From Octopus vulgaris (lineage: Eukaryota): 64,000 bases of DNA. This document shows positions 1 to 64,000 of the stretch, in pieces. Location of the stretch: positions 136,338,001 through 136,402,000 of the forward strand of contig OX597816.1 of assembly GCA_951406725.2 (NCBI GenBank). Reading direction: 5' to 3'. The position numbers and the translations under genes were made by a program. Within the stretch, counting starts at the first letter, position 1, and the number at the start of each line of letters is the position of its first letter. The notes below the pieces were generated by a model. It made no database searches and was not told the DNA's origin. It saw only the letters and a program-made list of their open reading frames with translations.

Positions 1-352
1 CTGGGTGCCACTGCATAATGCCAAGGACTCCAAATTTTCCATCAAGATGTAGGACAAGATACTGAAATAGCCTGGGTTTCAGAGGTCCACAGCTCTTCAA
101 TATCCTCCCGAAGGACCTGAGAGACCTGCATGGAGTGGATGTAGGTGTCTTGAAAATAAAGCTGGACCTCTTCCTGTCAGGTGTCCCAGATGAACCAACT
201 TCGCGGCAGGAGGTGTAGATGAGGGCAGCTGCATCAAACTCTCTCATGCACCAAATGTCAATTGCTAAAAAGCATTCATAAAGTAAAATTATATTGCAAC
301 TCCAAATGGCAGTGCCCCAGCATAGCCACAGCTCATGAGCTGAAACTAGATG
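1..352 (+). mobile_element. 3' end of CR1-type LINE (degenerate RT C-terminus + 3' tail), cut by window edge
   Basis: Collinear with 31933-32285 (ctcttcaatatcctcccgaag...gatgaaccaacttc...ggcagtgccccagcatagccacagctcatgagctgaaactaga); has in-frame stops. Confidence 0.85.
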
Positions 353-477
353 AAATAAATATATATATATATATATATTGATAAAACGGTAAGATAACAA
401 AAGAAAGAAAGAGACCTCAATATTATGTAAATAGAGGAAATTTATCTATACAATATGTTACATTACTCGGTAGTCAA

Positions 478-538
478 GATAAAACTCTGAGTTTCAGATG
501 CCGAAGTGGAAATCCACAACACCATCTCTTCGGTTATC
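478..538 (-). ncRNA. Hammerhead ribozyme-like motif (type I, minimal) in Penelope 3' region
   Basis: Reverse complement of 1318-1378. Confidence 0.65.
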
Positions 539-1317
539 TGGCTATTTGAAAACGTTATGAAAAAATACCGTTAAAAATGAAGGGAAATTACTCTGTTATA
601 ACTCTGCTTTGCCTGCGTACTTATACATCGCTCGCATTTTTCGTCATAAAAATTATATAAAAATACATAAAAAATATATAAAAATATATAAAAATATATA
701 AAATCTTCTTGGGACATAACACAGAAAGCATGTTCTATCCGTTTTCTTTAGGGGACCAAAAACGTAACAGAAATTTAGTCACATGTGGGCATGATCCGAA
801 AAGTTCTGTCCTTGTATTTAGACATGTGGTAGGGTCTAAGCTGCTTTTCCAGATAAGCCATCTCTCCATGTCGCATAAACCGCACCTTCCGCTGCCGTTA
901 GTATAGGGCTTACATCTGGCCAATGGAAGATTTTGGCCAGATGTAAGCCCTATACTAATGGCAGCGGAAGGTGCGGTTTATGCGACATGGAGAGATGGCT
1001 TATCTGGAAAAGCAGCTTAGACCCTACCACATGTCTAAATACAAGGACAGAACTTTTCGGATCATGCCCACATGTGACTAAATTTCTGTTACGTTTTTGG
1101 TCCCCTAAAGAAAACGGATAGAACATGCTTTCTGTGTTATGTCCCAAGAAGATTTTATATATTTTTATATATTTTTATATATTTTTTATGTATTTTTATA
1201 TAATTTTTATGACGAAAAATGCGAGCGATGTATAAGTACGCAGGCAAAGCAGAGTTATAACAGAGTAATTTCCCTTCATTTTTAACGGTATTTTTTCATA
1301 ACGTTTTCAAATAGCCA

Positions 1318-1378
1318 GATAACCGAAGAGATGGTGTTGTGGATTTCCACTTCGGCATCTGAAACTCAGAGTTTTATC
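1318..1378 (+). ncRNA. Hammerhead ribozyme-like motif (type I, minimal) in Penelope 3' region
   Basis: GATAA-CCGAAGA-GATG...CATC-T-GAAACTC-A-GAGT-T-TTATC: stem I GATAA/TTATC, core CYGANGA + GAAA, near-palindromic stem III. Confidence 0.65.
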
Positions 1379-1408
1379 TTGACTACCGAGTAATGTAACA
1401 TATTGTAT

Positions 1409-1468
<60 letters not shown>

Positions 1469-2079
1469 ATTAAATAAAAAGAAGACAACAAATGGAAAAT
1501 ATGACATACCTATATATATATATGTATATATATAATTCACAAAAACTTGTGTGATAAACAAACATATACTAAATACAGAGGCGAATAGAAAGCACAAGGT
1601 AACCAACTCCTTACCAGAGTGGCAAACGCAATTTTGGCCATTATTGGTATTGTAGTCTGCAACAAAAGTTGTGTGGTCATTTATAACGTCTGTTATGAGA
1701 AGTGGTCTACAATTTGTTGCTATGTCTGTTACACCGATTCTTCTTTTTTGTGATAACTGTTTTGAATTGTATATTGTAACGTCTGTTATCATGATTGATG
1801 TTTCCGACGGTTGTAATGACCATTGTCATTGTATTGTCTGTTGTGAAAACTTGCAACGGCTGTTGTATGTTTTAGTTGTATAGTCTGTTATAAGGTTTTA
1901 AAAAAAAATTTTTTGTTTTTACATTCACCTAATGTAATGACTATAGAACATGCACTTATATCTCATATTACTAGAATAGAATGAAATATTGATTTCTGTT
2001 GATTAGACAGGAAGATAGTTGTAGTCTTATGAAGTTCTCGTTTTCCACCGGTATATATTTCATCGACTTAATGATAATA

Positions 2080-2295
2080 ATGGTTTCAAATGTTGGCACT
2101 AAGCCAGCAATTTTTGGTGTACGAGTAAACAGATTACGTCGATTCCAGTATGCAATTAGTGCTTAGTTTACTGTCTTGAAAAGACGAAAGGCAAGGTCGA
2201 TGTCGGCGGATCTGAACTCAGAATGTAAAGATGGACAAAATACCGCTAAGCATTTTGTCCGGTATGCTAATGATTCTGCCAGCTCGCCGCTTTCT
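2080..2295 (-). repeat. tRNA-like SINE family B; further copies at ~2760-2975(-), 2990-3160(-), 3180-3380(-), 3770-3880(-), 9375-9570(+), 47370-47570(+)
   Basis: Reverse complement of ggcgagctggcagaatc...gagttca...gtcgactttgcctttc...; A/B-box-like head; multiple dispersed copies in the window. Confidence 0.75.
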
Positions 2296-2344
2296 TAATA
2301 GTAACAACAACAACAACAACAATAACAATAATAATGATAATAAT

Positions 2345-2740
2345 AAAGATCTTGAAATAGAAATGTGCAAAATGTGGAACCTGAAGACTAAAACAATACC
2401 TGTTGTCATAGGTGCCCTGGGAATGATTGCAAAAGGGGTTGATTGCTACCTAGCTCAGATACCAGGAAACCCCAAAATGGCAGAAATTCAAAAGATAGTG
2501 CTCGTGGGAATTGCTCATATCCTACGCAAAATACTTTCCATGTAATCTCAAGTTTTAAAACAAACATAATTTTCTTATGGTTTCTTAAACATTCTCTAGA
2601 ACAACGCTATGTACAAAACCAAATACATGGCACCCTAGGCATAACACCAACATGATCTTCCAACTTGTTGTCTCTTGAAGTCTCTGGGTGAGACTCGGAG
2701 CCAACTTGTACAAATATAAAGCAAAAGTCAAACGTAAAAT
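2345..2740 (+). mobile_element. R4/Dong-like non-LTR retrotransposon 3' fragment (restriction-like endonuclease C-terminus + 3' UTR)
   Basis: KDLEIEMCKMWNLKTKTIPVVIGALG...IQKIVLVGIAHILRKIL matches the R4/Dong C-terminal pattern; both ends lie in (AAT)n. Confidence 0.75.
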
Positions 2741-3393
2741 AATAATAATAATAATAATCCTGTCTATTATAGGCACAAGGCATGAAATTTTTTTCGGGGA
2801 GGGGCCAGTCGATTAGCTCGACCCCAGTACACAACTGGTGCTTAATTTATCGACCCTGAAAGGATGAAAAGCAAAGTCGACCTTGGCGAAATTTCAGCTC
2901 AGAACGTAGCGGCAGGCAAAATACCACTAAGCATTTCATCTGGCGTGTTAACGGTTCTGCCAGTTCGCAGCTTTCCTAGTAATAATCATAATAATGGTTT
3001 TAAATCTTGGCACAAGACCAGCGATTTCGGGGAAGAGCATAAGTCGATTACACCGAACCCAGTGCTTAACTGGTACTTATTTTATCGACCCCGAAGCGAT
3101 AAAAGAAAAATGCTGATAAGCATTTTGTCAGGCATGCTAACGATTCTACCAACTTACCACCTTTGTTTTGATTTTGACGGAAAGGCAGCAATTTCGAGGG
3201 GATGAAGTTTGTTGATAACAGTAACCCCAGTGCATGGCTGGAACTTTATTTTATCGACGCCCAAAACGAAGGAAAGCGCAGTCGACCTTGTTGGGATTTG
3301 AACTTAAAATGTACAGAGTTGGAACTAATAATGCAAAGTATTTTTTCTGACACACTAACGATTTTGCCAAGCCACCTCTATGCTACAAATAAT

Positions 3394-3761
3394 TTGGTGC
3401 TACTTTGGCGTATGATCTACAACTTCAAGGGCGATTACTTTATGTTAGTTTTTAGTTTCTTTACGTTGCAAAACACGCAACTGCCAAACTTGTGTGATCT
3501 ACGCGCTTATTTTAATTATTATATTGTTTATTCTTGGTTTCTTATTATCATTTACTAAGACATAAATGGGTCATGGCTTTATTATTATTAAAATAGTAAG
3601 AATTTTGAAAACTTCATTTACAGTGTTAGATATGTACAAGAGAATTTATTGCAAAAAATATTTAGCCATCTTAAGGGTTTTTAGAAATTGAAAAGTAAAT
3701 TAAAAAGTAACCTAAAGTAATCATCCTTTAAGTTGTAGATCACACGCCAAAGTAGCACCAA
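3394..3761. mobile_element. MITE with ~48 bp terminal inverted repeats
   Basis: ttggtgctactttggcgtatgatctacaactt... / ...aagttgtagatcacacgccaaagtagcaccaa around an AT-rich interior. Confidence 0.75.
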
Positions 3762-3879
3762 TAATCTTTTCTCATATAGGCACAAGGCGTGGCATTTTTC
3801 GGGAAGGGCTAGTCGATTATATCGACTCCAGTATTCAGCTAGTATTTATTTCATCAACTCCGAAAAGATGAAAGGCAAA

Positions 3880-4060
3880 GAGTGTGACAAGGCTGGCCCT
3901 TTGAAATACAGGTATTACTCATTTTTACCAGCTGAGTGGACTGGAGTAACATAAAATGAAGTGTCTTACTTAAGGACACAACGCATCGCCGGAAATTGAA
4001 CTCACGACATCACGATCGTGAGCCGAATGCCCTAACCACTAAGCCACACGCCTTCGCACA
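3880..4060 (-). repeat. tRNA-derived SINE family C; further copies at ~8840-8980(-), 20365-20630(+), 35765-36010(-), 37598-37860(+), 45445-45705(-), 54003-54310(+), 61930-62250(-)
   Basis: Head gtggcttagtggttaggg...gagttcaat (A and B boxes) followed by gttgtgtccttRagcaagacacttYatttc. Confidence 0.7.
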
Positions 4061-4090
4061 CACTATATATATATATATATCGACCTCACA

Positions 4091-4271
4091 TACTCAATAT
4101 GTGCTTTGCTTGTTCGCCGAGTTGCTGTGGTATAACTCTTTGAGGACGACTCCCTCATAACAGTGGGTACTAAAACACTTGAAAGTCGTAAACACCCAGT
4201 GTTATGAGAGATTTATCCCCAAAGCGTTATCCCACAGCGACTCGGCGAACAAGCAAAACACACGTTGAGTA
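4091..4271. repeat. Imperfect ~180 bp fold-back palindrome between two (TA)n tracts
   Basis: tactcaatatgtgctttgcttgttcgccgag...ctcataacagtgggt mirrored by acccagtgttatgag...ctcggcgaacaagcaaaacacacgttgagta. Confidence 0.8.
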
Positions 4272-4308
4272 CTGCTTACAACACAAGCGCCGCTTTTAAT
4301 TCGTAATC

Positions 4309-4378
<70 letters not shown>

Positions 4379-5031
4379 TTGTGCGTGTTCCATCACTATC
4401 ACTGGACAACCGGAGTTGCTTTGTTTACGTGCCTGTAACCTAGTGGTTCTGCAAAGGAGTCCGATTTGTTGGTCTAAAACCCTCCAAGGCAGTGCCCCAG
4501 CATGACCGCAGTCTAATGGCTGAAACAAGTAAAAGATAAACGGTACACATAGCAACTCATTTTATAAACATGTTTCAAGGAGGCGTTGTTAAAAGATCAC
4601 ATTTTAGTGAGCCAGTCTATTATAGTTACTGCAAATCTTATAAAGTGATCAGCATAAACCAGAGGAGTTTAGGAGTTAAGGTTTTCCACTTTCGACTAAA
4701 TTTTGATTAAAATATTTTGATTTTAAAAGTTTTGATATATATATATTTCGTCCTTGTTTTCGTATACATTCGCTGCTTTCTTCCAAGGAATCTAATGCTC
4801 TTAGATTAGTTTTTCATTGGGGCTGGTCAGATTGGAGCAATCTCGAGTATAACCAGCCGAAATTGCAAAGATAATCTGGAACTCGACTGAAGAAAGAAAA
4901 CTTCGAATGACCCGTCCGTGATTTTTCTTGTCCCTCTTTTGCGTCATCTGTCTGGATGTTTTGTTGTCCCTTTTTTTGTATTCCTTTACACACACACACA
5001 CACACACACACACAGAGACAGACAGACAGAC

Positions 5032-5105
<74 letters not shown>

Positions 5106-5984
5106 AGAGGCAGTGGGGATGCGTTTCATTTAGTCTGCTTTGCTGTTTAATTAGAAAATAACAACAAAAAGCAAAGCATTTATTGATTAACATTATTTGA
5201 CCCATAAACAAAACTCCTAGTTCGTTTCATACTGGAGAAGCGCAAAGCTGTTGCTGTAAAAACGTTGAGAAGGAGAGGGAGGAACAATGAGAAAGAAAGA
5301 GGAGGAGCGGAAGAGAGAAAGTAAACGAGGAAGGATTGGGGAAGGGTGGCAGAGATAAAAAGAGAAATAACGATTTAGGGAAAGTATGATTTGAACAGCT
5401 GTGTTACCATCCAGCATGTTTTGCTCCGATATGACAATATGTTAATATGCAAAAATACTGACAGAATTGTATCTAGGACAAATTTCATTTTAGACATATG
5501 CGTTAGTACACACTCACACACACACACACAGAGGCACATATTTACACATACGTGCATACATAAGTAAACACTGTCGTACACACACACACACATATCTATA
5601 CATAAATAGCCACATGCAAATTAGATGCAAGAATAATTGGTAGGCTTAAAAGCATTAATTAGGGACGTCAAAAAATCGATTTAGTTTGCAGGGAAACTGT
5701 TTGACACATACATGTGGGCGTGTCAGTGAGCGCGATTGTGTGTTTGGGTATCTTTTCTCTTTTACTTGTTTCACTCAATGGGCTGTGGTCATACTGGAGC
5801 ACCGCCTTGACACTACGTGGTTACAATGCAAACTTCTTAATCACACAGCAAACCCCGCGCCTATACACATGTAGAGATGCTGAAGAAAGGAGTAAGAAAC
5901 TTTAGAATAGATTTTCTTCATCAATGCAGTGCGTGTATCTCAAATAAAAAAAAACAAATTACATCAATATGGCCCAATGGCAAG

Positions 5985-6200
5985 GTGCCGAGCTGGTAGA
6001 ATCGTCGGCACGCCGGGTAAAATGCTTAGCGGCATTTCGTCCGTCTTTACGTTCTGAGTTCAAAATCCGCCGAGATCGACTTTTTCTTTCATCCTTTCGG
6101 GGTCGATGAAATGAGTACCAGTTAAGCACTGAGATCGATGTGATCGACTAGACCTCTCCCCTGAACTTGCTGGCCTTGTGCCCAAATTTGAAATCTATAT
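5985..6200 (+). repeat. SINE family B, CpG-retaining copy
   Basis: gccgagctggtagaatcgtcggcacgccggg...ccgccgagatcgac...ggggtcgatg; many CpGs intact. Confidence 0.8.
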
Positions 6201-6358
6201 TGTCCAGTGACACCTGTGGGTTACCCATGCGAGAAACTGATGTCCTTTTCATAGGAACGGTTGGTGCTCTCAGCTTAACTAAACACTGAAAATCCCTATA
6301 AGCTCCTACCATTTAGTTGGGTCTGCCAGTCTATTGGATACCGGATTAATGGACACTT

Positions 6359-6411
<53 letters not shown>

Positions 6412-7019
6412 CTCTCCCTCCTCTCTCTCTGTGAAGGTGAAAATGAAGCCCGGTGGGAATCATAATATCAGACAGGAACGCATAATCTGGCATAGCTTTA
6501 AATGTGAAGACTGCAAGAAACTAAAGGGTATGACATATACACAAAAATACACGCGCATGTATAGATAAACACGTACCTCTCCCGGTATTCTATAAATGAA
6601 TCCCTTATTGAAAACGTCGTATTGTGTGTTCATCAGGCATATCTTCTTTAACAAATATTGAGCTCAAGTGGAAGGAACAGTTCACAAATAACTGGGGGAA
6701 AGTGATTAATAAAATGTAAAGAGTTCTGGGGTATCAGCATGTACAAACACATAGCAAATAACATACCAAGATAACACACACACATACACACATATCTATG
6801 TAAGTATCGAGAATTCTTTTACGATCTTTTAGATTGTAAAGAAATTTTTATAAAGAAACATTCATTTTACTGCTACGACTGCTAACAAATAAAAGTGTGT
6901 GTCCTGAGAATATATTCTTTTATTCTTGTATTCTTTTGTGTTTCAGCCTAAAGGCTGTAGCCATACTGGATCACCTCCAGTATCATCACCTTTTCAATAG
7001 CTATTCCTATGTGGTTGGT

Positions 7020-7330
7020 TATGGGTGAATGAGGGAGTTTGATACTGCTGCCCTAATTTGAGTTTCTTGCCTTCTGGGAGGGTCAAGGTGCTTCATGAAA
7101 ACATCTTCTCCCATTCCATGTAGATCTCTCAGGTTTTTTGGCAAGATATTAAATAGCTGTTGACCTTTGAATCCCAAGCTTTTGCAGTACATTGTCCTTA
7201 CTATAGACGGGATATGAAACATTTGGCCTGCACATTTTGACCCCTTGCCACCTTGAAGTAACCTCTGCTATCTCCACAACCAACTTAATGGCCTTCTGCC
7301 AACTGGCCCCTGTGATGCCACGCACGCACA
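7020..7330 (-). mobile_element. Degenerate CR1-type LINE 3' fragment
   Basis: YCKSLGFKGQQLFNILPKNLRDLHG...RAAVSNSLIH matches the C-terminus of the 31093-32214 ORF. Confidence 0.8.
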
Positions 7331-10300
7331 CACACACATGCATACACATCCATATTTATTATTTATTAAAATGGTTCGTGAGAGTCTGTCAAATGTTTTG
7401 CTCCTTTGCTTTTTTTCAGACAAATAATAATTTATTGAATGTATAATGATTAACTCATGAAGTTCTAGAAAGACATTATGGGGGTAAAATATTTGAAGAT
7501 AAGAACTTTTGTTTTAAATTTAAAGTGCAAAAGAATTATTAAACATTTTGTTGTTTGCCATGAATCAGTTTGATATAATTGTAATTCTCATCGTATAACA
7601 CCGTCCGGCATACTTTATTTGATGAGTGGCTTCTGGTTCATGACTAACCCTTCAAGTATAAAATTGCATGTGTGCTGGATTCTCTTGTTCATGAATGTAT
7701 CTTGCTGTTTATTCGATCAGCGACGCTACCTACACTTTGAACTATACTGTAAATAAGAAAATTACTATTTTTAAATCTCACAGCATGAGATATTCAGCAA
7801 CAGTACTTTTTAGTAAAGATTGTTTGCCAAAACAATTGTTTTTTAGGTTGATGCGTTGGTGTAATGGTAGCACAACTTGTTGCGAGGTGTGTGTTCGAGT
7901 CGCACGCGTACAGGAAAACCTACTTTTTTGTGGTGCACCTGAGCACTGTATACAACAATTTCATTATTATTATTATAAAATAACATGACAGTCCTGGCTT
8001 AGGACGACTGTTGTGGCTGTAATTTAGCCCCAGGAGACATTGTCTCCAGCTGGATATACGACACGATGTGTCCTTATATTTTCGAACAAGGGATTCTAGC
8101 ACCCCCACTCAGCTCAAAACAATATCTGTATATCGCGATTTCCGGATTATTTACTGTATATATACCGTAAATAGCTGAATATTTCGTAGATACTTGTACT
8201 CTTCAGAACCTTTTGCTTATCCTGTTTTCCTGGCATCCATTCCCCGCTCCCCCCCTTTTTTTTTCTTCGACCACTAGATTAACTTTGGACTTATGAAAAG
8301 AAAGCTTTATAATACTATGAACATATAAAACAAGGGCTAACTAAACGTCCGAATACAAGAGAAGTGTTTAGGACAAACTTATGAAAAATGCTTTGGACAG
8401 CCAAAGGGCTAATGTAATCATCAGGTAGAATCAGTTTGACGCATTGTATGGACTGTACTCGTAACTCAAACGACCAGTCACACACACGAAGCTGGTCGTT
8501 TGAATTACGAGTACCGTCCATCATCTAGTGTAGTGTAAAGTTGACCGATAGTTCCTCAGTAACTTCAACGAATCTTCTGGTAGAATCAGTGTGGCACACT
8601 GAGTGACTAGAGCGACGTCACGAATGACATATACCGGCCCGTTTGACTGGATTCGACACAGTTTTCGTTTATATAATTTCACCATAAGTCCTGGGTTGTT
8701 TCAGGCCCTTTCCCAAGGTGTTGTGCGCAGTGGTAGCGGAACTAGCATCTCGTGATTCCGAAGCGAGCTTTTTAGCCATCCAATTATGCCTGTACATGTG
8801 TGTGTGTGTACGCGCGCGCTCGTATGTATATCTCTATATCGACCAGACTATCGGCTGAGTGGACTGGTGCTGCATGAAATAAATTGTTTTGCTCATGAAC
8901 ACAGCGCACCGCCGGTTGGGGAATCGAAACCACGCTCTTGCGATCGTGAGTGCAATATCCTTACCACTAGACCACGCACACACACACATTGCAGACGTGG
9001 CCAGAGGAGGGCGGATAGATTCACAAGAATCCCTCCATTTCCAGTAGCGTCTTACTAATGAAAATTATTATCTAACATTTATTTTAATTTTGTGGGTTTC
9101 TTTTTATTTCACATATTTTTGACATTTTAATAACTAGGGAAACCCCCACCTTAAGTCCTGGCTTCACCCATATATACATATGCAAACGCATGTTGTTCAT
9201 CTATGCTTCTAAGTTCTTGCGATTTTACTTTGATATGTCAAGCGATTAATGTACACACCAATCTGATTAAAGAAGCGTCTTCCGGATTTAGGAAATCTGA
9301 GGAAATGTATAAATATATTGGTGACTCACATTTTGTTATTTGCTCGTTCTGTTCTGATTGTATCAGCAGCTTTGAAGGCGATAAGCGGCCAGAATCGTTA
9401 CTGATCCGGACAAAATGCTTAGCAGCATTTCTTCCGGCTTCTTGTGTTCTGAGTTCAAATGTCGCCAAGGTCAACTTTGCCTTTCATAAAATAAATATCA
9501 AGTGAGCACTAAGGGATGGGGTAATTGACTAGCCCCTCATCACAAAATTTCAAGCCTTGTACCTTAAATAAAAAAAGGAAAGTAAAAAGTGTCAGCAGCT
9601 TTGTTTTCAATTGCTCCAGTCAAGATAATTGACTTGTTTTTAACGAATCCTTAAATCACTTTTTCTGTCCTCGACAAAATACTTTCATTACACAACTCAT
9701 TTGACATAAGTTGGTCTGGATTCTATCTATAAGACATACGACCTACCCCTAACCTAACGTCAGACTTCTACTTTTCATATATTGCTTTAAAAAAAAAAAT
9801 CTTTTTGCGTATATATAGAATATTTTTTTTAATTACGTAAACAAATATGAATCAACAAGAGAGAGTGTGCACTAGACGCATGCAAACTGCGAGACTTTCT
9901 GAATGGCACGCGTAACAAAAAGCTACCTTGAACCTTTTTCGTAGAGCAGCCCGCGTGATGATGAGCCATGCCTCATGCAGGTCGCTTCTCGAGAAATGTT
10001 GTCCATGTCTGCTCTACACCTAAGCTGGATATGTTAGAAATAGCAATTAATACACCAATAGCAGCGTAAATGATGAAATGACACTAATGGGAATTTTGTC
10101 TGTATATGATTATTTCACATCTTTTTATTAAAACTTTTAAATACCATATTGGATTTAATATTATTTAAGTATTAGAACACAAGCAATGTAAGCGGAATGT
10201 AATGGAAACCGGATATATATGTACATCTATCGCCCGGTTTAACATCACTATCTGGTCCCTTGGAGTTCAATTTACTGCAAGCATTCAGTTCAGGTCTCCG

Positions 10301-10696
10301 GTTTTTGAGATATTTTCCTCCCATCAGTCTCGGAAGTCCTGAAAAGAAAATGTCACGGATACTGCTCATCACCCCTTGACTAAACGTTACTGAAAAAAAA
10401 AGGAAAAGGAAGGAAAAGAAAAATGAAAATCGCAGATGGATGCCGCGAATTGGCATGGTCTCACATACTAGCCAACAAGGAAGCTTCTACGTGGAAGTCA
10501 AATCTCCAAAAAAGAACACAAAGAATGAATTCCTTGACACGCCTAAAAAGACAAGATGGTCACAGAATGTCTTTGATCATGTGTCACCTTGATCAGATTT
10601 GCTCTGGAGCTAAACAATGCCAGCAACTTCAAACACACTCTTTAATCATCCATATCAAACATACATCTCAAACTTGAAATATCTTTTCTTTTTAAA

Positions 10697-11026
10697 CAGG
10701 GGTTCTCAACCATTTTATATCTTTAGACCCCTTTGGTTACCATTTTTTTTTTCGTGTGGAATCCTATAGCTATTCGATGTTTAAAAAGCTAGTTTTTATA
10801 GAAACTTCTTTCAAAATTTCTATTTTGTTTTTCATGCATTAACTTGCATTATACATTGAACTATTTAAAATGTTAAAGAAAGAAACCTAGCTCTTTCTTG
10901 CAATACATGCCAATATATACGTCGAAAGCAAAATTTTTTCAAGGATCCCCAATTTACGTGGACTTTCAAAAATCAATTTATGTGAACCTTCAAAAATCAT
11001 ATACGGACCCCGATTGAAAACCACTG
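10697..11026. mobile_element. hAT (Charlie-like) MITE
   Basis: caggggttctcaacc ... gattgaaaaccactg TIRs; TSD imperfect. Confidence 0.65.
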
Positions 11027-11502
11027 GTTTAAAACATCTGTTTACTTTGGTCGGAATTAATGAATCCTAGATTATTCTAAAAGACCATTTCGAATAAAAT
11101 TTTTCAATTTCGAAAACATTTCCTTTACAAGATGTGCAAAAAACCTGAAAACAAACAGTTGGAAATTGTAACAATAACATTACAGGAACTGTATGTTTGG
11201 TTTATACTTTTGTTTCTATCTAACCTATTCATTGTACAAACCTCTCAGCTTCACACTACGCTGACACTGTATCGACATTGAGCTAACAAAGAATATATGT
11301 TCTCGTTTGATCTCTTGCAAACGACAACGAAATCTCCAGTTCAAACCATACAATCTTTACAAAAAAATCAAGGTAGCAATTGAAATTGTAATTCAAGTTG
11401 CACTATGTCTGCACTGAGAAGAGATAGAGTGGTCGGAATGCCTTTGATTTGCTTCAAGAGGGCTGACCATGGGCTAAAGAACAAAAGTGTCTTTCTCTAA
11501 AC

Positions 11503-11826
11503 CAGGGGTTCTCAACCGGGGTCCACATGGATCCTTGGGGTCATATAAGATTTTTGAGCGTCCACAGATACAATATAGTAAATTAGGGGTCCACAGTAAA
11601 TTTTCAGCGGCCATGAAAAAATGGTATTCCTGACGAGTAAAGTTTATGCTATAGTAATATGTCCATAATACACAAAACATTCTAATTACTTTTATACAAT
11701 TCCAGATAGTATTTAATTATAAAAATGTAACAGGATTTTTAAAACAACGAATGGTTATGAGTGTCCATTCGAGTAAAATCGGAATCAAAGGGGTCCACAT
11801 GGGCAAAAAATTGTTGAGAACCCTTG
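11503..11826. mobile_element. hAT (Charlie-like) MITE with 8-bp TSD
   Basis: TIRs caggggttctcaac/gttgagaacccttg; perfect 8-bp TSD ctctaaac (11495-11502 and 11827-11834). Confidence 0.88.
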
Positions 11827-11979
11827 CTCTAAACTTTGCGTCACATATTTACAAGTAATCATGCTATCGATAATCAAATATCAAGTTATCCCCCTCCCTT
11901 ACACACACACATACTGTTGAATATTGAGTGCGATCATATCTTGTGGTAAATGAACTGGTGTGTAACAGAGAATCATGAG

Positions 11980-12468
11980 AAAAGAAGGCGGTTGTTAGAC
12001 TGCGTACCCCGAACCAACTACAACTTGGATCTCTCACTCTCTCTCTCACTCATTCTCTCCCGTGTCCACTTCTCGTAGTATAATGCTGTCCGGCAGCTTG
12101 TCACCTGCCGATACGCTGTTTAAGCACAACACTTTCACAAACTATTCATTTATTGTTTCATTCTCGACTGAATGTAGTTTGAATTAGAGTAAGTGGAATT
12201 CACGTTGTTCACATTCCTATTGGACACTAGAGCTGTCTGTCCTACTATTGTTATGGAGTGTGGTTAACCTCGCAAGTGGCATTCCAAGCCCTGTGGGTTT
12301 TTTTTTCTTCCCGTTATGTTGCTGTCTACCTAATTCTGGATCTAACTACCACTGAAATACAAATGATTTGGCTAGGAAATTGTGTGAAAACGATCTAATT
12401 AGACGAAATAGTTAACGTGGGACTTGTCTACATATAAATAGCTGTTTAATATAGACCTAATTTAAAAG
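11980..12468 (+). promoter_or_regulatory. Putative promoter / non-coding first exon of the host gene
   Basis: Unique, CpG-retaining sequence with a pyrimidine tract, ending in a consensus donor AAG|GTGAGT at 12468/12469; repeat CpG decay begins downstream. The start is not definable. Confidence 0.4.
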
Positions 12469-13560
12469 GTGAGTTGACAAACGTAGTTTTTTTGTTTTTT
12501 TTTACTTTAATACGTACAGTGTATCAAACACGTACATACATATCGATATAGACACTCGAAATATCTTTGTATTATATATAAATATGTACTGACGATAAAT
12601 GTTTTTTTTCTTTCTTTTTTGAAGAAAATATATCATTCTTACTTTTCAGGTAATAAATACGTGGGGTATCGGGGGTAGGGTGTATGTGCATTACTAAACT
12701 TCAAACTTTCGGAAACTGAAGATGAATCAGATATAATTACATTGTATATAAGAAATATGCGTGTGTATACTTCAACCAATTTCAACCGCTGGACTATGGT
12801 CATTCTGGGGCACTGCCTCCAAGAACTTAGTTGATTATATCGAGTCCTCTACTTGTTTTTAAGACTGGTATTTAATTTTATTGATCTTGTCGAATCCTAA
12901 GATTAGTAGGTATAAACGAACAAACGAAATCACGGTAGCATACATTCATACATACGCTCACATACATACACACGTTAAATATAGTGAGCTTCTGTCCAGT
13001 TACCGTTTACGAAATTTCTTTCACGAGGGATTCTAAAAGACACTTACTAAAAGGTGCTCGCTCGGCGATTGAACTCTAAGACACGTGGCTGCGAAGTGAA
13101 CATATTAACAATCACATCCGTTTGTGTAATGATGACACACAAATCTGTGAAGCGTTCCATATTGTTCTCCAGGCGGAGGCATAGCTGTATCGTTTAGAAA
13201 CTCGCTTTGTGACGTCGTGGTTTCGGGTTCAGTCCCACTGTAGGCAAGTGTCGTCTACTATAGCCCGGGTCAACTAATGCTTTGTGAATGAATTTGATAA
13301 ACGGAAACTGTGGAAGCCCATCGTCTATTTTTGTGTGTGTCTTTGTCTTTGTCCCCACCATCGTTTGAGGACTAGTGTTGGTTATTTTACGTCCCCGTAG
13401 CAGTTCTGTGAAAGAGACCGATAGAATAGGTACCAGACTTACAAACAAGTACTGGGGTCAATTTCTTCGACTAAACCCTTCAAAGGCGGGCCCTAGAATG
13501 ACCACAGTCTAAAGATTTTTAGACAACTTTTATATATATGTATATATATACACATATATG

Positions 13561-13599
<39 letters not shown>

Positions 13600-13601
<2 letters not shown>

Positions 13602-13764
13602 CACAGGAGTGGCTGTGTGGTAAGTAGCTTGTTTACCAACCACATGGTTCCGGGTTCAGTCCCACTGCGTGGCACCTTGGGCAAGTGTCTTCTACTATAG
13701 CCTCGGGCCGACCAAAGCCTTGTGAGTGGATTTGATAGACGGAAACTGAAAGAAGCCCGTCGTA

Positions 13765-13806
<42 letters not shown>

Positions 13807-14027
13807 TGTATGTGTTTGTGTGTCTGTGTTTGTCCCCCATGCATTGCTTGACAACCGATGCTGGTGTGTTTATGTCCCCCGTCACTTAGCGGTTCGGCAA
13901 TAGAGACCGATAGAATAAGTACTGGGCTTACAAAAGAATAAGTCCCAGGGTCGATTTTCTCGATTAAAGGCGGTGCTCCAGCATGGCCGCAGTCAAATGA
14001 CTAAAACAAGTAAAAGAGTAAAAGAAT
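13600..14027 (+). repeat. tRNA-derived SINE family A, near full length; further copies at ~13170-13515(+), 33677-34078(-), 38130-38520(-), 50590-50970(+), 51305-51728(-), 52651-53095(+), 53461-53900(-)
   Basis: Head gtggctgtgtggtaag...gggttcagtccc (A/B boxes), internal (TA)/(TG) tract, tail aaggcggtgctccagcatggccgcagtcaaatgactRaaacaagtaaaaga. Confidence 0.85.
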
Positions 14028-14063
14028 ATATATATATATATGTGTGTATGTATGTATTTATAT

Positions 14064-14275
14064 GGATAGAAATGGTAAGACAACAAAAGAATGAAAGAGA
14101 CCTCGATATGTAAATAGAGGAATTCATCTGTAAATATATGTGACAATTATTTGGTAGCCATCAAAAATATTTTTTTGATGGCCTGATAACTGAAGAGATG
14201 CCAGTCCCCCATAACTGAAGGGTTTCTGCTCCGTCATCCAAAACTCAGATGTCACATAATTATATTTACAGATTT
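14064..14275. mobile_element. Degenerate mini fold-back of the hammerhead-bearing Penelope terminus
   Basis: Minus arm of the 21.5 kb family tail, central hairpin gccatcaaaaa-ta-tttttttgatggc, plus arm gataactgaagagatg...aaactcaga...tttacagat. Confidence 0.65.
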
Positions 14276-14315
14276 ATATATACATACATATATATATATA
14301 AGTACTATCAATATA

Positions 14316-14343
14316 ACCCGGCGTTGCCGGGTCATAGTGCTAG
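14316..14343 (+). mobile_element. Helitron-like 3' terminus
   Basis: Hairpin acccggc-gtt-gccgggt followed 7 nt later by CTAG|T. Confidence 0.45.
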
Positions 14344-15416
14344 TATGGTATAAATTTGTTAAATTAAAAGTTTGGGGTAATAAAACATACAATGACTTAT
14401 TAAAAAGACGAATTAAAATTCCAGAGAAAAATACATAGAAGATAAATATACAAATTTACAAAAATACATAAAAGTTCATCTACGGGCTGTTTCGGACGGA
14501 GATGCATCAATTAATATGAAACATCATATATTTAAAATTGACACTCCCCTAGTCAGGATGTTTTTTTACACACAACACATAGTACACGGAAACAAATGCA
14601 CAATTACATACCTGCTACATGCAAAAGACCAGACATTACATACTCCCCAAAATTCTCATAGATACTGAATGCTACTTTATAAGCATATAATTCAATCTAG
14701 CAGCTATAGTAAATGGTATGAGCACAGCCCCATCTGAACTAATTCACTTCTGCACTCAATTAAATTTTTCATCTTTTAATTTCTCCCATTCATGCAAAGC
14801 CACATATTCGAGTTCAAGTCCTTGATACATTTTATACTAATTGCTATTTTTTCTTTTAATTGTTATATAACGATTTAATTACCATTTTAATAAAATAAAA
14901 TATTTTTAATTACTACTTACTATATTTACTATATTTAATTCAATTGTTATTATTACCTCTAACTTTTATTGCAATTTTTATTTCTAAATTTCTTATGGAA
15001 AGTCGAGTGGATCTTATGCATACAATATATTTTTATATGATGATTATATATTTATATATTACTATATATTTCTAAACGTCGGGCTTTATGTCTGTTCTGT
15101 AGATATAAATGAATATATGTATGTGTTTGATCTTTCTGTGGATTTTGTAGTGCTTTTGTAGTTGCTGCTCGCATTGCCTCCCCTCGGATTAAAAAGTGTA
15201 TACAGCTCATTTGAGCACTACTGTTCCAGTCTGTTATATATTTTTGAGCGTTGTTGTCACTAACGATCTCAAGATATAACTTTATATTTTGTAATATATA
15301 TATATATATATATTGGCCTGCTCGCTTAGCCAGCGGGGTGGTGTCGTTCGAAGGCTAAAACAATGCGAACGCATTGTGACCAACGATGTGTAGCAACATC
15401 TGATGGTCTGGTCGGT

Positions 15417-15419
<3 letters not shown>

Positions 15420-15471
<52 letters not shown>

Positions 15472-15520
15472 TATATATAGATATAGATATATATATAGAT
15501 ATAGATATATATATAGATAT

Positions 15521-15557
<37 letters not shown>

Positions 15558-15586
15558 TATAGATATATATATATAGATATATATAT

Positions 15587-15643
<57 letters not shown>

Positions 15644-15648
15644 GATAT

Positions 15649-15747
<99 letters not shown>

Positions 15748-15790
15748 TATAGATATATATATATAGATATAGATATATATAGATATAGAT
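15420..15790. repeat. (TA)n/(TAGA)n compound microsatellite, continuing at 16515-16890 after a LINE insertion
   Basis: Directly visible; source of the poly-YI ORFs. Confidence 0.95.
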
Positions 15791-15791
15791 A

Positions 15792-16515
15792 AAGCTGGGC
15801 TACACATATAAGCAGCAAAGTTGACATGGCCCGCAGAATGTGTTCCTGGATTCTCAGAACCTTCCAGTCGAGAGATTCCCACGCTATTATCCTTCTCTTC
15901 TCCACTTTTGCCCAACCCCACCTTGAATACTGCTGTCCACTGTGGTCTCCCTACACAAAACAAAATATTATGAGAATTGAAGCTCCCCAAAGGTCAATCA
16001 CAAAAAAGATAGATGGCATGTCAGACCTTGACTACTGGGGTAGACTAGAGAAGCTGAAATTGTATTCACTCCAACGACGCCGTGAACGCTACATTATCTG
16101 TATGATGTGGAAAATATTCCACCAGCACTGTCCGAATGATGTTGGCATCACCTTCAAAATGCATCCAAGGCTTGGACCACGTGCCATCCGTCCACAACAA
16201 AAATCTAAATCGCATCACATAACGACAATACGGCACAACTATTTCACCTCAATTGGACCTGCTCTCTTCAACATTACACCAGGGCATGTCAAAAAAGAAA
16301 CTGACCACACAAAATTCAAGAAGTCTTTGGACAAATTCCTTCAAACAGTACCGGACAAACCACCCACACCCGGATATGTCTCCGCAAACAATAACTCTCT
16401 GCTCGAATGGGCCTTGGTGCCCAAATCCTGAACTGAAAGACTTCACCAGGTGGTGCTATTAAGTTAGACATGGCCTGGGCCAATACTGGCCAAAACCTTT
16501 CTAAGTTATTCTAAG
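15792..16515 (+). mobile_element. 5'-truncated CR1-type LINE (second family), RT C-terminus + 3' UTR
   Basis: ORF 15826-16431 WILRTF...[12 protein letters not shown]...LKLYSLQRRRERY; ends in (ttctaagtta)x2; inserted within a (TA)/(TAGA) tract. Confidence 0.88.
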
Positions 16516-16703
16516 TTATATATATAGATATAGATATAGATAGATATAGATATATATAGATATATAGATATATATATATAGATATATAGATATATATATA
16601 GATATATATATAGATATATATAGATATATATATATATATAGATATAGATATATATATAGATAGATATATATATAGATATATAGATATATATATATATAGA
16701 TAT

Positions 16704-16790
<87 letters not shown>

Positions 16791-16793
16791 TAT

Positions 16794-16866
<73 letters not shown>

Positions 16867-16899
16867 TATATATAGATATAGATATAGATACATCCATAT

Positions 16900-17140
16900 A
16901 CATACAATAGAGAGATGTTTTTGTTTCACTTTTAACACGTAATACTGAAATAGTGGAGAAGATATGGTACTGCTGTGGGCTCGCTCTAGGCAAGAAGTTA
17001 AACATTTTTTTTTGCCCAGGATACTGCATGGACCCTAAGTAAGGCATGTGTAAAATTTGAATGAAATTGGTTGTGTAGTTCTCAAGTTTTAGGGAAACAC
17101 ACAGACAGACACACACACATTCTCAGTTTTATATATATAG
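16900..17140 (-). mobile_element. Non-autonomous Helitron/Helentron-like fragment
   Basis: Minus strand tatatataaaactgagaatgtgtgtgtgtctgtctg...ccaatttcattcaaattttacac resembles the 5' part of non-autonomous rolling-circle elements; a similar + strand piece starts ~17423. Confidence 0.45.
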
Positions 17141-17358
17141 AGATATATGTGTGTGTGTGTATGTATATCATCATCATCATCATCATCATCATCGTATAAC
17201 GTCCATAAAGTTATATATATACATATATATATAAAGGTATATTTATACATACATACATATATATATATAAAGGTATATATATGCATGTGTATATATAAAG
17301 GTATATATATACATATACATATATAAAGGTATACATATATATATATAAAGGTATATAT

Positions 17359-17389
<31 letters not shown>

Positions 17390-18689
17390 CATACATATAT
17401 ACATACATATATATATATATATATCTACTAATATATGTGGAAAATCGGTGTATGTTTGTTTGTGGTGTTGTTAGCTAACTCCTCCTACACTGTCTTACTG
17501 ATTTTGATGAAACTTGTCACATGAGTAGAACTCATGTCTGGAAGCCTCGTGACTTATTTAGATTGTTGAAAAAATTGTTACTATAGCTCTTAGAAGGGAC
17601 CTTTATATCTACCTTATATAATTAATTTTTTTAAACACCTAAGGGAAATAACCTATAGCATCTGTAAAATATTCTTTTTAAAATACTCAAGGGAAATAAT
17701 CCATTTCATTGTTTATGTTCGATTACTCTGAATATTGATTTTTTGTGTGCCTAATTTCTAATTCTTGCAGACAATATCACTTTATTTGACACGTCTGGAA
17801 ACATGTGACATCGATAATAGGGCTCCTCCAATGGATCCTTCTATCTACTACATATTACTAGTATTTTATTTAAACAACCCAAGGGAAATAGCCCATACCA
17901 CCTGCAGTTTTTAACGAAGCAATCAATATTTGATTCTCACTATCAGCCGACCTAATTCTGCATTTTGCTACTCAGTTTTGAACTGCTAAACATTATTGCA
18001 CTTCCTTAATTTGAATCTTAAACCTTAAAGACTTCATTCATACATTTCTATACATACTTTTTTGAATGCCCATTACTCCGATAATTCTGCATTTTTACAG
18101 TTACACTTTTTCCATGACAGTAGATAATTTTTTTATTCCACAACGTATTTGTAGTGGCTTCATGCAGGCATAGCTTCATGCAGACATATCCAGAGGATGT
18201 GAGATTCAAGAAGAAAATCAATGTTCAAACTACATATTTTGGTAGACATCACTTACATGAACCCGAGACATGTCTCTGCCAATGTCCACATCGATAAGCA
18301 TGCCCCATAAATGTGTCCACAAGGGGATTCTTAGAAAACAGAATTGAAAATAGCTCACTATCACAGAGTTGGCAGAACTCTATGCTCCCATCGCACAGGA
18401 ATGAAATGAGGAGAATCAACCAATCTAAATTAAACCGTTCATTATGGTCCTCCAGATACCAAACCAATTCACGAAACCCTATACTGCTGCGTCTATCACT
18501 ATCTCTAAATGTAAAGTAATGACTAGAAATTCTTCCAGATAACTGAGAACTACCCACACAAAAAAAAGACATTGGTACCTGAAGTAATTTTACACTGGTA
18601 TATAGAGGCTTTAGTCTTAGAATCACTAGACACAAATTTAATTCTGTTGGAACTGATCACAGAGACAATAACCCTGTCATCAATATTTG

Positions 18690-19330
18690 AGAAATTATTT
18701 GAATCTAAAAGTAATCCTTCATCTAGCTCAGGATTGGGATGGTTTGAAGATGATTTCTGGTCTAATGTGAGGGATGTGAAATTTCACCGTTCACCCCTAG
18801 GGAGTGGACATCTGAGGTGTCTTTGCTGTATCACCAGGGGAATTCATGGCATGGATAGTATACTGGTTCAATCAGATAAAGTGAGAAGCCTGTGCAAGCT
18901 TGCCAGGGGCTATTACTTAGAACTGCTTGGAAGAGGAATTCAAAAAAACTGTGGGGGTGCACTTGGGGGAGCCAACCTTGAGGCTGGGAGGGTTATGGAG
19001 AAGTGTAGCTTGCAGATGAGGACAGAGCCACTTGATCCTAAGCAACCTAGTTTTGTTTTAAAAGATCATAAACAAAGTTTTTTTGATAACCCATCCTTGC
19101 AACTTGTCTGTCCTTCTGGCTCTGGTATCGGTGTACTTGGTGAAAATGTTCTGGATGAATGTATTTCTACCTTGGTTGAGGAATTGGAGTTTAGTTTGTG
19201 GTCCAAGTCATTGACTGCTTTAGTTCTACTGCTGATAAGAGGAGCACTGAGTTTGTCCAGTTTGACATTTCTAGTTTCTATTCCTCCATTGGCCCAGTTG
19301 TGCTTGGTGGGGCACTCTCACTGGATCACT
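18690..19330 (+). pseudogene. Naiad-type Penelope RT N-terminal fragment, apparently A-to-G hypermutated
   Basis: Motifs FEDD..KF, V.SDK, LKDHK..F.DNP, QFDI..FY.SI...AL recognisable; one frameshift near 19200; many expected Lys/Asn/Tyr/Ile positions read Gly/Glu/Ser/Cys/Val. Confidence 0.85.
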
Positions 19331-19349
19331 GTGTATATATATATATCTA

Positions 19350-19437
<88 letters not shown>

Positions 19438-20218
19438 CACACACATATACTTTAATATATATATATATATATGTGAATGAATATACATTTATGTATTGAT
19501 GTACACATCTATTCACACAAACACACATAGCCATTTGGTAATTTATGCTTCATATTTTACATTTACACATTTAGTAACAGGTTTCAAGTGGAAATATGTG
19601 AAATTTGTATTATATTTGTCTCTGTCTGTGTTGAGAACACAATCAAAGCAACCACTTTGTAGTGGTAGTAGTAGTGAGATGGTTATCATGGATATTTATG
19701 TGCGTATAAATATGACAATAGGGTGTATGTGTTTGTGTGCCTGTATGACATGGAAATTGCCAAATAGTTAAATTTGCTTTTGCATACTAATGTCCCAGTG
19801 CTCAAGCATTTGGTAGTACTTAAATACAGAGGTCCCAAAAAACTAACCCTAACACTACAAGACGTCTGTATTTAAGTAGTGCCAAGCCCTTCTACCCCAG
19901 CACAATTTCTGCTCAAATCTTATCTTTGGATTGACATGACTTATGCCAGTCATTTTGTAAACAAAACCTGTGTGGAAACCCATCAAAAGCTCTAACATCT
20001 ATAATTCAATGGGCCAAACCTGTTAGTGTCATTCATATTCTGTCTGCATATTACCTTAAGAGTACATATGCCTGTGAGTTACTCAGACACTGCATTGTAC
20101 AATGAGCAAGTCATTCGGTTGACTGAACATCTGGAATATTCACTATTGTATTTGTGTAAGGCTCATCTTACATCTAAAAAGTATTAAAAATATTTGTATT
20201 ATGCACATATGTATGATT

Positions 20219-20258
<40 letters not shown>

Positions 20259-20307
20259 ATTAAAAATATTTGTATTATGCACATATGTATGATAAATATA
20301 TATATAT

Positions 20308-20351
<44 letters not shown>

Positions 20352-20652
20352 TATACATGTACATGTGGAGACGCAATGGGCCAGTGGTTAGGGCAGTGGA
20401 CTCGCGGTCGTAGGATCACGGTTTCGATTCCCAGACCAAGTGTTGTGAGTGTTTATTGAGCGGAAACACCTAAAACTCCACAAGGCTTCAGCAGGGGGTA
20501 GTGGCGATCCCTGCTGTACTCTTTTGCCATAACTTTCTCTCACTCTTTCTTCTGTAGGCCTGCTCGCTTAGCCAGTGGGGGGTGACGTCATTTGAAGGCT
20601 AAAACAATGCAAAGCGCATTGTGACCAGTGATAGACATTAATATATATAATT

Positions 20653-20697
<45 letters not shown>

Positions 20698-20855
20698 TAA
20701 TTATATATATTATTTGTTATTTATGTATTGGTTTATGTCTATCACTGTTTGAGTTGCATAATTGTAGTTTTATCTCTAATTCATATTTTATATTTATATA
20801 TTGATTCTGTGAAATTTGATTTAATACTAAATTGAATTATACTCCCTAATATTAT

Positions 20856-20943
<88 letters not shown>

Positions 20944-21061
20944 AACTTACTTGGAAAAGGAGGATGCATGGCGTTCAATCATATAATAATATAAATAATA
21001 TATAAATATATGCATATATACATACATATATGTACATACCTACATATATATGTATATATAC

Positions 21062-21425
21062 ATGCATATATGGGTACAGGACATCAAAAAAAATGTTAAA
21101 CACAATGAGAAACGAAAATATAAAAACAAAAACATAGAAACAACCTTTTTTCAAACAACGAAAAAAAACAGAGTACAAGACATACAACAAAAGGAATATT
21201 CCCCCATCTTCAGTTGTCCCTGTTTCATCAACTCCGTGTTTTACCTTTGAAATGTGTTTTAGATGAAACAGGGACAACTGAAGAAGGGGAATATTCCTTG
21301 TGTTGTATGTCTTGTACTCTGTTTTTTTCGTTGTTTGAAAAGAAATTTTGTTTCTATGTTTTTGTTTTCATTTCTCATTGTGTTCAACGTTTTTTTTTTA
21401 TGTCTCCTCTACCCATATATGAAAC

Positions 21426-21428
<3 letters not shown>
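21062..21428. repeat. ~370 bp fold-back palindrome in TA-rich DNA, probably a Penelope terminal remnant
   Basis: atatatgggtacaggacat...cttcagttgtccctgtttcatc mirrored by gatgaaacagggacaactgaag...cccatatat; centre ~21245. Confidence 0.8.
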
Positions 21429-21468
<40 letters not shown>

Positions 21469-21472
<4 letters not shown>

Positions 21473-21764
21473 ACAATTATTCGGTAGCCATGATAAAACT
21501 CCGAGTTTCAGATGCCAAGGTGGAAATCCATGCCGCCATCTCTTCAGCTATTCCGGCCATCGGAAAAATACTTTCATAGCATTTTTCCGATGGCCAAGCT
21601 AACTGAAGAGATGGCGGCGTGGATTTCCACCTTGGCATCTGAAACTCAGAGTTTTATCATGGCTACCAAATAATTGTCACATATTACATATACAGATAAA
21701 TTCCTCTATTTACATAATATCAAGGTCTCTTTCATTCTTTTGTTGTCTTACCATTTTTATCAAT
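21469..21764. mobile_element. Mini fold-back of a Penelope terminus (two inverted hammerhead motifs); mirrored at 30661-30970
   Basis: Centre ggccatcggaaaaat-actttcatagc-atttttccgatggcc; each arm has CTGAAGA-GATG...CATC-T-GAAACTCRGAGTT-TTATC. Confidence 0.85.
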
Positions 21765-23982
21765 ATAAATATATATTTCACTGATTAATGTTATATACCA
21801 ATATAGCAATGTTTTTCATAAGCATAACAAACATTTGAAGATACTATCACTTTTAAATATATTTGTATAAATAATTTTATAGTTCTCATAAATATCATCT
21901 GAAACTTCAAAATACTCCACATATCTATTTCTGTTCAAAATACTAAATAAAGCATTTCCTTTCTTTAAATAAATCTGAAGGCAAGTTGATTTACTGTACA
22001 CTTAACAGAACGATTGACTATATATATTTTATAGGTAATTTGCAGAAGTATTTAGCATTATCAGATATTATCTACAGTATAACTAAGTCATTTACATGCA
22101 GTATACGGTCATTTTGTCATTATCTAGAATCTAATTATACATTATCTTTTTCTTAAATGTCAGATATGAAGACGCAGAGGCTACAGCGTAATAAACAAAA
22201 CAGTTAGAGATTTATTGCTAGTTTAACACAAGAAAAATTATGACCTTTAGAATGACATTATTTTCAGCCACACAATGTAGAATGTTATAATGTTGACTAC
22301 AACTAAATTGTATGTAAGTATGTATGTATGGTTCTCTTCTATTTCTAATTACTTGATATCTTCCTGTATGGAAGGAGCAGGTTTCTAACAAAAATACAAA
22401 GCTCTATTGTCGGAATGTAGAGAACAAAAAAAATTTACATTTTCAACTTGAGAAAATCCTTGAAAATTGTTACAGACTGTATTTTTAACGTGCAAGTTAG
22501 CTGGTTAATTCCATCTTCTCAAAAACCTCCGCTTATGATTGCCATTAAAACATTTAATGACTGTATATATGTCAGAGTTAACTATATGATATTTTTTAAT
22601 ACATTAGTATAACAGAAAATTCATTTCAGAGCAGATTATTTCAACAAATGAATTGTCAAACAACATGGAAAGAAAAGTACTAAATAGTTCTTTGACCAAA
22701 AGGAAGATAAAGGTGGGTCAACTTACAAAATATGGCTTAGCTTAGACAGCGTCACCCAGTGTTATAACAGTTCAAACAGCTGCAATTTATGCTTATCTGA
22801 AAAATATGATATTATAAATCATCTACACCATTCATAAGTAATAATAATAAAAGAATTAAGTTTATATTGTAACATGGTTCAATATTCTTGCAATTCCTTT
22901 TCAAGACATTGGTGAAGGTACACATGTGACACATCATATTTTCTTTTGAATTTCCAACTACTGTAAAATTCTGTTAAATATTAGTGTGTCCTCATTCTTT
23001 GGCACTAGTGGGAAGTATCTACACATATTTTTCACGTGCGTATCACTATGCGCCTTCACTAGTCAGTTAAGGTGAGACAGTGTCATGTGACAACTTGCTG
23101 GGGCTGCCTGCTGGAGTCTATGCGGCAGGTATTTAAAGGGAGAAATTTGACAAGGCAAGAGGCCAGGGAATAGAGGAAAGAAGACGTGCACCCAACACCA
23201 GAGCTGAAGACACCTCCGAAAGTGGGGGCCCTGCCACATTAAAACGGTAGAGGAGTAGGGGCTGAAACCGGACATGGTTCCTCCTGATGATGTCTTGAGC
23301 TAACTGGATCCTATAAAAGAGCTGTTGTGGTAGCAGACCACGAAACACGGTTGTAATTCCCCCCAGGTAAATGTAAATGGAATGGTACTGGTGTGGCTGT
23401 GTGGCTAAGAAGTTCACTTCCCAAGTACATCGACTTTCTGGTTCAGACCTACTAAGTGGCACCATAGGCAGGTGTCTTTTATATAGCCTTGACTGACCAA
23501 AGCCTTGTGAGGAATTTGATAGATGGTAATTGAAAGAAGCTTATCATGTGTGTTTGTGTGTGTATATATATATAATTTAGAGAAAAACCTCTACTAAACA
23601 ATTCAATAATGAAAGATGTTATTCACATCATATAGAAAACATATACTATAAAAACCTAATTCTAAAAATCAATAACATACAAAAACAGAAATCCTTCGAT
23701 ATAAGTTATGTTTTTATTTTATATTGTTAAATGTTTTTCGATTATTTATAGTTAATACACATAATTTTCTATATTTATTTGATAATTAGTATAAGTTAAG
23801 ATAAAAGCATATTTATTCTATTATTATTTTTTATTATTATTATTTTAGACCTGATGAGTGACTATATTTTTAAATAGAATTAATTTTAGATCGAATTGAT
23901 TTTATTATTATTATATTATGATTCAAGTATTATCTGATAGTTGATGAATGATTTAGATATATTTCTCCATTTTCTCATTTTG

Positions 23983-24029
<47 letters not shown>

Positions 24030-24084
24030 ATGTATATATACATATATGTATATAAACATATATGTATAACAACATATATGTATA

Positions 24085-24392
24085 TACTGGCTTCTAGGCC
24101 GGTGGCACATAAAAAGCACCATCCGAACGTGGCCAATGCCAGCGCCGCCTTGACTGGCTTCTGTGCTGGTGGCACATTAAAAGCACTAACCAATCGTGGC
24201 TGCTGCCAGACTCCCCTGGCACCCACTACACTCACAGAGTGGTTGGCATTAGGAAGGGCATCCAGCTGTAGAAACACTGCCAGATCAGACTGGAGCCTGG
24301 TGCAGCCTCCTGGCTTCCCAGACCCTGGTTGAACCGTGCAACCCGTGCTAGCACGGAAAATGGACGTTAAACGATGATGATGATGATGATGA
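24085..24392 (+). mobile_element. RTE-type LINE 3' UTR with (GAT)n tail; mirrored at 28030-28340
   Basis: gccggtggcacataaaaagcacc...aggaagggcatccagctgtagaaac...ggacgttaaacgatgatgatg, shared with the RT-bearing copies at 45.7-46.6, 48.5-49.7 and 60.7-61.5 kb. Confidence 0.8.
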
Positions 24393-24544
24393 TATATGTT
24401 ATGTATATATATATATATATATATGCACATAGATGTATGTATATATATGCACATATATGTATGTATATATATGCACATATATGTATGTATATATATACAC
24501 ATATATGTATGTATATATATATGTATATATATATATATACATAT

Positions 24545-26063
24545 ATTGATAAAACGGTAAGATAACAAAAGAAAGAAAGAGACCTCAATATTATGTAAAT
24601 AGAGGAAATTTATCTATACAATATGTTACATTACTCGGTAGTCAAGATAAAACTCTGAGTTTCAGATGCCGAAGTGGAAATCCACAACACCATCTCTTCG
24701 GTTATCTGGCTATTTGAAAACGTTATGAAAAAACCGTTAAAAATGAAGGGAAATTACTCTGTTATAACTCTGCTTTGCCTGCGTACTTATACATCGCTCG
24801 CATTTTTCGTCATAAAAATTATATAAAAATACATAAAAATACATAAAAATATATAAAAATATATAAAATCTTCTTGGGACATAACACAGAAAGCATGTTC
24901 TATCCGTTTTCTTTAGGGGACCAAAAACGTAACAGAAATTTAGTCACATGTGGGCATGATCCGAAAAGTTCTGTCCTTGTATTTAGACATGTGGTAGGGT
25001 CTAAGCTGCTTTTCCAGATAAGCCATCTCTCCATGTCGCATAAACCGCACCTTCCGCTGCCGTTAGTATAGGGCTTACATCTGGCCAAAATCTTCCATTG
25101 TATGTTATAATCGACACCTTTATCTCTTAAAGACCAAATATGATTGGATAATTGTGTCGCTTTTCTTTTGTTCCAGTGCCTAAAGCTCAAAGTGTGGTTA
25201 TTGAACCTGGCCTTGAAATTACCCTCTGTCAGGCCCACGTATTTCTTCGTCAAAACGGTGTCTTTAGTGGTTATAGAGTTTACGGTAGCTTCATATATGA
25301 TGGTCTTGGACATGCAAGCTCCATTTAGCGGGCACAATTCTTTATTCCTGCATGAACAGCTGTTTTCTTCTTGTGTTTTTTGTATGTTATGATTGATTAT
25401 GTTTTTAAAATTGGTAGTTGAACTAAAACTAATTTTTAAATTGTGTCTATTGAAGAGTTTCCTATAAGCATGGTTAACTGGAAAATGTCTATCTATCAGT
25501 GCTAGGAAATATTTACCTATATTGAAGGCCACCTCGGGTGAGTAAGGGGCGTAAACCAGATGACCTTCCTATTTCTATTATTCCTTTTCCTTATTGTTGG
25601 GCTGGTGATAGGTGTATATTTTATTTTTTCGCTAAAACCACTATCTTTTAAAGCTTTATTATAAACTGGGGCAACGCTATTGAAGATGTCCTCATTAGAT
25701 GAGAGGCTAGAAATCCTCTTACTAATATTTTTAACTAAATTTTTGAATACTATAGGGGGATGGCATGAACCTACATTAATATAACTTAGTCTATCATTGG
25801 GCTTCCTATAAGGCTTATAAATATTATTATTAAGATCTAAGGAAACGTCTAAGAAATTGACAACCGTCAGGTTAGTGTCTATAGTTATACTAAGTCCGAA
25901 GTGTTTCATTAACTGGATAATATCCTTCCTAAAACGATCTTGTGCTGGTCCATTTGTATTAGCTGTTAAGGCGAGGGCATCATCTTTGTAGATGGCGAAA
26001 TGTACGTTAGGGAATGCCTTACTGAAGGTATCTAGGAGAAAGAGTCCAATTAGATCACAGATG
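24545..26063 (-). mobile_element. Naiad-type Penelope-like element, 5'-truncated (RT C-terminal half + GIY-YIG endonuclease + hammerhead terminus), left arm
   Basis: ICDLIGLFLL...IYKDDAL...VNFLDVSLDL...YRKPN; CSCRNKELCPLNGAC linker; IIYEA...KYVGLT GIY-YIG; CGLC knuckle; one -1 frameshift at ~25546 (WFTP[P]YS); hammerhead motif at 24646-24706. Confidence 0.93.
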
Positions 26064-27590
26064 ATGGGGCAGGCATCTGTGATCTAATTGGACTCTTTCT
26101 CCTAGATACCTTCAGTAAGGCATTCCCTAACGTACATTTCGCCATCTACAAAGATGATGCCCTCGCCTTAACAGCTAATACAAATGGACCAGCACAAGAT
26201 CGTTTTAGGAAGGATATTATCCAGTTAATGAAACACTTCGGACTTAGTATAACTATAGACACTAACCTGACGGTTGTCAATTTCTTAGACGTTTCCTTAG
26301 ATCTTAATAATAATATTTATAAGCCTTATAGGAAGCCCAATGATAGACTAAGTTATATTAATGTAGGTTCATGCCATCCCCCTATAGTATTCAAAAATTT
26401 AGTTAAAAATATTAGTAAGAGGATTTCTAGCCTCTCATCTAATGAGGACATCTTCAATAGCGTTGCCCCAGTTTATAATAAAGCTTTAAAAGATAGTGGT
26501 TTTAGCGAAAAATAAAATATACACCTATCACCAGCCCAACAATAAGGAAAAGGAATAATAGAAATAGGAAGGTCATCTGGTTTACGCCCCTTACTCACCC
26601 GAGGTGGCCTTCAATATAGGTAAATATTTCCTAGCACTGATAGATAGACATTTTCCAGTTAACCATGCTTATAGGAAACTCTTCAATAGACACAATTTAA
26701 AAATTAGTTTTAGTTCAACTACCAATTTTAAAAACATAATCAATCATAACATACAAAAAACACAAGAAGAAAACAGCTGTTCATGCAGGAATAAAGAATT
26801 GTGCCCGCTAAATGGAGCTTGCATGTCCAAGACCATCATATATGAAGCTACCGTAAACTCTATAACCACTAAAGACACCGTTTTGACGAAGAAATACGTG
26901 GGCCTGACAGAGGGTAATTTCAAGGCCAGGTTCAATAACCACACTTTGAGCTTTAGGCACTGGAACAAAAAAAAGCGACACAATTATCCAATCATATTTG
27001 GTCTTTAAGAGATAAAGGTGTCGATTATAACATACAATGGAAGATTTTGGCCAGATGTAAGCCCTATACTAACGGCAGCGGAAGGTGCGGTTTATGCGAC
27101 ATGGAGAGATGGCTTATCTGGAAAAGCAGCTTAGACCCTACCACATGTCTAAATACAAGGACAGAACTTTTCGGATCATGCCCACATGTGACTAAATTTC
27201 TGTTACGTTTTTGGTCCCCTAAAGAAAACGGATAGAACATGCTTTCTGTGTTATGTCCCAAGAAGATTTTATATATTTTTATATATTTTTATATATTTTT
27301 ATGTATTTTTATATAATTTTTATGACGAAAAATGCGAGCGATGTATAAGTACGCAGGCAAAGCAGAGTTATAACAGAGTAATTTCCCTTCATTTTTAACG
27401 GTTTTTTCATAACGTTTTCAAATAGCCAGATAACCGAAGAGATGGTGTTGTGGATTTCCACTTCGGCATCTGAAACTCAGAGTTTTATCTTGACTACCGA
27501 GTAATGTAACATATTGTATAGATAAATTTCCTCTATTTACATAATATTGAGGTCTCTTTCTTTCTTTTGTTATCTTACCGTTTTATCAAT
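26061..27590 (+). mobile_element. Naiad-type Penelope-like element, right arm
   Basis: In frame from 26063: DGAGICDLIGLFLLDTFSKAFPNVHFAIYKDDAL...; same frameshift as the left arm plus two extra 1-nt losses in A-runs (~26510, ~26970). Confidence 0.93.
27429..27489 (+). ncRNA. Hammerhead ribozyme-like motif in Naiad 3' terminus
   Basis: Identical to 1318-1378; predicted cleavage after GUU at ~27484. Confidence 0.65.
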
Positions 27591-28394
27591 ATATGTATAT
27601 ATATATATATACATATATGTATACATATATGTATGTATATATACATATATGTATACATATATGTATGTATATATGCATATATGTATACATATATGTTTGT
27701 ATATATACATATTTGTATACATATATCATCATCATTGTTTAGCGTCCGCTTTCCATGCTAGCATGGGTTGGACATATGTATATATATATATGTATATATA
27801 CATATATATGTGTATATATATGTATTCAATCCAAACACTAACAAGCAAGAGAAAAGAACAATGCGAGGGCATGGAATAAGTACAGTGTTATTGGATGCTT
27901 AGGAAAGGAAAGAAAAGAAAGAGGATTTCATGTTTCGAGCAGAGCTCTTCATCAGAAATATAGAAAAAGTCCATATATATATGTGTGTGTATATGTACAT
28001 ATACACATATATATATGTATATATACATATATCATCATCATCATCATCATCGTTTAACGTCCATTTTCCGTGCTAGCACGGGTTGCACGGTTCAACCAGG
28101 GTCTGGGAAGCCAGGAGGCTGCACCAGGCTCCAGTCTGATCTGGCAGTGTTTCTACAGCTGGATGCCCTTCCTAATGCCAACCACTCTGTGAGTGTAGTG
28201 GGTGCCAGGGGAGTCTGGCAGCAGCCACGATTGGTTAGTGCTTTTAATGTGCCACCAGCACAGAAGCCAGTCAAGGCGGCGCTGGCATTGGCCACGTTCG
28301 GATGGTGCTTTTTATGTGCCACCGGCCTAGAAGCCAGTATATACATATATGTTGTTATACATATATGTTTATATACATATATGTATATATACAT

Positions 28395-28433
<39 letters not shown>

Positions 28434-30870
28434 ATATACAAAATGAGAAAATGGAGAAATATATCTAAATCATTCATCAACTATCAGATAATACGGAATC
28501 ATAATATAATAATAATAAAATCAATTCGATCTAAAATTAATTCTATTTAAAAATATAGTCACTCATCAGGTCTAAAATAATAATAATAAAAAATAATAAT
28601 AGAATAAATATGCTTATCTTAACTTATACTAATTATCAAATAAATATAGAAAATTATGTGTATTAACTATAAATAATCGAAAAACATTTAACAATATTTC
28701 TTAAAATAAAAACATAACTTATCTTATCGAAGGATTTCTGTTTTTGTATGTTATTGATTTTTAGAATTAGGTTTTTATAGTATATGTTTTCTATATGATG
28801 TGAATAACATCTTTCATTATTGAATTGTTTAGTAGAGGTTTTTCTCTAAATTATATATATATACACACACAAACACACATGATAAGCTTCTTTCAATTAC
28901 CATCTATCAAATTCCTCACAAGGCTTTGGTCAGTCAAGGCTATATAAAAGACACCTGCCTATGGTGCCACTTAGTAGGTCTGAACCAGAAAGTCGATGTA
29001 CTTGGGAAGTGAACTTCTTAGCCACACAGCCACACCAGTACCATTCCATTTACATTTACCTGGGGGGAATTACAACCGTGTTTCGTGGTCTGCTACCACA
29101 ACAGCTCTTTTATAGGATCCAGTTAGCTCAAGACATCATCAGGAGGAACCATGTCCGGTTTCAGCCCCTACTCCTCTACCGTTTTAATGTGGCAGGGCCC
29201 CCACTTTCGGAGGTGTCTTCAGCTCTGGTGTTGGGTGCACGTCTTCTTTCCTCTATTCCCTGGCCTCTTGCCTTGTCAAATTTCTCCTTTAAATACCTGC
29301 CGCATAGACTCCAGCAGGCAGCCCCAGCAAGTTGTCACATGACACTGTCTCACCTTAACTGACTAGTGAAGGCGCATAGTGATACGCACGTGAAAAATAT
29401 GTGTAGATACTTCCCACTAGTGCCAAAGAATGAGGACACACTAATATTTAACAGAATTTTACAGTAGTTGGAAATTCAAAAGAAAATATGATGTGTCACA
29501 TGTGTACCTTCACCAATGTCTTGAAAAGGAATTGCAAGAATATTGAACCATGTTACAATATAAACTTAATTCTTTTATTATTATTACTTATGAATGGTGT
29601 AGATGATTTATAATATCATATTTTTCAGATAAGCATAAATTGCAGCTGTTTGAACTGTTATAACACTGGGTGACGCTGTCTAAGCTAAGCCATATTTTGT
29701 AAGTTGACCCACCTTTATCTTCCTTTTGGTCAAAGAACTATTTAGTACTTTTCTTTCCATGTTGTTTGACAATTCATTTGTTGAAATAATCTGCTCTGAA
29801 ATGAATTTTCTGTTATACTAATGTATTAAAAAATATCATATAGTTAACTCTGACATATATACAGTCATTAAATGTTTTAATGGCAATCATAAGCGGAGGT
29901 TTTTGAGAAGATGGAATTAACCAGCTAACTTGCACGTTAAAAATACAGTCTGTAACAATTTTCAAGGATTTTCTCAAGTTGAAAATGTAAATTTTTTTTG
30001 TTCTCTACATTCCGACAATAGAGCTTTGTATTTTTGTTAGAAACCTGCTCCTTCCATACAGGAAGATATCAAGTAATTAGAAATAGAAGAGAACCATACA
30101 TACATACTTACATACAATTTAGTTGTAGTCAACATTATAACATTCTACATTGTGTGGCTGAAAATAATGTCATTCTAAAGGTCATAATTTTTCTTGTGTT
30201 AAACTAGCAATAAATCTCTAACTGTTTTGTTTATTACGCTGTAGCCTCTGCGTCTTCATATCTGACATTTAAGAAAAAGATAATGTATAATTAGATTCTA
30301 GATAATGACAAAATGACCGTATACTGCATGTAAATGACTTAGTTATACTGTAGATAATATCTGATAATGCTAAATACTTCTGCAAATTACCTATAAAATA
30401 TATATAGTCAATCGTTCTGTTAAGTGTACAGTAAATCAACTTGCCTTCAGATTTATTTAAAGAAAGGAAATGCTTTATTTAGTATTTTGAACAGAAATAG
30501 ATATGTGGAGTATTTTGAAGTTTCAGATGATATTTATGAGAACTATAAAATTATTTATACAAATATATTTAAAAGTGATAGTATCTTCAAATGTTTGTTA
30601 TGCTTATGAAAAACATTGCTATATTGGTATATAACATTAATCAGTGAAATATATATTTATATTGATAAAAATGGTAAGACAACAAAAGAATGAAAGAGAC
30701 CTTGATATTATGTAAATAGAGGAATTTATCTGTATATGTAATATGTGACAATTATTTGGTAGCCATGATAAAACTCTGAGTTTCAGATGCCAAGGTGGAA
30801 ATCCACGCCGCCATCTCTTCAGTTAGCTGGCCATCGGAAAAATGCTATGAAAGTATTTTTCCGATGGCCG

Positions 30871-30931
30871 GATAGCTGAAGAGATGGCGGCATGGATTTC
30901 CACCTTGGCATCTGAAACTCGGAGTTTTATC
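30871..30931 (+). ncRNA. Hammerhead ribozyme-like motif with canonical CUGAAGA box
   Basis: GATAG-CTGAAGA-GATG...CATC-T-GAAACTC-G-GAGT-T-TTATC; a sister motif lies at 21598-21658. Confidence 0.68.
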
Positions 30932-30966
30932 ATGGCTACCGAATAATTGTCACATATTACATTTAC

Positions 30967-31021
<55 letters not shown>

Positions 31022-31029
31022 CACTCACA

Positions 31030-32437
31030 CAAGGCGGGTACTGAAAAGATCCTGGTTTTGGGTAAAAGAAAATTCAGGCGGATCAGTTATTTATGAGTTT
31101 ATCAAACATAGTTGGAAAATTGGGAGAATGGCTTCATGACTTTCTGAAGAATAGAAGTCAGGTGGTAGCAGCCAATGGGGCCACTTCCATTAACACACAA
31201 ATAGTGAGCGGTGTTCCGCAGGGCACTGTTTTGGGACCACTACTGTTCATAATGGCCCTCTCAGACATGCCCTCAGCCACGCAGAGAGCCACGATCACAA
31301 GTTATGCAGATGATACAAAAGTTTCACAGGCAATACAGAACCCTGAAGACACTAAGCACCTGCAATGTGAGCTGGACGAAATATACAAGTGGGCTGAAAA
31401 GAATAGCATGCAGTTCAATGCTGAAAAGTTTCAAGCTTTATACTATCAGCATGCAAAACTAAATGCAATACCCAATGAATACACTGGACCCGGAGGAATA
31501 GCAATCCCAGAGGCACAATCAGTGCGTGACCTGGGTATTTACATGAGTGATGACGCAACCTTTCGTGTTCATGTTGCTAAATTGGCAATGAAATGTAGAC
31601 GACTGGCCGGATGGATTCTCAGAACCTTTAGAACAAGAGAACAAGAAACCATGATGGTCCTCTGGAGGACACTTGTCCTAAGCCACTTTGACTATTGCTC
31701 TCAGTTATGGTCACCATCCAGTGTCAAGTTGATCACAGAGCTCGAGGCGATCCAGCGTAGCTACACGAAGAAGATAGCCTCTATGCAGAATGTAAGCTAC
31801 TGGGAAAGACTCAAGAGATTAAAACTATATTCCTTGGAGCGTAGGCGGGAAAGATATGCCATAATATACATCTGGAAGATCCTGGAGGGACATGTCCCAA
31901 ACTTTGGCATCGAGAGTTACACAAATGCCAGAACTGGGCGCCACTGCGTGGTGCCTAGGACTCCAAATTTGCCATCTAGATGTAGGACAAGATACTGTGA
32001 TAGCCTGGGCTTCCGTGGCACACAGCTCTTCAATATCCTCCCGAAGAACCTGAGAGACCTGCATGGGGTGGATGCAGATGTCTTTAAAATGGAACTGGAT
32101 CTCTTCCTGTCAGGTGTCCCAGATGAACCAACTTCACGGCAGGAGGTGCAGATGAGGGCAGCTGCATCGAACTCTCTCATGCACCAAATGGCAGTTGCTA
32201 AAAAGCTTTTGTGAAGTAAAACCAAGTTGCAACACCAAATGGCGGTGCCCCAGCATGGCCACAGCTCATGAGCTGAAACTAGAATCAATCAATCAATCAA
32301 TTCTTCTCTCAGATTCACACACTTATTGCAGCAGTTCTTCAGTTTTTCTAAGCCCTATAAAAGAACTCGGAAGTTTAGACCTCCAACCAGGCCTTTTGTA
32401 ATATCCTTAAAGCCAGAAACTTTTCAATACTACCTTG
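31030..32437 (+). mobile_element. Tc1/mariner-like MITE split by a CR1 insertion (pieces ~31030-31100 and ~32300-32437); uninterrupted relative at ~34124-34315
   Basis: tactgaaaagatcctgg... and ...ccagaaacttttcaatac ends; the two pieces join into the 34124 sequence (ggatcagttaattatgattttactcaacatattcccctctcagattcacac). Confidence 0.7.
31100..32300 (+). mobile_element. Young 5'-truncated CR1-type LINE, RT domain open (ORF 31093-32214)
   Basis: SGVPQGTVLGPLLF, YADD, MQFNAEKF, VRDLGI, HFDYCSQLWSP, LYSLERRRER; (AATC)n tail; the ORF's ATG derives from the host MITE. Confidence 0.93.
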
Positions 32438-32514
32438 TGTGTATAAATATATATATGTATACATATATACATATGAACACACTTATATACACATGCACAC
32501 ATTATATGTGTACA

Positions 32515-32560
<46 letters not shown>

Positions 32561-35157
32561 CACACATACATTCATACATACATACATACACACACACACA
32601 CATACATACACACATGCACACATATACACACAATACTTTTTATCCTTTCAGGTTTGGTTGGGCCTCCAACCAGGCCTTTCACAAAACCCTTAAAGCCAGG
32701 ACGTTTTCAGCACCCACTTGTGTGCGTGTGTGTGTGTACACATGTATTCTCTTTCCCTGTCTCCCCACCCAGAAAACCCAGGCCCCTTCCACAAACTTAT
32801 AGTTACCCCACCACCCTTGTTTTATCAATCTCTCACTCCCCCTCCCATATTCTTGCAGCCTTTAACCCCCACCCTTAGTCTCCCTGTCACTGAATCTCTC
32901 CATCCTTCTCCAATCCACTGTATTAATCTGGTGCTGTAAGTAATGGAATTTGAGCCCATTACTACAAAGCTTTTCATATTACCAATTTTGTACTACCACT
33001 CACTACTCCCTTTTCTCTGAGCTACTCACTGTTGACATCTGTCCATCATTCCTAACATCCCCCCCCACTCGTATTTTCGATCACTTACCCCCACCTTTGT
33101 TCACCATTAACTACATTCACTTCCTATATACATCTGACCACCTCCACTCTATATTTATATCCATCTTTCACTCTTATCTAACACTCTTGCCACCTAACCC
33201 ACCTCTGCTGATTCTCCTACCTCCATGCTCCCTTGTAGTCGTCTTATACATATCTCCTTGCCTTCATATTCTGGTACCATGTCACCCCCACATTTATCTC
33301 CCTTTGTGGCACATCTCAAGCCATGCCATTCACCCATGTTAAAATGTGAAGTATCCACGAATTTCTTCTACTGTAAATTTACCTCTACTTTTATCCTATA
33401 TTAACATCTGAACACCTTGTGTAAGCAACTACTGTATCTCCTATTCCTCCTCTCTGTTGGGGATCTTAAGTCATGCAAGTTACAAGGCAGCCTTGCTAGT
33501 ACTGGTATCATAGGAAAAGCACCTAGTACACTCTGTAAGGTGGTTGGTGTTGAGAAGAGTTTCTTATTGTAGAAATCTTGCCAAAACTAAGACTGGAGAG
33601 AGACATGGTCCTAGGATCTATTGGATCCTGTTTTACTGTCCAGAATGGAAAACAGATGTAAAAATGAATATAATACTCTTTTTACTCTTTTACTTGTTTC
33701 AGTCATTTGACTGCGGCCATGCTGGAGCACCGCCTTTAGTCGAGCAAATCGACTCTGGGACTTAGTCTTTGTAAGCCCAGTACTTATTCTATCGGTCTCT
33801 TTTGCCGAACCGCTAAGTGACGGGGACGTAAACACACCAGCATCGGTTGTCAAGCAATGCTAGGGGGACAAACACAGACACACAAACACACACACACACA
33901 CACATATATATATACATATATATGACAGGCTTCTTTCAGTTTCTGTCTACCAAATCCACTCACAAGGCATTGGTCGGCCCGGGGCTATAGCAGAAGACAC
34001 TTGCCCAAGATGCCACGCAGTGGGACTGAACCCAGAACCATGTGGTTGGTTAGCAAGCTACTTACCACACAACCACTCATATATATATATATACACACAC
34101 ACACACATACACACACACACACATACGATGGGCGCTGAAAAGTTCCTAGCTTGAGTAAAAGAAAATACTGGAGGATCAGTTAATTATGATTTTACTCAAC
34201 ATATTCCCCTCTCAGATTCACACTCTTATTGCAGCAGTCCTTCGGTTTTTCTAAGCCCTGTAAAAGAAATAGGAAGGTTGGGCCTCTAACCAGGCCTTTC
34301 ACAATTCCCTTAAAGTGTATGTGTTTGTAAATTTGCAGTCTGTGTCCCTCCACCCAAAACAAATCATAACAGGTTGTAATAAGTAAGCTGTAAAGGTGAA
34401 AGACGAAAAAAGGTAAGGTAAGAAAGGAGTGTGACAGAGAAAAAAAAAAAGAGGAAGCAAATGGGGAAGGGTTGGAGGGCAATAAAAAGAATGGATGAGA
34501 GAGACAGACAGACTGAGTAAGTGAAAAAATTAGTGGGTGGTCATCAGATTACATTTACATCTCATTTACATATGTGTACTCTACTATATATATCTATCAA
34601 AAGATTACACACCACATGCAAACATAGATAAGATTCTATAAACATGTGAACATATACTGTCTGTGCACACTCATCTATCAATAGATTGTCCACAATACAC
34701 ACTTATACAGACAAAATATTTATGTACATTAGAGGCAGACATGGTAAGAAGCTTGCTTCCCAACCATATGGTTCACAGTTTAACCACACTGCTTGGCACC
34801 TTGGGCAAGTGTCTTCTACAATAGCCTTGGGACAACCGAAGCCTTGTGAGTGGATTGGATTTGGTAGATGAAAACTGAAAGAAGCCCAACGTATATATAT
34901 ATATATAACAATTGCAGTGTGGAAGGTGTTTATAAGCCATTTAAGAAACACACAAAACTGTTAGATTCACTTCAACATTTAAATTTAATTTGTCAAAATA
35001 TTTCCGTCGCTTTGAGACCGCAACCTGTTCACTGACAAAGCGTTGTGCTGCACAAAGGTCGCGGTCTTCCATGCTGCAATTGTTTTCATTCTAGCACATG
35101 ATCTCAGATCAAGTCACTCGTTTTGCAAGTACATCTTCGTAATATATATATATATAT

Positions 35158-35570
35158 AAGAAAAATAAGAAAATAGAGATAAATGAATTAATAATTATAT
35201 TTATTCATTTCAACAATAGACATAATCTCTGACAATTGTTTGATTCAAACTTTAGAAATTAATTAAAATAATTAAATCATTAGAAAGTTGAATCTCGTCG
35301 GAGGTAGAAAAACAATATACCATTACATTATATTTCTATGTGTTAAGTGTACGGAGCATACCACTGCTCCGTACACTTAACACTTAAAAAATATAAAAAT
35401 GTAATAGTATATCTTTTTCTACTTCCAACGAGGTTCAACTTTATAATGATTTAATTATTTTGATTAATTTCTAAAGTTTGAATTGAAACAACTGTCAGAG
35501 ATTATGCCTATTTTTGTAATTAATAAATATAATTATTAATTGATTTATCTCTATTTTCTTAATTTTCTTA
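35158..35570. mobile_element. Fold-back palindrome of another hammerhead-bearing (Penelope-type) terminus
   Basis: Perfect core gtgttaagtgtacggagca-taccac-tgctccgtacacttaacac; the arm consensus gives CCGACGA-GATTCAA...TTGAATC-GAAAC-AATT-GTC; TA flanks. Confidence 0.8.
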
Positions 35571-35711
35571 AATAGATATCAACCTTGGTTTATTTAATTA
35601 CTTTATTTTTTAATATTAAATCTAATATTCAAAATAAATAATAGGTAATAAACCTGTAAATTCATTGGATATTATTATCCCTTAACGAGGTATTTAACCT
35701 TTAATTGAACT

Positions 35712-35762
<51 letters not shown>

Positions 35763-36442
35763 AATGTGACCGACCAAATGTTGTTACACATTGTTGGTCA
35801 CAATGTGCTTTTGGATTGTTTTAGCCTTCAAATAACATCACCCGTCTCGCTAGGCAACCAGGCCAACATTCCCCACTGATCGAAAGAAGGAGTGGAGCAA
35901 TGTGAAATGAAGCATGTTTGCTCAAGAACACTGCCCAGTCAGGGAATCGAACCCATGATCTAGCAGTCATGATTGCAACTGCATGGCCTCTAGGCCATGC
36001 ACCCTACATGTGTGTGTGTCTGTGTGTGTTCATCAGCCTACCACACTAGACAATTGATGTTTATCTCCCCATAACTTAGCAGTTCAACAAAAGAAACTGA
36101 TAGAATAAGTACTAGGCTTAAAAAAATAAGCCCTGGAGTCAATTCGTTCGGCTAAAACTCTTCAAGGCAGTGCCCCAGCATGGCCACAGTCAAATGACTG
36201 AAACAAGTAAATGGTAAATGGTAGATATATATATACACATGCAAGCATGGCTACAGTATAATGGCCGAAACAAGTAAAGGATAAAAGATGTCTGACACAT
36301 TTTTTTTTTATAAAAAGCTCTTATTGCATAAATCCATCTATATTTTGTTTTTTCAATCAAAGTGACAATTTTTTAGAAGCACAGTTATTTGACAGTAAAC
36401 TCTGATTTATATTGTGTGCATGTATATATGTGTGTGTGTGTG

Positions 36443-36504
<62 letters not shown>

Positions 36505-37152
36505 CACACACATCATCACAGGTAAATCATAATACACCTTCAACACTCATATTAGTTCAGATTATTTTGTATATAATTGAGAATATTTATAATTTTTTAT
36601 GTATTTTATGTCACCAACGTATACAAAGAAAATTTTATTGCTGTTTTCCACAATACCTGGAATTTCACATGCATGTGTATATGTGTGTGTGTGTGAATGT
36701 TGAATGTGTGTATGTGTGTGTGTGAATGTTGAATGTGTGTGTGTGTGCACGCACACACATGATGTTTTTTGGCAGGTGTTACTAGTTGTAATTAGACTTT
36801 TGAAACAATTAGTCTACTTTAACTCTGTTGAACTTTGAACTTTTTCTTTTCTTTTGACATACATCTAAAAAAATACGTATGCACATACCAAAGAGACACT
36901 CAAATAAACATAAAGACATACTCATTCACAACAAAGCTTGTCATTATCCTTATTAGCTTCTTTCTTAGACATTCTTATTTAACTCTGTTACATCAGCCAT
37001 GCTGAGTTCTTTACTTTATGATCTAATGAGTAACAAGCTTGCTGTTCTGTATCTTGATGAAATGAAGTCTCCCCAATTTTCCTAAAACACTCAATTACTT
37101 TTATAAACAAACTGCAATGATTTGATAGGCAGTGCTGAGTTTTACAAATTTG

Positions 37153-37453
37153 TAAATAATAACAATAATATTTTATAAGCTTACAGCTTATAAACAATCA
37201 CCATGCATTGACCAAGGTAAATAGTCTAATATTTGGGCATATAAGCCCTTGATGGAAAAAAGTGGGTTTATCAAACACACGGGACTCACACCCACACCTC
37301 TGTTTTCAAGTGTGCTACGATTACACCAGAAAACCTACTTTTTTTTTTTCATTGAGGGCTTATATGCCCCAATATTAGACTAGTGTCTTTAGTTAATACA
37401 CAGTGATTGCTTATAAGCTTTAAGCTTATAAAACTTAATTGTTTATTGTTTAC
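37153..37453. repeat. Degenerate fold-back palindrome
   Basis: ttataagcttacagcttataa...tagtctaatatttgggcatataagccct mirrored by agggcttatatgccccaatattagacta...ttataagctttaagcttataa. Confidence 0.75.
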
Positions 37454-38794
37454 TCATCTCCTTGTGATCCCATACATTTTCTATAGGGTTCAAGTCAGAA
37501 GATGATCCTGGCCATTTAGTGTAATATAATTGGTTCTATGCCAGTATTGTATGCATGTTATTGAATGGTGGTTGCCCAAGTAGGTTTTTATAGTTATGCA
37601 CATAGCCTAGTGGCTAGAGTGGTGCATTCATGATCACAAGACTGTGGTTTCAATTTTCGGACCAGGTGGCGTGTTGTGTTTTTGAGAAAATCACTTCATT
37701 TCTCATTACTCTAGCCCACTCAGCTGTAAATGAGTAAACCCTGTGACATACTGGCATCCCATTCAGTGAGGAATGTTGTGATCCTGGTCACTTACATACC
37801 ACAGAAACCAGGTAACCAGCCATATTAGTTTTAAGACTCAAGACTACTTACTTTACTTGAGGTATTATCAAAAACCAACTCTTCTCTTTTCAGAAATGTT
37901 CCTCCTCATTTCATATGGATGGGCATTGCTTGATTCTTACAAGTGCTTACTCAAGATTGATGAGTGACAAACAAGTGCTTACTCGAGATTGATGAGTGAC
38001 AAACAAAAGGATCATTAAATGTAATGGACATATGAATATTTGGTCATTAAACATAACTTTAAAGCAGCCCTCCTCAGTTCAAATTTTTAAGATTCCAGCA
38101 AATTTGCAGATGGTCACAGATAGTTTTCTTTATCTTTTATTTGTTTCAGTCATTAGACTGTGGTCATGCTGGGGCATTGCCTTGAAAAATTTTTACTCAA
38201 ATGAATCAACCCCAAGGCTTAATTTTTTTAAAGGCTGGTTTTTTTTCTATTGGTGTCATTTGCCGAACCACTAAGTTATTGGGACATAAACACACCAGCA
38301 CTGGTTGTCAAGTGGTGGTGGGGAACTGACACACACATATATATGTATGTATGTATTCATACAATGGGTTTCTTTCAGTTTCCGTTTACCAAATCCACTC
38401 ACAAGGCTTTGGTTGGCCTGAGGCTATAGTAGAAGACACTTGCTTAAAGTGTCACATAGTGGGACTGAACCTGGAACCATGTGGTTGAGAAGCAAACTTC
38501 TTACCACACAGCTACACCTAGACTTTAACTTTACTATGTTTATATGAACTGCTAACTATAAATGGGCACAGCAACACATAGATAATGAATCATATAATCA
38601 GTTTGATGAGTGGTGGCACAAGATCATCTACTTCACGATATATATTCACTTCACTGATGTTATAAAGTCAAAGTTTTTTGGACAATACTGGCAAATACTT
38701 AGTTGATATCTTATTTGACATCAGTCAAATAAAGTAATAATTTTAACCCCCAATGTTTTTGTGAGATTACAAATAAGCTAAATAATGAAATATA

Positions 38795-39022
38795 TTAACC
38801 CTTTAATGTTCAGATTACTCTGTTAAATGTAATGCATATTTATTCACATTGTTTTGAATTGACCATGCATTATCTTGTAGCTTCAAGATTTTGATGATGT
38901 GACTGCTTATTTTTAGAATTACACTGTAGGATAGGTGTGAGAGGCTGGATCTGGCCAGCTTGAACATAAACTAGGTAGAATATTTGGGTTGGATATGGCC
39001 AGTTTAAATGCTAAAGGGTTAA
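38795..39022. mobile_element. TTAA-CCC-ended (piggyBac-like) MITE; relatives at ~47870-48250, 56228-56450, 63188-63410
   Basis: ttaaccctttaatg ... aatgctaaagggttaa. Confidence 0.7.
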
Positions 39023-39078
39023 AAACAATTTTACATTAATCTGATGGGTTACTCTATATTTTTGTAAAGTATAAATTT

Positions 39079-39205
39079 ATTATTCTTATACAAGAATGTT
39101 GTCGACTGTGATTTCAAAGTTTCGACCAGCTAAGCCATTGTCCAACAATGGTGGCTGGCTGACACTTTGAAGTCACTGTTAACAACATTCATGTATGAAA
39201 ATAAT
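39079..39205. repeat. Small fold-back palindrome
   Basis: ttattcttatacaagaatgttg...gccattgt-cca-acaatgg...caacattcatgtatgaaaataa. Confidence 0.7.
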
Positions 39206-40049
39206 AAAAACAAGATAATAAAATATTGATATATCTTGCAATATCAGAAATGTCAAAGAGAAAATAAAAGTATGAAATAATAGTTCATCATTCATATATC
39301 ATAAGTAATATTAATGAATTAACTTTAATTACTTGCAAATATCTAGTAAATAATTAATTATCTTTATATCAAAGCATATTTTGGAAAATACTAGATTTCA
39401 TCTTTGTATTCAAACTTTTGATTAAGACTGTACATGAAACTTAAACACATGCATACATATGCTTCCGCAGATGTATGTAAATGCAGAAATGTGTACATAC
39501 ACAGGAAAATGTATGCACATATTTAAAGAAATTATTGACATTGTTAATTCAACTAAAGTTATTTGAATATTCATTTAAGCTATGAAACAAGAATTTTTGT
39601 TTACAATGAATTCTCTCTGTCAGTAGGATGGGTAGTAAGCTGGTATAGATGTATGCATATTCAGAATTGTGTTTGCTTGTATTTAAATATCGTATTTGTT
39701 ATGTTTACAATGTTGACTATCATTAAGTTAGTGCTAATGTTTACATTTAATCCACTTAATAAGGAAATCCTCTCAAAAATTTTTTATTAGCATTAACTCC
39801 TCAAAATGATTTTTTTATGCAAATCTGTTTCTTGTTGAGGCATGTCATATTTTATTATAAGGCAACATGACTCATTAAAAATACTAATTATATTTTTTGG
39901 TAGATAATTAACATCATGACAGAAACAACCATGAAATTTAATTATGCAGAGCAGTTTGAGGGTTAAGCCAAATTTCTTTAATATTTATATTGAATACTTT
40001 GTACATCTGTCCATGGTATGACTGCTCCTATTTTATGAAATTAATATAT

Positions 40050-40870
40050 TTTCATCTCTGTAACTTCCAGAAATATGGGATAGTGTACTTTCTGAATATA
40101 TCATAAGAAACCAACCCAACAAGTTCAGCCACTTTAGCTCTATTATACCTCCCCATGGAGATGTAGAACAAAGCATCACCTTCCCTTTCAACCCAGTAGG
40201 AATTATCATGGAACAACAGTGACTTTCTAGCAGTCATTGTTATTCTGGTGTCTAGATCATTAATTATAATGAATCATTTCTCAAAATCCAGGGTTTAAAG
40301 TGGGGGGAGATTCATAAATCATTAATGTTGTTATACAAGCTTTCTCAACTGGAGATTTAGATATAGAACAATAACAGTCAACAATATTGAATTAGGTGAA
40401 TCTGCCAGAGAATTTGTTTTCAGTACCATGACATCCACTTGAGGACAGTAGTACTGCAGTTCCGTTATTCCAGTCTTGTGATACTTATAATTTTGAGGTT
40501 AACTAAGTTGAAAATATGCTTGCAAATTCTTCCCATTTTACTTATGCTGAGTTGATTATCCTAGTTTGAAGTTGAAGAGGAAGTTAGCCTTATGATCCTT
40601 AAAGGTAAAGTAGCTTGTATGCATATCAAGACTGTCCATGTGGACATCTCTTTCTAATTGGGAAACTAATTCATTCTCCTCTGTATTTATGATACTCTTT
40701 GTAGTGGGGTTGTTTTATATATATATATATATATCAGTGATGATGTTTGTCTGGAGTTTAAAGTTCATGGTCTTGTTCAGATTGTGTAAATTCTTTGTTT
40801 TACCTGAAAGTATATGGTCATTTGGGAATTATCATTTGAAGAGTTTTGTATAGTTATTCAAACTGTTTTA
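40050..40870 (-). pseudogene. Old degenerate Naiad-type Penelope RT fragment
   Basis: ARKSLLFHDNSYWVEREGDALFYISMGRYNRAKVAELVGL and upstream T.KDHK.NF...RII match Penelope RT motifs. Confidence 0.75.
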
Positions 40871-42229
40871 GAAAGAACTATTAATATAATGAAATCTTAC
40901 ATTTTTAAAAATGGGCTGGTGAAGATAAATGCGAACTTTTCAACGCCCTTTATTTTTCCTGTGTAATGCGGTGACTTCCATGTTTTGGATTTGTAATTGT
41001 GTTGATATCCCAGTAGTTTCCCTTCCATGGAAAAAAGGTTTCCAACACATGTACTTGATAATGCTTTCTTCTTCTACACACACATACACACACGCATTCT
41101 TCAAAGAATCAAAGATGGTTTACCTCACCATCTTCAGTTATTTATTGTTATTTTGTAGATAGGGCTCAACAAAATTGGAATAAGTATACTTATGTAAGTA
41201 TGCTTATGAACAAGAGTAAAGAAAAGCACTCAATACATAGCGTGGGATTTACACTTATTGAAGGAACACAGCTGGTAATTCACACCATTGTTATTTGGAG
41301 TTTCTCATGCAAAAAGTTTTTAAATTATTGACAAAACAGTATGTAGTAAATACAAATTATATTCACAAACTACAAGGCAGATTGTTTCTCATCAGTGAAA
41401 ATGAGTCATATAATCAAATTTATTGCTGAAGGTTACTGTACTACTATAATATAAATGAAGACTACCAAATCAAACACGTTGTCAAGGACAGCTGCTCTAT
41501 GATACTTGTGAAATTCACTGGCTATGAATTTGAGTTAGTGGGAGTTGAGCATGTAGGCATATGGTAGCAGACGCCCAGAAGAAACTTCTGAAAACAACAA
41601 TTGGACAATGCTTCTGACTAGTAGTTAAAGATTAGCATTGGCTGCTTTAACATCTAGAGCTTTTTCGTTAGACAAAACCATAAGTTTTATCGTTTGAAGT
41701 AAAGAACAGCTTTAAAGAAAATTGTTGATGTCCTTGAATTTCTTGACAAATTGGGATAATTTGATCTAAATGAATGAAGATGCTGACAATAGTGACACTT
41801 AGAAGTCCACAGTGGAGTTTCCTGTGATTCTATCAACACTAAGGATGTCATAGATGTTCAATATACAAGTACATTTGAAAAACAGAATCTCCTGACTGGG
41901 CAATTTGAGAGATTTCAACAGCACAAGTTGGCTTTCAACAAGATTTCAACAGCACAAGTACTGGTGACATGGGAACTGATGCTGTCCTGGCAAGAATAGC
42001 TACCTTAATTATATACATGTCAAAAAGGTTAGTATATTTGTGTATCCTGGAAAACGTCGTTTTTCTAGAGATAGAAAGTTTCTGGCAGTGTTTATAGTAT
42101 CATCCAAGTTATATGGTGAAGTAAATCAGATTCCTTTCTTCTAGCTTCTATTCTGGTGTGGGATGGGTTTGTTGTTCACTAGATACACTAATGTCTCACT
42201 TGGGCTGTTTCTAGTTAGCTTTTCAGAAT

Positions 42230-42500
42230 AGTAGAGAGTGGTGCTGTTAAAGATGATTTTGTTCAAGGGCAGCTCAAAGATACACTTATTCAAATTGTAA
42301 GATTCGTGATTAAGGGGTGGTAAGAACCTTTGTAGATAAATACAGTATATATAGTATCCTCATTTGGTTTTCTATATTGGTAGTATTTCCTTGTATTTAA
42401 ATCTTGTGTTATGTCTAGCAAACTGATTACGTCAAGCTTTTAAAGTATTTATGTTATATCTCTTTAAAATCTTTCTGTATAATGTAGGCATTCATATTAT
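42230..42500 (-). pseudogene. Old degenerate Naiad-type RT thumb fragment
   Basis: VISLLDITQDLNTRKYYQYRKPNED...YKGSYHP aligns by eye to VNFLDVSLDLNNNIYKPYRKPND...VGSCHP of the 26 kb element. Confidence 0.7.
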
Positions 42501-44491
42501 TTGAGATTAATAAACCATCATATCAGAATGAGATTGAAAAGATTTATACAAGAATTATTGTGAACAATTTCAAGTGTCATTACTACCAGCATTTTCACTT
42601 ATTTAGATCAAAGATTTAAGGAAAAATTCATATCCCTGACTTGATTCATCTAGAAAGTCAAGGGCTAAGAATCTAAAACTTCCTCCAATAACACTGTGTT
42701 ATTAATACGACTACTCATTACTTGAATGGATAACTAAACTGTAGACTTTGTTTAATGGAGAACTTCCACATATCAAGGCAAGCAGTGATATCCTTTGATC
42801 AATTGTCAGAAATATCATCCATTTGACATCATCAAAAGTAGTTTCTTCTGGATGTCTCAAAGTTTCAATCCCATTGACACAAGTGTACAACAGGAATACA
42901 TAGCCACTGAATTTAACATATGTTGCCAAAGTATGACTATAGATTTAGACTGAGTAGTCACCCTATACTCAATAGTTGTCTTGTCATCTTACACACACAT
43001 ACTCACATGTAAAATGATGTGTGGATTTTGTGTGCAGGTGTGTGATGTTTATTAATTCTCAATAATATATGGAACACTATACAAGCTTGTCGACTATTGT
43101 ATTATCAGAGGTATGGAACTTATAGTACTTTGCTTTTAAATCCTGTGTACATTAAATTACACACACTCATGTGTATGTGTGTGTGTGTGTGTCTGTGCAT
43201 GTAAGTGATGTGCTAAAATGCATGACATGGTACCATATGAATTAGGACTCAATATTAAAACTATGTTAAACTCCTGTGTTTCTATAATGCATTGTGTAAG
43301 GCAACATAGATATGGATTCAGGCTATAACATAGTAACAAGAGCCACATACAGTTGGAATAGAACACTAAAAACAAATTATTGATATTCCAATTGTTTAAT
43401 TACATGTGTTTCAATGATCTTTCACAGATCATATTCATCAAATGAAAATATTGAAATATCAATAACTTGTTTTCTGTGCTTATTTCAACTATATGTCTGT
43501 GTTTTGTTTGGGGTGGAGAGAGAAAGGGGGAGATGGTGTAGTTGATTTCCAATGAGATGTCATGCCACCAAGGAAAAGGAGAAGCTTATTGTCCAGACAT
43601 AAGAAGACTGCTGTGGGTACATGTTTCTGCCTCATCAGATGACATCAGCAAGAAAATTGTCATGGTGTGAAACAAGACACACCAAAGGACATGGGCAAAT
43701 GTTGATAGGAATTAAAAGTCTTTCACAAAATAATTAAGAGAACACAAAATTTTGAAGCATGTTTTAAAATATCAGTCTTTGAAGATGAAGAATACACAGT
43801 TTGGTTTCATGGCTGAAAGTCTGTTTTTTGAAACAAATGTTCCAGAAAGATTTTACGTGGAAACAGTGACAACTGATCAGCACATTGGATGAAAACTGGA
43901 AGGAATGATTGAACTAGGCAAGATGGCAGATCTAGTTGAGATTTCATTTTTTGGGACACTATTCTTCTTGGTTATAAACTGACCAACATGGCAAATAATG
44001 TCGCTGACAGCTTAACCTATTTGCTTCAGAAGATCCTTTCTGTATCAATCTATCCTTCATCTTTCCAGTTTCAACCTTCTCATACACTTTTTCTCCACTT
44101 GGCATTTATTCTTACATGGTTCTGTACCATCTGAAATATCAGGAGCAAATTGTCCTTCCTTATCTTCAGTTTCCAAGCAACTTAAACATATAGGAAAAAG
44201 AGTAGAACATATTTAAAGCCTAGGTAATTTACAAAAAGACTATTCTTTTCCTTGGTAGAATGGAATTCTTGATTTACATGATTATCTTTCCCTCTAATGT
44301 GGAGCTGATTTCAGCTGGCATTTAGTAATTGTGATACATCCACTAGAGATTGGAGTTAATTTTAATAAGTCAAGAATTATGTTTAATAAGTCAAGAATGG
44401 TGTTTATAAATATATGGTATTTACACACATATACACATACATACATATATACGTCACTATTAGCGACAATTTAAGTCGCATCTAGCCACCT

Positions 44492-44536
<45 letters not shown>

Positions 44537-44587
44537 CATATATATATATATATACATATATATACGTACATACATATATATATGTAT

Positions 44588-45270
44588 ATCATCATCATCA
44601 TCATCATTTAGCGTCCGTTTTCCATGCTAATATGGGTTGGACAGTTCAACTGGAGTCTGTGAAGCCAGAAGGCTGCATCAGGCCCAGTCTGATCTGGCAG
44701 TGTTTCTACGGCTGGATGCCCTTCCTAACACCAACCACTCCGCGAGTGTAGTGGGTGCTTTTTACGTGCCACCGGCACAGGTGCCAGACGGAGCTGGCAA
44801 ACGGCCACGAACGGATGGTGCTTTTACGTGTTACCGGCACGGAGGCCAGTCGGGGCGGTGCTGGCAACAGCCACGAACGGATGGTGCTTTTTACGTGCCA
44901 CCGGCATGGGGGCCAGGTGAGGCTGGCAACGGCCACGAACAGATGGTGCTTTTACATGCCACCGGCACGGGGGCCAGGCGAGGCTGGCAACAGACACGAA
45001 CGGATGGTGCTTTTACGTGCCACCGGCACGGAGGCCAGTAGGGGCGGCACTGGCAACGGCCACGAACAGATGGTGCTTTTTACATGCCACCGGCACGGGG
45101 GCCAGGCGAGGCTGGCAATGGCCACGAACGGATGGTACTTTTTACGTGTCATCGGCACGAAGGCCAGTCAGGATGGCGTTAGCAACGGCCACTATCGGTT
45201 CGCTTACTTGTCACCGGCACTGGTATCACAGCCGCAATTTCCATTGATGTTGATCGACTTCGATTTTGGT
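44588..45270 (-). mobile_element. RTE-type 3' UTR with an expanded ~61-66 bp tandem array (7 units, ~44754-45200)
   Basis: (CAT)n tail at 44588; unit ggtgcttttacgtgccaccggcac...ctggcaacggccacgaacggat. Confidence 0.85.
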
Positions 45271-45282
45271 TCTGCTTTCTGG

Positions 45283-45331
<49 letters not shown>

Positions 45332-45382
45332 GTACATACATATATATGTATATATATATATATATATATACGTACATACATA

Positions 45383-45444
<62 letters not shown>

Positions 45445-45704
45445 CTGAGACCCCTTTCAGTCATTACTGACTGCGGGATTGCACCTAGAAAGTTACCCTC
45501 CCAGAGCAAGTCCGGGCGAGGTTGTTTATGGAAGACCAGCAGTCGCCCATGCATACCGGCCTCCCCTCTCCACACCACCAGTGTTATCCAAGGGAAAGGC
45601 AACGGCCGATACACCTTGGCACCTGTGATGTTGCAACTCATTTCTACAACTGAATTAACTGGAGCAATGTGAAATAAAGTGTCTTGCTCAAGAACACAAC
45701 ACAG

Positions 45705-46646
45705 CGGAATTCTTCATGATATTCATTTTCAATCCTAACCCTACTAACGGCATCTCTGTATAGGGCTTGTACAGCCCTTATTAACCATTCATCAATCTCC
45801 AGTTTCCGCATCGCCCACCAGATAAGGGATCGGGAGACCCTGTCAAAGACTTTCTCCAAGTCCACAAAAGTCAAATATAAAGGTTTATCTTTGGCTAGGT
45901 ATTTCTCGTGCAGTTGCCATACCAGGAATATAGCATCAGTGGTGCTTCTACCTGGCACAAACCCAAACTGCATCTCATCTAAGCAGACTCTCTCCCTAAT
46001 TAGTTGGGCTATGACCCTCTCTGTGACCTTCATTACCTGATCCAACAACTTGATACCTCTGTATGCATCACCTTTACCTTTGTAGCAATTGACTACTGTG
46101 CTGCTACGCCAGTTAATGGGTATGACTCTTTTATTTATTACCTGGTTGCCTATACGGGTGACTAAGCTGTAGCTGATACTGCCAGATATTTTGAGCATCT
46201 CTGCGGTGATTCCTGATGGGCCGGGGGCTTTCCTTGTCTTCATACTCTTAATCGCTGTCTGGCTTCCGTGCCGGTGGCATGTAAAAAGCACCATTCGAGC
46301 GTGATCGTTACCTGTGTTGGCTTACTGGCACTTGTGCCGGTGGCAAATGAACAAAACATTCGAGCAAGGTCATTGCCAGTGCCGCTGGACTGACTCCTGT
46401 GCAGGTGGCACGTAAAAAACTCCATTTCAACATGGCCATTGCCAGTACCGCCAAGCTGGCCTTCGTGCTGGTAGCACGTAAAAGCACCCACTACACTCTT
46501 GGAGTGGTTGGCTTTAGGTAGAGCATCCAGCTGTAGAAACTCTGCCAGATCAGATTGGAGCCTGGTGCAGCCATCTGGTTCAGCAGTCCTCAGTCAAATT
46601 GTCCAACCCATGCTAGCATGGAAAGTGGACGTTAAATGATGATGAT
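45705..46646. mobile_element. RTE-type LINE with inverted 5' segment (RT on -, 45705-46254; 3' UTR on +, 46255-46646)
   Basis: KAPGPSGITAEMLK...QFGFVPGRSTTDAIF...FVDLEKVFDRV on minus abuts a plus-strand UTR ending in (GAT)n. Confidence 0.82.
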
Positions 46647-46657
46647 GTATATATATA

Positions 46658-46701
<44 letters not shown>

Positions 46702-46792
46702 AGTATATAAATGTATATGTATGTATGTGTGTATATATATATGTATGTATATATATGTATATATATATGTATGTATATATATATATGTATGT

Positions 46793-46826
<34 letters not shown>

Positions 46827-46827
46827 G

Positions 46828-46859
<32 letters not shown>

Positions 46860-46965
46860 CAGTGCAGCAAAAATTTAGATTCAAATGAATATGGTACTTA
46901 ATTTAGATGCACCAGAATTCTGTATGGTGTTATCCCTAAAAATCTGTGGGGTGATTATAATCAAA

Positions 46966-47015
<50 letters not shown>

Positions 47016-48544
47016 GAATATATGTATATATATGTGTGTGTGTGTGTGTATACACATATAAATAAACATGAGCATCGTTGAGTGGCTAATAAGATTGCTT
47101 TGCAATCATATGTTCCCTCATTCAAACTTACTGTGCAGCATGTTGTGCATGTCTTTCATTATAGCCTTAAGTTGTCCCAGGCCTTGTGATTGAAATCAGT
47201 TAGAGGGAATCTATGTGGGATCTCATTACATGAATTGTTCATGGTCAGTTTGAACATAAACCAAGTTGAATATTTTGGTCAGATATGGCTAGTTTAAATC
47301 CTAAAAGTTTAATTTTTCTGAATTTTCTGATAGTTGGGATCAGATTGAAGTCATCCTGGCATTAGTTGGTGGTGAGCTAGCAGAATCATTACTGTAACAG
47401 GCATTTCACCTGCTTTTACGTTTCGAGTTCAAATTCTGCCGAGGGTGGCTTTGCCTTCCATCCATTTGGGGGTCGATAAATTAAGTGCTAGCTGAACACT
47501 GGGATTGATGTAATTGACTTACCTGCTCCCCAAACCTGCTGGCCTTGTGCCGAAATTTCAAATCATTATTTGTTGATAGTAGTGGAGCATCAATTAGTCT
47601 ACATCTCTTAGGAACTGACATAACTGCAAGCTACAAATTGTCATTTATGAATTTCCAGTTCTTGTAGCTACTTTTTTTTTTCATTTGTTTGTTTGTTTGT
47701 TTTTTCAGTTATAAAGTTCCACTTCTAAATCAGAAATTAATAAAGTCATGTGTTTCCTTTTATTGAAACTGAATATAGCTTTTAGTTAGAAATTTACTAA
47801 CTAACCCTTTTCATATCAACCTCCTTGAGACTGTCTTTCTATGATATAAACTTCCTCTTTTAAAGTGATCTAACCCTTTAGCATTCAGATTACTCTGTTA
47901 AATTTAACATTTATTTATTCACATTGTTTTGAATTAATCATACATTTTTTCCCTAGCTTTGAGATTCTGATGTGACTGTTTATTTTTAAAACGACATTGT
48001 AGAGTAGGTGTGAGAGGCAGATCTGGATGGTTTGAAAATAAAGCAAGTAGCATGTTTGGGCTGGATATGGCCAGTTTAAATGATAAAGGGCTAAATTAAA
48101 ACTTTCCATCAAAATTTTATATGATTTATGTTCTAAATGCCAGCTGAATAATGACAAAGTTATTTTACTGAATTCTTCATAATTTTATAAAATAATTGAA
48201 ACAAAGGCAATGTGTTTCAACAGAAATATGGTAATAAAAGGGTTGAGTACAGATTATACTTATAAGATTATCTTCTGTTTTTGACTTTATATATCATATA
48301 TATCTTGGGGAAACTCTTTAGATGAAGTCTTTAATCAAAGCAAAACATGAGGTCTCAGAAAAGCTCTTGCAACAAAAATAAGGTATGGGTGATGCAGAAG
48401 GCTGCTGCATACTATGATTCTTGGATCCTGAGGTGAAAATTTTATTTCATATTGAGATCGGTAAAATAGAACACAAGGGAATTAAATTAACCAAAGCAAA
48501 ACAAAAAAATAACTAATTTGTAGCCCACTCCTAATTTTATATAC

Positions 48545-49680
48545 ATACTCAAAGGAGTCATACCCAATGACTGGTGTAGCAGCACCAGAGTCAAAGTTAC
48601 AAAGGTAAAGGTGATGCTTTAGATAGATATAATTACAGAGGTATCAAATTGTTGGATCAAGTGATAAAAGTCATGGAGAGGGTCATAGCCCAGCTAATTA
48701 GGGAGAGAGACAGTTTAGATGAGATGCTGTTTGGGTTTGTACCATGGATAAGTATCACTGATGCTATATTTCTGGTAAGGTAGCTGCAGGAGTAATTCCA
48801 AGCCAAAAATATATCTCTGTACTTGGTATTTGTTGACATGGAGAAAGCCTTCGACAGGGTCTCTGATTCCTCATCTGGTGGTCAATGCAGAAACTAAGGA
48901 TAGATGAGTGGTTGGTGAGAGCTGTACAAGCCATGTACAGGGATACTGTCAGTAAGGTGAGGGCTGGCAACGAATATATTGAAGAATTCTAGGTAGAAGT
49001 GGGGGTTCATCAAGGATCGGTCCTCAACCCCCTCTTATTCAAGAGGTAGACCCAGGAAGACTTGGGATGAGGTGGTGAAGCATGACCTTTGAATGTTGAG
49101 CCTCACAAAGGCAGTGAGAAACAACTGAGACCATTGGAGATATGCTGTGCTCGAGAAGACCCAGCAAACCAAGTGAGATCATAGCTGTGGCCAATGCAAG
49201 TGTCACATAACTAGCCCATTTAAAAGCAGCCTTCAATCATTAGGCAATATGCCATACTTGTGAAGATCTGTTGAGCCAAATGAAATTATAGTTGTGGCCA
49301 ATGTCAGTGCTGCCTGACTGGCTCCCATACCGGTGGCACGTAAAATGTACCATTCGAGCATGGCCGATGCTAATGCCACCTAACTGGCACGTGAAATGTG
49401 CCGTTTGAGCGTGACCGATGCCAGTGCCACCTGACTGGCACATAAAGAGCACCATTTGTGCAAGGTTGATACCATTGCCACTTGACTGGCTCCCATGCCT
49501 GTAGCACATAAAAAGTATCCACTACACTCTCAAAATGGTTGGCATTAGTAAGGGCATCCAGCTGTAGAAACCTTGCTAAATCAGACTGGAGCCTGGTGCA
49601 GCCTCTCGTCTTGCCAGTCCTCAGTCAAACCACCAACCCATGGCAGCATAGAAAGCTGACGTTGATGATAATGATGATTC
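48545..49680 (+). mobile_element. Degenerate, internally deleted RTE-type LINE
   Basis: RT motifs (FVDMEKAFDRV, GVHQGSVL.PLLF) with stops, jumping at ~49042 to the C-terminus (RGRPRKTW) and 3' UTR. Confidence 0.82.
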
Positions 49681-52346
49681 ATCTCAAGCCCATGCACATG
49701 TGCACACTTATCCATATGTTGTTATATGAATTAAAGATGTCTTTGCCTTTATTGACAGAAGATATATGTATTGAACATTTTGGTGAAATATATTGATTCT
49801 CACAATATTCTATCAATATAAATTTATGCTATGTCATAAATTAAAGCATAATTTCATTTGAAATATAAATTATACAGTGCTTAGGGAACAAGTATATAAC
49901 TGTTATATACTTGGTGTTATTTAAGTATAAATATAGATATTTATGTTGCTGCATGTCATTGATAGAAGATTAAAAACATCATTGGCCATAATGTTTTTGT
50001 TCTTCTGACACTTCCTCTCCAGTGCATAGTTATGACATTACACAAGCCAACCATATCAGCTCCATGGTGTTGAGATATATATATCCTATATACTTATTAT
50101 TTCCAAGTGTGTTGGCACTTTCTACTTTTTTCATCTCCAGTGTGTTTACATGCCTCTACATAGATCAACCCCATTGTCTCCTGTGTATTGACATAATACC
50201 GTATTGCATTATCTCAAGTGTATTGACTTGACATTAAACTTGTCCTGTCCAGTGTGTAAACCTAACACTGGACAGATGAATTCCATCATCTTTAGTATGT
50301 TGATACATATCCCTATATATGTTATTTCCAGTGTGTTTTTATATGATACTACATAGGTCAGTCCTGTTACCAGTGTGTTTATATGACAGTCATCTTTAAG
50401 GTATTGACACAGAACTCATGTAGGTTATCCCCTGAGTATTGACACAGTACTACACTGCATAGGTCAGATGTTCATGTCCAGTGTGTTGACACAACACTAT
50501 GCAGTCCAATCCTGTCAAATTTAATGTATTACTAGGGCACAACATTTTAACCTTTCTTCTTCACAAGACGATCCTGTCATTTACTAACACTGAACACTAG
50601 GCGCTTTGCAACCACATGGTTTTAGGTTCAGTTCCACTGCAGAGCACATTGGACAAATATCTTCTACTACAGCTCTGAACCAACCAGTGCTTTGTGAGCG
50701 AATATGGTAGATGGAAACTGTGTGGAAGCCTATTGTATATGTGTGTGTGTGTGTGTTTGTTTGTCCCCCACTACTGCTTGACATTAACGTTGATTTGTTC
50801 ACACCCTCATAATTTAACAGTTCAGCAAAAGAGAATGATAGAATAAGTACCAGACTCAAAAAAAATATATATATATAAGCACTGAGATTGATTTATTCAC
50901 CCAAGCACTTCAAGGTGGTACCCCAGCATGAATGCAATCCAATGGCTGAAACAGGTAAATGATAAAAGCTAAAAGAAGCAGGTAATCTCCAGTGAGTATT
51001 GACACAACCACTACACATGTAATCTATATTGACATAACAATTTACCTGTCATCTTTTATCAGTTGACATAGTTACTAGCAAATCATTTTCAATGTGTTGA
51101 GTTGACAGAATTCCTTATATTCAAATCCAGGCATGGGCTACCTTTTTTCGAAAAGCAGGCCACATGAGACTTGGCTCATCATCAGATGGGCTCCATTACT
51201 AAATACTTTCAAGGTAATAAAATTTTTAGTTAGGTGCACCATTCAGAAAGTCCTGTGAGCCATGGTTTGCCAATGACAGCTCTAATATTTCACTGTATCT
51301 TTCATCTTTATCTTTTACTTGTTTCAGTCATTAGACTGCGGCCATACTGTGGCACCTCCTTGAATTTTTAGTCGAATGAATTGATCCCAGTACTTTTTTT
51401 TTTTTAAGCCTGGTATTTATTGTATCAGCCTCTTTATCCAGACTGCTAAGCTATGGGGATGCAAACAGACCAACACTGGTTGTCAAGTGGTGATGGTGGA
51501 GGACAAGCACAGACACAAAGATCCACACACGCACACACACATATATATGTATGTATGTATATATAATGGGCTTCTTTCAGTTTCCATCTACCAAATCTAC
51601 TCACAAGGCTTTGGTCAACTCGAGGCTATAAGTAGAAGTCACTTGGCCAAGGTGACACTCAGTGGGACTGAACCCAAAACCATGTGGTTGGGAAACAAGC
51701 TTCTTACCACACAGCCACACCTGTGCCTATGAATAAAAAGGACAAACTTAGATAGGAATAGTCACAACTGGAACATCTTTAACATTAAGCTTTCAGGATC
51801 ATGATTGATTTAAGTCTAAATTACAACTTTCCTACCCCTACTTGAACCAAAGAAAGATCTTCATGGTTACTAAACTTGCTAGAAATAGCTACCAAATATC
51901 CCTCAAATCACAATGTCCCATTTTACAAAAGGATGATTACATTGCCTAATGTAATATTAGCTACACTTTATCTAGGATTGTAGTATCAGTCATTTGGCAG
52001 AATTAGTGGTGTTGGATAAATACCTTGTGGTAATTAGTTCTGACTCTGTGCATTTTGAGTTCAAATCCTACCAAAGTCAGTTTTACATTTTACTCTTTCA
52101 GGTTGATAGAAAATTCTAATCAAGTGCTGAGTTCCATCCCCACCTCTATCTCTCCACTTCCATTCTCAGAATTGGCTGCACTGCACAGTGAGAAAGACTA
52201 GGAGGAACATTCTCAATAGCTCTTTCTTTTAAAACAACCATTTCCATTCTATCACAGTGGAAGATATCCAAGGTGTCCTTCCTTGTTATTAAGCAGAAGG
52301 ATATGATTTGGTTGTTATTTCTAGGAGATGAAGTGAACATGTAGAG

Positions 52347-53191
52347 TAGTGGTTCTCAACCATTTTTTTACCTACAGACCCTTTTGAGTCCTATTTTATT
52401 CTGGTGGACCTTAATAGCTGTTCAATGTTCAAAAAGTCCTTTTGTATTTTTATTATCATGCTGGGCAAAATGCTTAGCGACATTTCACCTGTCACTACAT
52501 TCTGACTTTGCCTTTCATCCTTTCAAGGTTGATATAATGTAATCAACTTAACCCCTCCCATAAAATTCCGGGCACACATGCCTAGAGTAGAAAGGATTAT
52601 TAAACATTATTAGGAAGTGTATTTTAAAAAACTGTTAAAATACTTGATGTAGGTGCAGGAGTGGCTGTGTGGTAAGTAGCCTGCTTACCAACCACATGGT
52701 TCCGGGTTCAGTCCCACTGCATGGCACTTTGGGCAAGTGTCTTCTACTATAGCCTCAGGCCAACTAAAGCCTTGTGAGTGGATTTGGTAGACGGAAACTG
52801 AAAGAAGCCCATTGTATATATGTGTGTATATATTATATATGTATATATATTGTATATATGTGTATATATATGTGTGTGTGTGTGTATATGTTTGTGCATC
52901 TGTGTTTGTTCCCTCAACATCGCTTGACAATGCTGGTGTGTTTACGTCCCTGTAACTTAGCAGTTTGGCAAAAGCAACTGATAATATAAGTACTAGGCTT
53001 ACAAAGAATAAGTCCTGGTGTCGATTTGCTCGACTAAAGGCAGTGCTCCAGTATTGCCACAGTCAAATGACTGAAACAAGTAAAAGAGTAAGAGTATTGT
53101 AGAAGTTTAAGCAATATATTGCTCACAAATTTTGACAAAATATCTTATATGGACCTGCAAGGACAATATGGACCCCAGTTGAGAACCACTG
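52347..53191. mobile_element. hAT (Charlie-like) MITE with 8-bp TSD, containing nested SINEs
   Basis: tagtggttctcaacc/gttgagaaccactg; TSD atgtagag at 52339-52346 and 53192-53199. Confidence 0.85.
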
Positions 53192-55285
53192 ATGTAGAGG
53201 CTCCTTCATCAGCAAAACTAAATATTGTTCAGTAAACTTATAAACGTGATACAAGCAAGAGTATCTCAATGAGTATTACAAGTATGTAATTGATTTGTTT
53301 ATCGGTTTGATATTTATTAGTTAGGCGCCATTAAATGTCATATAATATCTCCTTTTCCTCTATGAGTTGACTATTATGTTTTTATCGTCAGTGTTGACAT
53401 TTGATGAAGGTGATGTCCAGAAATTTCAGATATGACAACTGATTGCGTATTATTGGTATACTTTTATTCTTTTACTTTTTTCAGTCATTTGACTGTGGCC
53501 ATGCTGGAGCACTGCCTTTAGTCAAACAAATCGGCCCCAGGACTTATTCTTTGTAAGCCTAGAAATTATTCTATTGGTCTATTTTGCCGAACTGCTAAGT
53601 TATGGGGACATAAACGTACCAACATCAGTTGCCAAGGAGTGGCAGGGGGTGCAAACACACGCACACACAAATACATTTATACACACACACACACACACAT
53701 TATATTATATATATATATGTATATATATATATATAATATATTATGGGCTTCTTTCAGTTTCCATCTACCAAATCAACTCAGAAGGCTTTGGTCGGCCTGA
53801 AGCTATAGTAGAAGACACTTGCCGAAGGTACCATGCAGTGATACTGAACCAAAAACCTTGTGGTTTGGAAGTAAACTTCTTACCACTCAGCCACTCCTGT
53901 GTCTATGTTTCTTATATGTTCTGAGTTCAAATCCTACTGGAATCAACAACTTATGTACTAAGTTACTCATAGTGATTAATTGTTGTTTTGCATATGTTTG
54001 TGGTGAAGGCATATGGCTTAATGGTTAGGGTATTGGGCTTCCAATCATAAGGTCATGAGTTCACTCTCTAGTGGGGTGTTAAGCATGGTGCTTTATTTCA
54101 TGTTGCTCCATTTTACTCAGCTGGCAAAAATGAGTATCTGGATTTCAAAAGACCAGTCTTGTCATATTCTGTGTCATGCTGAATCTTCCTGAGAACTACA
54201 TTAAGTGTACACATGTCTGTGGAGTGCTCAGCCACTTGCTCAGTAATTTCACAAGCAGGCTGTTCTATTGATTGGATCATCTGGAACCCTTGTCATAACC
54301 AGCAGAGTGCCAGTTTATGGTGTTGCACCATGTTGCACTGTACTAATCAAAAGCTTATGCTGCAGTTGTTTTGAAACTCCAAAACTTCTTCTTTGGTCTC
54401 ATTGATGGTATTACCGTTTCCTTTATATCCTCAGATTTCATTTCTTTCAACATTTTAGGATATATCATTGTCGAAACTCCTTTAATATTCTCAACTCTTG
54501 CTTTTGATATCATCATCATCATTATCATAATTTAATGTCCACTTTCCATGCTGGTATAGGTTGGATAGTTTGACAGGATCCAGAGAACCACAAGGTTGTG
54601 TTGGGCTCCAGTATCAGCTTTAGCATACTTTCTGCAATATCAGCTAAAGCTGATATTGGATACTCTTCCTAATGCCAACTATTTTACTGTATGTACTGGA
54701 TGTTTGTTTCTTTTTCTCATGCTACTGGCATTAATGAGGTTGCTAAGTAACTTACAAGACAGAAAAAAGAACAGGGAGAGGAAAAAAGAAAAGCTTCCAC
54801 AACTAAGCTGGGAGTACCTGAAAGGAGAATGTTGCTTTATGCCAAATGTTGAAAGGTTAAAGTGAGATAGAGCAACAAGAATGGGTGTCTTGTTATAGAA
54901 GAGATACACAGTTACCCACTAGAGATCATTTATTTCCTTGGATTCATCATTGTCCATCAAATGTTTTGTTCTTACACTCGCTGACAACCACTTCAACCAG
55001 GCTTCGGCCAAATCTGGATCGGATAAAATCAATTATCCATATCCTGTTGGCAATGCTATTGTCATGTCATACAGTTCTAGTCAAAAAGTCATGCTGTAGA
55101 TATTTGCTGTCCTTAAATAGCTTTGATCAACTTATATGCAATGCTACGATAATTTGCATAACAATGACAGGACTGTTGTGATGTTCTTTTAAAGCTGAGC
55201 TTTTATTGTTTATTGTTCCTTGTCATGCCTTGTTTATTGTTCCTTGTCATAAATAATCCTCAGTAGTTATTATTAGACAACATTA

Positions 55286-55505
55286 AGGAGGCAAGCTGGC
55301 AGAATCGTTAAACACATCAGGCAAAATGCTGGGCGGCATTTTATTCATCTTTACATTCTGAGTTCAAATTTCACTGAGGTCAGCTTTGCCTCTCATCCTT
55401 TTGGGGTCAATTAAATAAGTATCAGTTGAGCACTGGAGTTAATGTAATTGATTTATCCCCTACTCTGAACTTGCTGGCCTTGTGCCAAAATATGAAACCA
55501 TTATT
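55286..55505 (+). repeat. SINE family B, CpG-decayed copy
   Basis: Same element as 5985-6200 with most CG changed to TG/CA. Confidence 0.8.
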
Positions 55506-56687
55506 AGTCAACATTATCAATGATGTAAATAGTTCTTTTATTTATCAATAATACTACAGCCTTGTCTAGTCATCACATGAGCATCACTATCATACAGGTT
55601 ACAATGTGAATGGAGGGCCTTTCCTCAGAGAAGGGTATTCCTCAAACTAGGAACATGGCCCTAACAACAGCCCAGAGTCTAGAATAGTCGAGAAAAGTCA
55701 TCAATGGCCTATACTCCATAGGGTATGAAGGTCTTAAGAAGAAGAGTGTGTATGTACATGATAAAAGAGTGATAGAAAGAGGAAGGGTGAATTTATGTAC
55801 TGTGTGAATGTTGTATTTATTTTAAAGCAAGGAAAATAGCAAGGGTGATGTGTTTGCTGACCTTTACTAACTGATGATGTTGATAGAGTTGTTGCTCAGC
55901 TTGAATGTTAGGAGGCTCAGTCTGTGAGAAAATGTAGCAGGGAAAAGAGTTCCAGAAGGTTGTAGGTCTGGTGGGTCAGAGGTTTAGAAAAAAAAAATGT
56001 TCAGTGCAAGATTTGGTAGGGGTTAAATGCTGACGAAAGAATGAGGAGTGGAAAAATCTGATAAGTTTCAGTTGGGGTATTGGGATAGTAGACAGGTTTT
56101 AGTTTTGGGGGATCAGGGATTGTTTATAGTAATAATGACAGAAGAGATTTATAAAAAAAAATAAAGTGTGTGAGAATCCATTCTTGTCAGATGTCCGGAA
56201 CTCATTATCCAAAGTGGCTTGCCTTATTTAACCCTTTTAGCATTTAAATCAGCCATATCTGGCTAAAATATTCTTCCTGTTTCATACTCAAACTGGCCAG
56301 ATACAGCCTCTCACACTTATTCTGCAATGTTAGCCTAAAAAATAGAGTCACATAATTGAAACTTCAAGACTACAAAATAATGCACAATAAATTCAAAATA
56401 ATGTGAATACACGAGCATTACATTTGACAGGGTAATCTGACTGAGTTAAGGGAGATCTAATTGCTTTTTCATTGCTATTCAAACTAGCTGGGTGAGCTCC
56501 TTTCTTAGCAAGGTAAGTGGATATGTTGATCATCTACAGACCAATATGTTGGAGTTTATTCAATCCATAATACTATCTTCTTTTCAATCTATACTTTACA
56601 AATCAATTACTCTGGCATCCTTTTAATCACTAAATAAAGAGATAAAGCTTTATTCAAAGAGTAGAAATATTTTTAGACATTTATGCT

Positions 56688-56724
<37 letters not shown>

Positions 56725-59551
56725 GATATCTTTTCTAATAGTGTATTGAAGTTGAGATACATACACATGAAAGGAATCTTTGATAATCACTTACTAGCCA
56801 AAATATAAATCTCTATGGGCAAAATAACAATTATTATCAGCTAGAAACAGTGACAGACAATGGGATATGTCTCAGTTTTGAGATACTTTCATTAACAGGC
56901 AAGACTGTTTCATGTTTGTGAAGCCTACTGTTCTCAACATGGTATTGTTGGAAAAGTCGCATATTACAACCTAAAGACAGAAATTAAACTTATAATCTAG
57001 ATATAGGACATTGAAGCTGTCTACAATCATTGTTATTCTCACTGTTGGGTGTACAACTAATATCCCTAGAGTACATTTTAATTTCTCTGAAACAGTAAGC
57101 TGTCCTATTTATTCTGTTTTCTTTTTACTGACGATTTAATTGGGGGCATTCCATTAATACTCTTATGGAAGTGTGTATATAGACTTGTTGTATGGTTGTT
57201 TTATGGCTTAACTTTTCTTAACTTGCATGGCACAGTGTTTTTGCTATGGCATGAATGTATTTCTTTCAGAACAAAATTAACATCGGTCACTAACAAAGTG
57301 TCAAGATTTTTGTTCTAATTTACACAGTGTCAAGCATTGTGATCTTCTGTATGTGTGGTGTAAGTGTTCATGCATGTGTCTGATCAATGGCTTACACTAC
57401 ATGTATGCATTCTTCATTTCACTATTTTTGTGTCAGTGTATAATCTGACAGCCCATGAAAATTTAGGAATTTAACATATCTCGGTCATCAGGTCCAAGAA
57501 AGATTTAAGTGACCTGCCTTACTAACAAACGTCTATTCACCTTTGAAATACAATATTATTAATACTAGGCTTTGCATTGTTAATTCTTCAAGACACTTAT
57601 TCATGAAGAAGTTAAAATACATCAGTATTAAATGCTTTTATAGAGAGTTATATAAACTGTCATCAGAAAATATTATGATGATATTATGTGTGTGAGTGTA
57701 TGCGTGTATATTTATGTATGTATGTGCGTATGTGTGTGTGTATGTATGTATGTACATATGTGTGTGTATGTATTTATGTACATATGTGTGTGTGTATATG
57801 TATGTATGTACATATGTGTGTGTGTATGTATGTATGCATGTATGTATCTATGCATGCATGTATGTATGCATGTATATATGTATGTGCATACATGCATACA
57901 TCATATATGAAAAAGTATTTTAATAATCACCCCCTGTCTAAATGATTAATCTTTATGCAAATAAATAAATAAGTTAAAAAAATAACAATTACAGTCAACT
58001 AGAAACAGAATGGGACATTCTATAAATGTGTGTGTGTGAGTTCATGAATATGTATTTTTCTCTTTGTGAATTCATCAGGTTTACATATATGTATGTATGT
58101 ATTTAGGTGTCTATGTGTATGGATGTAAGTACATATGCTTGTATAACTATATGTATGCATAATGTATTCATTAAGCAGCTCTGAATTTCCCATATCTGTG
58201 CATTTGTTCTCTGCACTGTCACCTGAATGAACACAGAGATAGGAAATTGAGTAACTTGAGATGATGTTTGGACCAGCTTTTTACAGTGTCATTCAACAAT
58301 TCACCAAAATTCACTCACCTTTTCTGCCCAAACTTTATTGATTTTATATGTACTATTATGGGGTGTTATTAACAAATTAATAAATATATGAACTCATATG
58401 TATTTAGTCTCAGCTGAGTAGCCTAGCGATTAGGTTGTTAGGACCATAGTCATAAGAACATCAGTTCATTTCCTCAACTAGGTAGTGCATTGTGTACTTG
58501 AGCAAAGCACATCAGTTCATATAGTTCCAGTTTATTCAACTGAAAGTTAGTACTTTCTGAATGCTAGTGCAGACTTCTCTCCTTTCAACTGTCACATCCT
58601 TGCTGTTTTGCTGGATCAAGGGAGAAGCTAAGAGGGTGTCTGTGTCTGCTCATGACTACACAGGCACATAAAACAATTAGTGAGAGCATGGTGCATTCTC
58701 CCAGACTGTTCATACCCACTTGGGAGTAACAGCTAAGCTTTCAAAGAAATTTGACCTCAAGGCCCCTTGCAGTAGGATTTTAAAAATTGAAATTAGTTTA
58801 TTTAGATATTATTAATTTCCAGAGTGAATTACTGGAAGGAGGGAAAATATTATCTGCTAGATTATTAACTGTTGAATAATGTTTGAAGTATACTGTTGAA
58901 ATATTAGGTAATATTAACTGGGTACGTTATCATTATCATTATTTAATGTCTGTTTTCCATGCTGGCATGGGTTGGATGTTTTGACCAGAGCTGGCAAGCT
59001 GGAGAGCTGCATCAGGTTCCAGTCTGATTTGGCTTGGTTTCTATGACTGGGTTCTTTTTGCATGTTATGGGCAGGTAAAATTATAATTATAATTTTACTA
59101 GTGCATATAGAAAAGAGCGAAACAAATACTACTTTTTAAAATAAATCATTTATTAAATTAAAATAAAATCAAATAAGACAAACTCATATTTATTGAAAAT
59201 ATACAAAGTAGTCATCAGTGACAATAATAGTAGAAGAGCATTGTAGTTTGCCGGATGCATTGTGATACAGCAGTACGATAATAAATAATGAAGACAGAGA
59301 GCTTCTAACAATGTGGAAAGGGAAAGTAAAGTAACTTTTATGTATTTCAGGCTTAAAGGCCCATCATCAGAAGTGAATGGCTTAGAAATGTGATTTTATG
59401 TAGATTCTGCTATTTTTGATTGTTGAACAGCTCTCCATAATTACAAATGTGACATTACCTGGTGTTACCAACAGTGGAAAAAATATATTCCCAACATTAC
59501 ATGCTATATGACAAGTTACTCTTTGGTTCCCATCGCCAACTGGTGGTTGTC

Positions 59552-60292
59552 ACACGCTGATGACAGGTCAATACCCAGAAACTCGGGTCCGCGTATATCA
59601 CATCAGGCTGGAGATGGGAAAGATGACTTCCCTTTGCAAATACTGATAGGGCACAGATAGTGTGTCAATAGCCAGCTGGTGGAGATGTCTTCCTGGGGCT
59701 ACAAGCTACAGTAGCATCAGCCCTTAAGAGTTAGCCACATTTAGGTGTCAAATATACTTCACGATGTTGTGCAGCTACTGTTTATACCTTGCTCAGAGAT
59801 TTATTATTGCTTGTTTCCACTTTTTCAAGATTAGTGACTATTCATCACTGGAAAAAGTATATATGTATATATATATATATAACTTTAAAATTGAATAGAA
59901 GATATAAAATCCACCTGATGAATGTCATTTGAAGACAGGAAACAATTGTAGTGGCGATTTATTTACTTTATATTAAAATTTTTTATGTATTGATTAAGTC
60001 TTTCCTTGTTTGATTTGTAAAATATTGGTTTTGTCTCTAATAATATTATATATATATATATATATATTTGAATTGAGAACCACTTCCCATCATGCTGATG
60101 ATCAATACCCAGAAACTCGAGTCCATGTGTATCATGTCAGGCTGGAGATGGGAAAGAAGACTTTGCAAATACTGATAGGGCACATATAGTGTGTCAATAG
60201 CCAACTGGAGGAGATGTCTTCCTGGGGCTACAAGCTACAGTAGCATCAACCTTTAAGGGTTAGCCACATTTAGGTGGCAAATGTACTTCACA
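59552..60292 (+). mobile_element. ~200 bp direct repeats (59555-59762, 60093-60292) each starting with a hammerhead motif; Penelope pLTR/retrozyme-like
   Basis: gctgatga...caatacccagaaactcgRgtcc...caggctggagatgggaaag...ttagccacatttaggtg occurs twice; a related degenerate copy lies on minus at ~7990-8140. Confidence 0.65.
59911..59954 (+). ncRNA. Minimal type I hammerhead ribozyme motif
   Basis: CCAC-CTGATGA-aTGTC..GACAg-GAAAC-AATT-GT-A-GTGG: stem I CCAC/GTGG, palindromic stem III, GUA cleavage triplet. Confidence 0.72.
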
Positions 60293-60704
60293 ATAACATA
60301 AAAGTTATCTCTCTTTGTGAGATGGACAAACAGAGAGTGGTAGTAAGACACTGCCAATTATGTTGATAGAGTTTTGAGACTTATAAAATTTTCAAAGAAA
60401 GTTTTTAGGCAAGTTATATTATGAAAATATTAAGTAACAAATAAGAATGAAGTATAAAAAAAATGTATTTTGTGCAAATTTAAAACTTTACTTTTATTTT
60501 CAGCTCTTAGTATAGTGAAGAAATCATTTAACTGTGGAAATCCATTTTGTTATTGTTGTTGTTGTTTAGTTATGGGTAATTGTAAATACACTGTAGATTA
60601 GATAAAAATGCATAACAACTTGGTTTTATTTACATTCTCTGCTTGTTAATAAATCAATATAATAGCAACAAGATTTATCATAGTACACATGGTATGACAT
60701 TTCC

Positions 60705-61490
60705 GTGTTGACAGATGTGGAAGCAAGGATTAGAATTGAAGGGCCTTAAAGTCAACCTTGCTAAAACCAAAGTCTTATTAAGTAGGAAGGCAGACAAACC
60801 AGAAATCCCTTCAGGTAGATGGCCCTGCTTGATCTGTAGAAAAGGTGTAGGTAGAAACTTCATAAGATGTACCCTGTGTAAGCTGTGGACACATAAGAGG
60901 TGCAGCAATATCAAAGGGAGGCTAACTGGGAAGATAGTATTTGTCTGTGGCAAATGCTCAGGTGCTATGAACACTGAAAATGTGCAGAGAACAGCTCCGG
61001 TCACATTCCAGGGAGAAAAACTACAAGTAGTTGATAGCTTCCATTACTTAGGGGACCAAGTCAGTAGTGAGGGTGCCAGTGGAATGTTAAAAGTACATCT
61101 GAGTGTGATCGTTCTCAGGATCACAGATTGGCTCCCATGCCAGCGGCATGTGAGAAGCACTATTCAAGTGTGATTGTTGCCAGTACTTGAAAAACAACAT
61201 TTGAGCGTGGTTGTTGCCAGTGTCGCCAGACTGGCTCCCATGCAGGTAGCATGTAAAAAAACACCTTTTGAGTGTGGTCATTGCCAGATCCGTCTGACTG
61301 GCCTCCATGCCGGTGTCATGTAAAAGCACCCACTACACTTTCGGAGTGGTTGGCTTTAGGAAGGGCATCCAGCTGTAGAAACTTTGCCGGATCAGATTGA
61401 GCCTGGTGCAGCCTTTGGCTCACCAGTCCTCAGTCAAACTGTCCAAACCATGCCAGCATGGAGAGCGGATGTTAACCGATGATGATGATG
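60705..61490 (+). mobile_element. RTE-type LINE fragment with Cys-rich (PHD-like) insert, joined to 3' UTR and (GAT)n tail
   Basis: GLKVNLAKTK...WPCLICRKGVGRNFIRCTLCKLWTHKRCS...FVCGKC...VDSFHYLGD. Confidence 0.8.
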
Positions 61491-62980
61491 AACACACATA
61501 GAAAAGATAAATATTACAAATGAACTCTACTAAGTGAAAGTTCGGAATAAACACAAAGAAGTGAATACCACCAAGATGAAGATGAACACAGTGCTCTATA
61601 AGTTTGTTGATGTGTTATATTCAGGAATACCTCAATTTAACAATTCAGTTCTGAATGTTCAATTGTTAAGTGGCTGATCATTAAGTAAGAAGCTAATTTG
61701 CATAGAAGTAATGATAAAATGTTGCTTATGTTCTCACTGATGGGATTTGACGTAAGAAATTTTTTGGAACTGTTAAATAAGGAACATCAACATCATCATT
61801 TAACATTTGTTTTCTATGTTGGCGTTGGTTGACTGGATCCAGTGAGCCACAAAGCTGCAGGAAGTTCCAATGTCATCTTTGACATGGTTTCTACTGCTGG
61901 ATACCCTTCCTAATACCAAAGACATTAGGGTAAAGGGTAAAGACTCTCTTCAGTCATGAATGACTATGGGATTGCACCTGGAAAGTTACCCTCCGAGGCA
62001 CAAGTCCACTTTATGAAAGACCAGCAGTTTCCCATGCATACCAGTGATGTCATCCACGGTAAAGACAAAGCATGATACAGCTTGGCACCAGTGACATCAC
62101 AACTAGTTTCTACAGCTGAGCGAACTGGAGCAACATGAAATAAAGTGTCTTGCTCAAGAACACAACACACAGCCTTATCTGGGAGTCAAACTCCCTACCT
62201 CATGATTGTGAGTCCAACATTCTAACCACTGAGTTATGCACCTTCACGAACCACATTACACTGTAAGCAATTTAGGAATAACCAATGATTTGATTAAATA
62301 AGTCATTTACAAATACGGCTATGCTTGTTTATTACTGATTCATTCATCACTGATCCTGGGTAACACAGTATGTTCAATTGTGAATCATGTTATATTTACT
62401 ATGGCACTGCTTTGAAGGGTTTAATTGAATGAACCAACCTCAGTATGTACTTTTTTTTTTAAAGCCTGGTTCTTATTTTTTAGGCAGATGATATCTAGGA
62501 ATATCCAGTGTGTGTGTTTTGTTAAGATACTAGGGTGTAATTTTAGAGAGATTTAGCTGATATTTTTAGCAAGGTGAAAGGCAAGTGATCACTCAGATGC
62601 TTCACATTTTTGTTTCCACTGATTTTCTCTGTGTGCACTCTGCCAGTTGGTGAATATACATGAACAACAGTTTGATATACTGTAGTAATTTAGTATTCAA
62701 TGACAAAGCAAAGAAGATAAACCATAACTGGACAATAATAACTCAGATTATTTGACGAATATATAATAGCTTTCAGAAAATAAACAAATAAAAAAAAATT
62801 GACATTTAAAATTGAAATAATTTTGATAGCTTTCTTATTACATCACAACTCCATGAACAGTTTCCATATCATTTTCTTTCTTCCTTATCTAAATATCATG
62901 ATAGATAGAACACCATGATTTATGTTTGTCAATGTTTCCAAAGTCATCGGTCTTAATATGTTACCTTATTATTGCAGGAA

Positions 62981-63078
62981 ATGGAAAATGAGAAGGTCAT
63001 CATCGTTCTGATAGTATGTGTCTGCTTGATTCTCATCATAGTTATCGTTTCTGCAGTAATTTTCTACTTTTGCTGCGG
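62981..63078 (+). CDS. Probable first coding exon of a host single-pass membrane protein: MENEKVIIVLIVCVCLILIIVIVSAVIFYFCC(G)
   Basis: Acceptor ttattattgcag|G at 62977/62978, ATG at 62981 in GAAATGG context, donor GG|gtaagt at 63078/63079; ~25 hydrophobic residues then Cys-Cys; unique sequence; too short for the ORF track. Confidence 0.72.
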
Positions 63079-64000
63079 GTAAGTCCCACTTTGTAATCTA
63101 ATTTGGCAGGGAGTAACTCACTAGTTTCTGCATGTAAGACTTATGTTATCATGGGTTACTGCTGTTTCTATTGTGGTAAGGTACAATTTAACACTTTAGC
63201 ATTCAGATTATCCTGTCAAATGTAATGCTTGTTTATTCATTTTTTAAAAATTAATCATGCATTATTTTGTAGCTTTGAGATTTCAATGATGTGATTATTT
63301 ATTTTAACGATAATCTTGTAGGGTAGGTATGACAGGCTGGATCTGGCTACTTTGGATGTAAAACAGGTAGAATATCTGGGCTGGATATAGTTTGAATGCT
63401 AATGGGTTAAAGTAGTTAAAGCCTATTTATCATGAAGATTTACCTAGTATTTGTATCTCCCTTCTAGTTATATAATTCCTCCAACAAGCATGCATTTTGC
63501 ACTAAAAGCCAATATGAGAGTTTCCCTCGTGATATCTGCCACAGTATAGTTTGTTCTAACAGAACATCCACATTTAATAGTACTTATCAGTATTACTACT
63601 GCCTCTGTCACTAATATATATTATTTTACAAGTATTTGTTATGTTAATATAAAAAAGCAACAATCTAATAAACATTACTGAAACTTGAAATACAGTAGAA
63701 TAGATAAGAAAGTGATCAGAGAGGGCCCTTTCACTATATATTGTAATGGTAGAACTGACATGAAGCATCTCATCCAAGAAATAAGAAATAAAATGTGCAC
63801 AACAGGAGGGTAACTTGACTAGAAATTTTTCATAATGCTAATCAAGTGTGAAAACATTGCTTTTGCCTAATTTCTCAATGGTGAATGTCATAGGAGTATA
63901 TCTCCTGTAGTCATGGTTCCATGTGATAAGTGAGAAAGGAAAGGATCTCAAGGTGATGATGGTAATTAATAGCATCAATATCCTTAACCTTTGAGTTTTA

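Follow-up and report, generated by a model that had tools for sequence, protein, structure and literature searches.

Head-to-head insertions of a Penelope-like element (PLE), whose two arms are mirror copies joined across a short loop, occur as four events in the window, a stretch of 64,000 nucleotides of Octopus vulgaris DNA that is AT-rich animal sequence with many microsatellites and retroelement fragments. The palindromes are real, and both their kind and the outline of their explanation are already in print. The outer ends of the arms are more informative than the size of the loop. A tentative reading, which falls a little short of an even chance, is that the insertions entered (TA)n tracts through priming from both target ends, combined with fold-back at the head of the element.

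Identity of the palindrome-forming element

The family that forms the palindromes is assigned to the Hydra clade of PLEs on the basis of its motifs and a by-eye comparison with the nearest named family; the motifs in its ORF agree with its earlier designation as Penelope-like. The young family is termed PLE1 here, and an older subfamily, 83% identical to it over the last 190 nt, is termed PLE2. Only one substitution separates the PLE1 copies at the two young junctions described below (J1 and J2). PLE1 carries its domains in one ORF broken by frameshifts, the reverse transcriptase (RT) first and, at the C-terminal end, the GIY-YIG endonuclease second. A Naiad PLE, which has an N-terminal endonuclease, was rejected because the endonuclease comes after the RT here. 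The right arm of the J2 insertion (26064-27589) can be read across three frameshifts through an RT core with YKDD, a thumb, a CxCx5C linker, GIY-YIG and CxxC..E..N..CxH, and the left arm (24546-26063) has one frameshift only. The linker lies at 25358-25332, the GIY-YIG core (25301-25233) has no Cys and no CCHH motif, and CxxC and CxH surround the conserved E and N at 25049-24948.

Section 11 of PMC8557442 lists as features of the Hydra clade the CxCX5C linker, the lack of CCHH, CxxC and CxH flanking E and N, the N-terminal motifs RWK and DKT, a hammerhead and insertion into (TA)n. TA-rich microsatellite flanks all four events in the window. The N-terminal region is absent from the window copies, and in the 35 homologues of at least 600 amino acids (of 184) RW[KR] was present in 29 and DK[TS] in all 35. 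The hammerhead-like motif was located by our own pattern scan for stems I and II and GAAA:

1317..1380, plus strand: type I hammerhead-like motif with the variant core CCGAAGA, in the 3' UTR; mirror copy near 533, also at 27434 and 24701

All four PLE1 motifs (1323, 533, 24701 and 27434) have the core CCGAAGA and not CTGAAGA, the core found in PLE2. Folding of the region gave stem II with unremarkable z-scores, and an Rfam scan gave no hammerhead among the 150 of 154 matches listed, which were hairpin or microsatellite look-alikes below the gathering score. A minus-strand fragment at 27824-27972, single-copy in the window, shows a hammerhead-like core by eye that the pattern scan did not catch; it is possibly the 3' end of another PLE.

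No significant family for the element proteins was returned by Pfam (five proteins), NCBIfam (three proteins) or a PDB sequence search. PF01541 was present on 23% of the members of a look-alike cluster in the Atlas, which we treat as a lead, and the clusters lean to Mollusca on very few records. The best protein relatives are 58-64% identical over most of the query. A similarity search within the window found no full-length copy extending 5' past J2.

The nearest named family is Hydra-1_Obim from Octopus bimaculoides, which, as described in PMC8557442, shares the order RT then GIY-YIG, the CxCx5C linker, the Cys-free GIY-YIG core, CxxC/CxH, a putative hammerhead-like motif in the 3' UTR and (TA)n targets. 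About 49 of 82 residues (~60%) are identical over an RT stretch, counted by eye, but the 3' UTR differs and the two are separate families. PLE1 also departs from the Hydra-clade elements described there in its core, CCGAAGA rather than CTGAAGA, and in its tail of 65 nt rather than 30-40 bp. Five k-mers from the window were missing from the supplement of that paper, whose FASTA line breaks could mask a match.

Two young junctions

The first insertion, J1, is a 5'-truncated PLE1:

378..923, minus strand: J1 mirror arm, with the end of the GIY-YIG coding region, 3' UTR, hammerhead-like motif and 65-nt 3' tail; abuts (TA)n
921..935, plus strand: J1 junction, with CAA at 921-923, a 9-nt loop at 924-932 and TTG at 933-935; the loop belongs to the plus arm and reads as sense sequence of the element
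921..1413, plus strand: J1 loop-bearing arm, 12 nt longer at its 5' end, ending at a tail-less site and followed by (TA)n; one CpG-type C>T at 959

The self-complementary arms, 440-923 and 933-1416, are separated by 9 nt. Alignment of the plus arm with the longer copy starts at 921, which corresponds to 27035, and the preceding base differs. Because this match starts at 921, the plus arm exceeds the mirror arm by 12 nt on its 5' side, and CAA/TTG is a true 3-nt microhomology; the loop, extension and closure that the earlier note had read from this junction were thus borne out exactly by the arm alignment and the longer copy. A microhomology of at least 3 nt would arise by chance at 2.1% of random position and loop pairs in the element.

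The J1 arms differ by one substitution in 481 columns, and no A-to-G difference was found between them. A TA variant is present in both J1 arms (559 and 1286) and in neither J2 arm (24727 and 27399), which agrees with its description as private to the first insertion, except that it is not polarised and could equally be read as a deletion in the other copy. A second copy-specific variant, one extra T, follows the same pattern (664 and 1176 in J1 against 24840 and 27290 in J2), and both indel differences between the J1 and J2 copies (two of two) are therefore common to the two arms of each insertion.

The second insertion, J2, is longer:

24518..24545, no strand assigned: self-complementary stretch of microsatellite, 28 nt long, that recurs at 27590-27617; equally readable as a target-site duplication or as an inverted copy of the target
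24546..26063, minus strand: J2 mirror arm of PLE1, with the RT core from the D-G motif, thumb, CxCx5C, GIY-YIG, CxxC..E..N..CxH, 3' UTR and tail; one frameshift
26061..26076, plus strand: J2 junction, 10-nt loop at 26064-26073, microhomology 1-3 nt
26064..27589, plus strand: J2 loop-bearing arm of PLE1, with its tail at 27525-27589 and the ORF stop at 27233-27235; the shared frameshift and two private 1-nt deletions

The 10-nt loop was confirmed, but ATG/CAT, which had been taken to close it, are merely the last three pairs of the arms and not a demonstrated microhomology. The window holds no longer copy at this point, and the extent of pairing was bounded from protein conservation. The junction coincides with the codon that precedes the conserved D in the S/A-[YF]-D-G motif; of the 143 homologues that were usable (184 in all), 121 have this D, and the residue before it is Y in 51 and F in 43 of the 143, and Y in Hydra-1_Obim. 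A 3-nt microhomology would need TAT (or CAT/AAT), and TAT accounts for seven of the ten Tyr codons in the two ORF pieces counted. A microhomology of about 1-3 nt is thus plausible on these grounds.

A C4 run stands in both J2 arms at a point where the reading frame calls for C5 (26581 and 25540), as expected from the frameshift that had been reported as common to the 26-kb arms, and the right arm has private 1-nt deletions at 26508 and 26971. Arm differences amount to one substitution and two gaps. The shared frameshift is weaker evidence than the earlier note assumed, since arm differences that are almost all indels suggest residual long-read error and no third copy covers the site.

Two older junctions and a nested palindrome

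Two PLE2 junctions were found, one of which lies within a larger inverted duplication:

21470..21763, no strand assigned: J3 palindrome of PLE2, with a tail-less mirror arm at 21470-21569, a loop at 21570-21580 and a tail-bearing loop arm at 21570-21763; loop 11 nt by strict pairing, 5 nt when folded
21470..24398, plus strand: left arm of a 2.93-kb inverted duplication; it includes J3, a SINE-like repeat and AT-rich flanking sequence, and agrees with the other arm in 2919 of 2937 columns (one substitution, eight gap events)
28025..30971, minus strand: right arm of that 2.93-kb duplication, with the second J3 copy at its end (loop 30844-30854, tail-less arm end 30971); 21470-24398 is mirrored at 28025-30960
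14056..14167, minus strand: J4 left arm, PLE2, tail-bearing, with the hammerhead region deleted between short direct repeats
14157..14182, plus strand: J4 junction, its breakpoint shared with J3; the stem measures 11 bp and the loop, at 14168-14171, 4 nt
14169..14273, plus strand: tail-less right arm of J4; its end lies no more than 1 nt from the site of 1413 and 30971

The 11-nt loop claimed for J3 holds under strict pairing, and it shrinks to 5 nt when one mismatch is allowed, DNA folding of both strands adding two more pairs beyond that mismatch. The J3 arms differ at seven of 117 columns (6%). J3 is present twice, at 21570-21580 and 30844-30854, because it sits inside the larger inverted duplication. 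J4, which the earlier note had missed, was picked up by a sensitive similarity search; it is older and has deletions in both arms, so its loop may have changed. J3 had been counted as an independent junction, which does not hold, as J4 has the same breakpoint at another locus. Judged from the sequences, J3 and J4 are likely to be either one inherited junction from a palindromic ancestor or products of a breakpoint hot spot.

At four of the seven positions where the J3 arms differ (30855-30971 against 30720-30843), G stands against A on the plus strand, a possible sign of CpG decay or a trace of A-to-I editing, with unclear polarity. The editing reading is not favoured: CpG decay explains some of the differences, J1 shows none, and the polarity is unclear.

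The stretch 21470-30971 forms a 9.5-kb nested palindrome in which the J2 insertion lies off-centre between the 2.93-kb arms, with junctions in TA-rich repeats. Its right arm keeps ~14 nt more at the outer end, so the left arm may be the derived copy. A single simple hairpin was rejected for the whole structure, as the flanks of J2 differ (~120 nt present on the left only, ~400 nt on the right only) and a microsatellite unit has one and the same orientation on either side. Within the duplicated arm, short stretches with splice-like boundaries at 22000-22750 (mirrored near 29700-30400) may be host exons; 18 short open frames were listed for the duplicated arm. The SINE-like repeats in the window resemble octopus SINEs. 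The 2.93-kb outer duplication may be a real local inverted duplication or an assembly artefact.

Loop size and microhomology

The loops measure 9 nt (J1), 10 nt (J2), 11 or 5 nt (J3) and 4 nt (J4). Short loops are real, and a fixed size is not supported. The constant loop geometry proposed in the earlier note gives way at J4 and, depending on pairing, at J3. For J1 and J2, under a uniform prior, two loops would differ by at most 1 nt with P 0.22 (loops of 3-15 nt) or 0.08 (3-40 nt). Three loops within 2 nt, J4 not counted, would have P 0.10 or 0.013 over the same ranges. Microhomology of ~3 bp likewise falls short of a general rule, being demonstrated at one of the four junctions (J1).

The J1 and J2 truncation points lie 555 and 1526 nt from the 3' end, each within 12-13 nt of its partner. 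Fold-back priming is supported as a reading of these sequences, since it would fit short loops at two unrelated positions together with the J1 microhomology. The 3-bp priming hairpins have free energies of +1.1 and +1.3 kcal/mol. For half of all 3' ends a 3-bp partner exists somewhere across a loop of 3-40 nt, and fold-back sites are therefore not rare. Fold-back hairpins described in yeast have loops from 3 to 44 nt, including 8 and 10, and stems of 4-15 bp (PMC7467729). A loop of 9-10 nt is thus not diagnostic of a PLE enzyme, because host polymerases in yeast make such loops without an RT.

Outer ends of the arms

The eight arms of the four events, with J3 counted once, end at two sites 65 nt apart, five at the end of the tail and three at the internal site (1413, 30971 and 14273). 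The duplicated J3 mirror arm at 21470 stops ~14 nt short of the internal site. The tail is found on the mirror arm only at J1, on the loop arm only at J3 and on both arms at J2; at J4, loop arm and mirror arm are not assignable. The internal site ranks with the closest imitations of (TA)n in the 3' end (8 of 10, a value reached at one or two further places in each subfamily), and can for that reason be read as an annealing point or as an RT start.

If one cDNA folded back and was copied in a single pass, the mirror arm should never extend beyond the 3' end of the loop arm. J2 and J3 conform to this relation; J1, where the mirror arm has 65 nt more, breaks it. One-pass snap-back cannot make J1, because the supposed copy is longer than its first strand by the whole 65-nt tail, and the single event of cDNA self-priming that had been proposed for each palindrome is therefore not the whole story.

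A possible route of insertion and its rivals

The reading that we favour, priming from both target ends with fold-back at the head, builds on what is seen directly in the window, namely the palindromes, the loop sequences, the J1 microhomology, the shared variants and the two discrete outer ends; it draws on four events, with microhomology at one. By analogy with another PLE (PMC11167929), the GIY-YIG nuclease would cut both strands of AT-rich DNA, and RT priming on element RNA would begin at one or the other of two 3' start sites, which lie 65 nt apart here. The first cDNA would stop early, and its 3' end would pair over 1-3 nt with itself across a short loop, a step paralleled by the cDNA snap-back described for R2 (PMC11371274). 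A polymerase would hold this hairpin, as it must, because a 3-bp hairpin is unstable alone. Extension by the RT or a host polymerase would give a sense copy of the cDNA, and a second cDNA, primed at the opposite end of the target, or microhomology with (TA)n would capture this copy, so that either arm could carry the tail; at J1, where the tail is on the mirror arm and not on the loop arm, a second antisense template would be needed. The in vitro support for dual priming comes from a Poseidon-clade element with a tail of 30-40 nt, whereas the element here is of the Hydra clade with a tail of 65 nt.

The J1 tail is explained equally well if an antisense transcript forms a fold-back from which the RT synthesises sense DNA and the resulting hairpin is copied into the target, both arms then coming from one tail-containing molecule. 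This proposal was made from the same head-to-head geometry in PMC3846280, and it needs no second cDNA to account for the tail pattern of J1, the short loops or the variants that the arms share; we consider it unlikely, as the PLE protein assayed in PMC11167929 used sense RNA for target-primed synthesis. One-pass snap-back of a single cDNA copied to its end can be kept if the J1 plus-arm tail was lost later by deletion between the TA-like sequence and the (TA)n flank. J2, with both arms tailed and 28-29 nt of inverted identity beyond the tails, and J3, with its shorter mirror arm, fit this history, which is nevertheless rather unlikely in that the deletion must have hit the same site as two other insertions, and this in a copy with one substitution in 481 columns. 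Fold-back could also be dispensed with: two cDNAs from opposite target ends would be made on one broken RNA, reach almost the same point and be joined by microhomology end joining, the loop being their length difference. The same 3 nt would then pair between strands, and discrete ends, shared variants and a loop on either arm would all be covered; the old PLE at 18267-19335 even has non-overlapping head-to-head pieces such as two primers would give, although these pieces, in a decayed element, might stem from a rearrangement after insertion. One RT would, however, have to displace the cDNA of the other over 0.5-1.5 kb, and both would have to stop within 12-13 nt, which makes this account distinctly unlikely.

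Palindromes are fixed at the 5' ends of pLTRs described in PMC3846280, and the junctions here could have been inherited in a similar manner, a palindromic master being transcribed across both arms and retrotransposed as a unit from the internal site of the sense arm. The breakpoint that J3 and J4 have in common at two loci speaks for inheritance, which is probably true of these two. For J1 it is quite improbable, as this insertion would need a 480-bp perfect RNA duplex as template; RNA editing of a long perfect duplex would be expected in animals, yet the J1 arms lack A-to-G changes. Very improbable, finally, is that fold-back chimeric reads or mis-assembly made the palindromes. Nanopores do read inverted duplicates badly (PMC7229812), and the arm differences in the 21.5-31 kb region are almost all indels, like residual long-read error (one substitution and two gaps at J2, one substitution and eight gaps in the outer arms). 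Against this stand the unlike flanks on the two sides of J1, J2 and J4, the 65 nt of the J1 mirror arm that the other arm lacks, the CpG-type transition between the J1 arms, the 6% divergence of the J3 arms and loops that consist of element sequence. The artefact reading is open only for the outer 2.93-kb duplication.

Other palindromes and retroelements in the window

An old PLE at 18267-19335 consists of an endonuclease piece on the minus strand and an N-terminal RT piece on the plus strand, head-to-head and not mirrored, and ends in a microsatellite; it resembles twin priming. In LINE-1 twin priming, two primers from two target ends give a head-to-head junction with microhomology and non-overlapping arms. 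J1-J4 differ in having arms that are mirror copies, and only the old element at 18.3-19.3 kb looks non-overlapping. Decayed PLE fragments on the minus strand at 39889-42519 present a thumb/endonuclease piece and then an RT piece, as in a partial tandem. An old palindrome at 4080-4310, between two (TA)n tracts, has ~30 nt extra on one arm and a centre of 12-25 nt, a PLE-like layout.

Old fold-back palindromes also occur at 21022-21467, 35148-35579, 37152-37453, 39076-39208, 43345-43496 and 8448-8521, a high density for 64 kb. The palindromes centred near 4181, 8484, 21245, 35363, 37302, 39142 and 43420 have central loops of ~3-32 nt, depending on the method. They showed no similarity to PLE1 or PLE2 by blastn within the window, and unrelated palindromes were excluded from the loop count. 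The segments at 31066-32214, 1-350, 15793-16431 and 45644-46321 we take to be RT fragments of non-LTR retrotransposons, CR1- and RTE-like; 1-350 is 89% identical to 31934-32283.

Relation to earlier work

Self-priming had already been drawn from head-to-head PLE palindromes in 2013 (PMC3846280), so the inference made from these junctions was not new. The inverted pLTRs described there have a tail on one end and a 15-bp overlap at one inverted junction, and PMC8557442 describes an inverted 5'-truncated copy and a one-sided tail as typical of PLEs. The insertions in the window resemble these copies in their head-to-head arrangement, palindromic junction and, in part, a tail on one arm only. They differ in that self-priming in PMC3846280 is placed on an antisense template, that loops and microhomology are not tabulated there, and that no full-length ORF copy lies beside the palindromes here.

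The purified PLE protein of PMC11167929, Poseidon PAc, is reported to cleave and extend both target strands, with RT starting at two sites that match genomic tail boundaries. Two discrete 3' ends and AT-rich targets are common to that system and ours, and extension of both strands would fit a two-ended structure; Poseidon PAc belongs to another clade, and the experiments described there reconstituted neither second-strand synthesis nor inverted junctions. Snap-back of cDNA before the 5' junction forms is described for R2 insertions (PMC11371274), and a host-polymerase fold-back route for yeast DNA repair (PMC11724301). In both, as in the yeast fold-back inversions of PMC7467729, DNA synthesis starts from a 3' end that has looped back onto its own strand, with an inverted copy as the product, but in yeast a host polymerase does so without an RT.

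PMC4209133 describes hammerhead motifs 100-700 bp apart on opposite strands. PMC13282606 reports recently active Penelope families in O. vulgaris, with no passage on palindromes found in its text, and term searches of PMC9977147 and a 2026 retrozyme preprint gave nothing further. No tabulation of loop length or microhomology at PLE junctions, and no PLE twin priming, was found in the literature searched, most subscription papers, including the PLE structure reviews of 2005-2006, lying outside the search.

Significance

The origin of the tandem and inverted structures of PLEs is stated as an open question in PMC8557442 and PMC11167929. Loop size alone tells little about it; comparison of the loop arm with the tail arm in a large set of young copies tells dual priming, antisense self-priming and one-pass snap-back apart. 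PLE1, with a single substitution between its J1 and J2 copies, is young enough for such scoring. Long perfect palindromes also matter for assembly quality, and are possible sources of local rearrangement and of double-stranded RNA.

A wider proposal, which we hold to be doubtful, is that PLEs integrate without a conventional second-strand step: both target ends would prime cDNA at the two start sites, and short-loop snap-back on one cDNA would make the bridging sense strand. Were this true, head-to-head palindromes would be a direct record of such integration, and the 9.5-kb nested palindrome could have arisen when that reaction continued into host DNA and left 2.9 kb duplicated in inverted orientation.

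What the first reader, a model, noticed from the sequence alone, without database searches (positions are those of the whole stretch)
21469..30970. Penelope fold-back insertion at the centre of a 9.5 kb palindrome that duplicates ~3 kb of flanking DNA
Seen: mirror symmetry continues ~3 kb beyond the element, through unique DNA, SINE and RTE pieces, and stops in (TA)n at both ends. The 10-nt loop is sense-strand RT sequence of the right arm. Inference, model 1: cDNA primed at ~27590 snapped back, and second-strand synthesis ran through the cDNA into the attached flank before rejoining the left (TA)n, so the retroelement generated an inverted segmental duplication. Model 2: 3' transduction of a read-through RNA ending in the second hammerhead terminus at ~30.9 kb. 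Model 3: assembly artefact. Arm differences I could see are mostly small indels in homopolymers, which fits sequencing error and keeps model 3 alive.
Basis: partly seen in the sequence, partly recalled or inferred. Interest (0 to 1): 0.82.

Follow-up and report, generated by a model that had tools for sequence, protein, structure and literature searches.

The report
Penelope fold-back inside inverted flank duplication
An ordinary young Penelope-type jumping gene sits here as a 3-kb mirror-image insertion, and a separate 2.9-kb inverted copy of neighbouring DNA lies about 150 bases from it, likely made by repair synthesis that switched templates at TA repeats, though an assembly error is not excluded.

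Summary
The palindrome is in the sequence, but it is two nested inverted repeats, not one mirror. The inner one (24547-27588) is a 5'-truncated Hydra-clade Penelope-like element folded back around a 10-nt loop of RT coding sequence, which is the standard insertion form. The same self-complementary 30-mer flanks it on both sides. Symmetry then breaks: 117 nt on the left face 406 unrelated nt on the right. It resumes for 2.93 kb (21469-24399 versus 28025-30958). A run-through second strand (model 1), a 3' transduction (model 2) and a plain fold-back read all predict a mirrored spacer, so none fits as stated. The left 2.93 kb is the derived copy: it stops 11 nt short of a canonical element end, has short TA microhomologies at both junctions, and is bracketed by a repeated ATG(TA)nTG run. 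Most likely (0.45), repair synthesis promoted by the insertion's break or hairpin switched templates twice. A composite assembly artefact remains plausible (0.35), because no reads were aligned. LINE-1 is already reported to leave inverted duplications near insertion sites; my searches found no Penelope case. Interest 0.33.

The parts
21426..21470 (+). Left ATG(TA)nTG run: outer junction of the duplicated segment; 5-nt microhomology ATATG with the inside of the old element end
   Evidence: junction print-out, TA-run contexts
21469..24399 (+). U: derived inverted copy of 28025-30958 (2931 nt)
   Evidence: 1 substitution + 9 indel events versus the right copy; outer end 11 nt short of the canonical element end
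21469..21776 (.). Copy, inside U, of an old short fold-back of a sister subfamily (B), truncated at its outer end
   Evidence: 87.8% self-inverted, 83% to the young family's terminus
23384..23574 (+). Dispersed SINE-like repeat inside U (mirror copy 28852-29042); the SINE label is recalled, not from a library
   Evidence: several 74-79% copies elsewhere in the window
24085..24392 (+). Dispersed SINE-like repeat with (ATG)n tail at the inner end of U (mirror copy about 28033-28339)
   Evidence: 74-84% copies elsewhere in the window
24400..24516 (+). S_L: non-mirrored left spacer; second ATG(TA)nTG run plus 24-mer microsatellite array; inferred native left flank of the insertion
24517..24546 (.). 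T, left copy: 30-nt self-complementary sequence (target-site duplication or 30-nt mirror overshoot; the two cannot be told apart)
   Evidence: occurs only at 24517 and 27589 in the window
24547..26063 (-). Left arm of the Hydra-clade element: RT C-terminal half, linker, GIY-YIG, 3' terminus with tail
26064..26073 (+). 10-nt loop, sense RT coding sequence
26074..27588 (+). Right arm of the element; two extra 1-nt deletions break the frame; one further frameshift is shared by both arms
27426..27490 (+). Hammerhead-like motif in the 3' terminus (core CCGAAGA...GAAA; mirror copy near 24701 on -)
   Evidence: pattern scan; not matched by Rfam; full three-way fold not predicted
27589..27618 (.). T, right copy
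27619..28024 (+). S_R: non-mirrored right spacer (32-mer microsatellite, 47-nt SINE-tail piece, 147-nt fragment unique in the window, TA blocks)
28025..30958 (+). U': inferred native 2.93-kb segment, template of the duplication; 11-nt TA microhomology at 28018-28028
30649..30969 (.). Old short fold-back of sister subfamily B, complete, ending at the canonical tail-less end
30970..31017 (.). (TA)n run to the right of the structure
377..1411 (.). Second young fold-back copy of the same family (99%), tail on one arm only; used as internal control

Best explanation
A young Hydra-clade Penelope-like element sits as a 3.04-kb fold-back palindrome in a TA-rich microsatellite, and a separate 2.93-kb inverted copy of its right-hand neighbourhood lies 147 nt to its left, likely made by repair DNA synthesis that switched templates twice at TA microhomologies. 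Shown: the nested structure, the non-mirrored spacer, the 30-mer on both sides, the unequal outer ends and the junction microhomologies. Inferred: (1) the ancestral locus was X-ATG(TA)nTG-S_L-T-S_R-U'-Y. (2) The element inserted at T by target-primed reverse transcription, truncated, and was copied back on itself. (3) During or soon after this, the bottom strand was single-stranded and folded, helped by the element's own 1.5-kb stem. Its 3' end, 117 nt beyond the stem in the TA run, primed on the same strand near 28018-28028, copied 2.93 kb, and returned to the TA run through a 5-nt match 11 nt inside the old element end. The order of steps 2 and 3, and the polymerase, cannot be read from the sequence.
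For: Symmetry ends 30 nt outside the element and resumes only at 24399/28025; the spacers are 147 versus 436 nt. The right arm's outer end is the family's tail-less end, seen also in the copy ending at 1411 and the old copy near 14275, while the left arm lacks its last 11 nt. U has an extra base at 2 of 2 sites where family copies give the ancestral length. U is bracketed by ATG(TA)nTG on both sides, a context found in 5 of 48 TA runs including these two. Both pairs of arms are equally young, with 1 substitution each, against 79-88% self-identity for the old fold-backs. The spacer holds 166 of 3028 TA-rich bases of the window, so finding one of the two young insertions in it by TA targeting alone is roughly a 1-in-10 event (my arithmetic). 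Only this one of 9 palindromic elements tested has mirrored flanks. Precedents: inverted duplications near LINE-1 insertions (bioRxiv 10.1101/2024.12.14.628481) and large-loop fold-backs in yeast (PMC7467729).
Against: No read, depth or empty-allele evidence was obtained. The microhomologies are TA-rich and cheap: the 11-mer occurs 8 times in 24300-31100, three of them inside the right spacer and nearer the element than the site used. The two bracketing TA runs differ in length (41 versus 21 nt) and the inner junction carries unexplained extra bases. Kinship of S_L with the right microsatellite is not beyond chance: longest shared word 21 nt, against 26, 22 and 21 nt for unrelated TA blocks among 24 blocks compared; polar k-mers 13 direct versus 8 inverted at k=10. 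An indel-dominated difference spectrum fits consensus error. In the LINE-1 cases the duplication is of the end being remodelled and uses a small hairpin, a different geometry.
Confidence: 0.45

Rival explanations
1. Composite assembly artefact. The animal has X-S_L-T-element-T-S_R-U'-Y with one copy of the 2.93 kb. Fold-back reads at the element's palindrome seeded a false left arm, true reads overwrote the spacer during consensus, and the contig was joined to X at a TA run.
For: Arm differences are nearly all indels. U deviates from the family at 2 of 2 polarisable sites. Both junctions of U lie in TA runs. Fold-back artefact reads are about 0.55-0.6% of nanopore genomic reads (PMC12870357), and complex PLE insertions are known to trouble assemblies (PMC8557442).
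Against: A plain fold-back read would mirror S_R and continue into the mirror of Y; neither is seen. The window has no N gap. The join to X has a 5-nt microhomology 11 nt inside the element end, far below the overlap that long-read assemblers need (general knowledge). The element's right arm also carries errors or mutations (2 frameshifts), so deviation is not confined to the left side.
Confidence: 0.35
2. Real inverted duplication, independent of the element. A break in the TA run folded back over a spacer of about 550 nt and copied 2.93 kb; the element landed in the spacer by TA preference, before or after.
For: Same junction evidence as the best explanation. Hydra elements target (TA)n (PMC8557442 section 11).
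Against: Needs two rare, equally young events within 150 nt; chance co-location is about 1 in 10 given TA targeting.
Confidence: 0.12
3. One reading: second-strand synthesis ran continuously from the cDNA through 3.4 kb of attached flank; the left spacer was rewritten later.
For: Right arm is native. This insertion has the tail on both arms plus a mirrored 30-mer, whereas 3 of 3 other family copies examined have it on one arm only, so a 30-nt overshoot is possible.
Against: The 406-nt spacer is not mirrored and S_L has a clean 24-mer array with no source on the right. Rewriting it while the arms gained 1 substitution is implausible.
Confidence: 0.05
4. One reading: 3' transduction of a read-through RNA ending at the terminus near 30969.
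For: The right arm ends exactly at the tail-less end of a related element, which by analogy is an RT start site (PMC11167929).
Against: Spacer not mirrored. The terminus belongs to an old copy, 88% self-identical and 83% to the young family. S_L has no source. A donor locus could not be searched, as no genome is held.
Confidence: 0.02

Closest known systems
Hydra clade of endonuclease-bearing Penelope-like elements (Craig et al. 2021, PMC8557442; passages and section 11 read)
   Same: C-terminal GIY-YIG, CxCX5C linker, CxxC and CxH around conserved E and N, insertion into (TA)n, inverted 5'-truncated partner copy, optional tail.
   Different: Tail here is about 65 nt rather than 30-40 and is present on both arms; the hammerhead core is non-canonical (CCGAAGA, 31-nt spacer); a 30-nt self-complementary flanking duplication.
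Head-to-head Penelope insertions with palindromic junctions and host-DNA capture in Adineta vaga (Arkhipova et al. 2013, PMC3846280; passages read)
   Same: Inverted structure with a palindrome at the junction, explained by self-priming; AT-rich targets.
   Different: Captured host DNA there lies between pLTRs. Here the duplicated host DNA lies outside the element, on the opposite side from its template, behind a non-mirrored spacer.
Inverted duplications at LINE-1 insertion sites through remodelling of broken ends (bioRxiv 10.1101/2024.12.14.628481; passages and section 9 read)
   Same: Retroelement insertion with target duplication preserved and a local inverted duplication primed by short microhomology (TA/AT in one example).
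   Different: Somatic human cells and a different element class; small hairpins on the reciprocal end, versus a multi-kb loop and a copy placed across the insertion here.
Large-loop fold-back inversions in yeast (Li et al. 2020, PMC7467729; passages read)
   Same: Single-stranded DNA self-primes across loops up to thousands of nt; long stems channel breaks into fold-backs.
   Different: Yeast products are resolved by homology-mediated translocation. Here synthesis would return to the same locus after 2.9 kb.
Fold-back artefact reads in long-read data (PMC12870357; passages read)
   Same: Near-perfect inverted arms with indel-type differences.
   Different: A single fold-back read gives an exact mirror including the spacer and does not return to the opposite flank.

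Membership tests
Hydra-clade PLE | RT followed by C-terminal GIY-YIG endonuclease in one ORF | tested here: met
   Left arm aligns to residues 322-710 of a 713-aa relative with one frameshift. The GIY-YIG Pfam hit is weak and below cut-off (E 0.02).
Hydra-clade PLE | CxCX5C linker motif | tested here: met
   CSCRNKELC in the arm ORF; 15 of 25 relatives of 600 aa or more have it.
Hydra-clade PLE | CxxC and CxH around conserved E and N; CCHH motif absent | tested here: met
   CGLC..E, LN..., CPH in the arm ORF; no cysteine pair inside the nuclease core, by inspection of the alignment; definition.
Hydra-clade PLE | N-terminal RWK and DKT motifs | not testable with these tools
   This copy is 5'-truncated. 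Among relatives, DKT 19 of 25, DKG 0 of 25, RWK 7 of 25.
Hydra-clade PLE | Insertion into (TA)n | tested here: met
   Both young copies end in TA-rich runs.
Hydra-clade PLE | Canonical hammerhead ribozyme in the terminus | tested here: inconclusive
   Core-like motif with stems I and II, but CCGAAGA core, no Rfam hammerhead match among 139 listed hits and no significant fold (z -0.84).
Hydra-clade PLE | Placement in an RT phylogeny with reference Hydra sequences | not tested
   No named reference sequences were fetched; the paper's supplements were not read.
Standard PLE inverted insertion | Head-to-head 5'-truncated copies, 3' ends outward, optional tail | tested here: met
   described in PMC8557442 and PMC3846280.
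Retroelement 3' transduction | Flank contiguous with the element in the product, and a donor copy elsewhere | tested here: not met
   The left arm is not contiguous with the element; the donor could not be searched.
Microhomology-primed fold-back or template-switch duplication | Inverted copy, single-copy spacer, microhomology at both junctions | tested here: met
   the microhomologies are low-complexity, so weak.
Microhomology-primed fold-back or template-switch duplication | Copy-number gain and junctions present in real molecules | not tested
   No read or contig alignment was obtained for this locus.

The most novel reading that the evidence does not exclude
The long perfect hairpin that a Penelope/Hydra fold-back insertion creates folds the attached chromosome strand back on itself during integration, so host repair copies kilobases of flank to the far side of the insertion. 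In TA-rich animal genomes these elements would then be a recurrent source of local inverted segmental duplications.
Probability: 0.25. Interest if true: 0.6.

Novelty: new variant of a known kind. Interest (0 to 1): 0.33.

Why it matters
The inner palindrome is ordinary. If the outer duplication is real and caused by the insertion, it extends insertion-associated inverted duplication from LINE-1 in somatic cells to a Penelope-like element in an assembled animal genome. It also gives a countable signature: an inverted flank copy behind a short non-mirrored spacer, with a duplicated TA run. If it is an artefact, it shows that young fold-back elements can seed multi-kb false duplications in long-read assemblies. 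It is one locus without read support, so the weight is modest.

Tried and rejected
No whole genome is held, so copy number, donor loci and other insertion flanks could not be surveyed. No read or contig alignment was obtained, so depth, junction support and empty alleles are untested. The run search listed 24 runs: 20 hold part of the arm and 8, from 5 studies, hold half or more of its words. This shows the segment is real genomic DNA but says nothing on copy number. Rfam gave only hairpin-type sub-threshold matches and no hammerhead family. The homolog search among longer proteins found none; the near-length search found 4. The metagenome locus scan found no relative among 423 pattern matches. 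The polarity test linking S_L to the right microsatellite did not exceed background and is not used as support. A simple two-haplotype inversion mosaic was rejected on paper, because it would put the mirror of S_R next to U. The reverse polarity (left native, right copied) was rejected because the right arm has 11 nt that the left lacks. Earlier-finding look-ups by place, by long word list and by sequence returned nothing.
Full report
Observation. Self-alignment shows two inverted repeats that share a centre but are not contiguous. The inner one runs from 24547 to 27588, with a 10-nt loop at 26064-26073; its arms differ by 1 substitution and 2 indels in 1.5 kb. The outer one pairs 21469-24399 (U) with 28025-30958 (U'); these differ by 1 substitution and 9 indel events in 2.93 kb. 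Outside the element the mirror holds for exactly 30 nt. That 30-mer (T) is its own reverse complement and occurs only at 24517 and 27589, so it reads equally as a direct target-site duplication or as a short mirror overshoot. Beyond T the left side has 117 nt (S_L: a TA run and a 24-mer array), and the right side has 406 nt (S_R: a 32-mer array, a 47-nt SINE-tail piece, a 147-nt fragment found once in the window, and TA blocks).

The element. The loop and right arm read DGAGICDLIGL in frame. The left arm aligns to residues 322-710 of a 713-aa relative with a single frameshift that both arms share; the right arm has two more 1-nt deletions. The nuclease part has CxCX5C, CxxC..E and N..CxH motifs, which define the Hydra clade in Craig et al. 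2021 (PMC8557442; section 11 read). Of 25 relatives of 600 aa or more, 19 have DKT, none has DKG and 15 have CxCX5C. No tree was built. A hammerhead-like motif lies in the terminus, but Rfam did not call it and folding was not significant. An inverted 5'-truncated partner, an optional tail and (TA)n targeting are the described norm (PMC8557442, passages; PMC3846280, passages). A second 99% copy at 377-1411 has the same fold-back form. The family shows two 3' ends about 65 nt apart, like the two RT start sites found in vitro for a Poseidon element (PMC11167929, parts 1-2 of 4 read). The inner palindrome is therefore ordinary. The repeats look like those of octopus genomes; that is recall and was not tested.

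Which outer arm is the copy. U' ends at the tail-less end of an old sister-subfamily fold-back (30969), the same end seen at 1411 and near 14275. U stops 11 nt earlier. At 2 of 2 sites where other family copies give the ancestral length, U has an extra base. U is bracketed by ATG(TA)nTG on both sides, with ATATG shared at the outer junction and ATGTATATATA at the inner one. Removing U and one run gives X-ATG(TA)nTG-S_L-T-element-T-S_R-U'-Y, which I take as the underlying locus (inference). The caveats are real. That run context occurs in 5 of 48 TA runs, these two included. The 11-mer occurs 8 times in the region. The two runs are 41 and 21 nt long. S_L resembles the right microsatellite no more than some unrelated TA blocks do.

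Continuous run-through, 3' transduction and a plain fold-back read all predict that S_R is mirrored on the left. It is not, and S_L has no source on the right. Model 1 keeps a kernel of truth: the right arm is native, and this insertion has the tail on both arms, while 3 of 3 other family copies examined have it on one, so a 30-nt overshoot is possible.

Most likely mechanism. Shown: structure, ends and junction sequences. Inferred: a bottom strand that had passed through the element and S_L folded back, its TA-rich 3' end primed on the same strand near 28018-28028, synthesis copied 2.93 kb, and it returned to the TA run at the 5-nt match. The element's 1.5-kb stem would bring these two sites together, and its insertion supplies a break. 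Both arm pairs carry one substitution. The spacer holds 166 of 3028 TA-rich bases. Only this one of 9 palindromic elements tested has mirrored flanks; 4 of the 9 are unclassified palindromes and one has only 376 nt of left flank in the window. I put real-and-linked at 0.45 and real-but-independent at 0.12.

Artefact. No reads or contigs were aligned to the locus and no genome is held. The run search shows only that the segment is genomic DNA in 5 studies at half or more of its words; one may be the assembly's own source. A composite artefact is feasible: a fold-back read as backbone, the spacer overwritten by true reads, and a join at a TA run. Fold-back reads are about 0.55-0.6% of nanopore genomic reads (PMC12870357, passages), and the indel-dominated differences fit consensus error. 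Against it: the window has no gap, and the join to X has only a 5-nt match. I put this at 0.35.

Comparison and novelty. Inverted duplications near LINE-1 insertions, one primed by TA/AT, are reported in cell clones and tumours (bioRxiv 10.1101/2024.12.14.628481; passages and section 9), with a different geometry. Large-loop fold-backs are established in yeast (PMC7467729, passages). [quoted passage not shown] The library lacks most subscription papers, and no supplements were read; those of PMC8557442 may hold this family's consensus. Recently active Penelope-like insertions are reported in Octopus vulgaris (PMC13282606, passages). Earlier scan notes from other genomes also treat the head-to-head form as ordinary (unchecked).

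Verdict. This is a new variant of a known kind if real. Interest 0.33.

Noticed in passing
window 377-1411: Second young (99%) fold-back copy of the same family, 9-nt loop, tail on the left arm only; its centre has a 3-nt native stem (CAA/TTG) around the loop.
   Followed up: partly
window 24517-24546 and 27589-27618: The 30-nt flanking duplication is a perfect palindrome. Diagonal nicks at the base of a cruciform would give such a duplication; speculation, untested.
   Followed up: no
window 18734-19335, 39997-40708, 42045-42436: Older remnants of Hydra-type RT coding sequence found by tblastn with full-length relatives.
   Followed up: no
window 14051-14290: Decayed short fold-back of the sister subfamily B with the same two kinds of end.
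   Followed up: partly
window 4091-4271, 21022-21467, 35148-35579, 37152-37453, 43345-43496: Five further old palindromic elements, 71-87% self-identical, several next to TA runs; not classified.
   Followed up: no
window 27826-27972: Fragment unique in the window with a hammerhead-core-like motif on the minus strand (CTGATGA...GAAA); possibly the end of another Penelope-like family; fold not significant.
   Followed up: partly
window 31066-32214: Uninterrupted 382-aa LINE-type RT frame (Pfam RVT_1, E 8e-13) with related pieces at 1-350, 7025-7216 and 15793-16425.
   Followed up: no
window 15423-15791 and 16517-16904: Two very long TA/GA-interrupted microsatellites (about 370-390 nt) flank a LINE fragment on both sides.
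   Followed up: no
window 44754-45167: Tandem array of a 62-nt G+C-rich unit, 6.5 copies, related to the SINE-like repeat inside the duplicated arm.
   Followed up: no
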